From an uncultured Actinomycetota bacterium (GTDB taxonomy: Bacteria; Actinomycetota; Thermoleophilia; RBG-16-64-13): 64,000 nucleotides of DNA. The DNA lies in NCBI GenBank assembly GCA_963783835.1, contig CAWAOX010000014.1, positions 238,614 through 302,613 of the forward strand, written 5' to 3'. The position numbers and the translations under genes were made by a program. Positions 1 to 64,000 of this stretch are shown here, in pieces. How positions within the stretch are numbered: the stretch's first letter is position 1; every line of letters starts with the position of its first letter. The notes beneath the pieces were generated by a model, which did not search any database, was not told the DNA's origin, and saw nothing but the letters and a program-made list of their open reading frames with translations.

Positions 1-28
1 TCCTTTTACGGGATGTAGCCGGCCGCCG

Positions 29-2014
29 ATGCAATTGCAGCTTTCGTTGGCGGTCGCGGACAGACTCCATGAGACCTTGCTGGTACGTGGAGAACCGCTC
101 GATGCGGTGGAAGCGGCCCGTCTGCTTCTCGCCTCTCCCACCGCTCCGGAACCCATCTGCCGCGAAGTCCTTGCCGTCCTGGTCCTGCACGATCGGCGGT
201 TCTGTCCGAGAACCACCGGTGACCTGCTTTCGCTCACGAACTGGGAGACCCCCGATCCCGACTTGGCTGACGTCCCCTTCGTGGCCCTCGACCTCGAGAC
301 CACGGGCTCGCGGGCGGGGACGAGCAAGATCACCGAGATCGGGGCGGTCCGGTTCGAAGGCTTCCGGGAGGTGGGACGCTTCCACACCCTGGTAAATCCT
401 CAGCGGCCGATACCGCACATGATCACCCACATCACGGGGATCACTCAGGAGATGGTGGCCGACGCGCCCCGTATCGAGCAGGTGGTTCCCGACCTCCTCG
501 AGTTCCTTGAGGGCGCAGTGATCGTCGCCCACAACGCGGCCTTCGACGTTGGGTTCCTCAACTACGAGCTCCAGCGGCTCAAAGGCAGGCGGCTGGGTGA
601 AGGGGCCATCGACACTCTCCCGTTGGCCCGGCTCCTCGCGCCCGGCCTTCCCAACTACCGTCTGCGCACCGTGGCCGACGCCCTCGGCGCCCCGGTGACC
701 GCCTGCCATCGCGCGCTCGCCGACGCCCAAGCCGCGGGTCACGTGTTCGTGACCCTGGCCGGCCGCCTCCAGGAGCGGGGGATCACCCACCTCGGCGAGG
801 CTCGAGCCTTCGTCAGCCCCACCTCGCGTTCGGTCATGGACAAGCTCAGCCTCACCCGCGATGTGCCCCGCTGCCCAGGCACCTATCGCTTCGTCGACAA
901 GCACGGAGGGGTCCTGTACGTAGGCAAGGCGGACCGGCTGCGGGAAAGGGTCCGCTCGTACTTCATGCCCGGCGGGGGCCATACCCGCAAGATGCGGCAG
1001 GCCGTGCACCAAGTGGAGCAGATCGAGTGGGATGAGAGCTTCACCCCGCTCGAGGCGGCCGTCCGAGAGCAGGAGCTCATCCTCGAACACAAGCCTCCGT
1101 GCAACGTCCAGGGTAGCCGGCCGGAGCACTACACGTACCTCAAGATCGGCGGCGCCGGTACCGGACTCACGCTCACCATGACCAGCCGGCAGCCGCGTTG
1201 GTTGGGCGGAGATGAGCGTCGACCCCGTCCGGCGAGTGCACCGTTCATCATCGGCCCCTTCCGGGGACGGGCGCGCATGGGGCAGGCTCTCGACCTCCTG
1301 CATCGCTGTTACCCCATCCGCCACTGCCCGCGTGGCACCGTCACTCGCCCCTGCGTCAGGCTCGAGTGCGGCGACTGTCTCGCGCCCTGCGCGAGCGAGC
1401 GGCCGGTCGTAGAGGAACATGACGGTCTGGTCATGGGGATCGTCGAATGGCTCGGCGGACAGGCTTCGAGCAGCTTTGCCGAGCCGGCGGAGCGCGCGGA
1501 GGAACTAGTCTACTCGCTGTCGCGGCAGCGGCGCTTCGAGGAGGCGCAGCGTGTGAGCGAAGCCAGAGATCATCTGCTCAGCGTGAGGCGCTCGTATCAG
1601 TCGCTGGCCGAAGCGCTCTCGTTGCGGTTCGCCGCTCTCTGGCCCGCGGTCGGTGAAGACGGCAGCGCGGCGCTGCGCCTGAACCTGGTGTGGGACGGCA
1701 GGCTGCGGGAGGCAGTCTCTCTGCCGAGTTCGAGCATGGCTGAAGAGATCGAGAGCCGGCTGCACGCTCTGTGGGCGACTCGCTCCAGCGCCTGGGGGGC
1801 GAACATATCCATGGCGGTGGCGCAGAGGGACCTCGATGCGCTGCTGGCAGTCCGACGCTGGTACAAGGAGAGTGATGCGGCGTTTCTCGTGGCCCTCCCC
1901 GGGCCTGACGCCAGTCTCGAGGAGCGCCAGCATGCGAGCGAACGGCTTCTCGCCGAAGCCTCGCGAGTCCTCGCCATGTGGCCTGCCGCCCGGGCGACCG
2001 GCTCCATGCTGTAG
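29..2014 (+). CDS. DnaQ-like DEDDh 3'-5' exonuclease fused to a GIY-YIG (UvrC/Cho-like) nuclease domain, with an additional ~300-aa C-terminal region
   Basis: Exo motifs 'VALDLETTG...ITEIGAV' and 'VIVAHNAAFDVGFL' (DnaQ/epsilon-like); GIY-YIG motif 'GTYRFVDKHGGVLYVGKADRLRERVRSYF'; long single ORF in the ORF track. Confidence 0.75.
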   Translation: MQLQLSLAVADRLHETLLVRGEPLDAVEAARLLLASPTAPEPICREVLAVLVLHDRRFCPRTTGDLLSLTNWETPDPDLADVPFVALDLETTGSRAGTSKITEIGAVRFEGFREVGRFHTLVNPQRPIPHMITHITGITQEMVADAPRIEQVVPDLLEFLEGAVIVAHNAAFDVGFLNYELQRLKGRRLGEGAIDTLPLARLLAPGLPNYRLRTVADALGAPVTACHRALADAQAAGHVFVTLAGRLQERGITHLGEARAFVSPTSRSVMDKLSLTRDVPRCPGTYRFVDKHGGVLYVGKADRLRERVRSYFMPGGGHTRKMRQAVHQVEQIEWDESFTPLEAAVREQELILEHKPPCNVQGSRPEHYTYLKIGGAGTGLTLTMTSRQPRWLGGDERRPRPASAPFIIGPFRGRARMGQALDLLHRCYPIRHCPRGTVTRPCVRLECGDCLAPCASERPVVEEHDGLVMGIVEWLGGQASSSFAEPAERAEELVYSLSRQRRFEEAQRVSEARDHLLSVRRSYQSLAEALSLRFAALWPAVGEDGSAALRLNLVWDGRLREAVSLPSSSMAEEIESRLHALWATRSSAWGANISMAVAQRDLDALLAVRRWYKESDAAFLVALPGPDASLEERQHASERLLAEASRVLAMWPAARATGSML

Positions 2015-2064
2015 CCGGCGCGCGGCCCTCGTTCGCCGAGCGCGCCGAGCCGGGCGTCTGCTTT

Positions 2065-2250
2065 CTACACCGTCGCTACCTGCGCCTTGGGAAGCTGGAT
2101 ACCTTTGGTCCTCATCACCGCCGTGAGGAGGCTGCGGTCGATCTTGCCCTTGTAGATGGGGATACCTTCCTTGACGCATAACTGGATCACGTCACGAGTG
2201 CCGGTACCCATCTCAGCCGCGAGTTCCTCGGGGGTGAAGTGGTTGGCCAT
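2065..2250 (-). CDS. small helix-turn-helix DNA-binding protein (~61 aa)
   Basis: ORF 2065..2292; internal Met 'MANHFTPEELAAEMGTGTRDVIQLCVKEGIP' preceded by strong SD AAAGGAG 8 nt upstream of ATG at 2250; HTH_17/excisionase-like sequence pattern. Confidence 0.55.
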   Translation of the reverse strand: MANHFTPEELAAEMGTGTRDVIQLCVKEGIPIYKGKIDRSLLTAVMRTKGIQLPKAQVATV

Positions 2251-2290
2251 CAGATCTCCTTTCCAGACTCCGAGCCAAGACTCCAGATGC

Positions 2291-2323
2291 AAACAAAAAA
2301 GCCCAGCAGCGTCGGCTGCCAGG
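2291..2323 (-). terminator. Rho-independent terminator-like hairpin on minus strand (9-bp stem CCUGGCAGC/GCUGCUGGG, loop CGAC, then CUUUUUUGUUU)
   Basis: Read directly from sequence 2291-2323 (reverse complement); lies ~145 nt downstream of moeA stop. Confidence 0.45.
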
Positions 2324-2468
2324 CCTATCTAACCGGTCCCTCTGTTCCGCACGGGTGAGCGCCTTTCATCTCCCCCGAGCCGTTGTCGAATTGACTCCCT
2401 CATTGTTCTCATTGTAGCCCCACCGGGCCCTGGAGACAACCGGCGGAGACACCGCGTTCAGGCTGCTA

Positions 2469-3704
2469 TCAGGGTTCCTCGAGGTCCTCGCGCTGCAGAA
2501 GAAACTCGATCTCCTCGCCAGCGTGCACTCCCCGGGCGCCACCGGGCACGAAGGCCAGCCCATTGGCGCCCACCATGGAGCGCAGGATGCCGGATCCTTG
2601 GGCCCCGGTGGAGCTGACATGCCACGTGCCGTCTTCCCTCCAGGCCCTCACGCGGACCACATAGGTCCTGCCGTCGGCGTTGGCTACGTCCTCTTCGATG
2701 ATCGCCTGGTAGAGAGGGCGGGTCGTCTTGCGGTACCCCATCAGTCGAAGCAAGGCGGGTCTGACGAACAGCTCGAACGAGACCATGGCCGACACCGGGT
2801 TCCCAGGGAGACCAAAGACCAGCGTGCCGCCTCGCACTCCGAACACGAGGGGCTTGCCCGGTTTCATCGCCACGCCCCACAACCGTCGCTCGACGCCGAG
2901 TTCGTCCTGCACGTCCTTGACGAAGTCGAACCGTCCGACCGAGACTCCGCCTGACGTGAGGACCACGTCGTACTCGAGCCCCGCCTGGATCGCCCGGCGG
3001 GTGGCCTCGTAGTCGTCGGGGACGATACCGAAAGGCGTGGCTTCCACGCCGAGTTGCCGGCACAGAGCCCGGATCGAATAGCTGTTCGAGTTGCGGATCT
3101 GCCCGGGACCGAGCGGCTGGTCGACCTCTACGAGCTCGCTGCCGGTGGAGATGACGGCCACACGGGGCCGCCGGTGGACGAGCACCCGGGCGTGACCCAG
3201 GCTCGCAAGCACGCCTATCTCCGCGGGCCCCAACGCGGTGCCCGCGGCAAGCACCCGATCGCCCGCCGGGACGTCTTCGCCCGCCCGCCGGATGTTCTTG
3301 CCGGGCTTGACCGTTTCGTAGACAAGGACGTACCCGTCTTCCTCGGACGTGATCTCGGACTGCGCCACGGTGTCGGCGCCCTGGGGGAGAGGAGCGCCGG
3401 TCATTATCCTGGCCGCCTCGCCCGGCCCCAGACTCCTCGTAGCCACGTGACCGGCGGGGATGGTCTCGGCAATAAGGAGCCTCGCGGGCGACCCGGATGC
3501 CGCGTCCACGAGGTCGGCCGCACGGGCGGCATAGCCATCCATGCCCGAATTATCGAAGGGGGGCACGCTGTGCGACGCGATTATGTCCTCGGCCAGCACG
3601 GAGCCGACAGCCTCGGACAGCGGAACGGTCTCGGCGGGTAGCGGCGAAGCCTCGGCAAGTACGCGGCTTCGCGCATCCTCTATGCTTATCAGCTTGGCCG
3701 ACAT
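2469..3704 (-). CDS. moeA: molybdopterin molybdenumtransferase MoeA
   Basis: Typical MoeA N-term 'SIEDARSRVL...PPFDNSGMDGYAAR' and C-terminal 'GKPLVFG...GLPGNPVSAMVSFELFVRPAL'. Confidence 0.9.
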   Translation of the reverse strand: MSAKLISIEDARSRVLAEASPLPAETVPLSEAVGSVLAEDIIASHSVPPFDNSGMDGYAARAADLVDAASGSPARLLIAETIPAGHVATRSLGPGEAARIMTGAPLPQGADTVAQSEITSEEDGYVLVYETVKPGKNIRRAGEDVPAGDRVLAAGTALGPAEIGVLASLGHARVLVHRRPRVAVISTGSELVEVDQPLGPGQIRNSNSYSIRALCRQLGVEATPFGIVPDDYEATRRAIQAGLEYDVVLTSGGVSVGRFDFVKDVQDELGVERRLWGVAMKPGKPLVFGVRGGTLVFGLPGNPVSAMVSFELFVRPALLRLMGYRKTTRPLYQAIIEEDVANADGRTYVVRVRAWREDGTWHVSSTGAQGSGILRSMVGANGLAFVPGGARGVHAGEEIEFLLQREDLEEP

Positions 3705-3819
3705 GAATCACCCCTCCGACACGGCAGCCGTGCGAAGGATAGCACGAGCCCACGACCTCCGATTTGTCACAACGGCAATACCAGCATAGAATTCACCGTC
3801 CTCGAAAGAACGGGAGTCC

Positions 3820-5658
3820 TTGATGCCCCTCACTATCCGCCGGCGCCTCGTCGACCGGGTCCGGCAACTGAGGAAGATAGCGTATGCCGTCTGTGCGGCT
3901 CTCGTCGTCCTCGCCTGCGGGGTGGTCTTTCTGTCCATCTCCTCCCCCGCTTCGAGCGTCGAGGTGGCCATCGGGCCGACGTTCTTCGACGCCAACCGCG
4001 CTTTCCGCCTCGCCGAGGACATGTGGCGCTACTACCCGGAACGGAGCTTGGATTCCGAAGACGCCGCGGGCGTCACGAGCTGGATGGAGGAGAAGCTCTC
4101 CGCGTTCGGCACCCCCATCGTTGACCCCTACCAGGCCCCGCTTGGGAATAGGGAAGTGACTCTGCGGAACATCGGGCTCGTCCTGCAGGGCTCGGGAGAC
4201 CAGGCCATCCTCATTTCGGCCCCGCGCGACACCCCCGCCGTCGTCAAGGTCGACCCGTTGGCCTACTCCAGCGGGACCGCGGTGCTGATGGAGTTGGTGC
4301 AGGTCTTCGCCTCACGCCCCCACCAGAAGACTCTGATCTTCCTCTCCACCGAGGACGCGAGCAGCGGGGGGCTGGGAATAGACCACTTTCTGGACACGAG
4401 CGATCTGACCCCCAGTATCTCGACCATCCTCTCGTTCCAGGGACTGGGCAAGGAACGCACCCGGGCGCTGCAGGCCGGAGTGACCGCTCCGCAGAACACG
4501 ACCCCGGGCTGGTACGTGCAACTCGGGGGTCGAGTGCTCCTGAAATCCGCACTGGCGCTCCAGGTGCCCGGCCTCCCGTCGCAGTCGGCGGACCACGCGC
4601 TGGCTCTGTCGAGCGGTGACCAGGTCGCGGGTCTCAGCCGGGGCATCGCGTCTCTGCGCCTCTACGACGAAACCAGTGGCAACCCCACGGCAGCCGGCCT
4701 ATCGACCCAGGGCGCGGCCATCGAGCGGCTGATCATGTCTCTCGACGCCGAACCCGAGATCCCCGCGGACCCGGGTACTGCGCTGGTTCTCAGCTCGGGG
4801 CGCTACCTCACCAGCCGGGCGGTGACCCTGCTCGCCGCTCTCATGTTGCTGCCGACCATAGCCGCCTTGCTCATCTGGCTGTTCACGTCTCGGATAACGC
4901 CCCACGGCGCCCTCATGCACGTGCGCAACCTCTTCTCGTTCGCCATCCCGCTGGCGCTGATCTTCCTCCTGGCGTACGCGCTCGCGCAGTGGGGTCTGAT
5001 CCCCCTGTACAGCGGTCAGGTGCCGACCACGCCGGGTCCCGCGACGAACCCGCGCCTGGGGCCGACGCTGCTCCTTATCCTGCTCGGAGGAGCGCTCTTC
5101 GTCATTTCCCGGCACTTCCTCGGTTACCTGAGGCCACGGGAATCGCGGGCGGCCACCGAGATGAGCCGCCTCTGCGCGGGTTTCCTCAGCCTACTGTTCG
5201 GGCTCGCCCTGATGCTTTCCCGATCGCCGTTCCTCCTGCTGCCGTGCCTGACGGTTGCATGGGCCTGGCCGCTCACGACGTGTTTCGCGGAACCGGTCTA
5301 CTCGGGAGCTTTATGGCGGCATCGCTTCCTCAGCAACGGGCCGCTGCTGCTTCTCGGCCTGATCGTCCCCGTGCTTCTGTACGCATACCTGGCGGTCGGC
5401 AACGACATCGGCTGGCTCAACGCATGGTGGTATGTCCTTGTCCAGACGGTGTCCGGCGCCTACGGCATCCGAGGCCCGGCGGCGGTCGTCTTCATCACCG
5501 CCGGGTTCCTCGTGTTGCTCGGGGTCAAGCGCATGCGGGTGGTGCCCATCGAGACCCTGGAGATCATGGACGAACTGAGCCTGCTCGAGCCCGCGGCACC
5601 CCGGGCCCGGCGCAGACCCCGCCAGACGTCGACGCCGCCCCTCTCACCCTGGCGCTAG
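3820..5658 (+). CDS. polytopic membrane protein with N-terminal TM helix, extracytoplasmic M28 peptidase-like (apparently degenerate) domain and ~9 C-terminal TM helices
   Basis: Hydrophobic segments throughout; 'ILISAPRDTPAVV...GTAVLMELVQVF...IFLSTEDASSGGLGIDHFL' resembles M28 zinc-aminopeptidase core but metal-ligand His/Asp positions appear substituted. Confidence 0.6.
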   Translation: MMPLTIRRRLVDRVRQLRKIAYAVCAALVVLACGVVFLSISSPASSVEVAIGPTFFDANRAFRLAEDMWRYYPERSLDSEDAAGVTSWMEEKLSAFGTPIVDPYQAPLGNREVTLRNIGLVLQGSGDQAILISAPRDTPAVVKVDPLAYSSGTAVLMELVQVFASRPHQKTLIFLSTEDASSGGLGIDHFLDTSDLTPSISTILSFQGLGKERTRALQAGVTAPQNTTPGWYVQLGGRVLLKSALALQVPGLPSQSADHALALSSGDQVAGLSRGIASLRLYDETSGNPTAAGLSTQGAAIERLIMSLDAEPEIPADPGTALVLSSGRYLTSRAVTLLAALMLLPTIAALLIWLFTSRITPHGALMHVRNLFSFAIPLALIFLLAYALAQWGLIPLYSGQVPTTPGPATNPRLGPTLLLILLGGALFVISRHFLGYLRPRESRAATEMSRLCAGFLSLLFGLALMLSRSPFLLLPCLTVAWAWPLTTCFAEPVYSGALWRHRFLSNGPLLLLGLIVPVLLYAYLAVGNDIGWLNAWWYVLVQTVSGAYGIRGPAAVVFITAGFLVLLGVKRMRVVPIETLEIMDELSLLEPAAPRARRRPRQTSTPPLSPWR

Positions 5659-5660
5659 AA

Positions 5661-5737
5661 GAGAAGCGATAGCGGTCCCCCTCCGGCTGCGCACAGAAGC
5701 CTGTGCGACTCCTCCCCGGGGACCGCTATCGCTTCTC
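5661..5737. terminator. bidirectional terminator-like hairpin: perfect 20-bp inverted repeat GAGAAGCGATAGCGGTCCCC / GGGGACCGCTATCGCTTCTC with a nested 7-bp hairpin (CGCACAG/CTGTGCG) in the loop
   Basis: Seen directly in sequence between the convergent membrane-protein gene (ends 5658) and corA (ends 5768). Confidence 0.5.
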
Positions 5738-5767
5738 CCACTCAGTTGGGGAGCGAGCTGGTCCGCC

Positions 5768-6700
5768 CTAGAAGTAGCGCTTCCTCCAAAACACCAGGAA
5801 GAAGCCCACAACACCGACGACCGCTATGACGATCACCAGCGTGAACGCATGGGCGTAGTTCATGAAAGGAAGCTTCACGTTCATCCCGTAGAACGACGAC
5901 ACGATGACCGGGATCGACAGCATGATGGTGATGGAGGTCAGCAGCTTCATCACCTGGTTCAGGTTGTTTGAGATCACCGAGGTGAACGCGTCCATCATCC
6001 CCACAAGGATGTCCGTGTAGATCTTCGCCATCTCCGACGCCTGCTTGTTCTCGACGATCACGTCCTCCAGCAAGTCCTCGTCCTCCGCATACATCCTGAT
6101 GGTCTTGCCCCGGAGGAGTTTTTGCAGCACCGCGTCGTTCGAGCGGAGCGAGGTGGTGAAGTAGACCAGGGCCTTCTGGAGGCTGAGGAGATCGAAGATC
6201 TCCGCGTTCTTCAAAGAGGCTCGGAGCTCCTTTTCCAGCTTGTCGGTCTCCCGGTCGATCCGGTACAGATAACGCAGGTAGAAGGCCGATATCTGCTGCA
6301 GGATCTGGAACAGGAATCGCGTCTTCTTGTAGGTGAAGAAGGTGCGGATGTTCTCCCGCTCGAATTCGCCAAGGATCGGGTTGACGCGCAGGCAGATGGT
6401 TATGAAGTATTCCGGGTGGACGATCATCCCCAGCGGGATCGTGGCGTAGCTACGCTCGTCGTCCTCCACTACGAGGACCGGGATGTCGACGATCACGTAG
6501 GTGAGTCCGTCCTCCATCTCGACGCGCGATTTCTCTTCCTCGTCCAAAGGACCACTCAGCAGGTCGAGCGGGATGTTCAGCTCTTCGCTTACTCGTCGTA
6601 GTTCTTCCTCGGTGGGGCTGACCAGGTCGATCCAGGAGCCCGGTTCGAACTCCTCCAATCGCTCTAGACCCGTTTCGGTGGTTTTGAGAATGGCAAGCAT
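5768..6700 (-). CDS. corA: magnesium/cobalt transporter CorA
   Basis: Cytoplasmic N-domain plus two C-terminal TM helices with signature 'YGMN'. Confidence 0.9.
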   Translation of the reverse strand: MLAILKTTETGLERLEEFEPGSWIDLVSPTEEELRRVSEELNIPLDLLSGPLDEEEKSRVEMEDGLTYVIVDIPVLVVEDDERSYATIPLGMIVHPEYFITICLRVNPILGEFERENIRTFFTYKKTRFLFQILQQISAFYLRYLYRIDRETDKLEKELRASLKNAEIFDLLSLQKALVYFTTSLRSNDAVLQKLLRGKTIRMYAEDEDLLEDVIVENKQASEMAKIYTDILVGMMDAFTSVISNNLNQVMKLLTSITIMLSIPVIVSSFYGMNVKLPFMNYAHAFTLVIVIAVVGVVGFFLVFWRKRYF

Positions 6701-6908
6701 GACTCACCCCCTTTGTTCGACAGGCGGACGCGCCGCGTTCCATGGTGCTTGGTTCCCTCGCAGACTCGAAGGTTTTTGGTTCCCGCCGCCGAGACGGCGG
6801 GACTTCCGGAGATTCTCTCACGAAGCGCGCGACTGCGCTATCGTGGGCATGTGATGGCGCCGCCCAGCGCAGTCCAGCGGCCACAGCCCAGTTTCTCAGC
6901 CGCTCACG

Positions 6909-8690
6909 ATGAAAGGAGATGAGGTGGCACTCGACGAACCCGTCTACGAGAACATGATCCAGGAGCGCGACGTCATGGTGCCGATGCGCGACGGGGTGCG
7001 TCTAGCCGTCGATGTCTACCGGCCGAAGGCCGCGGGCGCTCATCCGGTCCTCTACACCTGCGCCGTCCACAACAAGGACCTCCAGCGCCCGGAGATAGCC
7101 GAAGCCCTGCCCCCTCAGCCGGCGTACGCCTCGCTCTGGTATGGCGTGGTCGAGGGCGGGGACACCAAACGGCTCGTGGCAAACGGGTACGCGCACGTGA
7201 TCGCGGAACTCCGCGGGGTGGGCAAGTCGGAGGGCGAGTACGACCCGGAAAACCCGACGGACCACTACGACATGATCGAGTGGATCTCCCAGCAGCCGTG
7301 GTGCGACGGGAACGTGGGGATGATCGGCATCTCCGCGTTCGGCGGCGAGCAGTTCCGGGCGGCGGTGCAGGGACATCCAGCCCTCAAGGCCATCTACCCC
7401 TACGACTCCATGGGCGGCTACAGCGGCATGTGGAGCGTCCGAGAGTTCCATCCGGGCGGCGTCTTCCAAATGATGCCCTACCTGCTGGGTATGTTCAGTT
7501 GCGTTCACGAGCCCTGCGGGCAGCCGGGCCCTCTGTCTCCGGCGGATGAGGAGAAGTGGGAACGGGCGATGAACAACCCCGACTACAGGATGTACGCCCA
7601 CCTGTGGAACATCCTCACGCAGAAGGGGCAACGCCAGGGCATGACCTTCTGGACGCTCATCGACCCGTACGACTACCCGGAGCTTCTGGAGAAGAGCGAG
7701 GAGAACTTCCAGAAGGTGAAGATCCCGTTCGTCTGTGGCTCCGGGGCGTACGCCTACACCTACAAGATGCACTGGCAGGGCGCGCAGCACTGGTTCGTGA
7801 ACGCCCAGAACTCGCCAAAGAAGCGGCTGCTCTTCAACGGGCCTGCTCACATGGAGCGCCCCTTCCACGACATGCACGACGACATCATCCGCTGGTATGA
7901 CCACTGGCTCAAGGGCATCGACAACGGGGCCGAGAACGACCCGCCGGTCAAAGTGTGGGTCATGGGCGAGAACAAGTGGCGCACGTACGGCGACTGGCCG
8001 GTCCCCGAGACGCAGTGGACCAAGTTCTACCTCGATAGCTGGGAGAGGCTGACCACCGAGGAGTCGCTGCCCAGCGCCGAGACCCAGAGCTACAATCCCG
8101 ACCCCGACGTGTTCACCCAGATGCCGCTCAAGAAGACCATGAAGGTGGAGCGGCTCCGCTACATGACCGAGCCACTGCCTGACGACCTTCTCGTGGTGGG
8201 ACCGTGCTCGCTCACCATCCATGCCGCTCTGGACCAGGACGACACCAACTGGATCATCGTCCTCTCCGATGTGGGCCCGGACGTGTCCGTCCGTACGCAA
8301 CGGGAGGGCGAACGCTTTGTGCCGGGCGACCTGCCCGAACGAGAGCTCACCCGCGGCTGGCTCAAGGCATCGCACCGCGCCCTCGATCCCAAGAGGACCA
8401 AGCCATGGGCCCCATTCGTCAAGTTGACCCGTGATGCCCAGCAGCCCGCGACGCCGGGTGAGATCAACGAGTACCAGGTCGAGTTGCTCTCGACCGCCAA
8501 CATGTTCCTACGCGGCCATCGCATCTGCGTCGACATCACGAGCCTCGACGTGCCGACGGGCACCGCCGGACTCAGCAACATCGAGTACATCGGCAACCAC
8601 GTCTGTAGCAGCAAGACGGTTACGCACAGCGTCTACCACAACGCTGAATATCCGTCGCATCTTCTGCTGCCGGTGATACCTCTGAAGTGA
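6909..8690 (+). CDS. CocE/NonD family hydrolase (S15 X-Pro dipeptidyl-peptidase-like alpha/beta hydrolase)
   Basis: N-term 'VPMRDGVRLAVDVYRP', nucleophile-elbow-like 'GMIGISAFGG', long C-terminal beta-sandwich region; stop overlaps next gene start (ATGA). Confidence 0.8.
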   Translation: MKGDEVALDEPVYENMIQERDVMVPMRDGVRLAVDVYRPKAAGAHPVLYTCAVHNKDLQRPEIAEALPPQPAYASLWYGVVEGGDTKRLVANGYAHVIAELRGVGKSEGEYDPENPTDHYDMIEWISQQPWCDGNVGMIGISAFGGEQFRAAVQGHPALKAIYPYDSMGGYSGMWSVREFHPGGVFQMMPYLLGMFSCVHEPCGQPGPLSPADEEKWERAMNNPDYRMYAHLWNILTQKGQRQGMTFWTLIDPYDYPELLEKSEENFQKVKIPFVCGSGAYAYTYKMHWQGAQHWFVNAQNSPKKRLLFNGPAHMERPFHDMHDDIIRWYDHWLKGIDNGAENDPPVKVWVMGENKWRTYGDWPVPETQWTKFYLDSWERLTTEESLPSAETQSYNPDPDVFTQMPLKKTMKVERLRYMTEPLPDDLLVVGPCSLTIHAALDQDDTNWIIVLSDVGPDVSVRTQREGERFVPGDLPERELTRGWLKASHRALDPKRTKPWAPFVKLTRDAQQPATPGEINEYQVELLSTANMFLRGHRICVDITSLDVPTGTAGLSNIEYIGNHVCSSKTVTHSVYHNAEYPSHLLLPVIPLK

Positions 8691-11600
8691 CACACGGTCC
8701 CTCTGAAGCAAGTGGGGTCCCGGCCGGCGGCCGCGCGGTCGCGCGCGGCCCCGGCACCGACACCGGCCGCATCGCCGGCGACCTTCGCCGGCTGCTCCGG
8801 GGCGATGTGGAGTTCGACGACGTCTCGCGCTTTCTCTACGCCACCGACGCCGGGCTCAACCAGGTGGAGCCGCTGGGGGTGGTGTCGCCACGGGATACCG
8901 AGGACGTCGTACGCTTGGTCGAATATGCGGCGGAACACACGATCCCGCTGATAGGCCGCGGCATGGGCTCCGGTCTTGCCGGAGGCGCCGTGGGTGCCGG
9001 CATCCAGGTGGACTTCACCCGCTACATGAACCGGGTGCTCGAGATAGCGCCCGACGGCTCGTGGGCCCGGGTCCAACCCGGGCTGGTGATGGCCTTGCTC
9101 AACCAGCAGGCCGCCGGGTTCGGGACCTTCTTCGCGCCCGATCCCTCCAGCGAGAACTACTGCAGCCTGGGCGGGATGATCGGGACCAATTCGTCCGGAG
9201 CCCGGACCGTGGCCTATGGCGGGACGAAGGACCACGTTCTGGCCCTCGAGGCAGTTCTTGCCGGTGGGAGTGTCTTTCGGGCGCGGGCTCTCAGCGAAGA
9301 TGGACCGGAGCTGGCCGCGCTCCTGGCCACCGATACCCTCGCCGGCCGGGCGTTCGCGCGGATCCTCCCCGAGTTGCGCGCGAACGCCGCCACGATAGCC
9401 GGCGCGATGCCCCGAGTGGTGAAGAACTGCTCTGGGTACCGGCTGGAGACGGTCTTGGACGACGCCGTCTCCGGCGGAGGTGCGACGACCGGCAGGGGCG
9501 GCACGGCCGGCGGCCCGGACGACGTGGCGCCTGGCGATCGCCTCGTCCACCTTCAGAAGCTGTTCGTCGGCGCCGAAGGTTCCCTGGGCCTGGTCACCGA
9601 GGCCACCCTCAACCTCGTGCCCCTGCCGAGTAGGCGTGGGATCGCCATGGCCTACTTCCCGTCTGTGTTCGCATCGGGGGAAGCGGTCCCGGGCATCCTC
9701 GCTCTCGAGCCGAGCGCAGTGGAGATCATGGACTCCCGCTTCCTCGCCCTCGTGCGGAAGCACGACTCCCGGATGGACGCGATGCTCCCGGAGCGGACCG
9801 ATACGGCGCTGCTCGTCGAGTTCGAGGGAGAAGACGACGGCGAGATCGACGAGAAGTTCGCGGCGCTGCGCCGGCACCTGGACGGCACTGAGGCCATCAA
9901 GGTGGTGCGCGCCCAGACCGCCGAGGAGGCCGCGCGTCTGTGGACCGTCCGCAAATCGGCGGTGGCCCTGGCGCTGCGCATGCCCGGACCGCGGCGGGCG
10001 CTCCCCTTCATCGAGGACGTCACGGTGCACCCGAGCGAGGTCCCGGGATATGTCGACTTCCTGCAGAAGCTGTTCGACCGGGAGAAGGTCGACGCCGTCA
10101 TGTACGGGCATGTAGGCGACGGGAACATCCACACCCGGCCCCTGCTCGATCCCAAAGATCCTGACGACCTGCGAACGATGCAGCGCGTTTATGACGAGGT
10201 CTCCGGATACGTGCGCGGGATACGGGGCACCATGTCGGGCGAGCATGGGGACGGTCTCCTGCGGACCCCCTACCTCCGGGAGATGTACGGGGATACCGTG
10301 TATTCGCTGTTTTCGCTGGTCAAGAATGCGTTCGATCCGGAGGGCGTGATGAACCCCGGAAAGAAGGTCGGGCCGCAGGAGCAGAGCGGGAGTCTGCTTG
10401 GGCATCTGCGGTACGGCTTCGACTACCGGACCCTGCCCCAGCGACCCATCCTGCATTTCCCCGCGAGCGAGTACGAGCGCGAGATCGAGAAGTGCCACGG
10501 CTGCGGTCAGTGCAAGAGCGTGGTCGTGACGACGATGTGCCCCACCTACAAGTCCACCCGGCGCGAGCATGCGTCGCCCCGGGCAAAGGCCAACCTTCTG
10601 CGAGGGATCATCACCGGGATGATCGACCCTGCTTCTTCGTATGGTGAAGCCGCCGCCAAAGTGGTGACCGACTACTGCATCGTCTGCGGGATGTGCGCGG
10701 TCGAGTGCCCCTCCAACGTCAACGTCCCCAAGCTGATGCTGGAGGCCAAGAGCAAGTACCGGGAAGCGCACCACGGGTCGCCCACCGATGCCCTTCTCGG
10801 ACACGCCGAGGCCACGTCGGCCCTTGGTCGCCGGCTCGCTCCGCTCGCCAACCCACTCCTTTCCCAACCCCTGGTCCGGCGTCTGGCGGAGCCCGTATCC
10901 GGCATCGACCGGCGGCGGCGCATGCCGCGTTTCGCCCGCCGGACCTTCGCCCAGACTATCAAGGGTGTCCCGGCTCGCGGCGGCCCGGCCCTCTCTGGAC
11001 GCGAAGCCACACAGGGGGCGCGAGGCGTGGCCCGGCCCCTGCTGGCCGCCTACTTCTACGACCTCTATGCCGGCTACAACGACCCCGGACTGGGCTTGGC
11101 CGTCCTACGGGTGCTGGAAGCCCATGGGATAGAGGTCGTTCTCCCCGAGCAGCGGTCCAGCGGCGTGCCGGAGATGCTCTACGGCTACGCGGGTGCCGCC
11201 CGGGAAACCGCCGAGTTCAACGTGGAGGCGGTCCTGCCCTGGCTGAAGCGGGGCGCTACCCTGCTGACGGCCGAGCCCACCGCCAGCTTCGCCTTCAAGG
11301 TCCATTATCCCGACTATCTCGCCACCCCTGAGTGCTCGCTGGTGGCCGGCGCGACTCATGACCTGGGGGAGTTCCTCGTCCGTTACCGCCTCGATCGTCC
11401 GGACGCGGCGCCGGCCGCCCGGCCTCTCCCTGCTCCCTGGGCGTCAGTGAAGCGCGTCGCCTATCACCAGCCCTGCCACTTGAAGGCGCAGCAGGTAGGC
11501 AGTCCCAGTCTCGACCTGTTGCGCGAGATCCCGGGGATCGAAGTCGTCGATCTTGCGGCGGGGTGCTGCGGCATGGCGGGGACGTTCGGGATGAAGAAGG

Positions 11601-11794
11601 GTACCTACGACCTGTCGATGCTGACCGGCGCCCCGCTGTTCGAACGCGTGGCGACCGTCGACCCCGATATCGTGGCCAGCGAGTGCAGCACCTGCCGCCT
11701 TCAGATCGCCGAGGCGGCGTCGGTCCAGACAGTCCACCCGGTCACGCTCCTGGCCGCGGCGTACGAGCTCTGGGAGCCGAGCGCGCGCGATTGA
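8687..11794 (+). CDS. large FAD-binding / 4Fe-4S / CCG-domain oxidoreductase (YdiJ-like; GlcD-GlcF-type fusion, putative 2-hydroxyacid dehydrogenase)
   Basis: FAD PCMH domain 'VVSPRDTEDVVRLVEYAAEHTIPLIGRGMGSGLAGG'; ferredoxin motifs 'CHGCGQCKSVVVTTMCP' and 'CIVCGMCAVECP'; CCG motif 'YHQPCHL'; 1035 aa. Confidence 0.8.
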   Translation: MTHGPSEASGVPAGGRAVARGPGTDTGRIAGDLRRLLRGDVEFDDVSRFLYATDAGLNQVEPLGVVSPRDTEDVVRLVEYAAEHTIPLIGRGMGSGLAGGAVGAGIQVDFTRYMNRVLEIAPDGSWARVQPGLVMALLNQQAAGFGTFFAPDPSSENYCSLGGMIGTNSSGARTVAYGGTKDHVLALEAVLAGGSVFRARALSEDGPELAALLATDTLAGRAFARILPELRANAATIAGAMPRVVKNCSGYRLETVLDDAVSGGGATTGRGGTAGGPDDVAPGDRLVHLQKLFVGAEGSLGLVTEATLNLVPLPSRRGIAMAYFPSVFASGEAVPGILALEPSAVEIMDSRFLALVRKHDSRMDAMLPERTDTALLVEFEGEDDGEIDEKFAALRRHLDGTEAIKVVRAQTAEEAARLWTVRKSAVALALRMPGPRRALPFIEDVTVHPSEVPGYVDFLQKLFDREKVDAVMYGHVGDGNIHTRPLLDPKDPDDLRTMQRVYDEVSGYVRGIRGTMSGEHGDGLLRTPYLREMYGDTVYSLFSLVKNAFDPEGVMNPGKKVGPQEQSGSLLGHLRYGFDYRTLPQRPILHFPASEYEREIEKCHGCGQCKSVVVTTMCPTYKSTRREHASPRAKANLLRGIITGMIDPASSYGEAAAKVVTDYCIVCGMCAVECPSNVNVPKLMLEAKSKYREAHHGSPTDALLGHAEATSALGRRLAPLANPLLSQPLVRRLAEPVSGIDRRRRMPRFARRTFAQTIKGVPARGGPALSGREATQGARGVARPLLAAYFYDLYAGYNDPGLGLAVLRVLEAHGIEVVLPEQRSSGVPEMLYGYAGAARETAEFNVEAVLPWLKRGATLLTAEPTASFAFKVHYPDYLATPECSLVAGATHDLGEFLVRYRLDRPDAAPAARPLPAPWASVKRVAYHQPCHLKAQQVGSPSLDLLREIPGIEVVDLAAGCCGMAGTFGMKKGTYDLSMLTGAPLFERVATVDPDIVASECSTCRLQIAEAASVQTVHPVTLLAAAYELWEPSARD

Positions 11795-11806
11795 CCGCCC
11801 GCGCCC

Positions 11807-11992
11807 CTACTTGTCGGCGTAGAGGGTCCCACCTTTCGCCCAGTTCTCCCTGGGATAGTCCTCGATGATCACGTCGACCTGGTCCTCAGGCGCTCCGGTG
11901 TACTTGACCACCACCTCGGTGACAGCCTTCGCCAGGCGGCGCTTCTGTTCCACGCTCCGGCCTTCGAGCATCTTGACGATGATGAGGGGCAC
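11807..11992 (-). CDS. 4-oxalocrotonate tautomerase family protein (~61 aa)
   Basis: 'PLIIVKMLEGRSVEQKRRLAKAVTEVVVKYTGAPEDQVDVIIEDY' is a typical tautomerase fold; GTG start with GGAGGA 4 nt upstream chosen over the longer ORF start at 12043. Confidence 0.65.
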   Translation of the reverse strand: MPLIIVKMLEGRSVEQKRRLAKAVTEVVVKYTGAPEDQVDVIIEDYPRENWAKGGTLYADK

Positions 11993-12158
11993 GGCATCCT
12001 CCGGTGTAGGCGTCGGAAGTCGACGCGGACACAGTACTACCAAAGTCCGGGTCCCGCAGCGCTACCGGCTGCCGGCCGACATCACTGTCCTCTCGCCGGC
12101 GGAGTTCCTCGGGGGCTAGAGCCACCCGGCGCGGCGCTGTCCGACGAGGCCCCGCCCG

Positions 12159-12899
12159 CTACTTCAACCGGCCGAACAGCCTCCGCCTGACCGCCGCCTT
12201 CTTGAGCCACTGGATGCCCTCGGTCGGGCTCAACTCCTTCGGGCAGGCTTCCTGGCAGTTCATGATGGTGTGACAGCGGTAGACACCACGCTCGTTATCG
12301 AAGAGCGGCAGACGCTCCTTGCGGGCCTCGTCCCGGGAGTCCACCTCGAAGCGGTAGGCCTTGAGCAGCGCCGCCGGGCCGATGTAGTTCTCCTCGCCCC
12401 AGACCGATGGACAACTCGAGTAGCAGCACCCGCAGAGGATGCAGTCGATAGGCATGTCCAGCTTCTTACGATCCTTGGGCGACTGCGGGATCTCCTTCTC
12501 CGGCTCCGCCGAGTTGCGGATGAGCCAGGGCTTGATGTACTCGTACTTGTCGAAGAACCCGTCCATGTCGCACACCAGGTCCTTCACCAGAGGCACGTGC
12601 GGCATGGGGGAGACCGTAACCGTGGGGTTGGCCGAGTGGACGGTGGGAAGGTGCTTGACGTTGGTCTGGCAGGCAAGCCGGTATGCCCCGTTGATGTACA
12701 TGGCGCAACTGCCGCAGATGGAGGCGCGGCAGCAGTAACGGAAGGAGAGGCTGCCGTCGTACCTCTCCTGGATGTAGAAGAGACCCTCGAGCACGGTGAG
12801 GTTCCCCTCGTAGGGGACGGTGTACTCCTCCCAACGAGCTTCGGGATCCTTCTTGCTGGCCGGGTCTTGCCGCTTGATGCGAAACGTGATCTCTGTCAT
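12159..12899 (-). CDS. sdhB: succinate dehydrogenase/fumarate reductase iron-sulfur subunit
   Basis: 2Fe-2S 'CCRASICGSCAMYINGAYRLACQT' and 4Fe-4S 'CILCGCCYSSCP' / 'CHTIMNCQEACP' motifs. Confidence 0.9.
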   Translation of the reverse strand: MTEITFRIKRQDPASKKDPEARWEEYTVPYEGNLTVLEGLFYIQERYDGSLSFRYCCRASICGSCAMYINGAYRLACQTNVKHLPTVHSANPTVTVSPMPHVPLVKDLVCDMDGFFDKYEYIKPWLIRNSAEPEKEIPQSPKDRKKLDMPIDCILCGCCYSSCPSVWGEENYIGPAALLKAYRFEVDSRDEARKERLPLFDNERGVYRCHTIMNCQEACPKELSPTEGIQWLKKAAVRRRLFGRLK

Positions 12900-14611
12900 C
12901 AGTACACCCGCTCCTGGGGCTCGAAGGTGCCGAGCGTGACCGGCTTCGAGTCGAGCCGGGGGCCGGCTTCATCCGGCCGGTAGTAAGCCAGCGTGTGCTT
13001 GAGCCAGTTGGCGTCGTCCCGCTTGTTGTAGTCGGTCCGGAAGTGGGCTCCCCGCGACTCGTTCCGCGCCAGAGCTCCCGCCGCCATGGCAAGCGCGACG
13101 TCGATCATGCTTTCCAGGTCCACCGTACGGATCATGTCGAGGTTGAAGACCTGGCCAGTCCAGCGCAGCCCCACGTTCTTGGAACGCTCTTTGACGGTGA
13201 GAAGCTTCTCGAGGCCGGCCTTCATGGTCTGCTCGTCGCGGAACACGCCGAAGTGGTCTCGGGTCACGTCCGCCATCTCGTTGCGGAGCGCATAGGCGTT
13301 CTCGGCGCCGGCGGCGCTGCTGAGCCGGTCGATCTTGTCCTCCATGGCCTGAACGGCGGCGAACGCCGTCCGGGCGTTCGGCGGCCGTTGGTCGGCGCGT
13401 CCCTCCAGATACCGCACCACCTCCGCTCCGGAGCGCCGGCCGAAGACGATGGTCTCGAGCAGGGAGTTTCCCCCAAGCCGGTTGGCACCGTGGACGCTCA
13501 CGCAGGCGCATTCACCGGCGGCGTAGAGGCCGGGCATCGGCGTGGCGCCGTCGAAGTCGGTGTCGATACCACCCATGGTGTAGTGCTGACTGGGCACCAC
13601 CGGAATCGGCTCCTCAATAGGGTCTACGCCTTCAAAGTGGATGGCCAGGTCGCGGATACCGGGCAAACGTTCCAGGATCTTCTCGGCGCCGAGGTGGCGC
13701 AGATCAAGGAACACGTACGGCTGGCCATTGATACCCCGGCCTTCGTTGATCTCGGTCTGGCCGGCCCGGGCGACGATGTCACGGGGTGCCAACTCCATGA
13801 ACTTGGGCGCGTACTTCTCCATGTAGCGCTCTCCCAGGCCGTTGAGAAGGTAGCCGCCTTCCCCACGGGCCCCCTCGGTCATGAGGATGTTGGTGGAGAA
13901 AAGACCGGTGGGATGAAACTGGATGAACTCCATGTCCTTGAGAGGCACCCCAGCGTGGTAGGCCAGGGCCATGCCACCGCCGGTGTTGATGAGCGCGTTT
14001 GTGGAGTTGGAGTAGATCCGACCCGAACCGCCGGTGGCGATGACGACGGCATTCGCGTTGAAGGCCTCGAAGCCGCCGCGGATCATGTCGTAGGCCACCA
14101 CGCCCTGGCACACACCGTCGTGAACGATGAGCTTGCACACGTACTGCTCCACGTACAACTTGACGCCGAACCGGTAGGCCTGCTCGACCAGGGTATGCAG
14201 CAGATACTGGCCCGTCTTGTCGGCGCCGTAGCAGCAGCGGGGGAAGCCGGCGCCGCCAAAGGGCCGCTGGGTTATGCGCCCGTCTTCATAGCGGCTGAAG
14301 GGACAGCCCCAGTGGTCCATCTCGTAGATGACCCGTATGGCGTCCTGGGTCATTTTCATGATGGCATCCTGGTCGCCCAGGTAGTCGCCGCCCTTGGTGG
14401 TGTCGAACGCGTGCTTCTCCCAGGTGTCGTCGTGGCCGTCCGGGTGATTGCCCAGAGCCGCGTTGATACCGCCTTGCGCCGCACCGGAGTGGCTGCGGGC
14501 CGGGTGGACCTGCGAGAGGACGGCGACGTCGACGCCGGCGCGCTTGGCTTCGATAGCAGCGCGCAGCCCAGAGAGGCCGCCGCCGACAACGATCACGTCA
14601 TGATGGATCAT
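12899..14611 (-). CDS. sdhA: succinate dehydrogenase flavoprotein subunit
   Basis: 'DVIVVGGGLSGLRAAIEA', covalent-FAD His region 'RSHSGAAQGGINAA', active site 'HYTMGGI'. Confidence 0.95.
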   Translation of the reverse strand: MIHHDVIVVGGGLSGLRAAIEAKRAGVDVAVLSQVHPARSHSGAAQGGINAALGNHPDGHDDTWEKHAFDTTKGGDYLGDQDAIMKMTQDAIRVIYEMDHWGCPFSRYEDGRITQRPFGGAGFPRCCYGADKTGQYLLHTLVEQAYRFGVKLYVEQYVCKLIVHDGVCQGVVAYDMIRGGFEAFNANAVVIATGGSGRIYSNSTNALINTGGGMALAYHAGVPLKDMEFIQFHPTGLFSTNILMTEGARGEGGYLLNGLGERYMEKYAPKFMELAPRDIVARAGQTEINEGRGINGQPYVFLDLRHLGAEKILERLPGIRDLAIHFEGVDPIEEPIPVVPSQHYTMGGIDTDFDGATPMPGLYAAGECACVSVHGANRLGGNSLLETIVFGRRSGAEVVRYLEGRADQRPPNARTAFAAVQAMEDKIDRLSSAAGAENAYALRNEMADVTRDHFGVFRDEQTMKAGLEKLLTVKERSKNVGLRWTGQVFNLDMIRTVDLESMIDVALAMAAGALARNESRGAHFRTDYNKRDDANWLKHTLAYYRPDEAGPRLDSKPVTLGTFEPQERVY

Positions 14612-14627
14612 TACTCAGTCACCTTCC

Positions 14628-14990
14628 CTAACCGATCCAGGGCCAAAGCGCCCAGATCCCATATCCGAGGGCCACGACGCCCACCACCCAAAGAGCGATG
14701 GTGAGCCCGAGGGCCCGCGCGCGGGACGTGAACCAGTAGTCCATGAGCACCATGCGGAGCCCGTTGAGCGCGTGATAGATGCCTGCCGCCAAGAGGATGA
14801 TGTCGACGGCCGTCAGCCCGTGGTTGGCGAGCCTGGCCCCAATGTTTTCCATGTCCAGCTCGCCGATGTTGGCGATGTGCGTGGCCGCCAGATGGATGGC
14901 CAGGCAGACGATGAGCAGAACCGCGGTGATGCGCTGGAACAGCCAGGCCCACATCCCGCCCCGGTGTGTGGAGATGGTCTCGGCCTTCAT
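14628..14990 (-). CDS. sdhD: succinate dehydrogenase hydrophobic membrane anchor subunit
   Basis: Three TM helices, conserved 'HxxNG' pattern ('YHALNGLRMVLMD'); position between sdhC and sdhA. Confidence 0.75.
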   Translation of the reverse strand: MKAETISTHRGGMWAWLFQRITAVLLIVCLAIHLAATHIANIGELDMENIGARLANHGLTAVDIILLAAGIYHALNGLRMVLMDYWFTSRARALGLTIALWVVGVVALGYGIWALWPWIG

Positions 14991-15386
14991 CTACATCACC
15001 CCCTTGCCGGTGGCGATAAAGGTGAAGGCCACCCAGGCGAACACGGCGAAGCAGACGACGACGACCGCCATGGCCGACCAGAACATGATCTTGTGGCGGT
15101 GGATACCGATCCCCAGATCCATCAGGATGATGCGTACCCCGTTGAGCGCGTGGTACAGGACGGCGACAACCAAAGCGAGGTCGGCCAGCACGGCGATCGG
15201 GTTGTCAAAGGCCTTCAGGAGGGCGTCGAGCTTGTCGAAGTGGCCCGTGGAGATGACGATGATGTGAACACCGAGATAAAAGACGAGGATGAGACCGCTG
15301 ATCCGGAAGAACAACCAGGCCCACATGCCTGTCGCTTTCCAGAGGCCCGCCCCTACGTTGGCGGTCTCGCGAGGTTTTGCGCTCAA
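14991..15386 (-). CDS. sdhC: succinate dehydrogenase cytochrome b subunit
   Basis: TM helices with 'YHALNGVRIILMD'; heads the sdh genes; 4-nt overlap with upstream fumarase beta gene. Confidence 0.8.
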   Translation of the reverse strand: MSAKPRETANVGAGLWKATGMWAWLFFRISGLILVFYLGVHIIVISTGHFDKLDALLKAFDNPIAVLADLALVVAVLYHALNGVRIILMDLGIGIHRHKIMFWSAMAVVVVCFAVFAWVAFTFIATGKGVM

Positions 15387-15973
15387 GAATCCACCTTCCT
15401 CTCGTACTCCTTGCGGCCTTCCACGTAGAGGTCGCCGCCGTACATATCGTTGATCACCACGACCGGGAAGTCCTTGACCAGCAGCTCGCGGATGGCTTCC
15501 GGACCCAGATCCTCGTAGGCCACCACTTTCGCGGCCACGATGCGCTGCGACAGGAGCGCGCCGGCGCCACCCGTGGCCCCCAGATAAACAGCCTTGTCGC
15601 GCTTGAGTGCTTCCTTGACCGCCTCGTTGCGCGAGCCCTTGCCGATCATTCCCTTGAGACCGAGGTCGAGCAGTTTGGGCGAGTAGGCGTCCATGCGGCC
15701 GGAGGTGGTGGGCCCGGCCGACCCGATGGCCTCACCCGGCTTGGGCGGGGTCGGACCGACGAAGTAGATGATCTGCCCCCGAATGTCGATCGGTAGCGGC
15801 TCACCCTTGTCCACCAGCGCTATCAGCCGTTTGTGCGCGGCGTCCCGGCCCGTGTAGATGGTCCCGCTGATCAGGAGGCGGTCGCCGGCGTGGAGCGATT
15901 CGACGATCTCGTCGGTGAGCGGAGTGGTGATCTTGAGGGCGGCGCGCTCGCCTGTGCTGCCTTCGCCTCCCAT
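15383..15973 (-). CDS. class I (Fe-S) fumarate hydratase / tartrate dehydratase-type hydro-lyase, beta subunit
   Basis: 'ISGTIYTGRDAAHKRL...GQIIYFVGPTP...GMIGKGSR' is typical of FumB/TtdB-type beta subunits; ATG at 15973 overlaps the alpha-subunit TGA by 1 nt and has AAGGAGGTG SD; the longer ORF (to 16126) is not supported. Confidence 0.85.
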   Translation of the reverse strand: MGGEGSTGERAALKITTPLTDEIVESLHAGDRLLISGTIYTGRDAAHKRLIALVDKGEPLPIDIRGQIIYFVGPTPPKPGEAIGSAGPTTSGRMDAYSPKLLDLGLKGMIGKGSRNEAVKEALKRDKAVYLGATGGAGALLSQRIVAAKVVAYEDLGPEAIRELLVKDFPVVVINDMYGGDLYVEGRKEYERKVDS

Positions 15974-16833
15974 CAGAGAACCACCTCCTTGTGTCGCGCC
16001 GAATGACACTGGATGTTGACGGCCACCGGCATGCTGGCGATGTGCGCGGGCAGTTCCTCGATGAAGACGTCGATGACGGTGGTGATGCCGCCCAGCCCCG
16101 CCGGCCCGATGCCGAGGGCGTTGCACCGCCGCTCGATCTCGTCTTCCAACTCGGCCAGGCGCGGATCCGGGTTGGTCGATCCGACCCCGCGCAACAGGGA
16201 GTGCTTAGCCATGTAGGCCGCCTTCTCGAACGTGCCTCCCAGTCCGACGCCCACGATGATGGGCGGGCAGGGATTCGGGCCGGCCTTGCTGACGGTGTCG
16301 ACGATGAAGTCGACCGCTCCTTGCCTGCCCTGCGAGGGCTTCAGCATTCCCAGGGCACTCATGTTCTCGGCGCCGCCGCCTTTGGGCGCCACGATAACGC
16401 GGACCTTGTCGCCCGGCACTATCCTCATGTGAAGCATGGCAGGGGTGTTGTCCCCGGTGTTCAGCCGGGCCCCGATCGGATCGGCCACCGCAGACTTGCG
16501 GAGGTAGCCTTCGCCATATCCTCTGCGGACGCCCTCATTGACCGCGGTCTCCAGGTCTCCTCCGACCAGGTGCACGTCCTGACCTATCTCGAGGAATACG
16601 ACGGCCAAACCGGTGTCCTGGCAGAGCGGCATATTCTTGTCCCGGGCGAGGCGCGAGTTCTCCAGCAACTGGGCGAGTATGTCCTTGCCCGTCTGGGACT
16701 CCTCGCGCTCGGCGGCTTTCTCGAAGAAGGCGACCAGATCGTCACCCAGATAGGTACAGGCCTTGACAGCCAGTGTGGCCACCGCCTCGGTTATCCGGGC
16801 GACCTCCAGTTCCCTCACGATTACCCTCCTCAC
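15973..16833 (-). CDS. class I (Fe-S) fumarate hydratase / tartrate dehydratase-type hydro-lyase, alpha subunit
   Basis: 'NMPLCQDTGLAVVFLEIGQDVHL', 'IVAPKGGGAENMS', 'PCPPIIVGVGLGGTFE' are characteristic of the FumA N-domain/TtdA family. Confidence 0.85.
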   Translation of the reverse strand: MRRVIVRELEVARITEAVATLAVKACTYLGDDLVAFFEKAAEREESQTGKDILAQLLENSRLARDKNMPLCQDTGLAVVFLEIGQDVHLVGGDLETAVNEGVRRGYGEGYLRKSAVADPIGARLNTGDNTPAMLHMRIVPGDKVRVIVAPKGGGAENMSALGMLKPSQGRQGAVDFIVDTVSKAGPNPCPPIIVGVGLGGTFEKAAYMAKHSLLRGVGSTNPDPRLAELEDEIERRCNALGIGPAGLGGITTVIDVFIEELPAHIASMPVAVNIQCHSARHKEVVL

Positions 16834-16965
16834 CCGAACGGCTCATAGGCGCGCAGGCACTAGCGCCGCCTGACGGCGCCGGTGCACCAGCCACTTTAGC
16901 GCGAAAGTTGATATGTGTATACCGTTTGGCCGGCACCTCCCGCCTCGGCTACACTATGCGGCGTC

Positions 16966-17937
16966 ATGCGCATCCTTTCCGGCATACAGCCTTCGGGCCG
17001 GCCTCATCTGGGCAACTACTTCGGCGCCCTGCGGCAGTACATCTCTCTGCAGGCCGGGAACGAGCCCTTCTACTTCATCGCGAGTTATCACGCACTCACG
17101 TCGGTGCAGGAGGCCGCCCTCCTTCGTGAGTACACGATGGGAGTGGCTCTCGACTTCCTGGCCCTCGGACTCGATCCGGAGCAATCGGCCCTTTTTGCCC
17201 AGCAAGACGTGCCCGAGGTCACCGAGCTCGCCTGGATTCTCTCCTGCGTCACGCCCATGGGCATGCTCGAGCGGGCGGTGGGCTACAAGGACAAGATCGC
17301 CCAGGGCATGGCGCCCAACCACGGGCTGTTCGCCTACCCGGTGCTCCAGGCGGCCGACATCCTTATCTACCTCTCCGACCTGGTCCCCGTTGGGCAGGAC
17401 CAGAAGCAGCACCTGGAGATGACCCGCGATATCGCCGGCAAGTTCAACCAGCAGTTCGGCGAGGTGTTCGTCATACCCGAGCCGTATATCCTCGATTCCA
17501 CGGCGGTGGTGCCGGGCGTCGACGGGCGCAAGATGTCCAAGAGCTACGGGAACGAGATCGGGATCTTCGACGAGGGTAAGGACCTCAAGAAGAAGATCAT
17601 GTCGATCGTCACCGACTCCACGCCTGTGGAGGATCCCAAGGACCCGGTCGAATCAACGCCGTTCCTGCTTCTTAGCCTGCTCGCCTCTTCCGAGGAGACG
17701 GCCGAGTGGGAGGCCCGCTACAAGGCCGGGGGCATGGGATATGGAGAGGTGAAGAAGCGCCTGCTCGAGCTCGTTGACGAGTGCTTCGCGCCCGCCCGCC
17801 AGCGCCGGCGCGAGCTGGAAGCCGATCCGGGCTACGTGACGGACGTCCTCAGGGACGGGGGCATGCGGGCCCGAGCCGTCGCCCAGCAGGTCATGGAGAA
17901 GGTAAGAGAAGCAACAGGTCTTCCGACCACCTACTGA
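16966..17937 (+). CDS. trpS: tryptophan--tRNA ligase
   Basis: 'ILSGIQPSGRPHLGNYFGA' (HIGH-type) and 'KMSKS' motifs; start placed at the internal Met (MRILSG) because the HIGH motif is normally near the N-terminus. Confidence 0.9.
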   Translation: MRILSGIQPSGRPHLGNYFGALRQYISLQAGNEPFYFIASYHALTSVQEAALLREYTMGVALDFLALGLDPEQSALFAQQDVPEVTELAWILSCVTPMGMLERAVGYKDKIAQGMAPNHGLFAYPVLQAADILIYLSDLVPVGQDQKQHLEMTRDIAGKFNQQFGEVFVIPEPYILDSTAVVPGVDGRKMSKSYGNEIGIFDEGKDLKKKIMSIVTDSTPVEDPKDPVESTPFLLLSLLASSEETAEWEARYKAGGMGYGEVKKRLLELVDECFAPARQRRRELEADPGYVTDVLRDGGMRARAVAQQVMEKVREATGLPTTY

Positions 17938-18022
17938 GCGGGACGGGCAGATAGCACTCCGCTAGCGGCGCCGGGTCTTCACCCGCCGCGTTGTACCCAC
18001 ATGGCGCACCAAGGAGGCCGAG

Positions 18023-18382
18023 ATGGAGGAGTGGAAGGAACCCGCGGCAGGACCGGCGCGACCGGACGCGGACGAGAACTGGGCGGGCGAGCTCGAGGCG
18101 ATGATGCAATTCGCCGAAGGCGGCATCGTCAGTAAGACGCTGGTCGACCGGCCGAAGCTGGTCAACATCTCCCTCTTCATGATGAGCACCGGCCAGAAGA
18201 TGTCGTCTCATGCGGCGAGCAGGCCGGCCACCATCCACGTTCTGGGCGGCGAGGGCAAGATCACCATCGGCGACCGAACGTACGAAAGCAAGCGCGGCTC
18301 GTTCTTCTACATGCCGGCCGGCCAGCCTCACGCCCTGGAATCGACGGACGATCTGGTCTTTTTGCTGTACCTGCTGGGCTGA
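18023..18382 (+). CDS. cupin domain protein
   Basis: Cupin motifs 'TIHVLGGEGKITIGD' and 'YMPAGQPHALES'. Confidence 0.6.
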   Translation: MEEWKEPAAGPARPDADENWAGELEAMMQFAEGGIVSKTLVDRPKLVNISLFMMSTGQKMSSHAASRPATIHVLGGEGKITIGDRTYESKRGSFFYMPAGQPHALESTDDLVFLLYLLG

Positions 18383-18386
18383 GGAG

Positions 18387-19007
18387 CTACGTGCCCTGGG
18401 TGGACCCGGTGGTCGCGGGGCGCACCCGGATCGTCCCGTCGTACCATGACGGGCTGTAGAGAAGAACCGGCTCGTAGCCGGCTTTGGCTTTGAAGGTCAC
18501 CAGCAGGTCGATGGAGCTGTCCTTCAGGAGACTGCGGGCCGGCGGGCCCGACCAGCTGGGTTCGATGCCCACGACCGAATTCCCCACTGCGCAGGCGAAG
18601 TCCTCGGCGTCCACCCGTATGGGGGTCACTCCGTCGTTCTGAACCTTGACGTAGGCTTGATAGAAGGACTCGTCCCCCTCTGGGGCCGCGGGATCCTGTT
18701 CGCTCAGCCGCTGCTCAGGCGCGACCGGATTGAAGGTCGGCTGCATGGCGCGCACAGTGACGAGGGCCTTGCCCACTTCGATCTCTTCCCCCACCGCAGC
18801 CTCGATGTCCCCGGTCGGAGCGGAGGCGGAATCAGTGGAGGACGAGGTCGAATCCGGGCCACTGTCGTCCGGCGCGCAGGCGGCCGTCCAGACTGCGATG
18901 CCGGCGACGAGAAGGGCCAGCAGCAGAAGGGACAGGAGCCGGCGGCCCTCGCCGACGGTAGGCTGGAGCGCGGCGGCGTTCCGCGCTTTGGCAGGTCGCG
19001 CCATCAT
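18387..19007 (-). CDS. secreted/lipoprotein of unknown function (DUF4352-like beta-rich domain)
   Basis: Signal peptide with lipobox-like 'VWTAAC', S/T/D-rich linker, then beta-rich domain; stop overlaps start of upstream dehydrogenase gene by 4 nt. Confidence 0.5.
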   Translation of the reverse strand: MMARPAKARNAAALQPTVGEGRRLLSLLLLALLVAGIAVWTAACAPDDSGPDSTSSSTDSASAPTGDIEAAVGEEIEVGKALVTVRAMQPTFNPVAPEQRLSEQDPAAPEGDESFYQAYVKVQNDGVTPIRVDAEDFACAVGNSVVGIEPSWSGPPARSLLKDSSIDLLVTFKAKAGYEPVLLYSPSWYDGTIRVRPATTGSTQGT

Positions 19008-20059
19008 GAGCGGAGCTCCCCGGTCCGCGCCACGTCGGCGCGCAGCGCCTCAGAGCGCTGCACCTCCGGGTTCACCAGATGTGGGATGGGCTCGCCCCGC
19101 ACCGCGGCGATTGCGTTGAGGGCCGCCAGTTCCGCCATGCGCCCCCGGGTCTCGACTGTGGCGCTGCCGAGATGAGGCAGGAGAGTGACATTGGGCAGGT
19201 CGGCCAGCCCTGGAGCCAAACGGGGCTCCTCTTCGTAGACGTCGAGCCCCGCCCCCGCCAGGTGGCCGCTCTTCAGCGCCTGCACCAGGGCTGCCTCGTC
19301 GAGGACCGGGCCTCGCGACGCGTTGATCAGGAACGATCCTGGCCGCATGAGCGCCAACTCGCGGGCCCCGATGAGACGCCTGGTCTCGGGAAGCAGGGGC
19401 ACGTGAAGGCTCACGATGTCTGCCTCGCCCAGCAGTTCGTCGAGCCCGGGGCGGAATTGCCAGCGCGCTCCCGGAGGTGTCTGGTCCGCCGGCAGGGGAC
19501 CGCTCTTTCTCGTGTAGATCACTTCCATGTCCCAACCGGCCGCCCGCCGGGCCACGGCCTGCCCGATGCGCCCCATGCCCACGATCCCCAGGGTCGAGCC
19601 CGCGACGGCGCGACCGAGCAGCATGAACGGGCTCCAGAGCTCGAAGCGGCCCTCCCGGACCATCCGGTCACCTTCGACCACCCGCCGCAACGTGCTCAGG
19701 ATAAGGGCCCAGGTGAGGTCGGCCGTCGCGTCGGTCAGCACGCCCGGCGTGTTCGTGACCAGGATGCCGCGAGCGGTGGCGGCGGCCACATCGATGTTGT
19801 CGACTCCCACCGCCATGTTCGAGATCACTCGCAGGCGGGGCCCCGCGGCGTCCATGACCGGTGCGTCCACCGTCTCGGTGAGCAGGCAGAGCAGCGCGTC
19901 GGCGCCCGCCACTCCGCGCAGGAGTGACTCCCGCTCCAGCGGCCGGTCCTCCTCACCGCCGGTCACCGCGAAGGCTCCCCGGATCAGTGCGAGGCCGGAC
20001 TCCGGGATACGCCGGGTGAGGAATAAACGAGGTCTCATGGGTGGCTCTTGGGCATCCAT
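19004..20059 (-). CDS. D-isomer-specific 2-hydroxyacid dehydrogenase (glyoxylate/hydroxypyruvate reductase-like)
   Basis: NAD-binding 'GIVGMGRIGQAVARRA', catalytic-domain pattern '...NASRG...DVYEEEP...HLGSAT'. Confidence 0.8.
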   Translation of the reverse strand: MDAQEPPMRPRLFLTRRIPESGLALIRGAFAVTGGEEDRPLERESLLRGVAGADALLCLLTETVDAPVMDAAGPRLRVISNMAVGVDNIDVAAATARGILVTNTPGVLTDATADLTWALILSTLRRVVEGDRMVREGRFELWSPFMLLGRAVAGSTLGIVGMGRIGQAVARRAAGWDMEVIYTRKSGPLPADQTPPGARWQFRPGLDELLGEADIVSLHVPLLPETRRLIGARELALMRPGSFLINASRGPVLDEAALVQALKSGHLAGAGLDVYEEEPRLAPGLADLPNVTLLPHLGSATVETRGRMAELAALNAIAAVRGEPIPHLVNPEVQRSEALRADVARTGELRS

Positions 20060-20084
20060 CCTCGTCCAAGTATATCCTTAGGGC

Positions 20085-20981
20085 ATGTCCGGCATCCGAG
20101 TGGGCACCTGTTCCTGGACCGACCCGACCATGGTGCGGGCCTGGTATCCGCCGTCCGCGCGGACGGCCGCCGACCGGCTGCGCTACTACGCCGACCGTTT
20201 CGACACCGTCGAGGTGGACTCGAGCTACTACGGCATACCCACGCCCGCCACCGCCCGGCTGTGGGCGGAGAGGACTCCGCCGGGCTTCGTCTTTCACATC
20301 AAGGCGTTCGGCATGCTGACGCGCCACGGTGTGAAGCCCGAGCAGCTCCCTCCGCCTTTGCGGGAAGGCCACACGTTCGAACTGGATCGCGGCGGCCGCA
20401 TCCTCCACCCGGCACCCTCTCTGCGGGAGGACGCCTTCGCCTGCTTCAGCGAAGCGCTCGAGCCGTTGCGCGCCGAGGACAAGCTCGGCCTGATCCTCAT
20501 GCAGTTCCCGCCGTATTTCGTGGCCAACGAAGCCAACCGGGAGTACATCGCGCAGAGCGCCCACCGGCTGGCCCCCGACAGGATGGCCGTGGAATTCCGG
20601 CACATGTCCTGGGTAGAGACGGAGGAGTTGGAGGAGACCCTGGAGTTGCTCGCTTCGGTGAGAGCGTCCTACGTCTGTGTGGACGAGCCCCGCATCGACA
20701 GGGCGAACGCGCTGCCACCCGTCGCCGCCGCGACCTCCGACATAGCCTACGTGCGCTTCAACGGCCGCAACGCCCTCACTTGGAACGCCCGGGTCAAGAC
20801 GGCCGCCGAGCGTTTCAACTACCTCTACTCGGCGGAGGAACTGACCGAGTGGGTGGAGCCGGTCCGGCGCCTGCAGAAGCAGGCGCCGACCACCTATGTC
20901 ATGTTCAACAACTGTTTCGCGGACTACGCCCCGCGTAACGCGCAGCAGATGGCGTCGCTGCTCGACGTCGCGGGCGAGTAG
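20085..20981 (+). CDS. DUF72 (YecE-like) family protein
   Basis: 'IRVGTCSWTD...YYADRFDTVEVDSSYY...FVFHIKAF' matches the DUF72 family pattern. Confidence 0.75.
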   Translation: MSGIRVGTCSWTDPTMVRAWYPPSARTAADRLRYYADRFDTVEVDSSYYGIPTPATARLWAERTPPGFVFHIKAFGMLTRHGVKPEQLPPPLREGHTFELDRGGRILHPAPSLREDAFACFSEALEPLRAEDKLGLILMQFPPYFVANEANREYIAQSAHRLAPDRMAVEFRHMSWVETEELEETLELLASVRASYVCVDEPRIDRANALPPVAAATSDIAYVRFNGRNALTWNARVKTAAERFNYLYSAEELTEWVEPVRRLQKQAPTTYVMFNNCFADYAPRNAQQMASLLDVAGE

Positions 20982-21122
20982 CCGGGGCCCAGGCGGGCGC
21001 GGCGGCGCCGCAAAAAGGGGCGGCGCCCCGAGGGGCGCCGCCCGGAAAGAACGATCATACTCGACCCGAAAAAGGCGGTACGCCTCCCCCGAGCCCGGCG
21101 GCTCTACGCCGCCCAGCCTGCC

Positions 21123-22475
21123 TCACACTTTGGGCAGCTTCTTCATCGCCTCTTTGATCTTCTCTTCAGGATACGCGTAGTCCTCGAGCTTGCCGTCGAG
21201 GTAGTTATCGTAGGCCGCCATGTCGAAGTGGCCATGCCCGCTCATGTTGAAGAGAATGGTCTTCTCGTCGCCGGACTGCCTGCATTCGTCTGCGATCCGC
21301 CTGACGGCCGCGATAGCGTGCGAGCTCTCCGGGGCGGGGATGATGCCTTCCGACCGGGCGAACGAGACACCGGCAGAGAAGGCCTCGGTCTGAAGCACCG
21401 ACTGGGCCTCGACGAGACCGAGCTGGTGGCAATGCGAAACCATCGGAGCCATCCCGTGGTAGCGCAGGCCGCCTGCATGGATGCCGGGCGGGATGAAATC
21501 GTGGCCCAGCGTGTCCATCTTCAAGAGTGGGGTCAGCTTGGACGTGTCGCCGTAGTCGAAAGCGTAGACCCCCTTGGTCATGGAGGGGCAGGCCGCCGGT
21601 TCGACAGCGATGATCCTGGTCTTCTTGCCCTTCTTGATGTTCTCGCCCACGAACGGGAAACCGATGCCGGCGAAGTTGGAGCCGCCGCCGACGCACCCCA
21701 CGACGAAGTCGGGGTACGCGCCCGCCAACTCCATCTGCTCGAGGGCCTCCTGCCCGATGACCGTCTGATGGAGCAGAACGTGATTGAGTACCGAACCCAG
21801 CGAGTAGTGGGTGTCGTCGCGCTGGGCCGCGATTTCGACCGCTTCGCTGATGGCTATGCCCAGGCTACCGGGTGAATCCGGGTCCTCGGCCAGGATCCTG
21901 CGGCCCGATTCGGTGGTGTCGGAGGGGCTGGGGATGACTTCCGCGCCCCACACCCGGATCATGCTCCGGCGATACGGCTTCTGGAAGTAGGAGACCTTCA
22001 CCATGTAGACCAAGCACTCCATGCCGAACATCTGGCAGGCGAGGGCCAGCGCGCTGCCCCACTGCCCGGCGCCGGTCTCGGTGGTCAGCTTGGTGACGCC
22101 TTCCTGCTTGTTGTACCAGGCCTGCGCTACCGCCGTGTTGGGCTTGTGAGACCCGGCCGGGCTGACGCCCTCGTACTTGAAGTAGATCTTGGCTGGAGTG
22201 TCGAGCACTTTTTCCCATCGGGCGGCGCGGATGAGCGGGGTGGGCCGCCACAGCTTGTAGATCTCCCGGACCTCATCGGGGATCTCGATCAGGGGCTCCG
22301 TCGACATCTCCTGCATGATGAGACCCATCGGGAACAGCGGCGCGAGGTCATCTGGACCGGCGGGCTGCAGCGTTCCCGGGTGGAGGGGCGGGGGCGGGGG
22401 CGCGGGGAGATCGGCCGCGACGTTATACCACGACGTCGGTATCCGGTCTTCCGGGAGCAAGTACTTAGTCGCCAT
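21123..22475 (-). CDS. TrpB-like PLP-dependent enzyme (tryptophan synthase beta chain type 2)
   Basis: '[23 protein letters not shown]', '[16 protein letters not shown]', '[13 protein letters not shown]' are typical of TrpB2. Confidence 0.85.
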
Positions 22476-22612
22476 GCCTTTTGTGCCTTTCCATCCTTTT
22501 GAGGGCTAGAGAGAGGCCAAAGTAGCACAAAAGCCAGGAAACGTGCATGATTAGACGAGAAGGGGGTATTCTACCGTCGTTCTAGCATCGACCCAGGACT
22601 CCGGGAGGCGTT

Positions 22613-24106
22613 ATGGCCGATCTTCTCCGCTTGACGCCCGATACGCTGGAATTCGTCCTGCTCTCCTTCGAAGGACCCGACCAGTACGCCATGGCGGGCG
22701 GGCTCGGGGTGCGGATGAAGGAGTTGGCGCTCGAACTGGCCCGCCAGGGGTTCCAGACGCATCTCGTGTTCATCGGCGATCCGGATCTGCCCGCGCTCGA
22801 ATCGCCGGCTGAGAATCTCACGCTCCACCGCTGGGGCCAGTGGCTCTCGGCCCACTTCCGGGGCGGCGTCTACCAGGGAGAAGAGGCCAAGCTTATCGAC
22901 TGGAACGAGCAACTCCCCGGTTACGTCGTTTCCCGCCTGGTCAGACCCGCGGCGGTGGCGGGCCGTCTCACTGCGGTGCTGGCCGAGGAGTGGCACACCG
23001 CCTACTCCACCTGCCAGCTATCCGATCGCCTCTGGGCCGAAGGGCTTCGCGACAAGGCCATTCTTCTCTGGAACGCCAACAACGTGATGGGGTTCGATCG
23101 CATCAACTGGGGCCGCCTGGACTTCTGCTCGCAGATAACCACCGTCTCCCGCTACATGAAGCACGTGATGTGGGACCGGGCCGTGAATCCGCTTGTGATC
23201 CCCAACGGGATCCCGGGGGACAGGGTCAAGCGGGCCGACCCGGATCTGGTGGGCAGATTGAGAGCCGCCTTTGCCGGGCGGGAGCTCGTCTTCAAGATAG
23301 GGCGCTTCAGTCCCGACAAGCGCTGGCACATGGCCCTGGACGCGATGGTTGAGGAGAAGCGGGCGGGCCACGACGTCGCCACCGTGATACGCGGCGGGGT
23401 GGAGCCGCACGGGGCGGAAGTGCTCGCCGATGCCAAGGCCCGGGGCCTGCAGATCGTCGATGTCCGGCCCCCGCGCGACCCCCAGGAGGCCATCGAGGCG
23501 CTTGCCCAGACCCCGCGGGCGGACGTCTACAACATCGCCAGCTTCATGAGCGACGAACTGATATCCGTCTTCTACACGGGCGCCGACGCCGTCCTTGCCA
23601 ATTCGGGCCACGAGCCGTTCGGCCTGGTGGGACTGGAGGTCATGGCCGCCGGCGGCGTCACCTTCGTCGGCACTACCGGCGAGGACTACGCGGTGCCGTT
23701 CCTGAACTGCATCGCGCTCGACACCGACGACCCCACCGAGATCAACATCGGCCTCGACTTCCTGCGGAGGCACCCGGATATCGTCGAGCGCATGCGTGCC
23801 GACGCGCAGGAGACGGCCCAGAGTTTCAGCTGGAAGAACGTCGTGGAGGACAACCTGCTGGGCAAACTGCGCTATGTGGCCCTTCGCCAGCTTGTCACCC
23901 CGCCGGGCAACAGCGAGACTGCCGCGGGGCCGGCGGGGCCGGTGGAGGCGGCGCCCGAAGAGGCACCGGTCGCGGCGCCCACTCCCGCCCGAAAGACGAA
24001 GGCGCCGAAGCCAGAGGGGGGCGATTCGGTCGCCTATGGCGGCGGGTCGATGACCCGGCGCCCTTCCATCAAACCGCAGACATCGAAGACCGTAAGGACC
24101 GGTTAG
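22613..24106 (+). CDS. GT4-family glycosyltransferase (likely alpha-glucan/glycogen-type glucosyltransferase)
   Basis: N-domain 'GGLGVRMKELALELARQG'; C-domain 'ANSGHEPFGLVGLEVMAAGGVTFVGTTGEDYAVPF' (EX7E-like GT4 signature). Confidence 0.8.
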   Translation: MADLLRLTPDTLEFVLLSFEGPDQYAMAGGLGVRMKELALELARQGFQTHLVFIGDPDLPALESPAENLTLHRWGQWLSAHFRGGVYQGEEAKLIDWNEQLPGYVVSRLVRPAAVAGRLTAVLAEEWHTAYSTCQLSDRLWAEGLRDKAILLWNANNVMGFDRINWGRLDFCSQITTVSRYMKHVMWDRAVNPLVIPNGIPGDRVKRADPDLVGRLRAAFAGRELVFKIGRFSPDKRWHMALDAMVEEKRAGHDVATVIRGGVEPHGAEVLADAKARGLQIVDVRPPRDPQEAIEALAQTPRADVYNIASFMSDELISVFYTGADAVLANSGHEPFGLVGLEVMAAGGVTFVGTTGEDYAVPFLNCIALDTDDPTEINIGLDFLRRHPDIVERMRADAQETAQSFSWKNVVEDNLLGKLRYVALRQLVTPPGNSETAAGPAGPVEAAPEEAPVAAPTPARKTKAPKPEGGDSVAYGGGSMTRRPSIKPQTSKTVRTG

Positions 24107-24114
24107 GGGGACCC

Positions 24115-25326
24115 GTGGCCGAGAACCTCGTAACGTACTGCGTCGTGCATCAGCCGCGACGCATCAAGCTGCCCGCGCAGGTCATCCCGGCAGGCACGAA
24201 GCCGGAAGACATGGCGCCCTATCTGCTGGACGATGCCATGAATCGGCGCTACTTCGAGAAGGTGGCCCGCTGGTGCTACTACCCTGCCTGCCAGATGTTC
24301 CTGGACATGCTGGACGAGGGCTACAAGTTGGGCCTGGGGTTCTCTGTGAGCTTCCTGTGGCAGCTGAGCCGGTGGGACAGCCACTTGGCGGAGCGTTTCC
24401 GGCAGCTCGTGGCCCATCCCAACTGCGAGCTGGTCGGGGTCGAGCCCTACCACAGCTTCGCGTTTGCCATCGACATTGAGCTCTTCCGGACGGAGATGAA
24501 GCGCGGCAAGGACTTCGCCGAGGACTTCTTCGACAAAGAGATCCGGGTGACCGACACGACCGAGATGGTCATGAACAACGAGGTCTACTACGCGTTGCTG
24601 CAATCCGGCTATCGGGCCGGCATGCTCGACGGCCGCAAGTGGGTGCTCGGCTGGCGCGAGCCGACCCATCTCTACCGCTACGGAGGGCGCGACCTCGACC
24701 TCTTCTGCCGCCACCACGAACTCTCGGATGACGTCGGCTATCGCTTCAGCAACAAGACCTGGTCGGGATATCCCCTCCGCGCCGACGCCTACGCCGAGCA
24801 TCTGCGCAGCACCTGGGGCGACTTTGTCTTCATAGGGTGGGACTTCGAGACGTTCGGCGAGCATCACAGCATCGATACGGGCATCTTCGACTTCATGCGG
24901 GCGATGCCCGCCCAGCTCAAGCGGCAGGGCGTTCGCTGCCTCACACCCAGCGAAGCGGCCGATGAGTTCGGCAACGCGTCGCTGCCGGATCTGCCCCTGC
25001 CCGAGTTTGGCACCACCTGGGCCGGCTCCGGGGGAATGGAGTTCTTCCTGGGCAACGCCTCGCAGCAGGCGATCTTCAGGCTGATGCACTCGGTGCTCCA
25101 CAAGGCTCGTCTGACCGGTGACCCCACGTTGGTCGACCTCGCGCTCTGGCTGCTCCAGTCCGATAATCTGCACCTCATCCAGTGGGCGGGTCGCTCGGGC
25201 TCTGAAGCCGAGGTATCGGCATACTTCACACCGGACGAGTGGTGGGATCTTGGCCCGGACAGGATCCTCACCGAGCAGCAGCGTGTGTACACGAACTTCG
25301 TCCGGGCGATGGATGACCACGTCTGA
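24115..25326 (+). CDS. glycoside hydrolase family 57-like protein (short form)
   Basis: 'YCVVHQPRR' and 'WDFETFGEHH' resemble GH57 conserved regions; GTG start 9 nt after GT4 stop. Confidence 0.7.
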   Translation: MAENLVTYCVVHQPRRIKLPAQVIPAGTKPEDMAPYLLDDAMNRRYFEKVARWCYYPACQMFLDMLDEGYKLGLGFSVSFLWQLSRWDSHLAERFRQLVAHPNCELVGVEPYHSFAFAIDIELFRTEMKRGKDFAEDFFDKEIRVTDTTEMVMNNEVYYALLQSGYRAGMLDGRKWVLGWREPTHLYRYGGRDLDLFCRHHELSDDVGYRFSNKTWSGYPLRADAYAEHLRSTWGDFVFIGWDFETFGEHHSIDTGIFDFMRAMPAQLKRQGVRCLTPSEAADEFGNASLPDLPLPEFGTTWAGSGGMEFFLGNASQQAIFRLMHSVLHKARLTGDPTLVDLALWLLQSDNLHLIQWAGRSGSEAEVSAYFTPDEWWDLGPDRILTEQQRVYTNFVRAMDDHV

Positions 25327-27487
25327 GCCGATCCACGTAGCGTTCGTCTGGCACATGCACCAGCCGTATTACCGGTCCGCTCGGACCGGAGCTTTCCAGA
25401 TGCCCTGGGCCCGGCTCCATGCGCTGAAGGACTACCTCGACATGGTCGAGATCCTGGCCGACTATCCGACGATCCACCAGACCTTCAACCTCGTCCCTTC
25501 TCTCATCGAGCAACTGGAGGATTACGCGGCGGGCGGTGTGGCCGACGTGTACTGGGAGCACACGATGAAGCCGGCGACGGACCTCTCGCCGAGCGAACGG
25601 GCGTTCATCGTGGAGCGCATGTGCGAGCGTTCCGACCACCCCCGGGCCAAGTCTCACCCCCGCTACCTGGAACTCGCGAGGAAAAGGGAGTCGGAGGCAT
25701 GTCGGGGATGGGATGCGTGCGGCGGATCGTTCAGCGTCGACGAGCTTCGCGACCTCCAGATATGGTTCGATCTCGCCTGGTTCGACCCGACTCTGCTGGA
25801 AGCTCCGGCGCTCGCCCCCCTCGTCGAGCGCGGCCGGGACTACCGGGAAGAGGACAAGGTGACCCTCGCCCAGGTTGAGCGCGATATCCTGGCCGGAGTC
25901 ATCCCCGCGTACGGGGAGGCTGCGGCTCGGGGGCAGATCGAGCTGTCGACCTCTCCCTATTTTCATCCCATCCTCCCGCTACTCGCAAACAGCGACACGG
26001 CCCGCGTCGGCGCGGCCGACACGGTGTTGCCCCACCGGCGCTATGCCCACGCCGAGGATGCCTGGGAGCAGGTCCAGAGCGGCGCGGCCAAACACGAGCG
26101 GGTCTTCGGAACTCCACCCCGAGGGATGTGGTGCTCTGAGCAAGCGGTCGGAGAAGACGTGCTGCCGCTCTTGATGAGGGCCGGAATCGAGTGGACGATC
26201 AGCGACCAGACGGTCCTTTCCCGCTCGCTGTCGGGCAGTGCGGACCGCGGCGCTGCCGAACGCCTGGGAGAAGCCGGCCATGACCCCGCCTCCCCCTACG
26301 CGCCCTATCTGCTCCACCGGGAAGAGGGCGAAATGGCGATCGTCTTCCGCGATCATACCCTGTCGGACCTTATAGGCTTCGGCTACCAGAGTTGGGACTC
26401 GCGTGACGCCGCCCACGACCTGCTGGGTCGCATCCGCGCCATCGGGACGGTGGGCGCGCCGCTTGTCACCATCGCCCTCGACGGCGAGAACGCCTGGGAG
26501 CACTACCCGCACGACGGCCGGGACTTCCTTCGGTACCTTTACGAAGGCCTCGCGGCCGACCCGGCGATCCGCTGCGTGACGGTGTCCGAGTTCCTCGACC
26601 GGCATCCCGCCACCGAGAAGCTCGACTGGCTCCATACCGGCTCCTGGATAGGAGGCGATCTGCGGACCTGGAGCGGCGACCCCGGGCACAACACAGCCTG
26701 GGACCTCCTCCATGACGCGCGAGATCTCGCGGCCTCCCGCCGGCCGATGACCCGCGCGGAGGTGGACGGAGACCCGCTCGAAGCCGCCGAAGAGGCCTGG
26801 CGCCACATACTGATCGCCGAAGGAAGCGACTGGTTCTGGTGGTTCGGCGAGCATCACCACACCGAACTCGACCATGTGTGGGACCTGGAGTTCAGGCACC
26901 ACCTGCAGGAAGTCTACAGGTGTCTGGGGGAGCCCGTCCCCATCCGGCTTTATCTCCCCGTGCTGACTGAGGGCGCGACCACCCACCTGGCATCGCCGAC
27001 GGGGACGATCGAGCCGGTGATCGACGGCAGGCTGAGGAGCGAGGACGGCTGGGACGCCGCGGGGTCGCTGCCGCCGGATCACCCGTCGACCATGCAGCGG
27101 GCCGACGGGGCGCACATCGTCGAGGCGCGGTTTGGATGGGGGATTGAGCATCTCTATCTGCTGCTGATCCCTCGGGACGTGACGGACCTGGCGGGACTGG
27201 AACTGGAGTTGAGGGTCGGGCCTGCGGGAGACGAGGACCAGTCGGCGTTTCATATGACGCTCGCGGAGAATGGGCGGATGGAGGTAAGCTGCAGCCAGTG
27301 CGGACATCTGGCCGGTACTGCAAGAGGCGCATGGGGAGACGTGGTCGAGATCGCACTGCCCCTCGCCGTCCCCGCCCGGGCGGATGATGACCGGCTGGAT
27401 CTGGTTCTTCGCGCCGGGCGGCAAGGGATGACGGATCACGTGTTCCGCTCTGCCGGCCTGGCGTCTTTAGGAGAGGTTGAACCATGA
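25313..27487 (+). CDS. glycoside hydrolase family 57 enzyme (branching enzyme / alpha-amylase / glucanotransferase type) with C-terminal extension
   Basis: Signature 'VAFVWHMHQPYYR', 'GSDWFWWFGEHHH'; start placed at internal Met 'MTTSEPIHV', which overlaps the preceding gene's end by 14 nt. Confidence 0.8.
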   Translation: MTTSEPIHVAFVWHMHQPYYRSARTGAFQMPWARLHALKDYLDMVEILADYPTIHQTFNLVPSLIEQLEDYAAGGVADVYWEHTMKPATDLSPSERAFIVERMCERSDHPRAKSHPRYLELARKRESEACRGWDACGGSFSVDELRDLQIWFDLAWFDPTLLEAPALAPLVERGRDYREEDKVTLAQVERDILAGVIPAYGEAAARGQIELSTSPYFHPILPLLANSDTARVGAADTVLPHRRYAHAEDAWEQVQSGAAKHERVFGTPPRGMWCSEQAVGEDVLPLLMRAGIEWTISDQTVLSRSLSGSADRGAAERLGEAGHDPASPYAPYLLHREEGEMAIVFRDHTLSDLIGFGYQSWDSRDAAHDLLGRIRAIGTVGAPLVTIALDGENAWEHYPHDGRDFLRYLYEGLAADPAIRCVTVSEFLDRHPATEKLDWLHTGSWIGGDLRTWSGDPGHNTAWDLLHDARDLAASRRPMTRAEVDGDPLEAAEEAWRHILIAEGSDWFWWFGEHHHTELDHVWDLEFRHHLQEVYRCLGEPVPIRLYLPVLTEGATTHLASPTGTIEPVIDGRLRSEDGWDAAGSLPPDHPSTMQRADGAHIVEARFGWGIEHLYLLLIPRDVTDLAGLELELRVGPAGDEDQSAFHMTLAENGRMEVSCSQCGHLAGTARGAWGDVVEIALPLAVPARADDDRLDLVLRAGRQGMTDHVFRSAGLASLGEVEP

Positions 27488-28362
27488 AATCCCTGGATAT
27501 GATTACATTCCTTACCGATTTCGGCTGGTGCGGGGGGTACGTCGCGGCCTGCGAGGCCACCATCGCCCGCGTGAGCCCGAGCGCCCGGGTGCTGCACGTG
27601 TCGCACGAGGTGCCGATAGGCGACGTGGCGGCCGGAGCCCTTGTCCTGGCCAGGGTCGCCCCGCTGTGTCCCGAAGCGGTGCATCTAGGGGTCATCGACC
27701 CGGGCGTAGGCACTACGCGGCGTCCGGTCGCGCTTTCGGCCGCTCGCGGGGACATCCTGGTAGGACCCGACAACGGCCTTCTTATCGACGCAGCGGAAGC
27801 GCTCGGTGGCTTGAACCGAGCCTGGGCTCTTGACGTCGAGCGGGTCCGCATCCGTGCCGGTCTTCCGATGGAGGGGGTCTCGACCACTTTCCATGGGCGC
27901 GACCTGTTCGCGCCTGCTTCGGCGCTCCTGGCTGCCGGGGTAGATCCTGCCTCTCTCGGCCGGTCCGTGGATCTCGCCTCTCTGGTGCGGCTGGCCCCCA
28001 GTCCCGCCCAGGCGATCGGCGGCGGGGTATCCGCTCCCGTCATCGAGATCGACCGCTTCGGCAACGTCGGTCTCGGGCTGTCCTTTGCCGAACTCCCGGC
28101 CGGGCAAGGCGCAAACGCCGAGTTCCTCGTCGAGGTGGCCGGCGACGGTCTGCCCGAGTGGAGCGCCCGGATGGTGACCACCTACGGGGAGCTCTTCCCG
28201 GGCGAACTCGGCCTTATCAGGGACTCGTGGGGCCAGGCGGCTCTCGCCCTCAACGGTGCCAGCGCTTCCGAGTTCCTGGGCGTGAGGCGCGGCGTGACGG
28301 TCACGTTGACGCCCGCCACCGGCGGTAGAGCCGGCGGCGGGGCCGCGGAGGCGAAACGGTGA
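27484..28362 (+). CDS. SAM hydroxide adenosyltransferase (DUF62; fluorinase/chlorinase-like SAM hydrolase)
   Basis: 'ITFLTDFG...', 'VIDPGVGTTRRPVAL', 'LVGPDNGLL', 'FHGRDLFAPA' fit the DUF62 family; ATGA overlap with GH57 stop and GGAGAGG SD. Confidence 0.75.
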   Translation: MKSLDMITFLTDFGWCGGYVAACEATIARVSPSARVLHVSHEVPIGDVAAGALVLARVAPLCPEAVHLGVIDPGVGTTRRPVALSAARGDILVGPDNGLLIDAAEALGGLNRAWALDVERVRIRAGLPMEGVSTTFHGRDLFAPASALLAAGVDPASLGRSVDLASLVRLAPSPAQAIGGGVSAPVIEIDRFGNVGLGLSFAELPAGQGANAEFLVEVAGDGLPEWSARMVTTYGELFPGELGLIRDSWGQAALALNGASASEFLGVRRGVTVTLTPATGGRAGGGAAEAKR

Positions 28363-29627
28363 CGGGCAAACCAACACGGAGAAAGCCGAAGAACGGTCCG
28401 CCTGTATCACGACGCCGGGCTTCGGCAACCGGGTCGGCGGCCCACCCCCGGCGCTCGTCGACCTCGAGACCGCCGTCATCTCCGGGTCCATCGTCACCCC
28501 AGCGTCCGACACGTCGCGAGACCGCTACTCCACAAGCGCTGCTCGCCGCCTACCGTCCGGATCTCGCACAAGAGCTGGCGACCGCGGATGCGCCTTCGTT
28601 CCGGTACGCACAGGTGCTGGAGCACCTACTTCGCCATGCTGTAAGCCCATTCGCGGAGGCGAGCGTGCTGCCCGCGGACCTTCGGGGACGTCTGGACGCA
28701 TTGGGAGCCTCGGTCCTCTCCGTGGCGGCTACCCGAATAGGGACGGATGGTACGACCAAACTGCTACTCAGGGCCAGCGACGGATCTCACATCGAGTCGG
28801 TACTGATGCCCTACGGGCGCAGAGTGACGGTGTGCATCTCCAGCCAGGTCGGATGTGCCGTCGGCTGCGCGTTTTGCGCCACCGGCGCCATGGGATTCCG
28901 GCGCAATCTCTCGACGGCCGAGATCGTCGATCAAATGAGAGCGGCGGCGGGCGCCTCGGAGACAGGACAGCGGATCACCAACGTGGTCTACATGGGCATG
29001 GGTGAACCGTTGCTCAACCTGGGCACGGTCCTCGATTCCATCCGCGTGCTCACCTCCCCGCTTGGACTAGGCTTGGGGCATCGAGCTCTCTCGGTGTCCA
29101 CTGTCGGGATCCCAAGAGGCATATTGAGGCTGGGCCGCGCGGAGCCGCAGGTGAACCTCGCGATCTCGCTGCACGCCGCGGACGACGCGACCCGGGCGCT
29201 CCTTGTCCCCGAGGGTTACCGCCACCCACTCGCGGAGATTCTCGAGGCGGCCTGGGAGCACTTCGCGACCACAGGCCGTAAGCTTCTCGTAGAGTATGTC
29301 CTCCTCGCGGGGGTGAACGACTCGCTCGACGACGCGCGCCGCCTGGCGGCCCTTCTGCGGGGGCATGTCGTGGCGGTCAACCTCTTGAACTGGAACCCGG
29401 TCTGCCCAGAAGAGGTGGCGTCGGTCGCGGCCCCGGGGGGAACTGCGCGGAGGACGCCGGTGCGCAGTAGGCGCTTCTACCCTTCGTCACCCGCTGCGGT
29501 TGCCACGTTCCGCGCGGCTTTGCGGGCGGCCCATATCGAGACCGTCGTCAGGCAGAGCAAAGGAGCCGGCATCGAGGCGGCATGCGGTCAGCTGGCCGGC
29601 GCCGTCGGGTCGTACGAAAAGGATTAA
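28359..29627 (+). CDS. rlmN: 23S rRNA (adenine2503-C2)-methyltransferase RlmN-family radical SAM enzyme with ~55-aa R/S/P-rich N-terminal extension
   Basis: 'CISSQVGCAVGCAFCATGAMGFRRNLSTAEIVDQ' (CX3CX2C) and 'VYMGMGEPLLN'; GTG start overlaps DUF62 stop (GTGA); true start may lie downstream. Confidence 0.8.
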   Translation: MTGKPTRRKPKNGPPVSRRRASATGSAAHPRRSSTSRPPSSPGPSSPQRPTRRETATPQALLAAYRPDLAQELATADAPSFRYAQVLEHLLRHAVSPFAEASVLPADLRGRLDALGASVLSVAATRIGTDGTTKLLLRASDGSHIESVLMPYGRRVTVCISSQVGCAVGCAFCATGAMGFRRNLSTAEIVDQMRAAAGASETGQRITNVVYMGMGEPLLNLGTVLDSIRVLTSPLGLGLGHRALSVSTVGIPRGILRLGRAEPQVNLAISLHAADDATRALLVPEGYRHPLAEILEAAWEHFATTGRKLLVEYVLLAGVNDSLDDARRLAALLRGHVVAVNLLNWNPVCPEEVASVAAPGGTARRTPVRSRRFYPSSPAAVATFRAALRAAHIETVVRQSKGAGIEAACGQLAGAVGSYEKD

Positions 29628-29651
29628 GACGGCTTCTTTGCCGCGATGCCT

Positions 29652-29700
29652 GGCCATTGGGCCGTGCCGCCGAGATACCCGCCGGCGCCGCCCAATGGCC
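29652..29700. terminator. bidirectional terminator-like hairpin: perfect 11-bp inverted repeat GGCCATTGGGC/GCCCAATGGCC with 27-nt GC-rich loop
   Basis: Seen directly between convergent rlmN (ends 29627) and cobO (ends 29787). Confidence 0.45.
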
Positions 29701-29786
29701 GCCAGAGCCGTCGAGAGGGCCGCTAAGTCGCGCTATGGCATGATGGTATTGCCAAACGTCACGCCTCTCGTGGCGCATCACCCAAA

Positions 29787-30305
29787 TCAGTACTCGATTC
29801 CCTTCTTGGCCATGACTCCGTCATCAAAAGCGTGCTTCACGCTGCGCATTTCCGTCACGGTGTCGGCCGCGTCGATGAGCTCGGGGGCTGCGTCTCGCCC
29901 CGTGATGATGACGGACAGGCGGCTCGGCTTCGACCCGAGGAAGTCGAGTATCTCTTCAACAGAGACGTACCCCTCCGTGACCGCGTGATTCAGTTCATCC
30001 AGGATCAGAAGCTCATAGCGGTCGGAGGCCGCGAGCTCGCGGGAGAGTTCCCAGGCCTCGCGGGCAAGCGCCTGGGGTATCGACGGGTCATCGGCCAACC
30101 ACGTGAAGCCAGACCCGATCCGCCGCATCTCGATGTTCGGGCAATCCGCGAGTGCTACCGCTTCTCCGCAGCTCCAGGTGCCTTTGATGAACTGGACGAT
30201 CGCGACCTGTTGGCCGTGTCCAGACGCTCGTAATGCGGTGCCAAAAGCCGCCGTCGTCTTGCCTTTGCCATCCCCGGTGTTGACAATGATCCGCCCGTTG
30301 CTCAT
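29787..30305 (-). CDS. cobO: cob(I)yrinic acid a,c-diamide (corrinoid) adenosyltransferase
   Basis: 'IIVNTGDGKGKTTAAFGTALRASGHG...IVQFIKG', 'LILDELN' fit the CobO/BtuR family; start placed at internal Met 'MSNGRIIV' (30305) rather than ORF start 30404. Confidence 0.8.
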   Translation of the reverse strand: MSNGRIIVNTGDGKGKTTAAFGTALRASGHGQQVAIVQFIKGTWSCGEAVALADCPNIEMRRIGSGFTWLADDPSIPQALAREAWELSRELAASDRYELLILDELNHAVTEGYVSVEEILDFLGSKPSRLSVIITGRDAAPELIDAADTVTEMRSVKHAFDDGVMAKKGIEY

Positions 30306-30315
30306 CGTCTTCGAT

Positions 30316-30705
30316 CTATGGAACGCTCGGGGGCGGCTGCGGGGGAACCAACCGGCTGTTCGATAGTTGCCCGAGCAAGATGCCCACAGAGCCCGGTGCC
30401 GCAAGCAGCGCCAGCATCACGTCGGGGGTGAAGGGCGCAAAGACCACGGTGAGCCCTTCGAATTCGATGCTCATGGTGTCCAGAGAGCCGGCCTTCACCT
30501 GCTGCCCGAAGCGTTGTGCGCTCGCGACGGTGTCGATCGCCAGAGCGGCGATGCTCGCCACGTCCACTCCCTCGCGGGCCATGCTGCTGACGATCAGGCC
30601 TTGGTCCGACACCAGGAGGGCCGCCTCGATACCCGGGATGGCGAGATACCCTCCCAGTGCTTGCTTGAGCGGGTCCGTCCCCGCCTGCCGGTCGTCCCCA
30701 GTCAT
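30316..30705 (-). CDS. Roadblock/LC7 (MglB-like) domain protein
   Basis: 'GIEAALLVSDQGLIVSS...ASIAALAIDTVASAQRF...LDTMSIEFEGLTVVFAPF' matches the Roadblock/LC7 fold. Confidence 0.7.
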   Translation of the reverse strand: MTGDDRQAGTDPLKQALGGYLAIPGIEAALLVSDQGLIVSSMAREGVDVASIAALAIDTVASAQRFGQQVKAGSLDTMSIEFEGLTVVFAPFTPDVMLALLAAPGSVGILLGQLSNSRLVPPQPPPSVP

Positions 30706-31065
30706 TCAGCTCACCTCTTCGATGCCCGCTCTAAGAAGTTGCAGCCGTATCAGCTGCGCGGAACGCTCGGCTTCCGCTGCTTGACGATAACCTATCTGGA
30801 GTCCCTGCGCGAGCCCCGCAAGCTCGGATACGAACATCCCGGTGCGGGCGAGGGCTCGCTCCGGGTCCTGGCTGGGTGCAGTGGGCCCGGCAAACCCCGC
30901 AGACCCAGAATCCGCGCTCCCACGCAACTCTCCGTCCGGCCAACTGATGATCGTGTCGCCCGACAAGAAGAGACTGTTGGTCTCCGCCATGGTGAGGCCG
31001 ACCCTCACGGTCACCAGATGCTCACCCGCACCCGGATGAAGACTGTGGGTGACGGAGAAGCCCAA
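30706..31065 (-). CDS. hypothetical small protein packed between SIMPL and Roadblock genes
   Basis: ORF only; stop directly abuts Roadblock ATG; no recognisable motifs; start may instead be the internal Met at 30990. Confidence 0.4.
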   Translation of the reverse strand: MGFSVTHSLHPGAGEHLVTVRVGLTMAETNSLFLSGDTIISWPDGELRGSADSGSAGFAGPTAPSQDPERALARTGMFVSELAGLAQGLQIGYRQAAEAERSAQLIRLQLLRAGIEEVS

Positions 31066-31075
31066 CGCCGGAGGA

Positions 31076-31918
31076 TTAACGCTTCAGCGCGTAGGTGACG
31101 GTGACCGTAGCGGTAACGTCCAGACTTCCGCCGCTTACCGGTGGCTCCACGACCTTTGCCGAATCGGTAGCTCCACCCATCGCGTACATGGGCGATACCG
31201 GCATTTGGACGGTCCCCTCGGTCATGGCCAGGACCTCGCCAACGCCGGCTCCCTCCGCGGCGGCCAAGCTTTCCGCCTTGGCCCGCGCGTTGACTGCTGC
31301 CTGCGTGAGGGCATCGTTCACGGCCTGGCTATCGTCCCTCAACCGCCACTCCGGCCCGGACACCTGCGTCGCGCCGGTCTCGACGCCCGCGGCCAGGACC
31401 TTTGCCACGGCGGGGGCGTCCTTGAGGGTGACTCTGATACTGTTCTGCGCCCGATATCCGGTTAGGGTCTCTTTGCCCGTGGTGGGATCGTACGTCCGGA
31501 CGGGATAGACCGTGATGCTTGACGTCTGGATAGCCGATTCCGGGATGCCGTCGCTCTTCAGCCGATCGAGCATCTTCTGGCTCTGCAGCGACGTAGCGTC
31601 CATCGCCGCGGGGGCGGTGGCTGCATCGTTTTCGACGGTCAGCACTACGACTGCCTCGTCGGGAGGGCTGGTCACCGTCGCCTGACCGCTGACGGTTACC
31701 GTATTGGCAGGCCCCGCGGCCGACAGTACCGCGGCCGCAGTGGCTGGGCTCGACAAATCGCCCCCGCAACCGGCTAGCGCCACCGACACTGCGACCAGCG
31801 CCAGAACCAGGCCCGCGTAGACGAGGGTCTTGTGTTTGGTGGCGCCGGCAGAACGGGGCTCCCCTCCCGAATACTGCCGCACGTCACCGCTTGCCCCTGT
31901 TCTACCTCTCATGTGCAC
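31076..31918 (-). CDS. SIMPL-domain (DUF541) lipoprotein
   Basis: Signal peptide with lipobox 'LAGCGG'; SIMPL-like pattern 'TVSGQATV...VVLTVEN...ITVYPVRTYD...GYRAQNSIRVTL'. Confidence 0.7.
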   Translation of the reverse strand: MHMRGRTGASGDVRQYSGGEPRSAGATKHKTLVYAGLVLALVAVSVALAGCGGDLSSPATAAAVLSAAGPANTVTVSGQATVTSPPDEAVVVLTVENDAATAPAAMDATSLQSQKMLDRLKSDGIPESAIQTSSITVYPVRTYDPTTGKETLTGYRAQNSIRVTLKDAPAVAKVLAAGVETGATQVSGPEWRLRDDSQAVNDALTQAAVNARAKAESLAAAEGAGVGEVLAMTEGTVQMPVSPMYAMGGATDSAKVVEPPVSGGSLDVTATVTVTYALKR

Positions 31919-32000
31919 CCCTCTCAGAGACAGCTATACAGGCCGGTACGACGCCGGGCCGGCCGCGCCCGGTTCCAGCCGGTGACTGGAGACAAGCTCA

Positions 32001-32894
32001 TCAGTGCAGCCGTTCGAGCAGGCGCGCCAGCTCATCCGCATCCTTGAACGGCAGTTCGATCACACCGCCGGCTCCCTTGCTACGGATCTTCGGTACAACA
32101 CCGAGCAAGCTGAAGAAGGAGTCCCGTATCTGATCAAGCACGTCAACGGGTATGTTCGACCGGATGGTTCGCTTGCCGGCGGACGCAGTTTCGGATCGCC
32201 GCCGCACCTCTTCCTCCACTTGGCGGACCGAGAGACCCCTCTCCGCGATGCGCCGCGCCAGCCTCACCTGGTCCCCTCGTCCCTCAAGGCTCAGGAGAGC
32301 CCGGGCGTGCCCCTCTGTCAAAGTCCCGCTGGCAAGGGACTCCTGGATGGGAGCCGGGAGGTCGAGAAGGCGGATCTTGTTGGCGATCGCGGAGCGGCTC
32401 TTTCCGACCCGCGCCGCCAGCTTCTCCTGCGTGACCCCCAGATCCTCGAGCAGTACCTTGAGGGCAAACGCCTCGTCGATCGCATTGAGCTGCTGACGCA
32501 CCACGTTCTCGACCAGGGCCAGCTCAAGGCTCTCCACGTCGGAGGCTGACCGGATAATGGCCGGTATCGCGGTGAAGCCCGCCTGCTGAGCCGCGCGCCA
32601 CCGCCGCTCACCGGCAATCAATTCGTAACCGTCCTCGGCTCTGCGGACGATCACCGGCTGGACCACCCCGACCGACGCTATGGAAGTCGCCAACTCCTCA
32701 AGAGCTGCTGGGTCGAAGGCACGCCGGGGCTGCCGCGGGTTACGGCGGATAGCCGAGACGGGAAGCTCTACAACCCCGGTCGCGGCGTCGGTCGACGAAG
32801 CTGACGAGGATCCGATCCCCTCGAGGTATTCCTCGCCGCCTTCCTCTCCGAGCAATGCGGCCAGTCCTCTTCCGAGAGGGGGCTTCTTAGCCAT
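32001..32894 (-). CDS. parB: chromosome partitioning protein ParB
   Basis: 'GLGRGLAALL', ParB box 'QPVIVRR...YELIAGERRWRAAQ', HTH region. Confidence 0.9.
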   Translation of the reverse strand: MAKKPPLGRGLAALLGEEGGEEYLEGIGSSSASSTDAATGVVELPVSAIRRNPRQPRRAFDPAALEELATSIASVGVVQPVIVRRAEDGYELIAGERRWRAAQQAGFTAIPAIIRSASDVESLELALVENVVRQQLNAIDEAFALKVLLEDLGVTQEKLAARVGKSRSAIANKIRLLDLPAPIQESLASGTLTEGHARALLSLEGRGDQVRLARRIAERGLSVRQVEEEVRRRSETASAGKRTIRSNIPVDVLDQIRDSFFSLLGVVPKIRSKGAGGVIELPFKDADELARLLERLH

Positions 32895-33675
32895 TGCTGA
32901 TCACCTCCAATGCGAGATCGAAATACGCGTCTGAGCCCACACAGCGGGGATCAAGTATGGAAACAGGTATGCCATGGCTGGGCGCTTCCGCCAGGCGTAC
33001 GTTCCGGGGAACGACCGTTTTGAAGGTCAGCGCGGGGAAGTGAGCACGGATGTCCTGCTCGACCTGCCGGGCAAGACCGGTCCGAAGGTCCACCATGGTC
33101 AGTACCAACCCCGCTACGCGAAGCGCCGGGTTGAGACGCTCTCTTATCCCCGATATGGTCGACAGGAGCTGCGCGAGCCCTTCCATCGCGTAGTACTCGG
33201 CCTGAACGGGGATGAGGACGGAGTGGGCGGCGACCAGGGCGTTGACCGTGAGGAGCCCCAACGACGGCGGGCAATCGATGAAGACGAAGGAATAGCGGCC
33301 TGATTCGAGAGAGGCCACGGCGCTCTTGAGCCGGAATTCGCGGTTCTCAAGGGAGGGCAGCAGCACACCCGCGCCGACCATGTCCGAGGAGGAGGGAGCG
33401 ATGTCAAGCCCTGTGACCGACGAAGGGCGTATCACGGAACTCAGGGACTGCTCGCCAAGCAGGACGTCCAGAATGGCCGGCTGGCCGGGGGGTATTCGGA
33501 CGCCAAGCCCGTGGGAGGCGTTCGCTTGCGAGTCCATGTCGACCAGGAGCACATGCTCCCCAGCCTGTGCGAGACTCGCGGCAAGATTGATAGCAGTCGT
33601 CGTCTTGCCGACCCCGCCCTTCTGATTTGCTATCGCGTAGATCAGGACAGCATCCTCTCCAGCGCTATTCCCCAA
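32887..33675 (-). CDS. parA: chromosome partitioning ATPase ParA (Soj)
   Basis: Deviant Walker A 'IANQKGGVGKTTTAINLA', 'LVDMDSQANAS'. Confidence 0.9.
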   Translation of the reverse strand: MGNSAGEDAVLIYAIANQKGGVGKTTTAINLAASLAQAGEHVLLVDMDSQANASHGLGVRIPPGQPAILDVLLGEQSLSSVIRPSSVTGLDIAPSSSDMVGAGVLLPSLENREFRLKSAVASLESGRYSFVFIDCPPSLGLLTVNALVAAHSVLIPVQAEYYAMEGLAQLLSTISGIRERLNPALRVAGLVLTMVDLRTGLARQVEQDIRAHFPALTFKTVVPRNVRLAEAPSHGIPVSILDPRCVGSDAYFDLALEVISNG

Positions 33676-34366
33676 GCGGCCGACGGGCGGCCGTCCCTGC
33701 CTGCCGCGGGAACGATGGAGGGGTCACCCTCTCCTTCCTCGCCAGGTATACCCGGCGATTCTCCGCTCCCGCGAATGGTTCCAGTTTGACCGATTCCAGC
33801 CCGCCTCCGCCCAGTATAGCGAGCGCCTTCTCGGCTTGAATACGCTCTTGGTCGGATATCGCGCCCTTCATGGCGATCATCGTGCCCCCGTGCTCGAGGA
33901 GCGGGAAGGAGTATTCGGCTACAACGGAGCATGCGGCGAGCGCCCTCGACACAACGACGTCGTGCGCCACGCGCCCGGCTTCCCGCCCGTAGTCCTCGAC
34001 TCTCGCGCAACGGACCTCGACGTTTTGTAGTCCCATCGCGTCCGCGGCCTGCTTGATGAAGCGGCATTTCTTCTGCTGAGACTCGACCGCGGTGACCCTC
34101 GCGGACGGAAGCGCAAGAGCAAGCACTAGCCCGGGCAGGCCCGCCCCAGAGCCAAGGTCGGCGAGCCGCTCCGCCGAGCGGACCACCGCAAGATCCAGCA
34201 GGGCAAGACAGTCCAGAAAATGGAAGCGCTCGATCGCCTCGGGCTCCCTGATGCTCGTCACGTTGAAGCCTGCGCCGAGTAGGAGATCGCCGAACGTGCT
34301 CAAGCGGGTGATGGCTTCGGCGCCAAGACCTCTCTCCGCGTAGGCCTGTGACTGTGTCAACTCCAC
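33665..34366 (-). CDS. rsmG: 16S rRNA (guanine527-N7)-methyltransferase RsmG (GidB)
   Basis: 'FHFLDCLAL...LADLGSGAGLPGLVLALA' SAM-binding motif; conserved position next to parA. Confidence 0.85.
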   Translation of the reverse strand: MELTQSQAYAERGLGAEAITRLSTFGDLLLGAGFNVTSIREPEAIERFHFLDCLALLDLAVVRSAERLADLGSGAGLPGLVLALALPSARVTAVESQQKKCRFIKQAADAMGLQNVEVRCARVEDYGREAGRVAHDVVVSRALAACSVVAEYSFPLLEHGGTMIAMKGAISDQERIQAEKALAILGGGGLESVKLEPFAGAENRRVYLARKERVTPPSFPRQAGTAARRPLGE

Positions 34367-34392
34367 GGGCGGGGTTCCGCTTCTTGCCCGGC

Positions 34393-36459
34393 TCAGCTGT
34401 CGGGAGCCGGGGTTCGGCCGGCAGCGGGGGCCCGGTCAGCAGCAGGGGCCCGGTCGGACAACGGTGCCGACCCGGCGGCCTGGGCCCCCTCGGGGTTCGG
34501 AGATTCCTCTCCCCGCCCGTCGTTCGGCTGGGACCGCAGGGACCGGTAGAGGTGCACCAGAAGGACGGATATATCAGCGGGAGAGACCCCGGGCACCCGC
34601 GAGGCTTGTCCCAGGGTCGCCGGCCGCAACCGGCTCAGCTTGTCCTTGGCTTCGTATGTCAACCCCTCGAGAGGCCAGTACTCGAAATCGTCCGGGACTG
34701 GAAGAGTCTCGGTGGCACGATGGCGTCGGATCTCGGCGAGTTGCCGGCGAATGTACCCCTCGTACCGCGCCTGGATGGCCAACTGCTCCACTACGTCTGA
34801 AGGAGCCGACGAGATGCGCGCGCGATCGTCGTCGGATAGCATCTGCAGCAGGTCCTCGAACGAGACCTGAGGCCGGCGCAGGAGCCTTCCCGCGGATTGC
34901 GACTCTTCCAGGCGGGTGGTGCCGAGAGACTCGAGCAGATTCTGGCTCTCCTCGCCGCCCCGCACCTGGATACTCTCCAGCAATTCCGTGTATTCCGCCA
35001 GCTTGCGCTGCTTCTCTTCTACCATCTCGAGCTGGCCCGGTGTCAGAAGACCGAGTTCGTAGCCGAGCGAGGCCAGGCGCTCCGCGGCGTTGTCGTGGCG
35101 CAAGATGAGCCGGTACTCGGCACGAGAAGTGAACATCCGGTAGGGCTCGTCCACTCCCTTTGTCACGAGATCATCGATCAACACGCCGATGTACGCCTGG
35201 TCCCGGCGAAGGACGAACGGGGCCTCTTCGCGCGCATGAAGGGCCGCATTGATGCCCGCCATCAGCCCCTGGGCCGCGGCTTCCTCGTAGCCCGACGTCC
35301 CGTTGAGTTGCCCCGCGCAGAACAGCCCGGCCACCGCCTTAGTCTGGAGCGCAAGAGTGAGTTGTTGCGGCGGAAGATAGTCATATTCCACTGCGTATCC
35401 AGGACGGACCAGACGGGCGTTTTCGAGACCAGGAGTCGCTTTGATGATCTTCTCCTGGACAAAGACGGGCAGACTGGTGGTGAGCCCTTGCAGATACATC
35501 TCCCGGGTCGTGATCCCCTCGGGCTCGACGAACACCGGGTGCTGGTCCTTTTCCGGGAAGTTGATCAACTTCCGGTCGATGGAGGGACAGTATCGTGGAC
35601 CTTTGCCGCTCACAGAGCCGGTGCGTAGCGGGCTGAGATGGAGATGTTTGGAAACCACTTCGTGCGTAGCCGCAGTCGTGTGGGTCAAAAAGCAGGGGAC
35701 CTGACGGCGCGGAGCCGGAGTCTCCCAGTGTGAGAAGGACAAGGCGACCGAATCTCCCTCCTGGAGAATCATCCGCTCAGCATTGATGGTCGTCCCATCG
35801 ATGCGCGGTGGCGTCGCCGACTGAAAACGATCCAACTCCAACCCTGCGGCAAGAAGGCTTTCGGACAGACGGAGAGCAGGTAGTTCCCCCACCCGCCCCG
35901 CGGCGAAACTGCGGTCCCCGATCACAATCTTGCCCCGGAGAAAGGTGCCCGTCGCGAGGACGAGTGAGCGGCACTTGAGGTGCCGGCCGTCGGCAAGCCC
36001 GACCGCTCTGATTGTTTCACGTGAAACATCAAGGGCGACTGCTTCTCCCTGAACGATGTCCAGATTGGCCGTTCTTGACAGGATCACCTTCATCCAGTCT
36101 TCGTACAAGCGCTTGTCGGCCTGAGCCCGAAGCGCCCGGACCGCGGGGCCCTTGGAGGTATTGAGCATCTTGAGTTGGATGAACGCGCGGTCCGTGTTGC
36201 GCCCTTGTTCGCCCCCCAGCGCGTCCACCTCGCGCGTAAGTTGCCCCTTACCGACGCCCCCGACGGCCGGATTGCACGGCATCAGCGCGATGTTGTCAAG
36301 GTGCAGCGTGACCATCGCGGTCCGGCAACCCATCCGGGCGGCTGCGAGAGCCGCCTCGCAGCCGGCGTGGCCGCCACCGATGACCACCACGTCGTACGAC
36401 CACGTGTCTTGCCTCGAACCCGGATGTCTTCTTGCCGCTACCGCGCTCACGCGCCGCAT
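34393..36459 (-). CDS. mnmG: tRNA uridine-5-carboxymethylaminomethyl modification enzyme MnmG (GidA) with S/P/A-rich C-terminal tail
   Basis: 'YDVVVIGGGHAGCEAALAAARMG', 'MPCNPAVGGVGKGQLTREVDALGG', 'GLFCAGQLNGTSGYEEAAAQGLMAGINAA'. Confidence 0.9.
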   Translation of the reverse strand: MRRVSAVAARRHPGSRQDTWSYDVVVIGGGHAGCEAALAAARMGCRTAMVTLHLDNIALMPCNPAVGGVGKGQLTREVDALGGEQGRNTDRAFIQLKMLNTSKGPAVRALRAQADKRLYEDWMKVILSRTANLDIVQGEAVALDVSRETIRAVGLADGRHLKCRSLVLATGTFLRGKIVIGDRSFAAGRVGELPALRLSESLLAAGLELDRFQSATPPRIDGTTINAERMILQEGDSVALSFSHWETPAPRRQVPCFLTHTTAATHEVVSKHLHLSPLRTGSVSGKGPRYCPSIDRKLINFPEKDQHPVFVEPEGITTREMYLQGLTTSLPVFVQEKIIKATPGLENARLVRPGYAVEYDYLPPQQLTLALQTKAVAGLFCAGQLNGTSGYEEAAAQGLMAGINAALHAREEAPFVLRRDQAYIGVLIDDLVTKGVDEPYRMFTSRAEYRLILRHDNAAERLASLGYELGLLTPGQLEMVEEKQRKLAEYTELLESIQVRGGEESQNLLESLGTTRLEESQSAGRLLRRPQVSFEDLLQMLSDDDRARISSAPSDVVEQLAIQARYEGYIRRQLAEIRRHRATETLPVPDDFEYWPLEGLTYEAKDKLSRLRPATLGQASRVPGVSPADISVLLVHLYRSLRSQPNDGRGEESPNPEGAQAAGSAPLSDRAPAADRAPAAGRTPAPDS

Positions 36460-37958
36460 CCTTGCTGGCGCTCGTCGGCACCTGGAGAGAGGTCAACCGC
36501 GGGCCACCCCAACGACCGCGCGATATCTCGCGCGGCCCGGACTCCCGACGAAAGGCTGGCTGCGTAGTCCTGGGCTCCCGCCGATCGCCCCACGACCCAG
36601 ACCGGCCCCGGCTCTCCGCCGCACACCATTCTGCCGGTGTCGCTGACTCCGACTACCGTCAGTCCTATGACAGTCGAGGGCATCCGGCTCGCGATCGGTC
36701 CCACGTCGCCATGCGCGACCGCAGCCATCTCGCCGGCAAACAAGCCCCCGGGAGCCAGGTACACCTCGGATGTCGCCGCCCCGTCAGGGGAGAGCGTGGG
36801 GAGTCTTGCCGGTTCCCCCTGCGCGCTGATGCCCGTCATCATCACCATTCGATCGACCCTGAGATCCGCCTGCCAGTGCGGAGCAGGGGGATAGTCGACC
36901 GGCCAGCAGTCCAGCCCTGACCCTGAGCCCGCCGGGAGGAGCGGCTCTTCCGACAGTATGGGAGAAGCGAGTTCGCCGAGGCCCTCATGGCTGGTGTCAA
37001 GTCCGCCGAGGCCTTCGTGGTTTCTCGCGACTTCGCTGCCGTCCGAATACGCGCTGTGCGCCTCGGAGCCCGGCGGACGCGGAGCCCGATGGTCGCCCCC
37101 GACACCGTCGTCAACCCGGCCCTGCGCCGCCGACCAGCCCTGGTCCGCCAACCAGCCCTGCGCCCTTGCGCTTCGCACGGAGGCGCGCGGCCCCACTTCC
37201 ATGGCCACTTCCCGGAACTCCGCTCCCAGCGTTTCGAGGGCAGCGCACAGTCCTGCCGACGCGGGCTCCCCGTAACGCCCCCGGTGCGCAGCATCGGTGC
37301 CCGCATTGATGGGGGCCCCAAGGCTCAGTCCGACGGCCACGACCGCGGCGTCCGCCTCGAATACTTCCCCGAATATAGTCTCCACCTGGACCCGCTGCTC
37401 GGGCGCGCCGCAGACCCGTCGCTCAGGCACGTCGGCCGCCTGCTCTGGCGTGCGTCCCGCAAGTCCCCCGTCTGACCGGGCAGCCGCCTTTTCAGGCAAC
37501 CCCCGCTCGGCACCGCTACCGCTGCCGACGAGACGAACATCGGTGACGAATCCTTGCCGGAACTCGAGCCGGGCAATGCCTTCCAGAGCTCTCTTCGTTT
37601 CGACGCTGATCTTGCGGCGGTCGATGTTGAGGATCGCCTCGCCGCTCGCAGGCTTCGTCGCAGCCTGGAGCCAGACGCTGCGCAGAGGTAGCGGCAACCC
37701 CCGCAGCGCCTCCTCGGCCCCCCGCCACCCTTCGCCGCTGCCGATCAGGTCAGGTCCGTAGGCAGGCAGCCCGACCCTATCCATCGCACTGTTCATGAGG
37801 GTGACGTGCAGCCCGGCCGAGGCAAGCGCGGCCGCGCACGCGCAGCCCGACACACCGGCGCCGACCACGATCACCGTGGGAGGGGCTCCCCGCCCCTCGG
37901 CCGCCCCTCGGGCGCCGGGCGCTACCTCCCCAACTCTGCCCTCGCTCAGACCGTCCAT
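36447..37958 (-). CDS. divergent FAD/NAD(P)-binding oxidoreductase with MnmG/TrmFO-like motifs, long low-complexity insertions
   Basis: 'TVIVVGAGVSGCACAAALASAGLHVTLMNS' Rossmann motif; C-terminal 'GLFAGEM...' and 'PVWVVGRSAGAQDYAASLSSGVRAARDIA' resemble the MnmG 'GLFxAGQxNGTxGYEEAAAQG' region; start abuts mnmE stop, end overlaps mnmG start. Confidence 0.55.
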   Translation of the reverse strand: MDGLSEGRVGEVAPGARGAAEGRGAPPTVIVVGAGVSGCACAAALASAGLHVTLMNSAMDRVGLPAYGPDLIGSGEGWRGAEEALRGLPLPLRSVWLQAATKPASGEAILNIDRRKISVETKRALEGIARLEFRQGFVTDVRLVGSGSGAERGLPEKAAARSDGGLAGRTPEQAADVPERRVCGAPEQRVQVETIFGEVFEADAAVVAVGLSLGAPINAGTDAAHRGRYGEPASAGLCAALETLGAEFREVAMEVGPRASVRSARAQGWLADQGWSAAQGRVDDGVGGDHRAPRPPGSEAHSAYSDGSEVARNHEGLGGLDTSHEGLGELASPILSEEPLLPAGSGSGLDCWPVDYPPAPHWQADLRVDRMVMMTGISAQGEPARLPTLSPDGAATSEVYLAPGGLFAGEMAAVAHGDVGPIASRMPSTVIGLTVVGVSDTGRMVCGGEPGPVWVVGRSAGAQDYAASLSSGVRAARDIARSLGWPAVDLSPGADERQQGCGA

Positions 37959-39749
37959 CTACTTCCCCAGGCAGAATCGACTGAATATCTCGTCCAGAAG
38001 GTCCTGCGTCAGGTCCTCGCCGGTGATGCGGCCGAGCGCCTGGACCGCCCCCCGGATGTCCTCGCAGATCAGTTCCTCGTCGCTGCCACGCGAAGTCGCG
38101 CTCAGCGCCGCTTCAGTTCTATCGAAAGCCTCTCCCACCAACCCGCGCTGGCGCTCGCTCGCGAGGACCGGCTCCTCGAGGTGAAGCCCCTCGCCGCCAC
38201 TGATGATGCGCTGGACCACATCTCGGAGATCGTCGACACCCTCGCCAGTCATCGCGGACACGGGACATATGTTCCAAGCGGCTGCTCCACACTCGGGCCC
38301 GTTACCCAAGTAAATCCCGACAGCCTCGGCTCTCTCGTCCCTGTCGGCGACCAGGTCGATCTTGTTGCAGACGACGATCGAGCGAGCCCGATCGAGTCCA
38401 TGGACGAGTTCGCGGTCTCCGTCGTCCCAGGGCCTCGAGATGTCGACGACGGCAAGCACGAGATCCGCTTGTTCCATGGCCCTTACCGAACGCTCGACCC
38501 CCAGACGCTCGATGTGATCGCCGCCCGCCCGTATGCCCGCAGTGTCGACAAGATGGATGGGGATACCTCCGATCTCCATGAGCTCCTCGACGGTGTCGCG
38601 GGTCGTCCCAGGGATATCCGACACGATCGCCCTCTCCCGCATGAGCAAAGCGTTGAGGAGTGAGCTCTTGCCTACGTTTGGTTTGCCCACGATTGCCGTT
38701 CGCACGCCCTGCTCGAGGGCCCGACCGACGAACGCAGTCCGGAGCAGCCGGTCGAGATCTGCCCGGGCGGTCAGCAGCCCTTCGCCCAGACCGGCCCAGT
38801 CAAGTGGGTCAACATCCTGGTCGGAGAAGTCCACCGTCGCCTCGATCTGCGCCAGCAAGCCGAGCAGAGAGCGCCTCACCGCGCGCAGCCTGTCGGACAG
38901 CCCACCCTCCAGCTGGCGCAGGGACGCGCGCAGCGCGCCGGAGCTGCGCGCGGCCACGATCGCGGCCACGCTCTCCGCTTGGGCGAGGTCGATCCGCCCG
39001 TTCAGAAACGCCCGCCGCGTGAATTCTCCCGGTTCGGCGAGACGTGCGCCAGAACCCGTGAGCAGCCTAAGCACCGCTCTTTGCGCTGCGATCCCGCCGT
39101 GGCAGTGCACTTCGACTATGTCATCGCGCGTGTATGAGTGCGGGCCGCGCATCACGGCCAACAGGACCTCGTCGACGTCTTCCCCGACACGGGGATCGAA
39201 GATATGACCGTACAGAAGGCGGTGCGTCTCGTCGGGCCTGAGCGCCGCGCCCCGTCCCTGCCGGAACACCGATGCGGCGATGCTCACCGCTGCCGGGCCG
39301 CTCATCCTCACGATCCCGATCGCCCCCACCCCACTGGCGGTAGACACGGCCACGATCGTGTCCTCACCCCAGGGGGACGTGGCAAGGCCTGCGGTACTCG
39401 TCGCCGGCATACCCGCGGATCCGCGCGTCGGCATAGCGGACACGGCTGCCGGCGTGTCCGGTCCAGCGGGCCCAGGCGAGGGCGAGCGTCGGATATCAGA
39501 GTCGTCGGAGATCATTGGCAGCGCCGGACTGTGTTCGAAAGGGTCAGAAGAGAGCCAAGATGATGCCAGAAAAACCTCTGCTCGACCATGCTCGCCGCGT
39601 CGCCGTAGAGTTCCTCCCAGCTGTCGGCCGCCTTGCCTCTGAGCGCCTCGGCCCGCCGAGCCGCGCCGCGGCTCGGTCCCCGCCTGCCTAGCGCCGTGAA
39701 TCGCGGAGCGGCGAAATGACCACGCAACGGTTCGGTTCCCGGCCCTCAC
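37959..39749 (-). CDS. mnmE: tRNA modification GTPase MnmE (TrmE); ORF carries a ~110-130-aa basic/low-complexity N-terminal extension and the true start is probably an internal Met (M79/M106/M114)
   Basis: 'DTIVAVSTASGVGAIGIVRMSG', G-domain 'IVGKPNVGKSSLLNAL...DTAGIR', C-terminal 'CxGK' ('FCLGK'). Confidence 0.85.
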   Translation of the reverse strand: MRAGNRTVAWSFRRSAIHGARQAGTEPRRGSAGRGAQRQGGRQLGGTLRRRGEHGRAEVFLASSWLSSDPFEHSPALPMISDDSDIRRSPSPGPAGPDTPAAVSAMPTRGSAGMPATSTAGLATSPWGEDTIVAVSTASGVGAIGIVRMSGPAAVSIAASVFRQGRGAALRPDETHRLLYGHIFDPRVGEDVDEVLLAVMRGPHSYTRDDIVEVHCHGGIAAQRAVLRLLTGSGARLAEPGEFTRRAFLNGRIDLAQAESVAAIVAARSSGALRASLRQLEGGLSDRLRAVRRSLLGLLAQIEATVDFSDQDVDPLDWAGLGEGLLTARADLDRLLRTAFVGRALEQGVRTAIVGKPNVGKSSLLNALLMRERAIVSDIPGTTRDTVEELMEIGGIPIHLVDTAGIRAGGDHIERLGVERSVRAMEQADLVLAVVDISRPWDDGDRELVHGLDRARSIVVCNKIDLVADRDERAEAVGIYLGNGPECGAAAWNICPVSAMTGEGVDDLRDVVQRIISGGEGLHLEEPVLASERQRGLVGEAFDRTEAALSATSRGSDEELICEDIRGAVQALGRITGEDLTQDLLDEIFSRFCLGK

Positions 39750-40452
39750 TTGCCGTCGCCACGTCCGTCCTGCCCCTGAGAGTGAGGTGGACGATCTTGC
39801 GTTCCGCGGGCGTCATCGGCGTCAATTGGGCGGGGCGCCCGCGCTTCGCAACCTCGTCGGCTTTGCGCAGAGCGACCCGTTCGATCTGCCGGCGACGGCG
39901 CTCCTTGTAGCCCTCAGCGTCCAAGTCGACGCGCCTCCGCGGATGGGCGCCCGCAAAGACGGCTATGCTGGCAAGATACTCGACCGCGTCGATAGTCTGC
40001 CCGCGGCGGCCGATGAAGATGCCCATGTCCTCGCCGCTTATCTCGGCGGACAACTCCTCGGGCCCCTCGGTGATACGGATCTCGCCGGGCAATCCCAGTT
40101 CGTCGAGCACCCGGGATAGGAAAGCGCGAAGGCGGGCCGCGTCGGGGCTGTCCTCGCTCTCGTCATCCCCGCGCCAAACACCGGTCGGCGTGCGGCCGTA
40201 GTCGTCCTCGAGATCCTCGTCTTCCGCGTCCTCGTCGTGCCTTAGCAGCTCCTCGGGCATCGTATCGTCCTCGGGACCCAGGAAATCAAAATCCTCCCCG
40301 ACCAGCGCGACTTCGACCACCGCATCGACCGCGCCCACCCCCATGAAGCCCTCTTCGGGGGGGATGATGATCGTCACCTCATACTGGTCCTCGGCGAGTT
40401 CGCCGGGGGCGTAATCAAGCTCAGCTAGAGCTCTTTGAACCGCCAGTTCCAC
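39688..40452 (-). CDS. jag: Jag/KhpB-family RNA-binding protein (KH + R3H domains)
   Basis: 'GIFIGRRGQTIDAVEYL' (KH) and 'MTPAERKIVHLTLRG' (R3H); start set at the internal GTG (TVEL) to limit overlap with yidC; could extend to 40512. Confidence 0.7.
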   Translation of the reverse strand: MELAVQRALAELDYAPGELAEDQYEVTIIIPPEEGFMGVGAVDAVVEVALVGEDFDFLGPEDDTMPEELLRHDEDAEDEDLEDDYGRTPTGVWRGDDESEDSPDAARLRAFLSRVLDELGLPGEIRITEGPEELSAEISGEDMGIFIGRRGQTIDAVEYLASIAVFAGAHPRRRVDLDAEGYKERRRRQIERVALRKADEVAKRGRPAQLTPMTPAERKIVHLTLRGRTDVATASEGREPNRCVVISPLRDSRR

Positions 40453-41314
40453 CGTCCGGCCGTTGGCTCTTGCTACCTGTTGCTTGCCCTTTTGCTGCCG
40501 TTTTTTGCCCACTGGTCTTGCCTCCAGTCTTCTTAGCCGGCTGTGTGGACGAGGCCTTCGGCTTGGCCGGTGCAGTCCCCGTCTTGGCAGGCGCCTTTGG
40601 CGGCGCCTTCGCCGGAGTCTTGTCCTTCACCGAAGATGGCGCCACATGCACAGGCACCGGCATCATCCTTTCTGCAACGTATTGCTGAGCTATGGTCCAC
40701 AAGTTAGATGTGAACCAATAGATGAACAAACCCGCAGGCCACTTACCAATGAACATGAAGATACCAACGATGATCGGCATCATATAGGCGATTAGCTTCT
40801 GTTGGCCGACACTCTTTCTTGACATCTGCCATGAAGCCACAAACTGGCTGGCAATGTAAAGAAACATCAAAATGATGTCGAACTTGGTGATGTCCTGTAT
40901 CCACAACCAACTTACGCTGGGGTTTGGAAACGCAAACTCTCCGCCTGGTTGCCCCTGCTCCTGCAACATGTAGTACAAGCCGAAGAAGACCGGCATCTGC
41001 AGCAGGAGCGGGAGGCAGGAGCCGAAGGGGCTCACCTTGTTCTCCTGGTAGAACTCCATGGTCTTCTGATTCAGGAGTTGCTTGTTGTCCTTGTACTTCT
41101 CCTGCAGAGCCTTGATCTCGGGCGCCAGCGCCTGCATAGCGCGCATGCTCTTGATCTGTCGCCACGTGAGGGGGATGAGGATGATCCGTACGATGATAGT
41201 GAGCACCACGATCGACCACGACCAGCTGACGCCCCACCCGTGAATGAACTCCAGGATGTAGAAGAAGAAATCGCTGAGAGGGGATATGAGATCCGAGAGC
41301 CACTCCATGGTCAC
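40421..41314 (-). CDS. yidC: membrane protein insertase YidC (short actinobacterial/Gram-positive type) with K/P/A-rich C-terminal tail
   Basis: 'ILIPLTWRQIKSMRAMQALAPEIKALQEKY', 'GSCLPLLLQMPVFFGLYYML'. Confidence 0.9.
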   Translation of the reverse strand: MTMEWLSDLISPLSDFFFYILEFIHGWGVSWSWSIVVLTIIVRIILIPLTWRQIKSMRAMQALAPEIKALQEKYKDNKQLLNQKTMEFYQENKVSPFGSCLPLLLQMPVFFGLYYMLQEQGQPGGEFAFPNPSVSWLWIQDITKFDIILMFLYIASQFVASWQMSRKSVGQQKLIAYMMPIIVGIFMFIGKWPAGLFIYWFTSNLWTIAQQYVAERMMPVPVHVAPSSVKDKTPAKAPPKAPAKTGTAPAKPKASSTQPAKKTGGKTSGQKTAAKGQATGSKSQRPDGGTGGSKSSS

Positions 41315-41317
41315 CCT

Positions 41318-41716
41318 CTATTCCAGCCCCGTCGGGCAGCGCCCGGGACCGTGGGAACAGTGCTGACCCTCGAACGCAGGCGGCGGGCCGGAGGGTTGAG
41401 CGCCTCGATCGGCGACAGCCAGGGCCGCACCAAGCTGCTTGTTCCTGCCCCGCTTACCAAATATCTTCTGGCGGGAGACCGGATCGTAGCCACCGTAGCT
41501 GAGGGGGTTACACCGGAGGATCCTCCAGGCACCGAGGACGACGCCCCGGGCCGCTCCGTACTCCCTGACGGCGTCGAGCGTGTACTGGGAGCACGAGGGA
41601 TAGAACTTGCACCGCCCGGGAAGCCCCGGCGAGATCACCAACTGATATCCACGGATGGCGCCGACGAACAACGCCCTCACCGGGTTGCGCGTCGTGGTGG
41701 CGAAGACCTGCCTCAC
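41318..41716 (-). CDS. yidD: membrane protein insertion efficiency factor YidD (DUF37) with C-terminal extension
   Basis: 'YQLVISPGLPGRCKFYPSCSQYTLDAVREYGAARGVVLGAWRILRCNP'. Confidence 0.7.
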   Translation of the reverse strand: MRQVFATTTRNPVRALFVGAIRGYQLVISPGLPGRCKFYPSCSQYTLDAVREYGAARGVVLGAWRILRCNPLSYGGYDPVSRQKIFGKRGRNKQLGAALAVADRGAQPSGPPPAFEGQHCSHGPGRCPTGLE

Positions 41717-42114
41717 GAGGACGGTCGCCGTACTTCCGTAGCGGACGAGACAAGAGAGGCCTTGCGGAAGATCTCCAGCATCTTAGCCTCCACGGCCTTC
41801 GACCCACCGGCCTCTAGCAGTTCCACGAGTGGAGTCCGGGCGATAAGAACGAAATCCATATTCCCCTTGAAAGACTGATCATTGGCCCGAAAGGCCTCCC
41901 GCAGGACGCGCTTCACACGATTTCGATCGACGGCGGTACCGAGCCGCTTCGATACCGAGAACCCGACTCGCGGCCTGCCTTCCCCCCCGGGGAGTGCCGG
42001 CTCCGAGCGCTCGAAATAGTATAGGACCAGATATCTGTTGGCAACAGACCGGCCCGCGCGATAGACGCGGGCGAAGTCTTCGGATCGCGAGAGCCGGCCG
42101 CGAGACCGATCCAC
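41713..42114 (-). CDS. rnpA: ribonuclease P protein component
   Basis: 'RLSRSEDFARVYRAGRSVANRYLVLYY...RVGFSVSKRLGTAVDRNRVKRVLREAFR'. Confidence 0.85.
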   Translation of the reverse strand: MDRSRGRLSRSEDFARVYRAGRSVANRYLVLYYFERSEPALPGGEGRPRVGFSVSKRLGTAVDRNRVKRVLREAFRANDQSFKGNMDFVLIARTPLVELLEAGGSKAVEAKMLEIFRKASLVSSATEVRRPSS

Positions 42115-42115
42115 G

Positions 42116-42250
42116 CTACGCCGATAAACGCTTACGACCCTTGTCGCGTCTGCGTTTGAGCACAGCCCTGCCAGCGCGAGTACTCATGCGGACCCGAAAC
42201 CCGTGAGTCTTCTTGCGCTTGCGCTTGTTCGGTTGGTACGTCCTTTTCAC
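42116..42250 (-). CDS. rpmH: 50S ribosomal protein L34
   Basis: '(V)[43 protein letters not shown]'; GTG start chosen by homology to the L34 N-terminus; the longer ORF (to 42310) is not supported. Confidence 0.9.
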
Positions 42251-42499
42251 GTTTCCTCGCTTATAGTTCAGCGCCGCGGCAGGCTCTCCGCAGGCGCGAA
42301 GTAAAGACAACTAGCTCCACCCGCCGGCGACTGGCGCCCGCAGGGGTGGCGAAGTATACAAGTCAGTCGTGCACCCGTCAATCGGCAACCACGGCAAAAA
42401 CGGCTGCACCCGCCCGCACATTCCGCTTCCCGCCCGGTTTCGCATGGCGCGTGAGGCGAGCCCCTTGCACACACCCCTCACGAACTCGCCGCTGCGAGC

Positions 42500-43140
42500 G
42501 TACACAGGCTTCTGTGGACACTGTGGAAAAAGCCGCTCGCGCGCCCTCTCGCAAGCGCCACCGCCACTACGGCTGTGGAATTCCTTTCTTTCGCGACCGC
42601 TGACAGCGCACCGAACAAGCCGTGCAGCCGCCAAGCACCCGTCTGATCCCCGCTCGCTGCCCGGAGCCCGCCGCCGAGCGCGGCGACCGCTGCCCGGCGA
42701 CCGGCCGAGCGGCGGTCGGCGGCAGACCGATCGATACCTCTGAAGGGACCGCGCGGCGAGACGGACCACGGCCCGAGCCCGGAGGCGGGACCGGTCGCGC
42801 CCATCCCGGCGCCGGCCTGGCAGCTTGGGACCATTCCGGGCAGCCGCGCACCAGAACCAGCGCTGACCGAGAAACCGAGTTTCCCCATTATCAACAGGAA
42901 ACGTGGTGTATGCGGGAACTGCGTTTCACGGTTCTACCCGTTTTCAACAGGTGTGGAAGATACTGTGGACAAAGTATGAGTTTACCCAGCAAACACGCGC
43001 TCTTCTGATGAAGAAACACCCAGTCGCGGCAAGTGTTACAAAAGGAAATCAATGGACTTTCCGGCGTTCTATGAGCACCCCCCCTGTGGAAAATGCCCCC
43101 ACCGGTGGATACAATGACCGAGTCTTTTTGGCACGCACGG
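42500..43140. promoter_or_regulatory. DnaA-box cluster plus ~260-bp low-GC segment (candidate oriC part 1 / dnaA-operon control region)
   Basis: DnaA-box-like 9-mers read from the sequence: TGTGGACAC 42514-42522, TGTGGAAAA 42523-42531, TTATCAACA 42888-42896, TTTTCAACA 42941-42949, TGTGGAAGA 42952-42960, TGTGGACAA 42964-42972 (perfect TTGTCCACA complement), TGTGGAAAA 43085-43093, GTGGATACA ~43105-43114. GC drops sharply over 42880-43140. Confidence 0.6.
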
Positions 43141-43438
43141 TCTCTACCTATCCCGAAAGGCTCCGGTTTGCCGATGGGCCCGTCCGCAAAGCCTTCAAAC
43201 CTCCCGGCAGAGGACCGGCCGGCCGCGCCCAGAGGAACGGGAGCGCCAGTGGAGGCGGCCGGACTGGCGGGGGCGGCTTCGCCGCTGAGAGACGGAGGGG
43301 CGGACCGGACTGGCGCTGAAGTGCAGGTGAGGCCGTCCCGCCGAAGAGCACCCGGCCCCCCGCGACGATCGCGGCCATCCTGTCGCCGGAGACCCGCCGC
43401 GCATCGCGGTCTACCGCGAGGCCCAGGCCCCCCCTACA

Positions 43439-44113
43439 GTGGTCCCGCTGAACATCCCCCGCGACAGCGCTCGAGATGACTCGGCCGTCCCCCAACTCAT
43501 CGAGCACCTCACCGCTCGGTCCTACTCCCTGGCCAGGGAACAGGGAGGGGCCATCCCGATCGGCGTCTTTCGGGAACTGATCGAGAACCTCGTGCACGCC
43601 TCCTTCGCGGGCGCAGTCATAACCATCCTCGACGGCGGCAACACCGTGCGTATCAGCGACCAGGGGCCGGGCATACCCGACAAGGAAGCCGCGCGTCGGC
43701 CGGGATTCAGTTCGGCCGACGCAGAAGCCAAGCGGTTCATCCGAGGGGTGGGCTCCGGCTTCTCCGTCGTCAGGGAAACGCTGATCGGCCTCGGTGGATC
43801 TCTGGACATCGAGGACAACCTCGGCCGAGGCACGGTCGTCACCGCCCGTGTAGCACCGCCCGCCGAAACGCCTCTCACGCCGGCCCCTGCCCCGGCATAT
43901 AATCTCCCTGAGCGCCAGCTTAAGATTCTGTTGCTGACGGTCGAGCTCGCACCGGTCGGTCCGACCCGTATCGCCCAGGAACTGGGCGTGTCCACCTCGA
44001 CCGCTTATCGGGACCTGGTGTCGTTGGAGCAGGCGGGCTTTGTTGTCTGCCGGCCCAGCGGGCACCGCTCGGCGACAGACGAAGGACTGGCGTATCTCGA
44101 CGCTGTGCTGTGA
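43439..44113 (+). CDS. GHKL-type ATPase (histidine-kinase-like ATPase / anti-sigma-factor-like) fused to a C-terminal MarR/TrmB-like winged HTH
   Basis: N-box 'ELIENLVHAS', G1 'ISDQGPGIP', G2 'GVGSGFSVV', G3 'GGSLDIEDNLGRGTVVTARV'; C-terminal 'ERQLKILLLTVELAPVGPTRIAQELGVSTSTAYRDLVSLEQAGFVV'; GTG start. Confidence 0.7.
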   Translation: MVPLNIPRDSARDDSAVPQLIEHLTARSYSLAREQGGAIPIGVFRELIENLVHASFAGAVITILDGGNTVRISDQGPGIPDKEAARRPGFSSADAEAKRFIRGVGSGFSVVRETLIGLGGSLDIEDNLGRGTVVTARVAPPAETPLTPAPAPAYNLPERQLKILLLTVELAPVGPTRIAQELGVSTSTAYRDLVSLEQAGFVVCRPSGHRSATDEGLAYLDAVL

Positions 44114-44168
44114 TGGTCGCCCCGCTCTCCGGCCGAGGGGCGGCGCTGAAGGGACGTGGGGGACGATC

Positions 44169-45623
44169 GTGGAGGGAAGCTACAGCGACCCTATCTGGGA
44201 GAAGGCTCTCGAGCTGATCCTGCAGCAGGTCAACGAGGGTACGTTCCACATCTGGTTCGCTCAGACCGCTGGTCTGGGCCTCACGGATGGGGTCTATTCG
44301 GTCGGGGTCTCTTCGGACTTCGCCAAGGACTGGATCGACTCGCGGTTCCGCGCCCTCATATCCGACGCGGTGACGCAGGTGGTGGGCAGCCCTGTGGATT
44401 GCGAGATCGTGGTAGTGCCGAATCTGGACTACCAACTCCCCTCGAGCGCTGGCGGGGAGCCGGGGACAGCCCCCACTACCGGTGGCGTTCGTGCCTCGAC
44501 AGGTGCGGCAGCGCGCGTCGCCCAAAGCTCCGAGCCCACCCCAAGGCGCTTGGCCGGCAACCACGCCGGGCCGGTCACGGTCGAGGGAAGCGCGGCGGCG
44601 GCGGGCCTTGTAGGCAAGTACACGTTCGACACCTTCGTCGTCGGCCAGTCGAACCGCTTCGCCCACGCAGCCGCACTGGCGGCGGCGGAGACCCCCGGCA
44701 CGCAGTACAACCCCCTCTTCATCTATGGAGGAGTGGGCCTCGGGAAGACCCACCTCCTCCAGGCCGTCGGGCACTACGTACTGCGCAATCATCCCGGGCT
44801 GAAGGTCCGCTACCTGACCCTGGAGACCTTCACCAACGAGTTCATCGGCTCGCTGCGGGACGACAGCATCGAGGGATTCAAGAACCGCTACCGCACTGTC
44901 GACGTGTTGCTTATCGACGACATCCAGTTCCTGCAGAAGAAGGAACAGACCCAGGAGGAGTTCTTCCACACCTTCAACACCCTCTACGACGCGCAGAAGC
45001 AGATCGTCCTGACCTCGGACAGGCACCCCAAAGGCCTGGCGACGCTGGAGGATAGGCTTGTTTCCCGCTTCGAGTGGGGCCTCATCACCGACATCCAGCC
45101 ACCGGACCTCGAGACGAGGGTGGCGATCCTGCAGAAGAAGGCCCGGACCGACCGCCTGGTCCTCGCGGACGACGACACCTTGATGTTCATCGCCTCGCGG
45201 GTCCCCACCAATATCAGGGAACTCGAAGGGTGCCTCACCCGCGTGGTGGCCTACTCCTCCATCACCAAGCGCCCCATCAACGTGGAACTGGCGCGCGAGG
45301 TGCTCAAGGATATCCCCGAGACCGCGGCCTCACGCGTGACCATCGATATCATCCTTTCGGCCGTCGCCGAATCCACCGGGGTGTCGGTGACGGAGATCAT
45401 CGGCGACAAGCGCTCCCGGCCGGTCGTGGACAGCCGTCACGTCGCTATGTATCTCGCCCGAGAACTCACCGACTTAAGCCTGCCGAAAATCGGCGAGCGG
45501 TTCGGTAACCGAGACCACACCACGGTCCTTCACGCTGTCGAGAAGATCACAAAACTTATGCGCGAGGACCGGGAGATGTACAACCGAGTCCAGAGACTCA
45601 CCACCAAGATCAAGAGCGCCTGA
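44169..45623 (+). CDS. dnaA: chromosomal replication initiator DnaA (start set at in-frame GTG with GGGGGA SD; ORF could extend to ATG 44040)
   Basis: Domain I 'IWEKALELILQQVNEGTFHIWF', AAA+ 'NPLFIYGGVGLGKTHLLQAVG', sensor motifs, domain IV 'VAMYLARELTDLSLPKIGERFGNRDHTTVLHAVEKI'. Confidence 0.9.
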   Translation: MEGSYSDPIWEKALELILQQVNEGTFHIWFAQTAGLGLTDGVYSVGVSSDFAKDWIDSRFRALISDAVTQVVGSPVDCEIVVVPNLDYQLPSSAGGEPGTAPTTGGVRASTGAAARVAQSSEPTPRRLAGNHAGPVTVEGSAAAAGLVGKYTFDTFVVGQSNRFAHAAALAAAETPGTQYNPLFIYGGVGLGKTHLLQAVGHYVLRNHPGLKVRYLTLETFTNEFIGSLRDDSIEGFKNRYRTVDVLLIDDIQFLQKKEQTQEEFFHTFNTLYDAQKQIVLTSDRHPKGLATLEDRLVSRFEWGLITDIQPPDLETRVAILQKKARTDRLVLADDDTLMFIASRVPTNIRELEGCLTRVVAYSSITKRPINVELAREVLKDIPETAASRVTIDIILSAVAESTGVSVTEIIGDKRSRPVVDSRHVAMYLARELTDLSLPKIGERFGNRDHTTVLHAVEKITKLMREDREMYNRVQRLTTKIKSA

Positions 45624-45903
45624 TGGCTAATACTGCACACGGTCCTGTCGAAAACCCCGGGACAAACTGTGTATCGACAGGGTCTTCTTGCCCCAATCGC
45701 GCCACGCCCTCTCTTCACTGTTGGGCGGCCACTTCTTTTCCACAGCTTTATCCCTACCTCGTGAGCAGGCGTCCTGGTTGCTCATCCTTCTCTCGACCTG
45801 CGTCCACACCTTCCACAGTGTCTACTAATCCAGCTATATTTCTCACTAAGGATATTTTAAGTAATAAGCGGCGTACCGTGCCCCGAGCGACCGAGGAGCA
45901 CCG
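45624..45903. promoter_or_regulatory. dnaA-dnaN intergenic candidate oriC part 2: DnaA boxes plus AT-rich DNA-unwinding element
   Basis: TTTTCCACA at 45736-45744, 'CGTCCACAC' and 'CTTCCACAG' at ~45801-45818; AT-rich stretch 'AATCCAGCTATATTTCTCACTAAGGATATTTTAAGTAATAAG' ~45823-45870, immediately upstream of dnaN. Confidence 0.6.
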
Positions 45904-47007
45904 ATGAAACTGATCACGAACAAGCAGGCGCTGGTTGAGTGTCTCGGGATCGTAAACAAGGCAGTGTCCTCGCGCAGTTCGATCCAGGTGCTCTCAGGAG
46001 TGCTCATCGACGCTCGCGTCGAGGGAGTGTTGTTGTCGGCCACCGACATGGAGATATCTATCAAGGCCCCTCTGGCAGCGCGGGTAGAAGAGCCCGGTTC
46101 GCTCGTTGTACCGGCGAAGATCGCCTCGGACATCGCGCGAAGCCTGCCGTCAGGGGACGTGGTGCTTGAACAGAGAGCCGGCGAGACACAGGTCGAGATC
46201 CGGGCGGGCGAATCACTTTTCAACCTGCACTCGTTGCCTGCCGTGGATTTTCCTCAACTACCCGCACCTGCGGGGGAGGGGTTCACGGTCGGAAAGGCTG
46301 GTTTTCTCGAGACGGTCGACCGGGTGGCGCCGTCCGCCTCGCGGGATGAGACCCGGCCGGTATTGACCGGAGTGCTCATACACTTCACGAAGAACCAGGT
46401 GCGTATGGTCGCTACCGATAGTTACCGGCTCAGCGTGAAGGAGACCCCCGTCGAGTCTTCGGTGCCCGGCTCCCTCCAGGCGATCGTCCCCGGGAGAACT
46501 CTTCTCGAGTTGTCCCGCATCGCGAGCGGCATGCCCGACGACACCATCACTATCGTGCCAACCGAGAACCAGATGCTCTTTCGGATCGGCGGGGTCTTCC
46601 TGATCTCCCGGTTGATCGACGGCCAGTTCCCCAACTACCGCCAGTTGATCCCGGAGACGTTCGACTATGAAGTGGCGGTCGACCACGACGAACTGCTCGA
46701 GGCTGTCCGCCGCGTGGGCCTGTTGGCCCAGAAGAACGCTCCTCTCCGTCTGCGCTTCGCCGATAACACCCTCACGGTGTCCGCCGAATCTCAGGATGTG
46801 GGCAAAGCCCATGAGGCCATGCCCGTGCAGTACTCCGGTGACGACTTGGAGATCGGCTTCAACCCGGAGTTCCTCGAAGCCGGAGTGGCGGCCGTCAAAG
46901 AAGAAACGGTATACCTCCGCTTCATCAGCCCCCTGCGTCCCGGGCTACTCAAGGGCAGTTCGGAGGACTTCCTCTATCTCGTCATGCCCATACGCTTGAG
47001 CGACTAG
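45904..47007 (+). CDS. dnaN: DNA polymerase III beta sliding clamp
   Basis: Typical DnaN three-domain sequence; conserved position after dnaA. Confidence 0.95.
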   Translation: MKLITNKQALVECLGIVNKAVSSRSSIQVLSGVLIDARVEGVLLSATDMEISIKAPLAARVEEPGSLVVPAKIASDIARSLPSGDVVLEQRAGETQVEIRAGESLFNLHSLPAVDFPQLPAPAGEGFTVGKAGFLETVDRVAPSASRDETRPVLTGVLIHFTKNQVRMVATDSYRLSVKETPVESSVPGSLQAIVPGRTLLELSRIASGMPDDTITIVPTENQMLFRIGGVFLISRLIDGQFPNYRQLIPETFDYEVAVDHDELLEAVRRVGLLAQKNAPLRLRFADNTLTVSAESQDVGKAHEAMPVQYSGDDLEIGFNPEFLEAGVAAVKEETVYLRFISPLRPGLLKGSSEDFLYLVMPIRLSD

Positions 47008-47017
47008 GGCCGTCGCC

Positions 47018-47314
47018 GTGGCGCCGCCTGCAAAGGGCACCCGGAAGCCGGCGGCTCCCGAAACCGTCCCCGTACGGCTTCCCATCACGCTGGGCCAGTT
47101 CCTCAAGGTAGCGAGCCTCGCCTCGTCGGGAGGGGAGGCGAAGGCTCTGATCGGCCGCGGGTCGGTCCGGGTCAACGGCGAGACCGAGCAAAGGCGGGGC
47201 CGTAAGCTTGTGCCCGGAGACGTGGTGCAGGTAGAAGCGGCAGCGGCTCAGGTCGCCGCCCTGGATGAAGTAGCGACGGACGCCGGGGCGGGCCCAGCGA
47301 ACGGCACTTCCTAG
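47018..47314 (+). CDS. S4-domain RNA-binding protein (YaaA-like, conserved between dnaN and recF)
   Basis: 'ITLGQFLKVASLASSGGEAKALIGRGSVRVNGETEQRRGRKLVPGDVV' S4 fold pattern; synteny. Confidence 0.7.
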   Translation: MAPPAKGTRKPAAPETVPVRLPITLGQFLKVASLASSGGEAKALIGRGSVRVNGETEQRRGRKLVPGDVVQVEAAAAQVAALDEVATDAGAGPANGTS

Positions 47315-47323
47315 CGCAAGGCG

Positions 47324-48475
47324 ATGTTCGTCCGGAGACTCAGCCTCACGAATCTCCGCTGCCGGCACGAGCTGGAGGTGGAGTTGGACGAAGGGCTCAA
47401 CATTCTGGTAGGACCGAACGGAGCGGGCAAGACCACCGTCCTCGAAGCTGCCGCGCTGGTGTTGTTGGGCGCTCCCCTGCGGACCACCAACGTGCGCGAC
47501 GTGATCAGCAGGGGCAAGGATCATCTGCGGGTGGAAGTAGAGCTGGGGGAGACCGGGGGCGGCACCGGCGCCCGCGCCGGGCCCGCCATCATCATCGCCG
47601 CCGCGGCCCACAGCCGCGACGGCGAGAGGCGGCTTAGCGTGGACGGGGCGGCGCTCGACGATGCCGACCGTTGGAAGCAATTACTGCCCGTGCGGACGTT
47701 CGCTCCTGACGATCTCCGCCTGATCAAGGGCAGCCCCCGGAGGCGCCGGGAGTATCTCGACAGCCTGGCGAGCCGCTCGCATCCTGAGTACCCGGGAGCG
47801 CTGCGGCGGTACGAAGAAGCGCTCACGCAAAGGAACTTCCTCCTGCGGACGTCACGTGGCCGGCTGCATGATCCCGAGTTCGAGCCGTGGGAGGCGCTGC
47901 TTGCCAGCACCGGGCTGCTGGTCTCTGGGTGGCGGGCCGCCTCACTCTCCGCCTTCGTCGGCGCTTTTCAGCGGACCCACGAGCAGCTGACGGCCGAGCG
48001 CACGGAGGACTTGAGGTTGGTCTACCGGACCAACGTGGCCGGCCTGGACGAGACTGCATACCGGGCCCGGCTGGCGGAGAGCCGGGGAGCCGATCAGCAG
48101 CGCACCTACACTCACCTCGGCCCCCACCGGGACGACCTCCGGCTGCTTCACCGCGGCCTGGACATGCGCGACTGCGCGTCGCAAGGGGAGCAGCGGACGG
48201 CTCTACTGGCCCTGGTACTGGCCGAGTGGGAGCATCTCCTCGCCGGTCCTTCGCGGCCGCTGCTGCTGCTCGACGATGTGATGAGCGAGCTCGATCCGTC
48301 CAGGCGGCGAAGACTCATCGCCTTCACCCGTCGCGGAGGGCAGACGGTGATAACCACGACCGACCTCCGCTATTTCTCGCCGGAAGAGCTCCAGCAGGCG
48401 CGGGTCGTCGACCTGGGTCCGGGGAACGGGGGCACGGAGGGCATGAGCCCCGGGGAAGAACACGTGGATGGCTGA
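47324..48475 (+). CDS. recF: DNA replication and repair protein RecF
   Basis: Walker A 'GPNGAGKTTVLEA', signature 'SQGEQRTALLAL', 'LLLDDVMSELD'. Confidence 0.9.
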   Translation: MFVRRLSLTNLRCRHELEVELDEGLNILVGPNGAGKTTVLEAAALVLLGAPLRTTNVRDVISRGKDHLRVEVELGETGGGTGARAGPAIIIAAAAHSRDGERRLSVDGAALDDADRWKQLLPVRTFAPDDLRLIKGSPRRRREYLDSLASRSHPEYPGALRRYEEALTQRNFLLRTSRGRLHDPEFEPWEALLASTGLLVSGWRAASLSAFVGAFQRTHEQLTAERTEDLRLVYRTNVAGLDETAYRARLAESRGADQQRTYTHLGPHRDDLRLLHRGLDMRDCASQGEQRTALLALVLAEWEHLLAGPSRPLLLLDDVMSELDPSRRRRLIAFTRRGGQTVITTTDLRYFSPEELQQARVVDLGPGNGGTEGMSPGEEHVDG

Positions 48476-49169
48476 TAGGCCGGATTTCAATCGTCTGGGC
48501 GACCTGCTGCCCGCCGGGAATGAGGGCGCTCTGGGGGCCAGCGGGCCGGGCGAAGCGCGTGAGGGCAGCAGCGGCGCCGGTCCTTCGCGTCAGACTCCGA
48601 TGAGCGGCGCCGCGGATGACCGCGCCGCCGACCTGAACCGGCTGCTGGCCGCGGTATGGGCGGACGTCGTGGGGGCTGAGGTGGCGGGTAACGCGAAGCC
48701 GGTCCAGTTGCGGGAGGGGCGGCTCGTCGTGACCACCTCGTCCAGTGCCTGGGCGCAGACCCTCCAGCTGATGAGCGAGATGGTCATCGCCCGGCTCAAC
48801 GAGCGGCTTGGCGAGGCGGCCGTCAAGAAGGCGGTGTTCCGGCACGCCGGGTGGGAGGACTTCTCGCCTGTGGCCGCCGGACCACCGGCGGCCGGGCGGA
48901 GTCCGCGTGGCCGCGGTGGGCGAGACGTGCACGCCCCCACGCCCCGCGAGGCCGACCAGCCCGAGGGGGCTTCGCTGACCGGCGCCACTCCTCCTTCTGC
49001 TCCTCCCGGCGCCGTCGCCGGGGACGATCCGGCCGGGTTCTCGGACGAGGAGAAGCAGGCCCTGGCCGATCTGGAACTGCTGCCCCTCCTCCCCTCCGTC
49101 AAGGAGACGATCAGGGATGCGATGAAGGCGGGATTCGTCCGCGCCAGGCAGGATTCCGGCCGCTCATAG
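48468..49169 (+). CDS. dciA: DUF721/DciA-family protein (putative replicative-helicase operator) with low-complexity C-terminal half
   Basis: 'LNRLLAAVWADVVGAEVAGNAKPVQLREGRLVVTTSSSAWAQTLQLMSEMVIARLNE' fits DUF721; recF-gyrB position as in actinobacteria. Confidence 0.7.
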   Translation: MADRPDFNRLGDLLPAGNEGALGASGPGEAREGSSGAGPSRQTPMSGAADDRAADLNRLLAAVWADVVGAEVAGNAKPVQLREGRLVVTTSSSAWAQTLQLMSEMVIARLNERLGEAAVKKAVFRHAGWEDFSPVAAGPPAAGRSPRGRGGRDVHAPTPREADQPEGASLTGATPPSAPPGAVAGDDPAGFSDEEKQALADLELLPLLPSVKETIRDAMKAGFVRARQDSGRS

Positions 49170-49204
49170 CGTACTATTTGAGGTCGGGGAAAGGCCCCAT
49201 GTGG

Positions 49205-49210
49205 TAGAAT
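49205..49210 (+). promoter_or_regulatory. candidate -10 element (TAGAAT) of a gyrB promoter
   Basis: TAGAAT hexamer in dciA-gyrB intergenic region ~135 nt upstream of gyrB ATG; no clear -35 element. Confidence 0.25.
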
Positions 49211-49323
49211 GTAGCCTGTGGTCAGCACGACCCAGAGTTACAAGATCGGGCCCTTCTTCCAGCCTTCCGGGAGCATCCCCAGCATGCGTGTTGGGCTTTG
49301 CGCGAGCGGGAGGAAGTGCGTGA

Positions 49324-51483
<2,160 letters not shown>

Positions 51484-51486
51484 GCC

Positions 51487-54078
51487 ATGGAGACCTTAGA
51501 GGGCCGCATAGAGCAGATCGAGATCGCGGACGAGATGCGCGCGTCCTACCTCGATTACGCCATGAGCGTGATCGTTGGCCGGGCTCTACCCGACGTGCGG
51601 GACGGCCTCAAGCCCGTGCACCGCCGCGTGCTCTTCGGCATGCACGACTCGGGCATGCAACCCAACCGCCCTTACCGCAAATGCGCGAGGATCGTCGGGG
51701 ATGTCATGGGGAATTTCCACCCCCACGGCGACAGCTCCATCTACGATGCTCTGGTGCGGATGGCCCAGAACTTCTCCATCCGCTACCCGCTCGTCGACGG
51801 CCACGGCAACTTCGGCTCGGTCGACGGCGATTCGGCCGCGGCCATGCGCTACACGGAGTGCCGTCTGGCTCGGGTCGCCACCGAGATGCTGCGCGACATC
51901 GACGCGGAAACGGTCGACTGGACCCCCAACTATGACGAGAGCCGGGAAGAGCCGACGGTACTGCCTTCTCGCTTCCCCAACCTGCTGGTCAATGGCAGTT
52001 CGGGCATCGCCGTGGGTATGGCCACGAACATCCCGCCGCACAACCTGGGCGAAACGATCGCGGCTACCGTCGCTCTGATCGACGATCCTTCGCTCACCAG
52101 CGGCGATCTGATGCGCTACATCAAGGGCCCGGACTTCCCCACCGCGGGGATCATCATGGGCCATGCCGGCATCCGCGAAGCGTACGAGACCGGCCGAGGC
52201 CGGATCGTCGTGCGGTCCCGCGCGCACAGCGAGCCGCTCAAGCAGGGCAAGACGGCGATCATCGTCACCGAGCTTCCCTATCAGGTGAACAAAGCGCAGC
52301 TCATCGAAAAGATCGCGGAGTTGGTGCGCGAGAAGAAGATCTCCGAGATCTCAGACCTTCGCGACGAGTCGGATCGCTCCGGCATGCGGGTCGTCATCGA
52401 GCTCAAGCGCGAAGCGGTGCCCAAGGTCGTGCTGAACAAGCTGTTCAAGCACACGGCCATGCAGAGCACGTTCGGCGTCATCATGCTGGCGCTGGCCGAC
52501 GGCGTCCCCAAGACGCTCTCGCTGCGCGAGATGCTCCGCTACTACATCGCGCACCAGAAAGAGGTCATCGTCCGGCGGACAAAGTTCGAGCTGGACAAGG
52601 CCAAGAAGCGGGCCCATATCCTCGAAGGCCTGCTGATCGCCATCTCCAACTTAGACGAAGTCATCCGCATCATCCGCTCGAGCGAAGACACCGAAGCCGC
52701 CAAGATGGGCCTCATGAGCCGCTTCGGGCTCAGCGACGAGCAGGCCCAGGCCATCGTCGACCTGAGGCTGCGCAACCTTACCGCCCTCGAGCACCACAAG
52801 ATCGAGGAAGAGCACCGCGATCTGCTCGAGCGGATCGCCTACCTGGAGAACCTGCTGGCCAACGAGAGCCTCATCTACGACGTGATCAAAGAGGAACTCC
52901 TCGAGATCAAGCAGATGTACGCCGACGACCGCCGTACCGAGATCCTCCCCTCGGAGGACGAGATCGACATCGAGGACATGATCGCCGTCGAAGAGATGGT
53001 CATCTCCATCTCCGCTTCCGGCTACGTCAAGCGCCTGCCGGTCTCCACCTATCGCACCCAGCACCGGGGGGGCATCGGGGTCACCGGGATGGATCTCAAA
53101 GAGGGCGACTACATCGAGCACCTCTTCATCACCACGACGCATCACTTCCTGCTGTTCATCACCTCGCGGGGCAAGATCTACCGGCAGAAAGTGCACGAAC
53201 TGCCCCTGGGAAGCCGGCAGAGTAAGGGGCGGCACGTCGCCAACATCCTTCCGCTTGCCCAGGGTGAGAAGATCAAAGCGGTCATCGCCACCAAGGACTA
53301 CAGCGACGCCAAGTACCTGGTGTTCGCCACGTCGAAAGGCATCATCAAAAAGACCCGCTTCCTCGATTACGCCACCAGCCTCAAGGCCGACGGCATCATC
53401 GCCATCAACCTGGAAGGTGACGATGAGTTGGTCGCGGTGCGGCACACAAGCGGACACGACGATCTCATCCTGGTGTCGAGCGAGGGCAAGGCTATCCGCT
53501 TCCACGAATACGACGTCCGGCCGACCGGACGCAACACCATGGGTGTCCAGGGCATGCGGCTACCTCATGGCCACGTTCTCGTCGGGATGGCGGTAGCAGA
53601 GGACGACGCAGATCTCTTCTGCGTCACCAGCGGCGGCTACGGCAAACGGACCCCCGCTATCAGCTACCCGGTCCACAGGCGGGGCGGCCAGGGCGTCATC
53701 ACCATCAAGGACTCGCTCGATCGGGGCGATCTCGTGGGGGTCACCTCCGTCCGTAACAATCACGAGCTCATGCTCATGAGCCAGGACGGCACCGTCATAC
53801 GGGTGCAGGTGGAGAGCGTGCGGTGCACCGGCCGTAACACCATGGGCGTCAGGGTCATGAATTTGCGTGGCGCAGACAAGGTGTCGAGCATGGCTCGCCT
53901 TGTTGGCGGGACCAATGGCAATGGTCATAGCGTCGACGGCAACGGTGACGGGGAGGCTGATAGCGGTTCGGAAGCCGGTCTCGTCTCGGCCTACGAAGAG
54001 ACGGACGACCTCGAGGACACCATGGACGTGGAGGATAACGGCGGCGAGGACATCGGGCCGGAGAACGATCTGGCCTAG
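51487..54078 (+). CDS. gyrA: DNA gyrase subunit A with acidic C-terminal tail
   Basis: '[18 protein letters not shown]', active-site Tyr region '[11 protein letters not shown]', C-terminal beta-pinwheel repeats. Confidence 0.95.
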
Positions 54079-54137
54079 AAGTCGCTTCCTGGCCAGCCGG
54101 CCGGGGGTGGGTCCCGCCCTCCCGCCCTCCGCTGGGT

Positions 54138-54485
54138 CTATTTGCCGCCGTTGGCCACCCAGGCGGCCAGGGCGGCTATCTGAGCGGCGGTCAGCTTGTC
54201 TTTGAAGGCGGGCATCTTCTTGCCGTTGCCTGCTTCGATGAGCGATCTGACTCGGTCGGCGCTACCACTCGGCACGTTCTTGTGGCAACCGGCGCAGTTC
54301 TGAGAGAAGAGCGCCGCCGCGTCGACGGAGACCTCCGCTGTGGTCGTGGCGCCGTCCGGGGTGGTGGTCGATCCCGCCGGAGCCGCCGTCGTCGAGGTGG
54401 AACTGCCGCCGCAGGAGGCGAGGACCAACACGGCCACCAGCACGACGACCGACACTGTGATCAGCCAGAGATGCCGTCTCCTCAT
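54138..54485 (-). CDS. class I c-type cytochrome lipoprotein
   Basis: Signal peptide with lipobox 'LASCGG', T/S-rich linker, haem-binding 'CAGCH'; start placed at internal Met (MRRRHLWLITV) rather than ORF start 54701. Confidence 0.65.
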   Translation of the reverse strand: MRRRHLWLITVSVVVLVAVLVLASCGGSSTSTTAAPAGSTTTPDGATTTAEVSVDAAALFSQNCAGCHKNVPSGSADRVRSLIEAGNGKKMPAFKDKLTAAQIAALAAWVANGGK

Positions 54486-54658
54486 CCGACCTCTCCTCCT
54501 CGAACACCCTGTTAGCGATTCTGGAGCCCGAGCGAACGACTCGCACCGGCGTAAGCTCAGTATAAACCCGCACCCACTCGGCGGGTTCGCGCCGGCTGTT
54601 TGGTGGAGTATCATTTTCGGCACACGCAATCCGGCTCGCTGGAAGAGGAGCGCCGTCG

Positions 54659-55339
54659 ATGAACATCTATTACTGGTCCTACATACTGCTGGTGCCGGCA
54701 CTGGTCCTCGGGATCTACGCCCAGGCCAGAGTCCGTTCCACCTTCAACCGTTACTCGCAGATCCCATCTGCCCGAGGCCTCACTGGGGCCCAGGGGGCGC
54801 GGCAACTGCTCGACTCCGCCGGTCTTGGCGACGTGGGCATCGAGGTGAAGGGGAGCCGCCTGTCGGACCACTACGACCCGCGCTCGCGCATGCTGACGCT
54901 GAGCCCCGACGTGGGCAACAGTAACTCGTTGGCCGCCCTGGGAGTGGCGGCGCACGAGGCGGGACACGCCATGCAACACTCCGTCGGCTACGCCCCGTTC
55001 CGTTACCGCAGCACCCTCGTTCCGGTGGCCAATCTCGGTAGCAATCTCGGGTTCATCCTGTTCTTCGTCGGGCTGTTCTTCTTCCAGCGCAACCCGGTGA
55101 TGATGAGCATTGGCATCGCGCTGTACTCCTGCGCGGTACTCTTCACCGTCGTCACTCTCCCGGTCGAGTTGGACGCGTCCAAGCGGGCGATGACCGAGCT
55201 TTCAAACAGGAACATCCTCGTGGCCGACGAACTCACAGGGGCGAAGAAGGTCCTGAGCGCGGCCGCCCTCACCTACGTTGCTGCTGCCCTCATGGCCGTC
55301 CTGCAACTGGTGAGGCTTATCCTCATCAGTCGCAGGTAA
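54659..55339 (+). CDS. YugP-family membrane zinc metallopeptidase
   Basis: 'HEAGHAMQH' zinc motif, N- and C-terminal TM segments. Confidence 0.75.
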   Translation: MNIYYWSYILLVPALVLGIYAQARVRSTFNRYSQIPSARGLTGAQGARQLLDSAGLGDVGIEVKGSRLSDHYDPRSRMLTLSPDVGNSNSLAALGVAAHEAGHAMQHSVGYAPFRYRSTLVPVANLGSNLGFILFFVGLFFFQRNPVMMSIGIALYSCAVLFTVVTLPVELDASKRAMTELSNRNILVADELTGAKKVLSAAALTYVAAALMAVLQLVRLILISRR

Positions 55340-55369
55340 TAGCGAGCTAGCCTCACACAGGGAGGGTGC

Positions 55370-56716
55370 ATGTCGATACCGCGGCTGCTGCTGGCCCCGA
55401 CGCATCGGACGGGCCTGGCGAACGCGGTGGCCGGCGCGCTCGCCGAGATCGTCACTGCGCACGGCCGCAAGGTCCGCTATCATCACTTGGGCCCGCTCGC
55501 TCCAGCCACCTGCTGGGACCGGTGGGAGGGCACCGCCTTTCTCGATCCGGACCTCTATGACGAAGACAGCCTGCTCCGGCTTTACGACGTGGCCACCCGT
55601 TCAGCTCAGCTCTCCCTCCTTTCCGCCAGCCATGGAGTGCTCGATCGGCCCGAGGGCGCCCGATGGAGGCCGGCCGACGTGGCCCGCATGCTCGACTGCC
55701 CGGTGGTGCTTGTCCTCGATTGCCGGAAATGGGGCGCTGGGATCCAGGCCCTGGTCGCCGGAGTGAAAGCGCACCTCTCCTCGCTCAACCTCGCCGGGGC
55801 TCTGCTGTCCGGGGTGGCAGGCCGTGACCACTACGACGTGCTCAGGGAGGCGCTCGCCGGGGAAGCGGTCCCCGTCGTCGGGTGTCTCTTCGAGGGGGAT
55901 GGTCCGGGCTGGGAGACGCCTGCTCCGGGAGCCTGGGGCCTGCCTCTCGATCGGGCCCTTCTGGAGGCGGTCGAGCGCCAGGTCGACGTAGGCGCCCTGC
56001 TCGCACTCGCGGGTCAGCGGGGGTTCCTCTCGTCGCAGAACCTGCTGACCGACCGGGGAAGCGAAGGCCCCCTCATCATGGTCGCCGGGGGCGCCGGCTT
56101 CACGCCGTGGAGCCGGGATTCGATCGAGGTCCTGCGCTCCGCAGGCGCCCGCATCCGACGGCTGGACCTCGTAGAGGACGAGATCCTGCCCGCTGAAGCG
56201 GCGGGACTGGTGCTTGCCGGGACAGTCTGGCCTTCCAGCCTGATAGACATAGCCATGAACCAGTCGCTGCTACTGGACATGCGCACCCGCATAGCCACGG
56301 GTCTGCCTACTCTGGCTCTCGGGGGCGGGTTCCTAGTGCTCCTCAACACGGTCCAGGACTCGCTCGGGAGGACGGTGGAGCTTACCGGCGTGCTTCCCGG
56401 CGATGGGGAGATCCTTTGGGATCTGGAGGATCCGGCGTATGTCGAGGTGACCGCCGAGCGCGAGAACCCGCTTCTGGAAAAAGGGCAGACGGTGAAGGGC
56501 TGGGTCCTGACCGATGTCGAAGTGCTCGACCCCGCTCCCACCTGGGACCCGCCTCTGGTCCTGCGCGGCGCTGGAGTCTCCGGGGAACAGAGGGAGGGAG
56601 CGGGAACTCGCTCGCTGCTGTGCTCGCGCGCGCTCATCCACTTGTCGGGAGCGCCCGGGCTTGCCGGCCACTTCGTCCAGGAATGCGCCGTGTACGGTTC
56701 GGGCCGCTTCTGGTAG
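55370..56716 (+). CDS. CbiA/CobB (cobyrinate a,c-diamide synthase)-family homolog, apparently degenerate in both the P-loop and the GATase nucleophile
   Basis: Overall CobB-like two-domain layout, but N-term 'LLLAPTHRTGLANAVAG' lacks GKT/S and the GATase-3 motif reads 'PTLALGGGFLVL' in place of 'AECGG'. Confidence 0.55.
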   Translation: MSIPRLLLAPTHRTGLANAVAGALAEIVTAHGRKVRYHHLGPLAPATCWDRWEGTAFLDPDLYDEDSLLRLYDVATRSAQLSLLSASHGVLDRPEGARWRPADVARMLDCPVVLVLDCRKWGAGIQALVAGVKAHLSSLNLAGALLSGVAGRDHYDVLREALAGEAVPVVGCLFEGDGPGWETPAPGAWGLPLDRALLEAVERQVDVGALLALAGQRGFLSSQNLLTDRGSEGPLIMVAGGAGFTPWSRDSIEVLRSAGARIRRLDLVEDEILPAEAAGLVLAGTVWPSSLIDIAMNQSLLLDMRTRIATGLPTLALGGGFLVLLNTVQDSLGRTVELTGVLPGDGEILWDLEDPAYVEVTAERENPLLEKGQTVKGWVLTDVEVLDPAPTWDPPLVLRGAGVSGEQREGAGTRSLLCSRALIHLSGAPGLAGHFVQECAVYGSGRFW

Positions 56717-56751
56717 CCTACTCATCTCACAGCGACGGAGAAGGAGGCCGC

Positions 56752-57066
56752 GTGGCGGCGACGAGTAACGACCCGGTCATCAAGCACTACCGGGAACAGA
56801 TATCCGACAACGACGTCAAGCTCCTGGAAGCTCTCAACAAGCGTGTGAAACTGGTGAAGAGCCTCAAGGACTACAAGGATGCTCAGGGCCTCAGCTTCTA
56901 CGACGCGGCCCAGGAGGACTGGGTGATCACCTACCTCTGCAGGGCCAACCGGGGCCCGCTCTCCAACGAGGGACTGCGGGAGATCTACAGTCTCATCCTG
57001 CAGGTGGCGAAGCGGGAGGCCGCGGCGCTGAGCGAGAAAGACCGGTCCGAGGCGCCCCAGTCCTAA
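56752..57066 (+). CDS. AroQ-class chorismate mutase
   Basis: 'IKHYREQISDNDVKLLEALNKRVKLV' matches the AroQ N-terminal helix motif; GTG start with GAAGGAGG SD; longer ORF frame from 56416 unsupported. Confidence 0.7.
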   Translation: MAATSNDPVIKHYREQISDNDVKLLEALNKRVKLVKSLKDYKDAQGLSFYDAAQEDWVITYLCRANRGPLSNEGLREIYSLILQVAKREAAALSEKDRSEAPQS

Positions 57067-57118
57067 GGGGCCGCTGAAGAACGAAGCCCCGGCCGCCAGA
57101 GCGCCCTGCGCGGCGCCT

Positions 57119-57610
57119 CTACTCGGAGAAATCCTCGGGCGACACTCCGTCGAGGAAGTCCTTGAACTCCTTGACGATCTCCTCGACGTTCTCCATCTCC
57201 TGGTCGAACTCGATGCCGTTCGCGTCCAGCAGGCCCTCCGAGGCGAAGATGGGGGCATCGGTGCGGACGGCGAGGGCGATGGCGTCGGAAGGCCGCGAGT
57301 CCACGTGTATCTCCTGGCCGCCGGCGTCGAGTCTCAGTACGGCGTAGAACGTGTTGTCGCGGAGTTCGGTGACGAGCACGCTGCTGACGCTTGCCTGGAG
57401 TTGGTCTATGACGTTGGCCAGAAGGTCGTGGGTCATGGGCCGGGGCAGATCGGCGTTCTGCAGCTTCATGAGAATGGCGGCAGCCTCGGGGTGGCCGATC
57501 CATATGGGCAGGAACAGGTTGCGGCCGTCCACCTTGAGAAGGACGATCGGCTGCTTGCTCGCCGCATCGAAACTGACGCCGTAGACAGTGACTCGTTCGA
57601 AGCCTTGCAT
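57119..57610 (-). CDS. bifunctional nuclease (DUF151/BFN domain) family protein
   Basis: 'LLKVDGRNLFLPIWIGHPEAAAILMKLQNADLPRPMTHDLL' matches the BFN family pattern. Confidence 0.75.
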   Translation of the reverse strand: MQGFERVTVYGVSFDAASKQPIVLLKVDGRNLFLPIWIGHPEAAAILMKLQNADLPRPMTHDLLANVIDQLQASVSSVLVTELRDNTFYAVLRLDAGGQEIHVDSRPSDAIALAVRTDAPIFASEGLLDANGIEFDQEMENVEEIVKEFKDFLDGVSPEDFSE

Positions 57611-57698
57611 CGCGTCCTCGCTTGGTCTAATCGTGCTCTAGCTTATACCCAAGTGCCTGTCTCGTCATCGTGCGGATGCGGTAAACTACCGCGGGCGT

Positions 57699-57775
57699 GG
57701 GCCTATAGCTCAGTTGGTTAGAGCGCATCCCTGATAAGGATGAGGTCAGTGGTTCGAATCCACTTAGGCCCACCA
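57699..57775 (+). tRNA. tRNA-Ile (anticodon GAT)
   Basis: GGGCCTATAGCTCAGTTGGTTAGAGCGCATCCCTGATAAGGATGAGGTCAGTGGTTCGAATCCACTTAGGCCCACCA; 7-bp acceptor stem, anticodon loop CTGATAA. Confidence 0.85.
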
Positions 57776-57812
57776 TGACTTCCCAGCGGCACATGCCGGT
57801 ATGTCTCCAGTG

Positions 57813-57888
57813 GGGGGATTAGCTCAGTTGGGAGAGCGCCGCCTTTGCACGGCGGAGGTCGCCGGTTCGACCCCGGTATCCTCCACCT
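57813..57888 (+). tRNA. tRNA-Ala (anticodon TGC) with G3:U70 identity pair
   Basis: GGGGGATTAGCTCAGTTGGGAGAGCGCCGCCTTTGCACGGCGGAGGTCGCCGGTTCGACCCCGGTATCCTCCACC; acceptor GGGGGAT/ATCCTCC with G3:U70. Confidence 0.85.
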
Positions 57889-57922
57889 TCCCCGCCGACA
57901 GCGCGAGTTTCGGGAGGTGGCC

Positions 57923-58348
57923 ATGGTCTTCACCCGCATAGTGGTACTCACCGACGGCACCGAAGCCTCCCTCCGGGGGCTGGCGGTCGCCACGGAGTGG
58001 GCGGCCCGCCATACCGTCGAACTCATGGTAGTCACCGCCGTTTCGGTACCGGATTGGGTCGCCCGGCAGAGCATGGAACCTGGGGCCATCGAAGCGTACG
58101 TGGAGGCGACCGCGCACAAAAGTCTCGAGGAGCCCGTCGCCCTCCTTCGCCGCCAAGGAGTGGGTGCCGAGGTGAAAGTGGTGGTCGGCCCGATCCCGGA
58201 GAGCATCCTCATGGAGATAGAAGACCGCGGCGTGGACCTCATCGTAATGGGTCGCCGGGGCCGGGACGAGCCCAAGGATTTCCTGCTTGGCAGCGTGAGC
58301 GACCGGGTGGCGCGGCACGTGAAGGTGCCGATCATGCTCGTACCCTGA
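57923..58348 (+). CDS. universal stress protein (UspA family)
   Basis: 'RIVVLTDGTEAS...', 'VDLIVMGRRGRDEPKDFLLGSVSDRVARHVKVPIMLV'; ATG with GGGAGGTGG SD. Confidence 0.8.
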   Translation: MVFTRIVVLTDGTEASLRGLAVATEWAARHTVELMVVTAVSVPDWVARQSMEPGAIEAYVEATAHKSLEEPVALLRRQGVGAEVKVVVGPIPESILMEIEDRGVDLIVMGRRGRDEPKDFLLGSVSDRVARHVKVPIMLVP

Positions 58349-58464
58349 CCTTCCTCTCCTAGCGGACACGTCCGCTTTTAGCAGACTCTCTGATTTCAAT
58401 ACTCAGATTCAGCAATAACTATTGCAAAATGTGTGCAGTTGTCCTACACTGCAATCGATACTAC

Positions 58465-59415
58465 ATGGCAACAATGCGCACAGCCCTGGGTCGCCGTCTC
58501 ACCGAGCAGCGAAAGGCTCGGGCAAGACTACCCCTCCTGACCCTGATCGCCCTCTTCTGTCTGCCTCTTGCCGGCATCCGCTCCGCCCCGATCTGGATCT
58601 GCTATGTCGCGCTCGTCCTCCTGTATTCGCTCTGGGGATTACGACTCTCCGCCCAGTTCCCTCATGACCGGCGGCTCGGCTATCTGCTGTGCCTAACCGA
58701 TTTCGCCGTTCTCCTGCCCCTACTCGTCTGGAGTAGCAGCGCCGCCGTGCAGATCGTCCTCGTGATTATCTGCGGGGCCGGGTTGGCGGTCACGTACTTC
58801 GGCGGAAGAGCCGACCGGGAGGCGGCGCGCCGCGCATTCTCGCACGCGGCTCTCGCCGACCGGCCTCTCGGCACGAGCACGATCGAGACAGGCTCGGGCT
58901 CGCCGCTGGAGCGAGCGGTGCGGTTGCGCCTGGCGGTCTTCCGGGCGACCGGCTCGCGGTTTGGCCTTGTCGTCCTGCGCGTGCTGCGCTTCGAAGAGGC
59001 GGCCTCCTACTACGGCGAGGAGAGTTCGCAACGGATACTAGCGGCGGTCGGGCGGCGGGGACTGCGTCTTCTGGGGCCCGACGCACAGCACTTCCTGCTC
59101 CCCGGGGGGAGGGTGGCATTCCTGTTCGAGATCGAGTCGCGCCGGACGGAGAACGCGAGTGACCATGCGGGTATCGCATGGGACCCCGCCGATATCGAGG
59201 GGCTGGGGATGTCTTTGGGGCGCAAGGCCTGCGAACACCTCGTGGATGGGCACAGGGTGGAATGCGTCGTCGGCTGGGCGTCGGCCCCGGCCGACGGGCT
59301 CAACGCCGACGATCTGATGTACGTCGCCGAGGCCGGAGCGCAGAGCACCGCGGCCTTCCGCCGCGCAGGTGGCCAGGTGACCGTCCCGGAACGGGCCCGG
59401 GTGGCGGCCGGGTAG
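58465..59415 (+). CDS. membrane protein (3-4 TM) with C-terminal degenerate GGDEF-like domain (GGRVA in place of GGDEF)
   Basis: TM helices 'LLTLIALFCLPLAGI', 'IWICYVALVLLYSLWGL', 'AVLLPLLVW', 'IVLVIICGAGLAV'; 'LVVLRVLRFEEAASYYGEES...LLPGGRVAFLFE...ADDLMYVAEAG' aligns with a GGDEF domain but catalytic residues are replaced; AT-rich upstream region. Confidence 0.5.
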   Translation: MATMRTALGRRLTEQRKARARLPLLTLIALFCLPLAGIRSAPIWICYVALVLLYSLWGLRLSAQFPHDRRLGYLLCLTDFAVLLPLLVWSSSAAVQIVLVIICGAGLAVTYFGGRADREAARRAFSHAALADRPLGTSTIETGSGSPLERAVRLRLAVFRATGSRFGLVVLRVLRFEEAASYYGEESSQRILAAVGRRGLRLLGPDAQHFLLPGGRVAFLFEIESRRTENASDHAGIAWDPADIEGLGMSLGRKACEHLVDGHRVECVVGWASAPADGLNADDLMYVAEAGAQSTAAFRRAGGQVTVPERARVAAG

Positions 59416-59434
59416 GTCGCCCTGCGCCCCGCAG

Positions 59435-60421
59435 GTGGCGACCAGACCCGGCGGGGCCTGTGGTACATTTCCCCCCGTGGACCGCGAGACCCTCAAGACA
59501 AAGACCATCGGCGTGCTCATGGGCGGCCTGTCCGGCGAACGCGAGGTGTCGCTCCGGTCCGGCCGCAACTGCCTCGGCGCCCTTCTCGCGAGCGGCTACC
59601 GAGCTGTGGCGATCGACGCCCTCCAAGACGTTGGCCGCCGCATCGAAGACGCAGGTGTGGAAGTCGCCTTCCTGGCTCTGCACGGCCGTTATGGGGAAGA
59701 CGGGACCATCCAGGGCCTGCTTGAGGTGATGGGCGTCCCCTACACCGGCTCCGGTGTGCTCGCTTCGGCTCTCGGCATGAACAAGGTGGCCGCCAAGAAA
59801 GTCGTCGCCGGGAGCGGATTGCCGACCCCCGACTACTGCGAAGTCGCGCCCGACGAGAGCGCAGCCGCGGCCGCCGGCCGGATCGAGGCCCGACTGGGGT
59901 TGCCGGTCATGCTCAAGCCCGAGCAAGAGGGATCAAGCCTGGGCGTCTCCAAGTGCAAGACGGCCGAACAGCTGGAGAGCTGCATCGAGGCTGGTCGGGC
60001 CGAGTTCGGGAAGATGTTCGCCGAGCGGTTCGTCGCCGGCGCCGAGATCACCGTGGGCGTGATCGAACGAGAAGGACGTCTGGAAGCCCTTCCCATCCTG
60101 GAACTGGTGCCGAAGAACGAGTTCTACGACTACCACGCCAAGTACACGGAGGGGATGACCGAGTTCATCCTTCCCGCCCGGCTGGAGCCCAAAGTCTACG
60201 CCGAGGCCCAGCGCGCGGCCGTCGCCGTCTTTGCCGCTATCGGCTGCCGCGGGTATTCGCGCGTCGACATGATGGTCGATCAGGCGGGGGTCCCCTGGTT
60301 CGTAGAAGTGAACACGCTGCCGGGCATGACCGAGCTGTCGGACCTGCCCGCGCAGGCCCGGGCGGCCGGCATCTCGTACGAGGAGCTCGTGGAGACGATC
60401 CTGCTCACCGCCGGCGTCTGA
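59435..60421 (+). CDS. ddl: D-alanine--D-alanine ligase
   Basis: 'IGVLMGGLSGEREVSLRSG', 'LHGRYGEDGTIQGLLEVMGVPYTGSGV', ATP-grasp 'VMLKPEQEGSSLGV', 'RVDMMVD...FVEVNTLPGMT'. Confidence 0.85.
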   Translation: MATRPGGACGTFPPVDRETLKTKTIGVLMGGLSGEREVSLRSGRNCLGALLASGYRAVAIDALQDVGRRIEDAGVEVAFLALHGRYGEDGTIQGLLEVMGVPYTGSGVLASALGMNKVAAKKVVAGSGLPTPDYCEVAPDESAAAAAGRIEARLGLPVMLKPEQEGSSLGVSKCKTAEQLESCIEAGRAEFGKMFAERFVAGAEITVGVIEREGRLEALPILELVPKNEFYDYHAKYTEGMTEFILPARLEPKVYAEAQRAAVAVFAAIGCRGYSRVDMMVDQAGVPWFVEVNTLPGMTELSDLPAQARAAGISYEELVETILLTAGV

Positions 60422-60428
60422 CACCGGC

Positions 60429-61331
60429 ATGGGCGGAGCGCAAACGGGCGACGGGGACCCGGCGCAAGAGAGAAGCGCGGAGCCGGTGGGCGAGTCGGGC
60501 CCCGAGCCGGGCTGGGTCGACGCCCACGTGCACGTCTTTCCCCCCGAGATGATCGAGCGGCGGGAGGCATATCTTTCCCGGGACGACCGGTTTGCCGCCT
60601 TGTACAGTTCTCCGCGCGCCCGCATGGCGACCGCGGGTGAAGTGGTGGCCCACATGGACGAGACCGGAGTGGCGCAGTCGATCGTCTTCGGCTTCCCTTT
60701 TGAAGATGAGGGCCTCTGCCGGGCGGTCAACGACTACGTGCTCGGCGCGGCGGCTGAGTGGCCGGACCGGCTCGCCGGTCTCGCCTGCGTATCGCCGGGG
60801 AAACCGGGAGATGTCGGTGAGCTGGAACGCTGTCTGGACGCCGGGATGCGGGGTTGCGGAGAGCTGGCCCCGGGCGGCGCGCCCGACGATCTCGACAGCC
60901 TGGCGGGATTGGCAGGGGTACTCCGAGAGCGGGGATTGCCGCTACTGCTCCACGCCAACGAACCCGTCGGGCACGAGTATCCTGGGAAGAGGGGCTTCGG
61001 TCCCGCGGCGTGCGTCGCCTGTGCTACCGCCAACCCCGGGCTGAAACTGGTGTTCGCTCATATGGGCGGGGGCGCCTTCCTCTACGAGGCCATGCCAGAG
61101 CTGCGGCAGGTCCTGGCCGACGCCTACTACGACACCTCGGCGGTACCGTATCTCTACGACGCCGGGATCTATCGGGCGGTCGAGGCGACTGCGGGGGCGC
61201 ACAAGCTGCTTTTCGGGAGTGACTACGCTCTGCTCTCGCCCGCGCGCTACCGCGAGGGCCTGGACGCGCTGTCTCCGGCGGCGCGAGCGGCTATCTGTGG
61301 CGACAACGCACGAAAGGTCTTCAAGCTATGA
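60429..61331 (+). CDS. amidohydrolase-2 family TIM-barrel metal-dependent hydrolase
   Basis: 'WVDAHVHVFPPE' metal-binding HxH, 'LLLHANEP', 'FAHMGGG', 'LLFGSDY'. Confidence 0.7.
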   Translation: MGGAQTGDGDPAQERSAEPVGESGPEPGWVDAHVHVFPPEMIERREAYLSRDDRFAALYSSPRARMATAGEVVAHMDETGVAQSIVFGFPFEDEGLCRAVNDYVLGAAAEWPDRLAGLACVSPGKPGDVGELERCLDAGMRGCGELAPGGAPDDLDSLAGLAGVLRERGLPLLLHANEPVGHEYPGKRGFGPAACVACATANPGLKLVFAHMGGGAFLYEAMPELRQVLADAYYDTSAVPYLYDAGIYRAVEATAGAHKLLFGSDYALLSPARYREGLDALSPAARAAICGDNARKVFKL

Positions 61332-62227
61332 GCCAGGCGGCCAATCACAGTCACGACTTGCGCCGGTTGCTCGAGGCGCTGCTGTCCGGCGACCTGGGCC
61401 TGGACGACGTCCTCCAGAAGTTGCGGCTGCTGCAGGTGACGCAACTGGGCGAGTTCGCCCGGTTGGACCTGAACCGCGACCTCCGCAAGGGAGTGCCCGA
61501 GGTGGTCTACGCGCCCCGCAAACGCGATGCGGACCTCGAGGCGATCGTGCGGCGTTTCCTCGCGGATAGGGGCCTCGCCCTGGTCAGCCGGCTGGAACCG
61601 GACCGGGCGGAACGGTTGCGGCAGGCTCTGACCGGCCGGACCGCGGGCGTGGAAGTCACGAGCGGCGCGGGCAGCGCGCCGCCTGGCGCGGCGGGGCTTG
61701 GCGAGGCGGCGACGCCCGCGCCGCTGGCCGGGCCCGTCCAGAATCTGACCTTCGCCTACGATTTCACCGCCGCGGTGCTGGCCGCGTACACGCCGGCCTA
61801 CCGAGCCCCAGAGCCCCACGGCTGTGTGGGTCTGCTTACCGCCGGCACGTCCGATATCCCCGTGGCCGAAGAAGCCGCTCTGGTGATCACCCACATGGGG
61901 TGCCGGGTGGAGCGCGGCTACGACACGGGGGTCGCCGGAGTCCACCGTCTGCTCGAGCCGCTCACCCGGATGATCGAGAGTGGCGTCGACGTGCTTGTGG
62001 TAGCGGCCGGGATGGAAGGCGCACTGCCGTCGGTCGTCGCCGGGCTGGTCGACGTGCCCGTCATCGGGGTCCCTACCTCCACCGGGTACGGGCTGGGAGG
62101 AGACGGGACTGCCGCGCTCTATTCGATCCTGCAGAGTTGCTCGCCCGGGCTCGTCGCCGTGAACATCGACAACGGCGTGGGAGCGGGCGCCGCAGCGGCG
62201 CTCATCGCGCGGCGCCGCCGCGAGTAG
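61328..62227 (+). CDS. larB: nickel-pincer cofactor biosynthesis protein LarB (PurE-like carboxylase/hydrolase)
   Basis: LarB-type N-terminal region 'LRLLQVTQLGEFARLDLNRDLRKGVPEVVYAPRK' plus PurE-like 'VGLLTAGTSDIPVAEEA...VLVVAAGMEGALPSVVAGLVDVPVIGVPTS'; ATGA overlap with preceding gene. Confidence 0.7.
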   Translation: MSQAANHSHDLRRLLEALLSGDLGLDDVLQKLRLLQVTQLGEFARLDLNRDLRKGVPEVVYAPRKRDADLEAIVRRFLADRGLALVSRLEPDRAERLRQALTGRTAGVEVTSGAGSAPPGAAGLGEAATPAPLAGPVQNLTFAYDFTAAVLAAYTPAYRAPEPHGCVGLLTAGTSDIPVAEEAALVITHMGCRVERGYDTGVAGVHRLLEPLTRMIESGVDVLVVAAGMEGALPSVVAGLVDVPVIGVPTSTGYGLGGDGTAALYSILQSCSPGLVAVNIDNGVGAGAAAALIARRRRE

Positions 62228-63397
62228 CTAGCCGGCAGCCGGTCGGGCCGGAGCGAAAGGCTCCGGCGGCGAGGCGCGAAGACCGAAGTGGAACTCGAGG
62301 TGGTCGGCGATGCGCTCGGCCGCGTGGCCGTCTCCGTAGGGGTTGACCGCCTGCGCCATGCGGTCATAGGCTGATCGGTCGCTCAAGAGCGCGAGCAACT
62401 CCGAGGCGATCGCGTCAGTCTCTGTGCCCACCAGTAACGCCGTCCCCGCGGCCAGGCCCTCGGGCCGTTCCGTCGTGTCCCGCATCACCAGCACGGGCTT
62501 ACCCAGGGAAGGCGCTTCCTCCTGCAGCCCACCGGAATCGGTGATGACCAGGTCGACGGCCTTCATCAGGTGGACGAAGGGCAGGTACGGAAGCGGCTCG
62601 CAGAAGACCACTTGGCCGATGGATCCCAGTACTTCCTTGAAGGTCTTCCGCACTACCGGATTCAGGTGGATGGGGAAGACGAAGGTGACGGAAGGCATCT
62701 GCGCGCACGCGCGCTCTATCGCCCGGGCCACCTGCTCCATGGGCACGCCCCAACTCTCCCGCCGGTGAACGGTGACCAGGACCTTCGGCCCCGGCCGGCC
62801 AAGGGCCTCGGCCAGGGGGGGCTCCAGCGGCGGCGCCGGCATGCCGGCGGTGGCCAGCAAGGCGTCGATGACCGTGTTGCCGGTGACGATCAGGTTCTGT
62901 TCGGCGATGCCCTCAGCCCGCAACGCCTCGGCGGCAGCCGCGGTCGGGGCGTAGTGGATCAGGGCGAGGCGATCGGCGAGGCGGCGGTTGATCTCCTCCG
63001 GGTAGGGACTGTAGATGTCGTTGGTACGCAGCCCGGCCTCGACGTGGGCGACCGGTATCATCCGGTAGAAGGCGGCCAGGGCGGCGGCGAAGGTGGTGGT
63101 GGTGTCGCCGTGGACCAGCACCATGTCGGGCCGAGCGGCCCGGAGCACCGGGTCGATGCCCGTGAGTACGGCCGACGTTATGTGGCCCAGACTCTGCCTG
63201 TCCCGCATGATCCGCAGGTCGTGGTCCACCGGGAGGGAGAATGTGTCGACCACCTGGTCGAGCATCTCCCGGTGCTGTCCGGTGAGACACACGAATACCT
63301 CGAACCGCCCGCGGCGCCGGAGTTCCAGCACCACGGGAGCCATCTTGATCGCCTCCGGCCGGGTACCGAAGGCGATGAATACGGAGGGACGGGACAC
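62228..63397 (-). CDS. wecB: UDP-N-acetylglucosamine 2-epimerase (non-hydrolysing)
   Basis: 'FGTRPEAIKMAPV', 'TGQHREML', 'VLVHGDTTTTFA', 'ITDSGGLQEEAPSLGKPVLVMRDTTERPE'. Confidence 0.85.
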   Translation of the reverse strand: MSRPSVFIAFGTRPEAIKMAPVVLELRRRGRFEVFVCLTGQHREMLDQVVDTFSLPVDHDLRIMRDRQSLGHITSAVLTGIDPVLRAARPDMVLVHGDTTTTFAAALAAFYRMIPVAHVEAGLRTNDIYSPYPEEINRRLADRLALIHYAPTAAAAEALRAEGIAEQNLIVTGNTVIDALLATAGMPAPPLEPPLAEALGRPGPKVLVTVHRRESWGVPMEQVARAIERACAQMPSVTFVFPIHLNPVVRKTFKEVLGSIGQVVFCEPLPYLPFVHLMKAVDLVITDSGGLQEEAPSLGKPVLVMRDTTERPEGLAAGTALLVGTETDAIASELLALLSDRSAYDRMAQAVNPYGDGHAAERIADHLEFHFGLRASPPEPFAPARPAAG

Positions 63398-63533
63398 GCT
63401 GATCGGCGCTCCTTGGGTGGACGGTCTCCTTGGCTCGACTCTAGCCGAGGGCTAGTGGAAACGCAAACCCCAGCCTATTCCGATAGAATTCGGAGAACTG
63501 GGCTAGTGGCGGGAGTTGCCAAAGGATGGTGCG

Positions 63534-64000
63534 TTGAGCCGCATTCTTGATGACCGGGGCCGGTTGTTCGGCAAGGTCAATATCGTGGACCTCGTGGTGC
63601 TGTTGGTCATAGCGGCCGTGGTGGTGTTCGCCGCCGTCCGTCTGACCGGCGGCGGCGCCGTCGAGACCGTCCCGGTGAGGGTCACCTTCATCGACGCTCG
63701 GGTCGACAACGCGCTTGTCGCAGGACTGCAGACAAAGGGCACCGTCAAAGACCTGGGGGGCAGCGTCATCGGCGAGGTGCAGAGCGTGCAGGTGACCCCC
63801 AGCGTGGAGGAGCTCTTGACCACGGGGGGAGAGTTCAAGACGTTCGCATCCGCGACCCAAAGCGATGTGACGTTCGTGGTGCTGGGTGAGGGCACCATCT
63901 CCGACTCGACGGTGCATATCGGCCGAGTGGCGGCTCGGGTAGGGGCCGAGGTCAAGCTCATCGGGCCGGGCTACGAGGCCCAGACGACGATAGCAGAGGT
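63534..64000 (+). CDS. DUF4330-family protein, N-terminally membrane-anchored (partial, runs off window end)
   Basis: TTG start with AAAGGATGG SD; 'ILDDRGRLFGKVNIVDLVVLLVIAAVVVFAAVRL' TM, then beta-rich region; absent from ORF track because truncated. Confidence 0.45.
   Translation, partial: MSRILDDRGRLFGKVNIVDLVVLLVIAAVVVFAAVRLTGGGAVETVPVRVTFIDARVDNALVAGLQTKGTVKDLGGSVIGEVQSVQVTPSVEELLTTGGEFKTFASATQSDVTFVVLGEGTISDSTVHIGRVAARVGAEVKLIGPGYEAQTTIAE

Follow-up and report, generated by a model that had tools for sequence, protein, structure and literature searches.

In the mycobacterial cluster for methylglucose lipopolysaccharide (MGLP), Rv3030-Rv3032, a GT4 glycosyltransferase (Rv3032) is encoded together with a SAM enzyme (Rv3030) and a protein resembling GH57 (Rv3031) (PMC4555173). 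Rv3031 is branching-enzyme-like, the SAM enzyme is an O-methyltransferase, and the neighbourhood includes an acyltransferase. GH57 and GT4 genes also occur in archaeal glycogen-type clusters (Chem Rev 2024, PMC11046441). The catalytic Glu/Asp dyad of AaApu from Aquifex aeolicus was defined in PMC12106739. Those DUF62 enzymes that have been characterised act as repair hydrolases specific for (R)-SAM (bioRxiv 10.1101/2025.08.29.672840; PMC12120602). The (R) epimer arises spontaneously and builds up on deletion of samh (bioRxiv 10.1101/2025.08.29.672840), and clearance of (R)-SAM as the sole physiological role of DUF62 is doubted in PMC12120602. RlmN of E. coli (3RFA) and of 6FZ6 is known as a dual-specificity C2-methyltransferase of 23S rRNA A2503 and tRNA A37.

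We compared with these systems five consecutive genes in a window of 64,000 nucleotides (the whole stretch of DNA that was analysed). Reading of the sequence places all five ORFs on the + strand between 22613 and 29627, in the order GT4-GH57a-GH57b-DUF62-RlmN (Table 1). On balance we favour, with good but not full confidence, a single transcription unit made of two functionally separate parts that are neighbours in one actinobacterial lineage.

Table 1. Positions of the five genes and of the two flanking non-coding elements in the window.
Feature	Length	Position	Strand	Description
GT4	497 aa	22613..24106	+	GT4-type retaining GT-B glycosyltransferase; Pfam Glycos_transf_1, Glyco_transf_4
GH57a	403 aa	24115..25326	+	GH57 family, uncharacterised subfamily; Pfam GH57, E = 3e-43
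GH57b	724 aa	25313..27487	+	Amylopullulanase-type GH57; Pfam GH57, E = 3.5e-61
DUF62	292 aa	27484..28362	+	SAM hydrolase (adenosine-forming); SAM_HAT_N + SAM_HAT_C
RlmN	422 aa	28359..29627	+	RlmN-family radical-SAM RNA methyltransferase; Pfam Radical_SAM, TIGR00048
Upstream divergent intergenic region	137 nt	22476..22612		TrpB-like (-) to GT4 (+)
GC-rich hairpin		29652..29700		21-nt arms, 7-nt loop; between convergent RlmN and CobA

The original prediction of five linked + strand genes stands, as do its 14-nt overlap of GH57a and GH57b (GH57b ATG at 25313, GH57a stop at 25326) and the ATGA (27484-27487, GH57b/DUF62) and GTGA (28359-28362, DUF62/RlmN) junctions. But the GT4/GH57a spacing, given there as 9 nt, is 8 nt in the sequence (GT4 stop 24106, GH57a GTG 24115), and this is the largest gap within the unit. 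The tight coupling is real, with junctions of +8, -14, -4 and -4 nt. Junctions this tight are not unusual here: when genes are called crudely as the longest ORFs, same-strand neighbours overlap or touch in about 15 of 33 cases across the window. The upstream divergent region presumably holds the promoter and the 5′ leader of the unit; neither a sigma-70 consensus nor an Rfam family was found in it, and the GT4 ATG is preceded at 7 nt by a GGGAGG Shine-Dalgarno sequence. At the other end, the hairpin (an inverted repeat with 86% complementarity, in a region with a folding energy of -76 kcal/mol, z = -3.4 against shuffles) is a candidate terminator for the 3′ end of the unit. It was not called by the terminator scan, the T-run being absent, and the same scan detected nothing resembling a terminator at the junctions between the five genes. 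With one strand, short or negative spacing, no internal terminator and a strand switch at both ends, co-transcription of the five genes as one unit is probable as judged from sequence. The stop/start overlaps together with the Shine-Dalgarno sites before each start suggest that translation would be polycistronic and partly coupled.

The families originally assigned to the five proteins were borne out by Pfam and NCBIfam profile matches. GT4 matches Glycos_transf_1 (E = 1.7e-9) and Glyco_transf_4 (5.6e-7), is matched weakly by the GlgA, MshA and MSMEG_0565 models, and ends in a P/A/T/G-rich C-terminal tail of ~70 aa. GH57a scores 148.6 bits against Pfam GH57 (gathering cut-off 21.2) and belongs to a family of 907 representative clusters at E < 1e-3. 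Both catalytic carboxylates are retained in it. In the alignment of homologues, which spans the motifs HQPRR, VEPYH, DTTEM and GWDFETFGEHH, the putative nucleophile E150 is nearly invariant, while the putative acid/base D243, aligned with the Asp of the GH57b DGEN motif, is lost in two distant homologues. No sequence match in the PDB was found for GH57a, and no match to the curated GH57 branching-enzyme models. Its AF2 model is poor (pLDDT 56), yet GH57 structures come first among the structure matches. GH57b matches AaApu in the PDB (8zyi/9iht/9jlq, E ~2e-74), and its catalytic dyad is intact, E276 and D390 being aligned with AaApu E256 and D352. Its residues 7-531 align with AaApu (8ZYI/9IHT; PMC12106739), the Glu nucleophile, the Asp acid/base and all five conserved sequence regions being shared (HMHQP 14, GQIEL 207, WCSEQA 273, DGENAW 390 and AEGSDW 502). 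AaApu has only 477 aa, whereas GH57b adds internal insertions and a C-terminal extra domain of ~190 aa; also, the host of AaApu is a hyperthermophile and that of GH57b a soil-type actinobacterium.

These three genes are found together elsewhere. A set of 62 metagenomic loci (L105-L166), assigned to Dormibacterota/Chloroflexota from the source protein names, carries GH57a at 58-63% identity, with GT4 directly 5′ of it wherever upstream DNA is present and a GH57b homologue usually after it. GT4 is directly 5′ of GH57a without exception in groups A and B of the loci compared, and one natural fusion protein of 876 aa (P0122) joins the two, with 47% identity to GT4 in its N-terminal half and 53% to GH57a. 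DUF62 and RlmN are absent from the flanks in all 62 loci. The GH57b of these loci forms one polypeptide with a GT5 starch/glycogen synthase (~1230 aa in L121, L125 and L139), and L121 continues with genes for an alpha-glucan phosphorylase and for a fusion of NTP-transferase and phosphoglucomutase. Since the trio occurs in 62 loci that lack DUF62 and RlmN, and GT4-GH57a is also naturally fused, GT4-GH57a-GH57b is, on this comparison of sequences, a self-standing, conserved alpha-glucan (glycogen-type) module. We propose that this first part of the unit would serve alpha-glucan synthesis and remodelling: GT4 would act as a retaining GT-B glucosyltransferase, GH57a with its two carboxylates would work together with it, and GH57b, being of amylopullulanase type, would cleave or rearrange alpha-1,4/alpha-1,6 glucans. 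The GT4-GH57a pair, uncharacterised so far, is a modest lead.

The second part, DUF62 and RlmN, would be SAM and RNA housekeeping. DUF62 matches SAM_HAT_N (E = 1e-40, 139.3 bits) and SAM_HAT_C (E = 1.6e-12, 48.0 bits), and its D72, R79 and H137 fall on D68, R75 and H127 of PH0463 in the alignment to 1wu8/2wr8. We take these PH0463 residues to be the Asp-Arg-His water-activating triad, after Deng et al. 2009. The assignment is at the family level, as the (R)-SAM hydrolase equivalog cut-offs are unreached (149.7 vs 350 for NF058624, 144.9 vs 470 for NF053629), and that of the fluorinase equivalog TIGR04507 likewise (47.4 bits vs 400). Most likely DUF62 would hydrolyse the inactive epimer of SAM, whose (R)-sulfonium arises spontaneously, to adenosine and methionine. 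The earlier label 'SAM-destroying' is outdated: characterised homologues remove the inactive epimer, so that expressing one along with a SAM user is no contradiction. In common with the characterised (R)-SAM hydrolases (PH0463; StDUF62; SaciSAMH/HvSAMH) the protein has both Pfam domains, a full-length alignment to PH0463 and the triad; in contrast to them it stays below the NCBIfam equivalog cut-offs and carries an extra Gly/Ala-rich C-terminus. The context also differs, as the Sulfolobus (R)-SAM hydrolase operon contains a triphosphate tunnel metalloenzyme and an NMN adenylyltransferase.

RlmN scores 289.9 bits against TIGR00048 (cut-off 290) in two stretches split by an insertion, and does not reach the Cfr models (241.8 vs 550 for TIGR04432, 238.4 vs 530 for NF000424); in the PDB it aligns with the RlmN 6fz6 (2e-67). 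It would methylate 23S rRNA A2503 and tRNA A37. The N-terminal RNA-binding domain (residues 58-120 align with the N-domain of 6fz6), the CxxxCxxC cluster (C166/C170/C173), the methyl-carrier/resolving cysteines (C159, C409) and the GxxxAACGQL motif are shared with known RlmN (3RFA; 6FZ6), whereas an insertion of ~20 aa near residues 350-372 and a basic disordered N-tail of 57 aa are not. This tail, predicted as an R/S/P-rich leader of ~55 aa, does exist as an open frame (encoded at 28359-28529; its residues 1-57 include 11 R, 11 P and 10 S; pI 12). GTG 28359 is the sole canonical in-frame start 5′ of the conserved N-domain, which a start at the next one (28614) would truncate. From sequence the tail seems to be translated, and its length in relatives ranges from ~9 to 180 residues.

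The lineage relatives used for the neighbourhood comparison are uncultured MAGs labelled Thermoleophilia. The arrangement is kept among them: GT4-GH57a-GH57b is followed by RlmN (identity down to ~57%) in 18 of the 18 related loci readable that far, the 14-nt overlap is retained in 15 of 21 loci, and the GH57b/DUF62 ATGA overlap in 10 of 16. The kept ATGA overlaps and the constant position of RlmN are compatible with selection for co-expression, a point against the two-part reading. DUF62 is present in 16 of 19 related loci and missing in the other three (L088, L093, L097), where GH57b runs directly into RlmN; L088 still has a DUF62 C-terminal remnant of ~60 aa. RlmN is retained in all three. 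With these losses, DUF62 is a dispensable accessory gene of the block.

The losses also bear on the possibility that DUF62 and RlmN work as a pair, with co-translation of the hydrolase shielding RlmN, which uses two SAM per turnover, from inhibitory (R)-SAM, while the glucan genes merely share the promoter. The GTGA overlap, the GGAGG before the RlmN start, the RlmN frame opening at or beside the DUF62 stop in three close relatives (L081, L082, L084), and the (R)-SAM hydrolase activity and in vivo effect of homologues (bioRxiv 10.1101/2025.08.29.672840) would agree with it. But RlmN persists where DUF62 is deleted, in L093 it is coupled straight to GH57b, and neither RlmN nor GH57 homologues lie within 10 kb in any of 80 DUF62 loci of other genomes, so we consider the pairing unlikely.

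The favoured reading, two separate parts, draws on the wider synteny. A block of 16 kb is conserved in all lineage loci long enough to show it: 2-Hacid_dh-DUF72-TrpB-like, the five genes, and CobA-Robl-hyp-SIMPL-ParB-ParA-RsmG, from which CobA, SIMPL and DUF62 are occasionally missing. The block is origin-proximal, ~14 kb from dnaA. Because the whole of it is syntenic, conservation of the five-gene string alone is no sign of shared function, and the linkage of the two parts would reflect conserved origin-proximal synteny rather than a shared pathway or biochemical link. Adaptive co-expression with no shared chemistry would explain the same junctions, kept across the lineage with DUF62 identity down to ~56%; the remainder we infer, namely that cells growing slowly or lying dormant, in which growth no longer dilutes (R)-SAM, induce ribosome/tRNA methylation and the clearing of aged SAM along with the turnover of storage glucan. 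That (R)-SAM forms spontaneously, and accumulates after samh deletion, fits this account (bioRxiv 10.1101/2025.08.29.672840). Yet the synteny makes special selection unneeded, DUF62 is dispensable, and the AT-rich gap of ~130 nt before RlmN in L097 suggests a separate promoter there; on these grounds we find it distinctly improbable. There is a still slimmer chance that GT4-GH57a makes an undescribed alpha-glucan or glucoside, with expression translationally tied to (R)-SAM clearance and ribosome/tRNA methylation in this Thermoleophilia-like lineage. If true, the turnover of carbon reserves and SAM quality control would be linked in a dormancy-type 'storage plus maintenance' operon.

The original prediction had also likened the GT4 and the two GH57 proteins to MGLP-type clusters, with DUF62 in the slot of the methyltransferase. 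In that case the product of the GT4/GH57 proteins would be an alpha-1,4-glucan of a modified, methylated type, and the SAM-related genes would be part of its pathway. The likeness is that GT4, GH57 and SAM-related genes share one directon here and are joined in the mycobacterial cluster too (PMC4555173). However, DUF62 keeps a hydrolase triad, with no methyl group transferred, and neither the five genes nor those directly beside them encode a methyltransferase-fold protein, the sole methylase being the radical-SAM RlmN. Profile matches gave no Rv3034c-like acyltransferase in the five genes or flanks (TrpB-like, DUF72 and 2-Hacid_dh on one side; CobA, Roadblock and SIMPL on the other). The GH57 proteins are not of branching-enzyme type (GH57b scores 28.2 bits vs a cut-off of 920 for NF041566 and 27.0 vs 1000 for NF041133), and GT4 gives 19.6 bits vs 302.4 for TIGR02149, a GlgM/Corynebacterium-type GT4 model that is a proxy and not Rv3032 itself. 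The same trio also sits in another phylum's plain glycogen-type cluster, beside GT5 glycogen synthase, phosphorylase and PGM with no SAM-related gene, and three relatives have lost DUF62. We thus give an MGLP-like pathway hardly any credence. Compared as a whole with the MGLP cluster (PMC4555173), the unit likewise groups a GT4 with a SAM-using enzyme and a protein of the GH57 family, but its GH57 proteins are amylopullulanase-like and amylase-like, and its SAM genes encode a hydrolase and an RNA methyltransferase. With the glycogen-type clusters (PMC11046441; L105-L166) it shares a GT4 nested with GH57 amylase-type genes, and its GT4-GH57a-GH57b order recurs in the Dormibacterota-type loci, with junctions just as tight. 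It differs from them in that GH57b is unfused to GT5, and in place of a GT5 synthase, a phosphorylase and a nucleotidyltransferase/PGM it has two appended SAM-related genes. The pairing of glucan and SAM genes is an ordinary, lineage-specific neighbourhood and not a new SAM-glycan pathway.

Five plus-strand ORFs lie between 22613 and 29627 in the high-GC window (GC ~65%), and the tight run of the original prediction, with its protein families and its short or overlapping junctions, was found throughout in the sequence. In gene order, the first junction is a gap of 8 nt and the second an overlap of 14 nt, followed by ATGA and GTGA, so that the last three stand as predicted and only the GT4/GH57a gap had to be corrected, from 9 nt. 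A purine-rich Shine-Dalgarno-like motif precedes every start (GGGAGG for GT4, AGGAGAGG for DUF62 and GGAGG for RlmN). The unit is bounded at its 5′ end by a divergent intergenic region of 137 nt and at its 3′ end by a GC-rich hairpin with 21-bp arms (29.65-29.70 kb), placed between RlmN and the convergent corrinoid adenosyltransferase (CobA) gene, and a terminator scan gave no terminator-like sites at the internal junctions. A sigma-70 promoter scan of 22000-30500, uninformative for a high-GC actinobacterium, returned no match. From its sequence layout the run is probably one transcription unit; it may be noted that ~15 of the 33 co-directional neighbour pairs in the window also overlap or abut (crude gene call).

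Positions of the features discussed, in the window unless a comparison locus (L-number) is named
Feature	Position	Strand	Description
GT4	22613-24106	+	GT-B glycosyltransferase, GT4 type; Pfam Glycos_transf_1 1.7e-9, Glyco_transf_4 5.6e-7
GT4 C-terminal tail	23891-24103		~70 residues, P/A/T/G-rich, low complexity, pI 9.7
GH57a	24115-25326	+	403 aa; Pfam GH57 3e-43
GH57b	25313-27487	+	724 aa; Pfam GH57 3.5e-61
DUF62 SAM hydroxide adenosyltransferase	27484-28362	+	Pfam SAM_HAT_N 1e-40, SAM_HAT_C 1.6e-12
RlmN-family radical-SAM enzyme	28359-29627	+	NCBIfam TIGR00048 289.9 bits vs cut-off 290
Roadblock/LC7-domain gene and adjacent gene	30316-31065		adjacent gene 119 aa, without Pfam family
Chromosomal replication-origin region	32001-54078		
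parB, parA, rsmG, mnmG, second GIDA-family gene, mnmE, yidC	36447-37958 (second GIDA-family gene)	-	origin region
dnaA, dnaN, recF, gyrB, gyrA	44040-45623 (dnaA)	+	origin region
tRNA-Ile(GAT) and tRNA-Ala(TGC)	57699-57887		separated by 38 nt
GH57b-GT5 starch/glycogen synthase fusion	L121 11216-14899; L125 12441-16145; L139 11955-15656		~1230 aa; three independent contigs
Alpha-glucan phosphorylase	L121 14992-17049	-	after GH57b-GT5 fusion
NTP-transferase (nucleotidyltransferase)/phosphoglucomutase fusion	L121 17084-19609		after phosphorylase
DUF62 C-terminal remnant	L088 13301-13483		~60 residues, between GH57b and RlmN; E = 2e-10
RlmN N-terminal tail	L093 4186-4731		~180 residues

The neighbourhood comparison showed that relatives keep the arrangement. 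All of six contigs having a DUF62 at 60-83% identity to that of the window (one labelled Thermoleophilia bacterium) carry the order TrpB-like(-) / GT4-GH57a-GH57b-DUF62-RlmN / CobA-Roadblock-hyp-SIMPL-ParB-ParA-RsmG-MnmG-MnmE, and a metagenome scan with the GH57a alignment as seed yielded 18 more same-lineage loci (GH57a 76-84% identity). With the window counted, RlmN lies 3′ of the glucan genes in 18 of the 18 lineage loci readable that far, and DUF62 is present in 16 of 19; CobA and SIMPL, as DUF62, are absent here and there. The GH57a/GH57b 14-nt overlap is kept in 15 of 21 lineage loci and the GH57b/DUF62 ATGA in 10 of 16, gene starts in metagenomic loci being approximate. The synteny extends over a 16-kb neighbourhood in every lineage locus of sufficient length, taking in the unrelated upstream 2-hydroxyacid dehydrogenase, DUF72 and TrpB-like genes and the downstream par/rsmG genes. 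Therefore, conservation of the five-gene string is indistinguishable from general origin-proximal synteny.

With dnaA ~14 kb to its right, the unit faces that gene and would be head-on to replication provided that oriC adjoins dnaA. Beside CobA in all relatives stand the Roadblock/LC7-domain gene and its 119-aa neighbour. The window also holds a tRNA-Ile/tRNA-Ala pair, the usual occupant of rRNA spacers; no rRNA genes were detected across the window, and a stand-alone pair of this kind 3′ of gyrA is known in mycobacteria. The AT skew rises to ~+0.16 over gyrB/gyrA (50001-54000), far above the rest of the window, and is probably a gene-composition bias.

Outside the lineage, 62 loci with source names Candidatus Dormibacterota/Chloroflexota (GH57a 58-63% identity) have GT4 directly upstream of GH57a and usually a GH57b homologue downstream, and in 0 of the 62 does DUF62 or RlmN follow this triad. 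A DUF62-alignment scan of genome contigs, used as a negative control for linkage, gave only distant loci among the matches listed. These include 80 DUF62 loci of other genomes (33-49% identity to the window DUF62), mostly Actinomycetota (including Rubrobacter and a Gaiellaceae MAG) together with Chloroflexota, archaea and others, and no homologue of GH57 or RlmN lies within 10 kb of any of the 80 listed. The triad is therefore evolutionarily independent of the two SAM genes. Its own associations are with glucan enzymes, namely the GH57b-GT5 fusions and the L121 neighbours of the table, and P0122, a representative protein of 876 aa, is a natural GT4-GH57a fusion, sharing 47% identity with the window GT4 in its N-terminal half and 53% with GH57a in its C-terminal half. 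An artefact of assembly or gene calling is conceivable for P0122, although both halves align full-length. As a Rosetta-stone protein it supports GT4 and GH57a acting together, and jointly with the GH57b-GT5 fusion it supports a functional link across the triad. The Dormibacterota-type loci, both fusions and the L121 neighbours therefore place the triad in alpha-glucan (glycogen-type) metabolism. The low-complexity tail of the window GT4 is alignable in relatives and has the same position as the linker of the GT4-GH57a fusion protein. In archaeal glycogen loci a GT4 is similarly nested among GH57 genes, with its role left open (PMC11046441); literature searches gave no earlier description of the triad or of the five-gene string.

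Among the triad proteins, GH57b matches the Aquifex aeolicus amylopullulanase AaApu, for which there is a crystal structure, over >500 aligned residues (E ~2e-74), and keeps all five GH57 signature regions with the Glu nucleophile E276 and the Asp acid/base D390; against curated GH57 branching-enzyme models it scores just 27-28 bits (cut-offs 920-1000). GH57a belongs to a small family (907 of 1.84 billion representative clusters at E < 1e-3) with the conserved motifs HQPRR, VEPYH, DTTEM and GWDFETFGEHH and catalytic positions E150 and D243. A sequence search of the PDB gave no relative of GH57a, and its AlphaFold2 model, built on a shallow 16-sequence alignment, is poor (pLDDT 55.7); in Foldseek the GH57 structures 5wu7 and 1k1x rank first (TM ~0.4), so that the model weakly suggests a GH57 fold. 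GT4 shows weak matches to the GT4/GT5 enzymes GlgA, MshA and MSMEG_0565.

An alignment with Pyrococcus PH0463 spans the whole of DUF62 and sets its D72, R79 and H137 on the water-activating triad D68/R75/H127; the protein falls far under the fluorinase model score (NCBIfam). A SAM-destroying enzyme co-translated with a glycan pathway and a radical-SAM methyltransferase had been regarded as an unusual combination. Characterised DUF62 enzymes have the inactive (R)-sulfonium SAM epimer as their only substrate and reduce the (R)-epimer share in vivo (bioRxiv 10.1101/2025.08.29.672840; PMC12120602), and for this reason a DUF62 adjoining a SAM consumer is not contradictory. In three same-lineage relatives (L088, L093 and L097) GH57b is directly followed by RlmN without DUF62; the C-terminal remnant that persists in L088 shows the gene to have been deleted there. 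DUF62 and RlmN might alternatively be a functional pair, for which we found no specific support.

RlmN has the N-terminal accessory domain, the CxxxCxxC cluster (C166/C170/C173) and the catalytic cysteines C159 and C409; its nearest PDB structure is an RlmN (6fz6), with Cfr ranking behind, and it scores ~240 bits against the NCBIfam Cfr models (cut-offs 530-550). No second RlmN was found in the 64-kb window. The R/S/P-rich leader of RlmN has a GC3 of 0.59 as against ~0.8 in neighbour genes, and it was considered whether it is non-coding. This was rejected as the main reading: GTG 28359 is the sole canonical in-frame start 5′ of the conserved N-domain, the two closest relatives differ from the leader by indels of 21 and 9 nt, and substitutions by codon position 1/2/3 number 16/5/22. 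Because the frame is, in addition, open from the DUF62 stop onward in all relatives examined, the leader is most likely translated, a non-canonical start being possible. Its length across relatives runs from ~9 residues (L097) to ~180 (L093). This basic, disordered tail (pI 12) is specific to the lineage and of a kind often present on actinobacterial nucleic-acid-binding proteins. The L093 tail has K/P/G-rich repeats (PGTQKPGPQKPGPPKRG...) and begins ~8-10 nt past the GH57b stop.

The most economical reading is one probable transcription unit of two parts, a glucan module and two housekeeping genes, the latter being a putative dispensable (R)-SAM repair hydrolase (DUF62) and RlmN; the parts are held together by lineage-wide synteny beside the replication origin. 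Adaptive 'storage plus maintenance' co-regulation of the unit, as another explanation, likewise has no specific support. The supposedly unusual combination resolves into this conserved glycogen-type module and two housekeeping genes. The question as posed is of little importance, but two by-products are of modest value. One is a worked case that stop/start overlaps and single-lineage conservation do not prove a shared pathway; the other is the triad common to Thermoleophilia-like Actinomycetota and Dormibacterota, a so far uncharacterised part of how abundant soil bacteria metabolise alpha-glucans, of which the GT4-GH57a pair, itself uncharacterised, is the sole part deserving follow-up. The analogy drawn earlier with the mycobacterial methylglucose lipopolysaccharide (MGLP) cluster Rv3030-Rv3032 fails on each tested feature: unlike that cluster, the unit and its flanks have no O-methyltransferase, acyltransferase or branching-type GH57, and GT4 shows no relationship to the GlgM-type model. 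The five-gene run exists, but there is nothing out of the ordinary in it: its genes and clusters are of known kinds, in an arrangement specific to the lineage.

Follow-up and report, generated by a model that had tools for sequence, protein, structure and literature searches.

Within the window, the whole stretch of 64,000 nucleotides analysed here, the minus strand carries mnmE, a gene that we call X, and mnmG, in that order (Table 1). The original prediction of an ORF filling the entire mnmE-mnmG gap proved accurate: the X start abuts the mnmE stop, its TGA lies inside the mnmG start region, and the flanking genes are truly those of MnmE (TIGR00450) and MnmG (TIGR00136). Since the MnmE domains begin only at aa 129 of the maximal frame, the true start of mnmE is probably ATG 39434 or 39410. 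Its product has the FCLGK swivel-helix motif at its C-terminal end, and that of mnmG has both catalytic Cys motifs intact (MPCNPA and GPRYCPS). A Shine–Dalgarno-like run, GGGGAAG, is found immediately 5′ of the X ATG.

The zero-gap start and the stop/start overlap, from which translational coupling of a non-standard third gene had been proposed, recur in relatives. Comparable mnmE/X junctions were seen there, and the (A/G)TGA overlap between X and mnmG was found again in loci L001, L002, L004-L006, L010, L012, L014, L016, L017 and L020. The GC3 of X (0.77) is equal to that of its neighbours, and the coding signal extends along the whole ORF. With respect to a possible MnmE-X read-through fusion, X was in the mnmE frame, with one stop in between, in 7 of 15 loci, where about 5 would be expected by chance.

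Table 1. Features of the mnmE-X-mnmG locus (window coordinates; aa numbering of X unless stated; Ec, E. coli MnmG)
Feature	Position	Strand	Remarks
mnmE, maximal ORF	37959..39749	-	TIGR00450, 388 bits over aa 137-596
mnmE stop TAG (37959-37961) abutting X ATG (37956-37958)	37956..37961	-	0 intergenic bases
Gene X, 503-aa cysteine-less MnmG/GidA-superfamily flavoprotein (putative) without helical domain	36447..37958	-	ATG start
aa 28-45 TVIVVGAGVSGCACAAAL, Rossmann strand 1, GxGxxG and dinucleotide-binding helix	37824..37877	-	Invariant or near-invariant columns
aa 56-70 NSAMDRVGLPAYGPD, counterpart of MnmG 'MSCNPA'	37749..37793	-	HMMER to 3cp8 and E. coli MnmG, hhalign, hmmalign, census
aa 111-136 NIDRRKISVETKRALEGIARLEFRQG, most conserved block of X	37551..37628	-	D113/R114 = Ec D100/R101
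Insertion A, aa 152-188	37395..37505	-	G/A/S/R-rich, low-complexity, predicted disordered
aa 193-214 ETIFGEVFEADAAVVAVGLSLG, second FAD-fold motif, counterpart of MnmG 'VVLTxGTFL'	37317..37382	-	G210 = Ec G156
aa 226-231 RGRYGE, counterpart of MnmG 'GGRAGD/E' loop	37266..37283	-	R228 = Ec R174
Insertion B, aa 267-334	36957..37160	-	G/A/S/R-rich, low-complexity, unconserved
aa 352-362 WPVDYPPAPHW, conserved Pro/aromatic motif	36873..36905	-	Opposite 'MnmG-specific motif 1' (GPRYCPSIEDK) in hhalign
aa 389-400 LSPDGAATSEVY, counterpart of MnmG 'FLEPEGxxTxExY'	36759..36794	-	Y400 = Ec Y308 by motif
aa 454-479 WVVGRSAGAQDYAASLSSGVRAARDI, FAD-binding motif near the C-terminus, counterpart of MnmG 'FFAGQINGTxGYEEAAAQG'	36522..36599	-	Y465 = Ec Y377 by motif
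X stop TGA (36447-36449) overlapping mnmG start	36447..36459	-	ATG 36459, or GTG 36450 giving GTGA
mnmG, canonical	34393..36459	-	TIGR00136, 781 bits; full GIDA and both C-terminal domains (Pfam)

Conservation of X and its place in the MnmG superfamily

X is a real, conserved gene encoding a stripped-down MnmG paralogue that is cysteine-less at the catalytic positions. We found 110 homologues, down to an E value of 0, and an intact reading frame in about 156 clusters at 50% identity. A search for orthologues in the mnmE-mnmG gap of relatives, as had been proposed, located them there in 20 of 20 related loci examined, with members down to 32% identity, and no family member outside this gap among these loci. 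Among the MnmG homologue matches listed (at least 74% identity), all three contigs inspected carry X. Identity among relatives is 32-43% for X as compared to 65-83% for MnmG, making X the fastest-evolving gene of the operon, and dozens of its columns, spread over the whole length, are invariant or near-invariant. X is fragmented in a few loci; the fact that neighbouring genes are broken there too (L009) points to assembly errors. Domain fusions were considered as a functional clue and dismissed, the members of 550-766 aa consisting of GIDA with bigger insertions and no extra domain.

The long G/A/S/R-rich insertions noted at the outset are unconserved and modelled with low confidence. Insertion A (7% identity and 38% occupancy among relatives, pLDDT about 51-54) is missing from the members P0006, P0018 and P0047. 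Insertion B, with 9% identity, a pLDDT below 50 and a presence in less than half of the relatives, occupies part of the place where MnmG has insertion domain 2; an 18-nt tandem repeat lies here at 37119-37164.

The protein had been described as an MnmG/TrmFO-like FAD protein, of which the first half holds and the second does not. Pfam PF01134 (GIDA) matches X with 55.6 bits against a cut-off of 22.1 (E 6e-15, model positions 1-197 of 391), and full-length homology was recovered both by a profile search against 3cp8 and by global profile-profile alignment to the N-terminal region of MnmG (hhalign, probability 99.5%, E 5e-22, 408 columns). The core of X is confidently foldable (pTM 0.79 with AF2, and 0.89), and MnmG structures are the top Foldseek matches for two independent models (E 3e-20, TM 0.70). 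X shares with MnmG/GidA (PDB 3CP8, 3CES, 2ZXI, 9HIP) the superfamily, the whole-chain fold over the FAD and insertion domains, the operon and the motifs GxGxxG, (Q/V)DR, GGRxGE, (E/S)P(E/D)G..E.Y, the R of RPGY and G..G...Y, at about 20% identity; the superfamily hallmarks, an FAD Rossmann fold with GxGxxG and a C-terminal G..G...Y..A...G, are present. However, the MnmG equivalog model TIGR00136 gives only 34.6 bits against a cut-off of 524.85. TrmFO, the folate/FAD-dependent tRNA m5U54 methyltransferase (PDB 3G5Q), is a weak whole-chain match (E 4e-9, TM 0.44), its models (TIGR00137/NF003739) reaching 15.9 bits, in a match confined to aa 28-56, for a cut-off of 262.

Comparison with unrelated families, also suggested originally, led us to reject a DAO/ThiO/MnmC1-type oxidase. 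The DAO model (PF01266) reaches 20 bits against 27.9 and covers only the GxGxxG stretch (aa 29-55), MnmC_Cterm 24 against 174.2 and ThiO 15.2 against 250.8, and no structure of these types appeared near the top of the Foldseek rankings. A recent tandem copy of the adjacent mnmG was likewise rejected: the X profile scores the MnmG proteins of its own clade no better (40-63 bits) than that of Chlorobium (71 bits), which argues that X is not a recent duplicate inheriting the MnmG dimer interface. The FAD core of X is closest to the Thermus thermophilus 2CUL protein ('GidA-related protein, probable oxidoreductase', 232 aa), which consists of the FAD core only. X adds an MnmG-like insertion domain of ~180 aa with SPDG..E.Y, SR and WPxxYPPAPHW, and thus lies outside this class of single ~230-aa FAD domains. 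Genes of the Thermus type sit amid Cas2, transposase, HhH-GPD and NAD-synthase genes and are not linked to mnmE/mnmG (two contigs, one sample); we found no paper on the function of 2CUL or on tRNA modification in Thermoleophilia.

Residues retained and lost

The predicted N-terminal GxGxxG is GAGVSG (aa 33-38), with G33 and G35 corresponding to E. coli G13 and G15, and GAGVSGCAC or GGGVSGCAC occurs in 140 of the 147 family members having the motif. C39 and C41 in this dinucleotide helix are the sole conserved cysteines of the family. The segment likened to 'L..D...MxCNP' of MnmG, NSAMDRVGLPAYGPD, is indeed homologous, but its Cys is a Tyr: catalytic Cys47 is replaced by Tyr67 and Asn48 by Gly68, and the C47 column of the family reads Y33/F6/S1 in hmmalign. 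The position of C277 is taken by the invariant Pro357 in hhalign, and no alignment places a conserved Cys there. In accordance, CNP and RYCP were absent from all 209 X-family proteins in the census. Invariant residues in the NIDRRKISVETKRALEGIARLEFRQG block are D113, R114, R115, K122, E126, R134, Q135 and G136, and further downstream D392 and E398. W352, P357 and P360 of the WPVDYPPAPHW motif are conserved across the family, and (Y/F)PPAP is found in 75 of 112 motif matches, RYCP in none; the placement opposite GPRYCPSIEDK is that of hhalign, HMMER aligning the same stretch differently. Two C-terminal FAD-domain motifs had been announced. One, RSAGAQDYAASLSSGVRAARDI (aa 458-479), is the conserved counterpart of 'AGQINGTxGYEEAAAQG' of MnmG, but the second is not in the C-terminal half, where aa 400-422 are poorly conserved. 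Judging from these motifs, X would bind FAD.

X ends ~25 aa past its C-terminal FAD-domain motif, and the domain reported missing is indeed absent, X having no Pfam match to PF21680/PF13932. This helical domain of MnmG (about 230 aa) is mainly the one that docks MnmE, a refinement of the tRNA-binding role first given. The functionally important residues of MnmG include N48, G52/53, K56, G67/68, R96 and T199-P202 (Table S3 of PMC12397908), the equivalents of which, T199 and T201 among them, are all replaced or deleted in X according to hmmalign; only G13, G15, G156 and R204, plus D100, R101 and R174, are kept. The X core is acidic whereas canonical MnmG is basic. MnmG and TrmFO chemistry relies on catalytic cysteines (PMC10723064; PMC5954106), and the loss of these cysteines, of the functional and tRNA-contacting residues and of the helical domain argues that X is neither a second MnmG nor a TrmFO-type methylene transferase.

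Possible roles of X

Few tRNA-modification enzymes are as highly conserved as MnmE and MnmG, the products of two universal wobble-uridine modification genes; the human homologues, GTPBP3 and MTO1, are known as mitochondrial disease genes. Together with MnmE, GTP, CH2-THF, NADH and glycine, MnmG makes cmnm5U34. The MnmEG mechanism is debated as regards the methylene route from MnmE to the MnmG flavin, the asymmetry of the dimer and the role of the cysteines. The literature consulted describes a system of strictly two components, and we found no paper on a third mnmE-mnmG operon gene. The present data add a conserved, operon-locked MnmG-like flavoprotein, probably a third component of the wobble-uridine pathway not described before, in a single group of uncultured Actinomycetota. 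Its conservation throughout this group, from soil and sediment, suggests that X is an accessory subunit or else a new enzyme tailoring xm5U34.

We tentatively prefer the former possibility, in which X would be an accessory flavoprotein of the MnmE-MnmG xm5U34 machinery, an acidic 'half-MnmG' paired with the basic canonical MnmG. X, restricted to one lineage, would descend from the same stock as the MnmG catalytic core (FAD and insertion domains); its gene is coupled to mnmE and mnmG, with which it would be co-transcribed. It has retained the FAD-binding scaffold and lost both C5-modifying cysteines, the MnmE-docking domain and most other residues on which the activity of MnmG or its binding of tRNA depends. 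Pairing with MnmG could occur via the shared FAD-domain fold or on a positive patch of MnmG, giving a built-in asymmetric assembly with the cysteine-dependent chemistry performed by MnmG alone; we found no published residue-level map of the MnmG dimer interface in the accessible literature. Several observations sit less well with such a subunit. X is no recent MnmG duplicate, and the gene of its nearest FAD-core relative is unlinked to mnmEG. The strongly conserved FAD motifs together with the remodelled pocket rim (P65, Y67, G68, R93, W96, WPxxYPPAPHW) make X resemble a ligand- or substrate-binding enzyme more than an inert scaffold. The adjacent MnmG, fully canonical and highly conserved (65-92% identity), gives no sign of depending on a partner, and a separate enzyme acting in this pathway would be just as likely to show operon membership and coupling.

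Such an enzyme appears somewhat less likely. X would be an active FAD-dependent tailoring oxidoreductase acting on the MnmEG product, e.g. converting cmnm5U to nm5U by oxidative removal of the carboxymethyl group, and would represent a third non-orthologous solution beside MnmC1 and the radical-SAM MnmL/YhcC. The MnmG-type pocket, which holds position 5 of U34 beside flavin N5, would be put to new use, with no need for a cysteine or MnmE, and the loss of the cysteines and of MnmE docking fits such MnmE-independent, non-C5 chemistry. The FAD motifs are invariant, the remodelled pocket lining is strongly conserved and aromatic-rich (Y67, W96, Y229, W352, Y356, H361, W362), and X is locked into the pathway operon. 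Demodification of cmnm5U is moreover carried out by unrelated enzymes in different bacteria, some mnm5U makers having no known enzyme (PMC13228596). On the other hand, the core is acidic, the mapped tRNA-binding and functional residues of MnmG are lost, and X evolves fast, with variable disordered insertions. None of the 20 flanking ORFs scanned is mnmC, mnmM, mnmL, an nm5U methyltransferase gene (MnmM/MnmC2) or another xm5U gene, a weak argument as it covers the flanks only. MnmC1/MnmC(o), the FAD-dependent cmnm5U oxidoreductase domain, is comparable to X by analogy only, as a same-pathway FAD enzyme that would account for a cysteine-free flavoprotein working independently of MnmE in this operon; it is of the DAO/glycine-oxidase type, the likeness of X to which is limited to GxGxxG.

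A stricter form of the accessory role, which we regard as rather unlikely, would make X an obligatory and permanently non-catalytic part of a machine of three proteins, MnmE, X and MnmG, in which it substitutes for an MnmG protomer in the dimer or caps the positive FAD-pocket patch of MnmG. The half-of-sites asymmetry of E. coli MnmEG is transient; a three-protein machine would hard-wire it, and the MnmEG architecture, otherwise treated as invariant in the literature consulted, would have its first natural variant.

It is improbable that X acts as a flavoenzyme, or handles flavin, with a non-tRNA substrate, and that its seat in an origin-proximal operon is historical or serves expression. The 2CUL fold without mnmEG linkage, the acidity of X and the disappearance of nearly all MnmG-specific functional residues would be compatible with this, but the position is fixed in every locus examined down to the most divergent members, with the overlap onto mnmG and no member in another context, and the whole-chain fold as well as DRR, GGRxGE and SPDG..E.Y are still MnmG-like. 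The idea that X is an additional MnmG isozyme, or an RNA methyltransferase of the TrmFO/RlmFO-like, folate/FAD-dependent kind with another uridine as its target, is very improbable and, on the sequence, appears largely refuted by the confinement of conserved cysteines to the dinucleotide helix and by the poor equivalog, TrmFO and Foldseek scores given above. Decay of a functionless partial mnmG duplicate, for which one could invoke the fast evolution of X and its low-complexity insertions with slippage repeats, has a negligible probability, and a pseudogene was rejected on the conservation pattern (intact frames, invariant columns over the full length, a foldable core and no special likeness to the adjacent mnmG).

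If X indeed acts with MnmG and MnmE or otherwise affects tRNA modification, this reading of the family would supersede the labels 'FAD-dependent oxidoreductase' and 'hypothetical protein' on about 150 protein clusters. The X family is narrow, and its hosts are soil and sediment Actinomycetota, all of them uncultured.

Gene X in the gap between mnmE and mnmG

The original prediction placed a 503-aa ORF, here called X, between mnmE and mnmG, and its position stands (see Table). The ATG of X abuts the mnmE stop codon as described, with a Shine–Dalgarno-like run (GGGGAAG) just ahead of it, and the X stop codon does lie within the start region of mnmG; if mnmG begins at its GTG codon the two genes overlap in the sequence GTGA. 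No convincing terminator was found inside the mnmE-X-mnmG stretch. The GC3 of X (0.77) is the same as that of its neighbours, and a coding signal is present along the entire ORF.

Features of the window and of two related loci (the latter in coordinates of the locus)
Feature	Position	Strand	Remarks
Gene X	36447-37958	-	503 aa, ATG start
X stop codon	36447-36449	-	TGA
mnmG start options	36459 or 36450	-	ATG or GTG
mnmE stop codon	37959-37961	-	TAG
Tandem repeat, 18 nt x 2.6	37119-37164		inside unconserved insertion B of X
Tandem repeat, 11 nt x 2.5	37890-37916		inside N-terminal tail of X
mnmG 3' end	34393-34530	-	encodes C-terminal tail
mnmE, longest ORF	37959-39749	-	596 aa, GTG at 39749, overlaps jag end
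mnmE, probable start	39434 or 39410	-	ATG
yidC, GC dip	40500-41250		GC ~0.53, surroundings 0.62-0.70
Three ORFs	25118-29627	+	overlapping stop/start codons
Genes downstream of parB	29787-31918	-	
L019, ORF between X and mnmG	6284-6679		131 aa, no Pfam match
L024, Thermus-type gene	5001-6957		2CUL family

The window is a chromosomal origin region, with dnaA-dnaN-yaaA-recF-DUF721-gyrB-gyrA on the plus strand and rnpA-yidD-yidC-jag-mnmE-X-mnmG-rsmG-parA-parB on the minus strand. The standard Gram-positive arrangement is this same order minus X, so that one extra gene is present here; in Bacillus subtilis gidA/mnmG follows directly after thdF/mnmE. The neighbours are genuine, as claimed, and fully canonical: MnmE (TIGR00450, 388 bits) ends in FCLGK, and MnmG (TIGR00136, 781 bits) possesses the MPCNPA and GPRYCPS motifs and both C-terminal domains. 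X is thus an addition to the MnmE-MnmG system and does not replace a part of it.

This position is fixed in relatives. We inspected 20 loci: 14 from species-representative genomes, three belonging to the most divergent family members whose loci could be retrieved, and three long contigs picked by MnmG alone, one of them of 3.56 Mb (ERZ25039495:contig_18476). All 14 representatives, which are MAGs labelled Thermoleophilia, Gaiellales, Actinomycetes or Actinomycetota except for one Gemmatimonadota-binned contig, have the order yidC-jag-mnmE-X-mnmG-rsmG-parA, and the context is the same in the other two groups. Wherever the flank was present and identifiable, mnmE lies upstream and mnmG downstream of X (20/20 loci), and no member of the family was seen in another setting. 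In most of them the X stop overlaps the mnmG start as (A/G)TGA.

A few loci deserve comment. The Gemmatimonadota-binned contig (L011, JBDHKE010000331.1) is a 2.2-kb piece carrying mnmE-X; its MnmE is 62% identical to that of the window, so a mis-binned piece of an Actinomycetota genome is its probable source. At the divergent locus L019 gene calling puts an additional ORF, with an overlap onto the mnmG start, between X and mnmG; it may be a false call or a local variant of this junction. At three loci from long-read MAGs (L009, L013, L014) tblastn finds yidC, mnmE, X, mnmG or rsmG broken into several stretches that lie in different frames; neighbouring genes are affected too, so this reflects assembly frameshifting and not decay of X.

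A narrow, rapidly diverging family

The X family is real, conserved and narrow. Searching 5.8 billion proteins by word index returned 110 relatives, mostly 370-530 aa long, the nearest non-identical one at 63% identity; they are unnamed or annotated as 'hypothetical protein', 'Glucose inhibited division protein A' or 'FAD-dependent oxidoreductase [Thermoleophilia bacterium]'. When 1.84 billion cluster representatives were searched exhaustively with a profile, only 156 clusters came up at E<=1e-30. Within the block X evolves fastest, with 32-43% identity versus 65-83% for MnmG and 49-72% for MnmE at the same loci; on contigs that share a length of 235,591 bp, for example, the X homologue shows 59% and MnmG 88% identity.

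Alignments of 40 and 48 members nevertheless contain dozens of invariant or near-invariant columns over the full length of X. Conserved motifs are GAGVSGCACA, NSAxDRVGLPxYGPD, VDRRxVSIETKRxLE, FRQG, ETxFGE...AVGLSLGG, GGRYGE, EVGPR, WPxxYPPAPHW, SPDGxATxExY, SR and VWVxGRAAGAxDYxxSLxSG. A decaying duplicate is hardly credible given this conservation pattern. Of two C-terminal segments resembling G..G...Y..A...G..AA..I that had been claimed, a single one was found (aa 458-479). The G/A/S/R-rich stretches are indeed present (insertion A, aa 152-188; insertion B, aa 267-334) and turn out to be lineage-variable insertions of 7-9% identity, missing in many members, with low pLDDT and short tandem DNA repeats. 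These repeats, together with a near-duplicated peptide (HEGLGGL/HEGLGEL, aa 323-338), suggest that the variable insertions enlarge via replication slippage.

Features of MnmG kept and lost in X

X belongs to the GIDA superfamily (Pfam PF01134) but failed all tests specific to MnmG or TrmFO. Compared with the small Thermus GidA-related protein of known structure (2CUL), X has an extra insertion domain, and in one sample the Thermus-type genes, unlike X, are not near mnmEG. These are metagenome loci (L023 and L024); in L024 a Transposase_mut insertion divides the gene into pieces of 95 and 131 aa, and the gene adjoins Cas2 and a HhH-GPD glycosylase.

E. coli MnmG needs C47 and C277 to make cmnm5U, both in vivo and in vitro, while the mutants still reduce FAD (PMC10723064). 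In three independent alignments C47 is matched by Tyr/Phe of X, and N48 by Gly. The 'MnmG-specific motif 1' (GPRYCPSIEDK, residues 273-287), which contacts the C-terminal swivel helix of MnmE (PMC12397908), lies opposite the conserved WPxxYPPAPHW in hhalign, with an invariant Pro at the C277 position, although HMMER aligns this stretch differently. Independently of any alignment, the family conserves only two cysteines, C39 and C41, both of them in the dinucleotide-binding helix, and neither CNP nor RYCP occurs in any of 209 family proteins. With counterparts of C47 and C277 missing, a second MnmG or a TrmFO-like methyltransferase is a very improbable identity for X. Among the functionally important MnmG residues (Table S3 of PMC12397908), X keeps the fold- or FAD-related G13, G15, G156 and R204, with Y308 and Y377 by motif correspondence, and also D100, R101 and R174; N48, G52/53, K56, G67/68, R96, T199 and T201 are replaced or deleted, and R275 and K283 fall on variable positions in the hhalign placement of motif 1, a low-confidence stretch.

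X has no helical domain; deletion of residues 550-629 in MnmG severely weakens MnmE binding (PMC4027165). On MnmG, both tRNA and MnmE bind a patch of positive charge that surrounds the FAD pocket (PMC12397908). The median net charge of the conserved core is -10 in X (pI 5.1), whereas the homologous part of MnmG from the same genomes has +5 (pI 8.9). X is a conserved, operon-locked, translationally coupled protein of MnmG fold with intact flavin-binding motifs; what cysteine-dependent C5 chemistry and canonical MnmE docking require is missing from it, and probably also what electrostatic tRNA capture requires.

We infer that X binds FAD and works in the pathway of wobble-uridine modification by MnmE and MnmG (xm5U34). 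Our preferred but tentative reading is that X would partner MnmG as an accessory flavoprotein. In its favour, function in the MnmG dimer is asymmetric to begin with, in that one protomer holds FAD, each dimer takes one tRNA and cooperativity is negative (PMC12397908, PMC4027165); the charge of X complements that of MnmG; the coupling of X to mnmG hints that the two are produced together; and the set of losses is like that of a non-catalytic paralogous subunit. Somewhat less probable is an active oxidoreductase tailoring the MnmEG product, e.g. from cmnm5U to nm5U. The remodelled, strongly conserved and aromatic-rich pocket rim of X would suit such an enzyme, and this conversion is performed by unrelated enzymes (MnmC1, MnmL/YhcC) with none assigned in some bacteria (PMC13228596); however, X is acidic, its tRNA-binding residues are lost and the ORFs scanned nearby include no nm5U methyltransferase. 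An unrelated flavoenzyme appears improbable in view of the fixed context.

We found no paper on a third gene in the mnmE-mnmG pair, on the function of 2CUL or on tRNA modification in Thermoleophilia. A 2018 survey recorded MnmG in 0/74 Actinobacteria genomes in COG (PMC5954106), so the deep-branching group bearing X is under-studied for the xm5U34 pathway. X should come as a genuine surprise to MnmEG specialists, albeit as a narrow family with a function that we infer and with hosts that are all uncultured.

Other features of the origin region

In the longest mnmE ORF a 128-aa low-complexity stretch precedes the MnmE domains; MnmE proteins called at related loci have 421-497 aa, and the true start is probably one of two internal ATG codons (see Table). 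MnmG carries a ~45-aa Pro/Ala/Arg-rich tail (…APLSDRAPAADRAPAAGRTPAPDS) past its last Pfam domain. Such low-complexity tails seem common among the origin-region proteins of this genome, the YidC C-terminus being similar. The GC dip in yidC (GC3 0.73, GC1 down to 0.48) looks more like the effect of a membrane protein's amino-acid composition than like foreign DNA.

Downstream of parB lie genes for a SIMPL-domain protein, a ~100-aa unknown, a Roadblock/LC7-domain protein and a cob(I)yrinic acid a,c-diamide adenosyltransferase, with a radical-SAM gene after them. This string recurs in relatives (loci L020-L022) and so belongs to the origin-region synteny of the clade. The three overlapping plus-strand ORFs encode a 789-aa protein with no NCBIfam match, a protein resembling (R)-S-adenosyl-L-methionine hydrolase (150 bits, less than the cut-off) and a radical-SAM RNA methyltransferase akin to RlmN/Cfr (289.9 bits, the cut-off being 290); a SAM hydrolase beside an RlmN paralogue is an unusual pairing.
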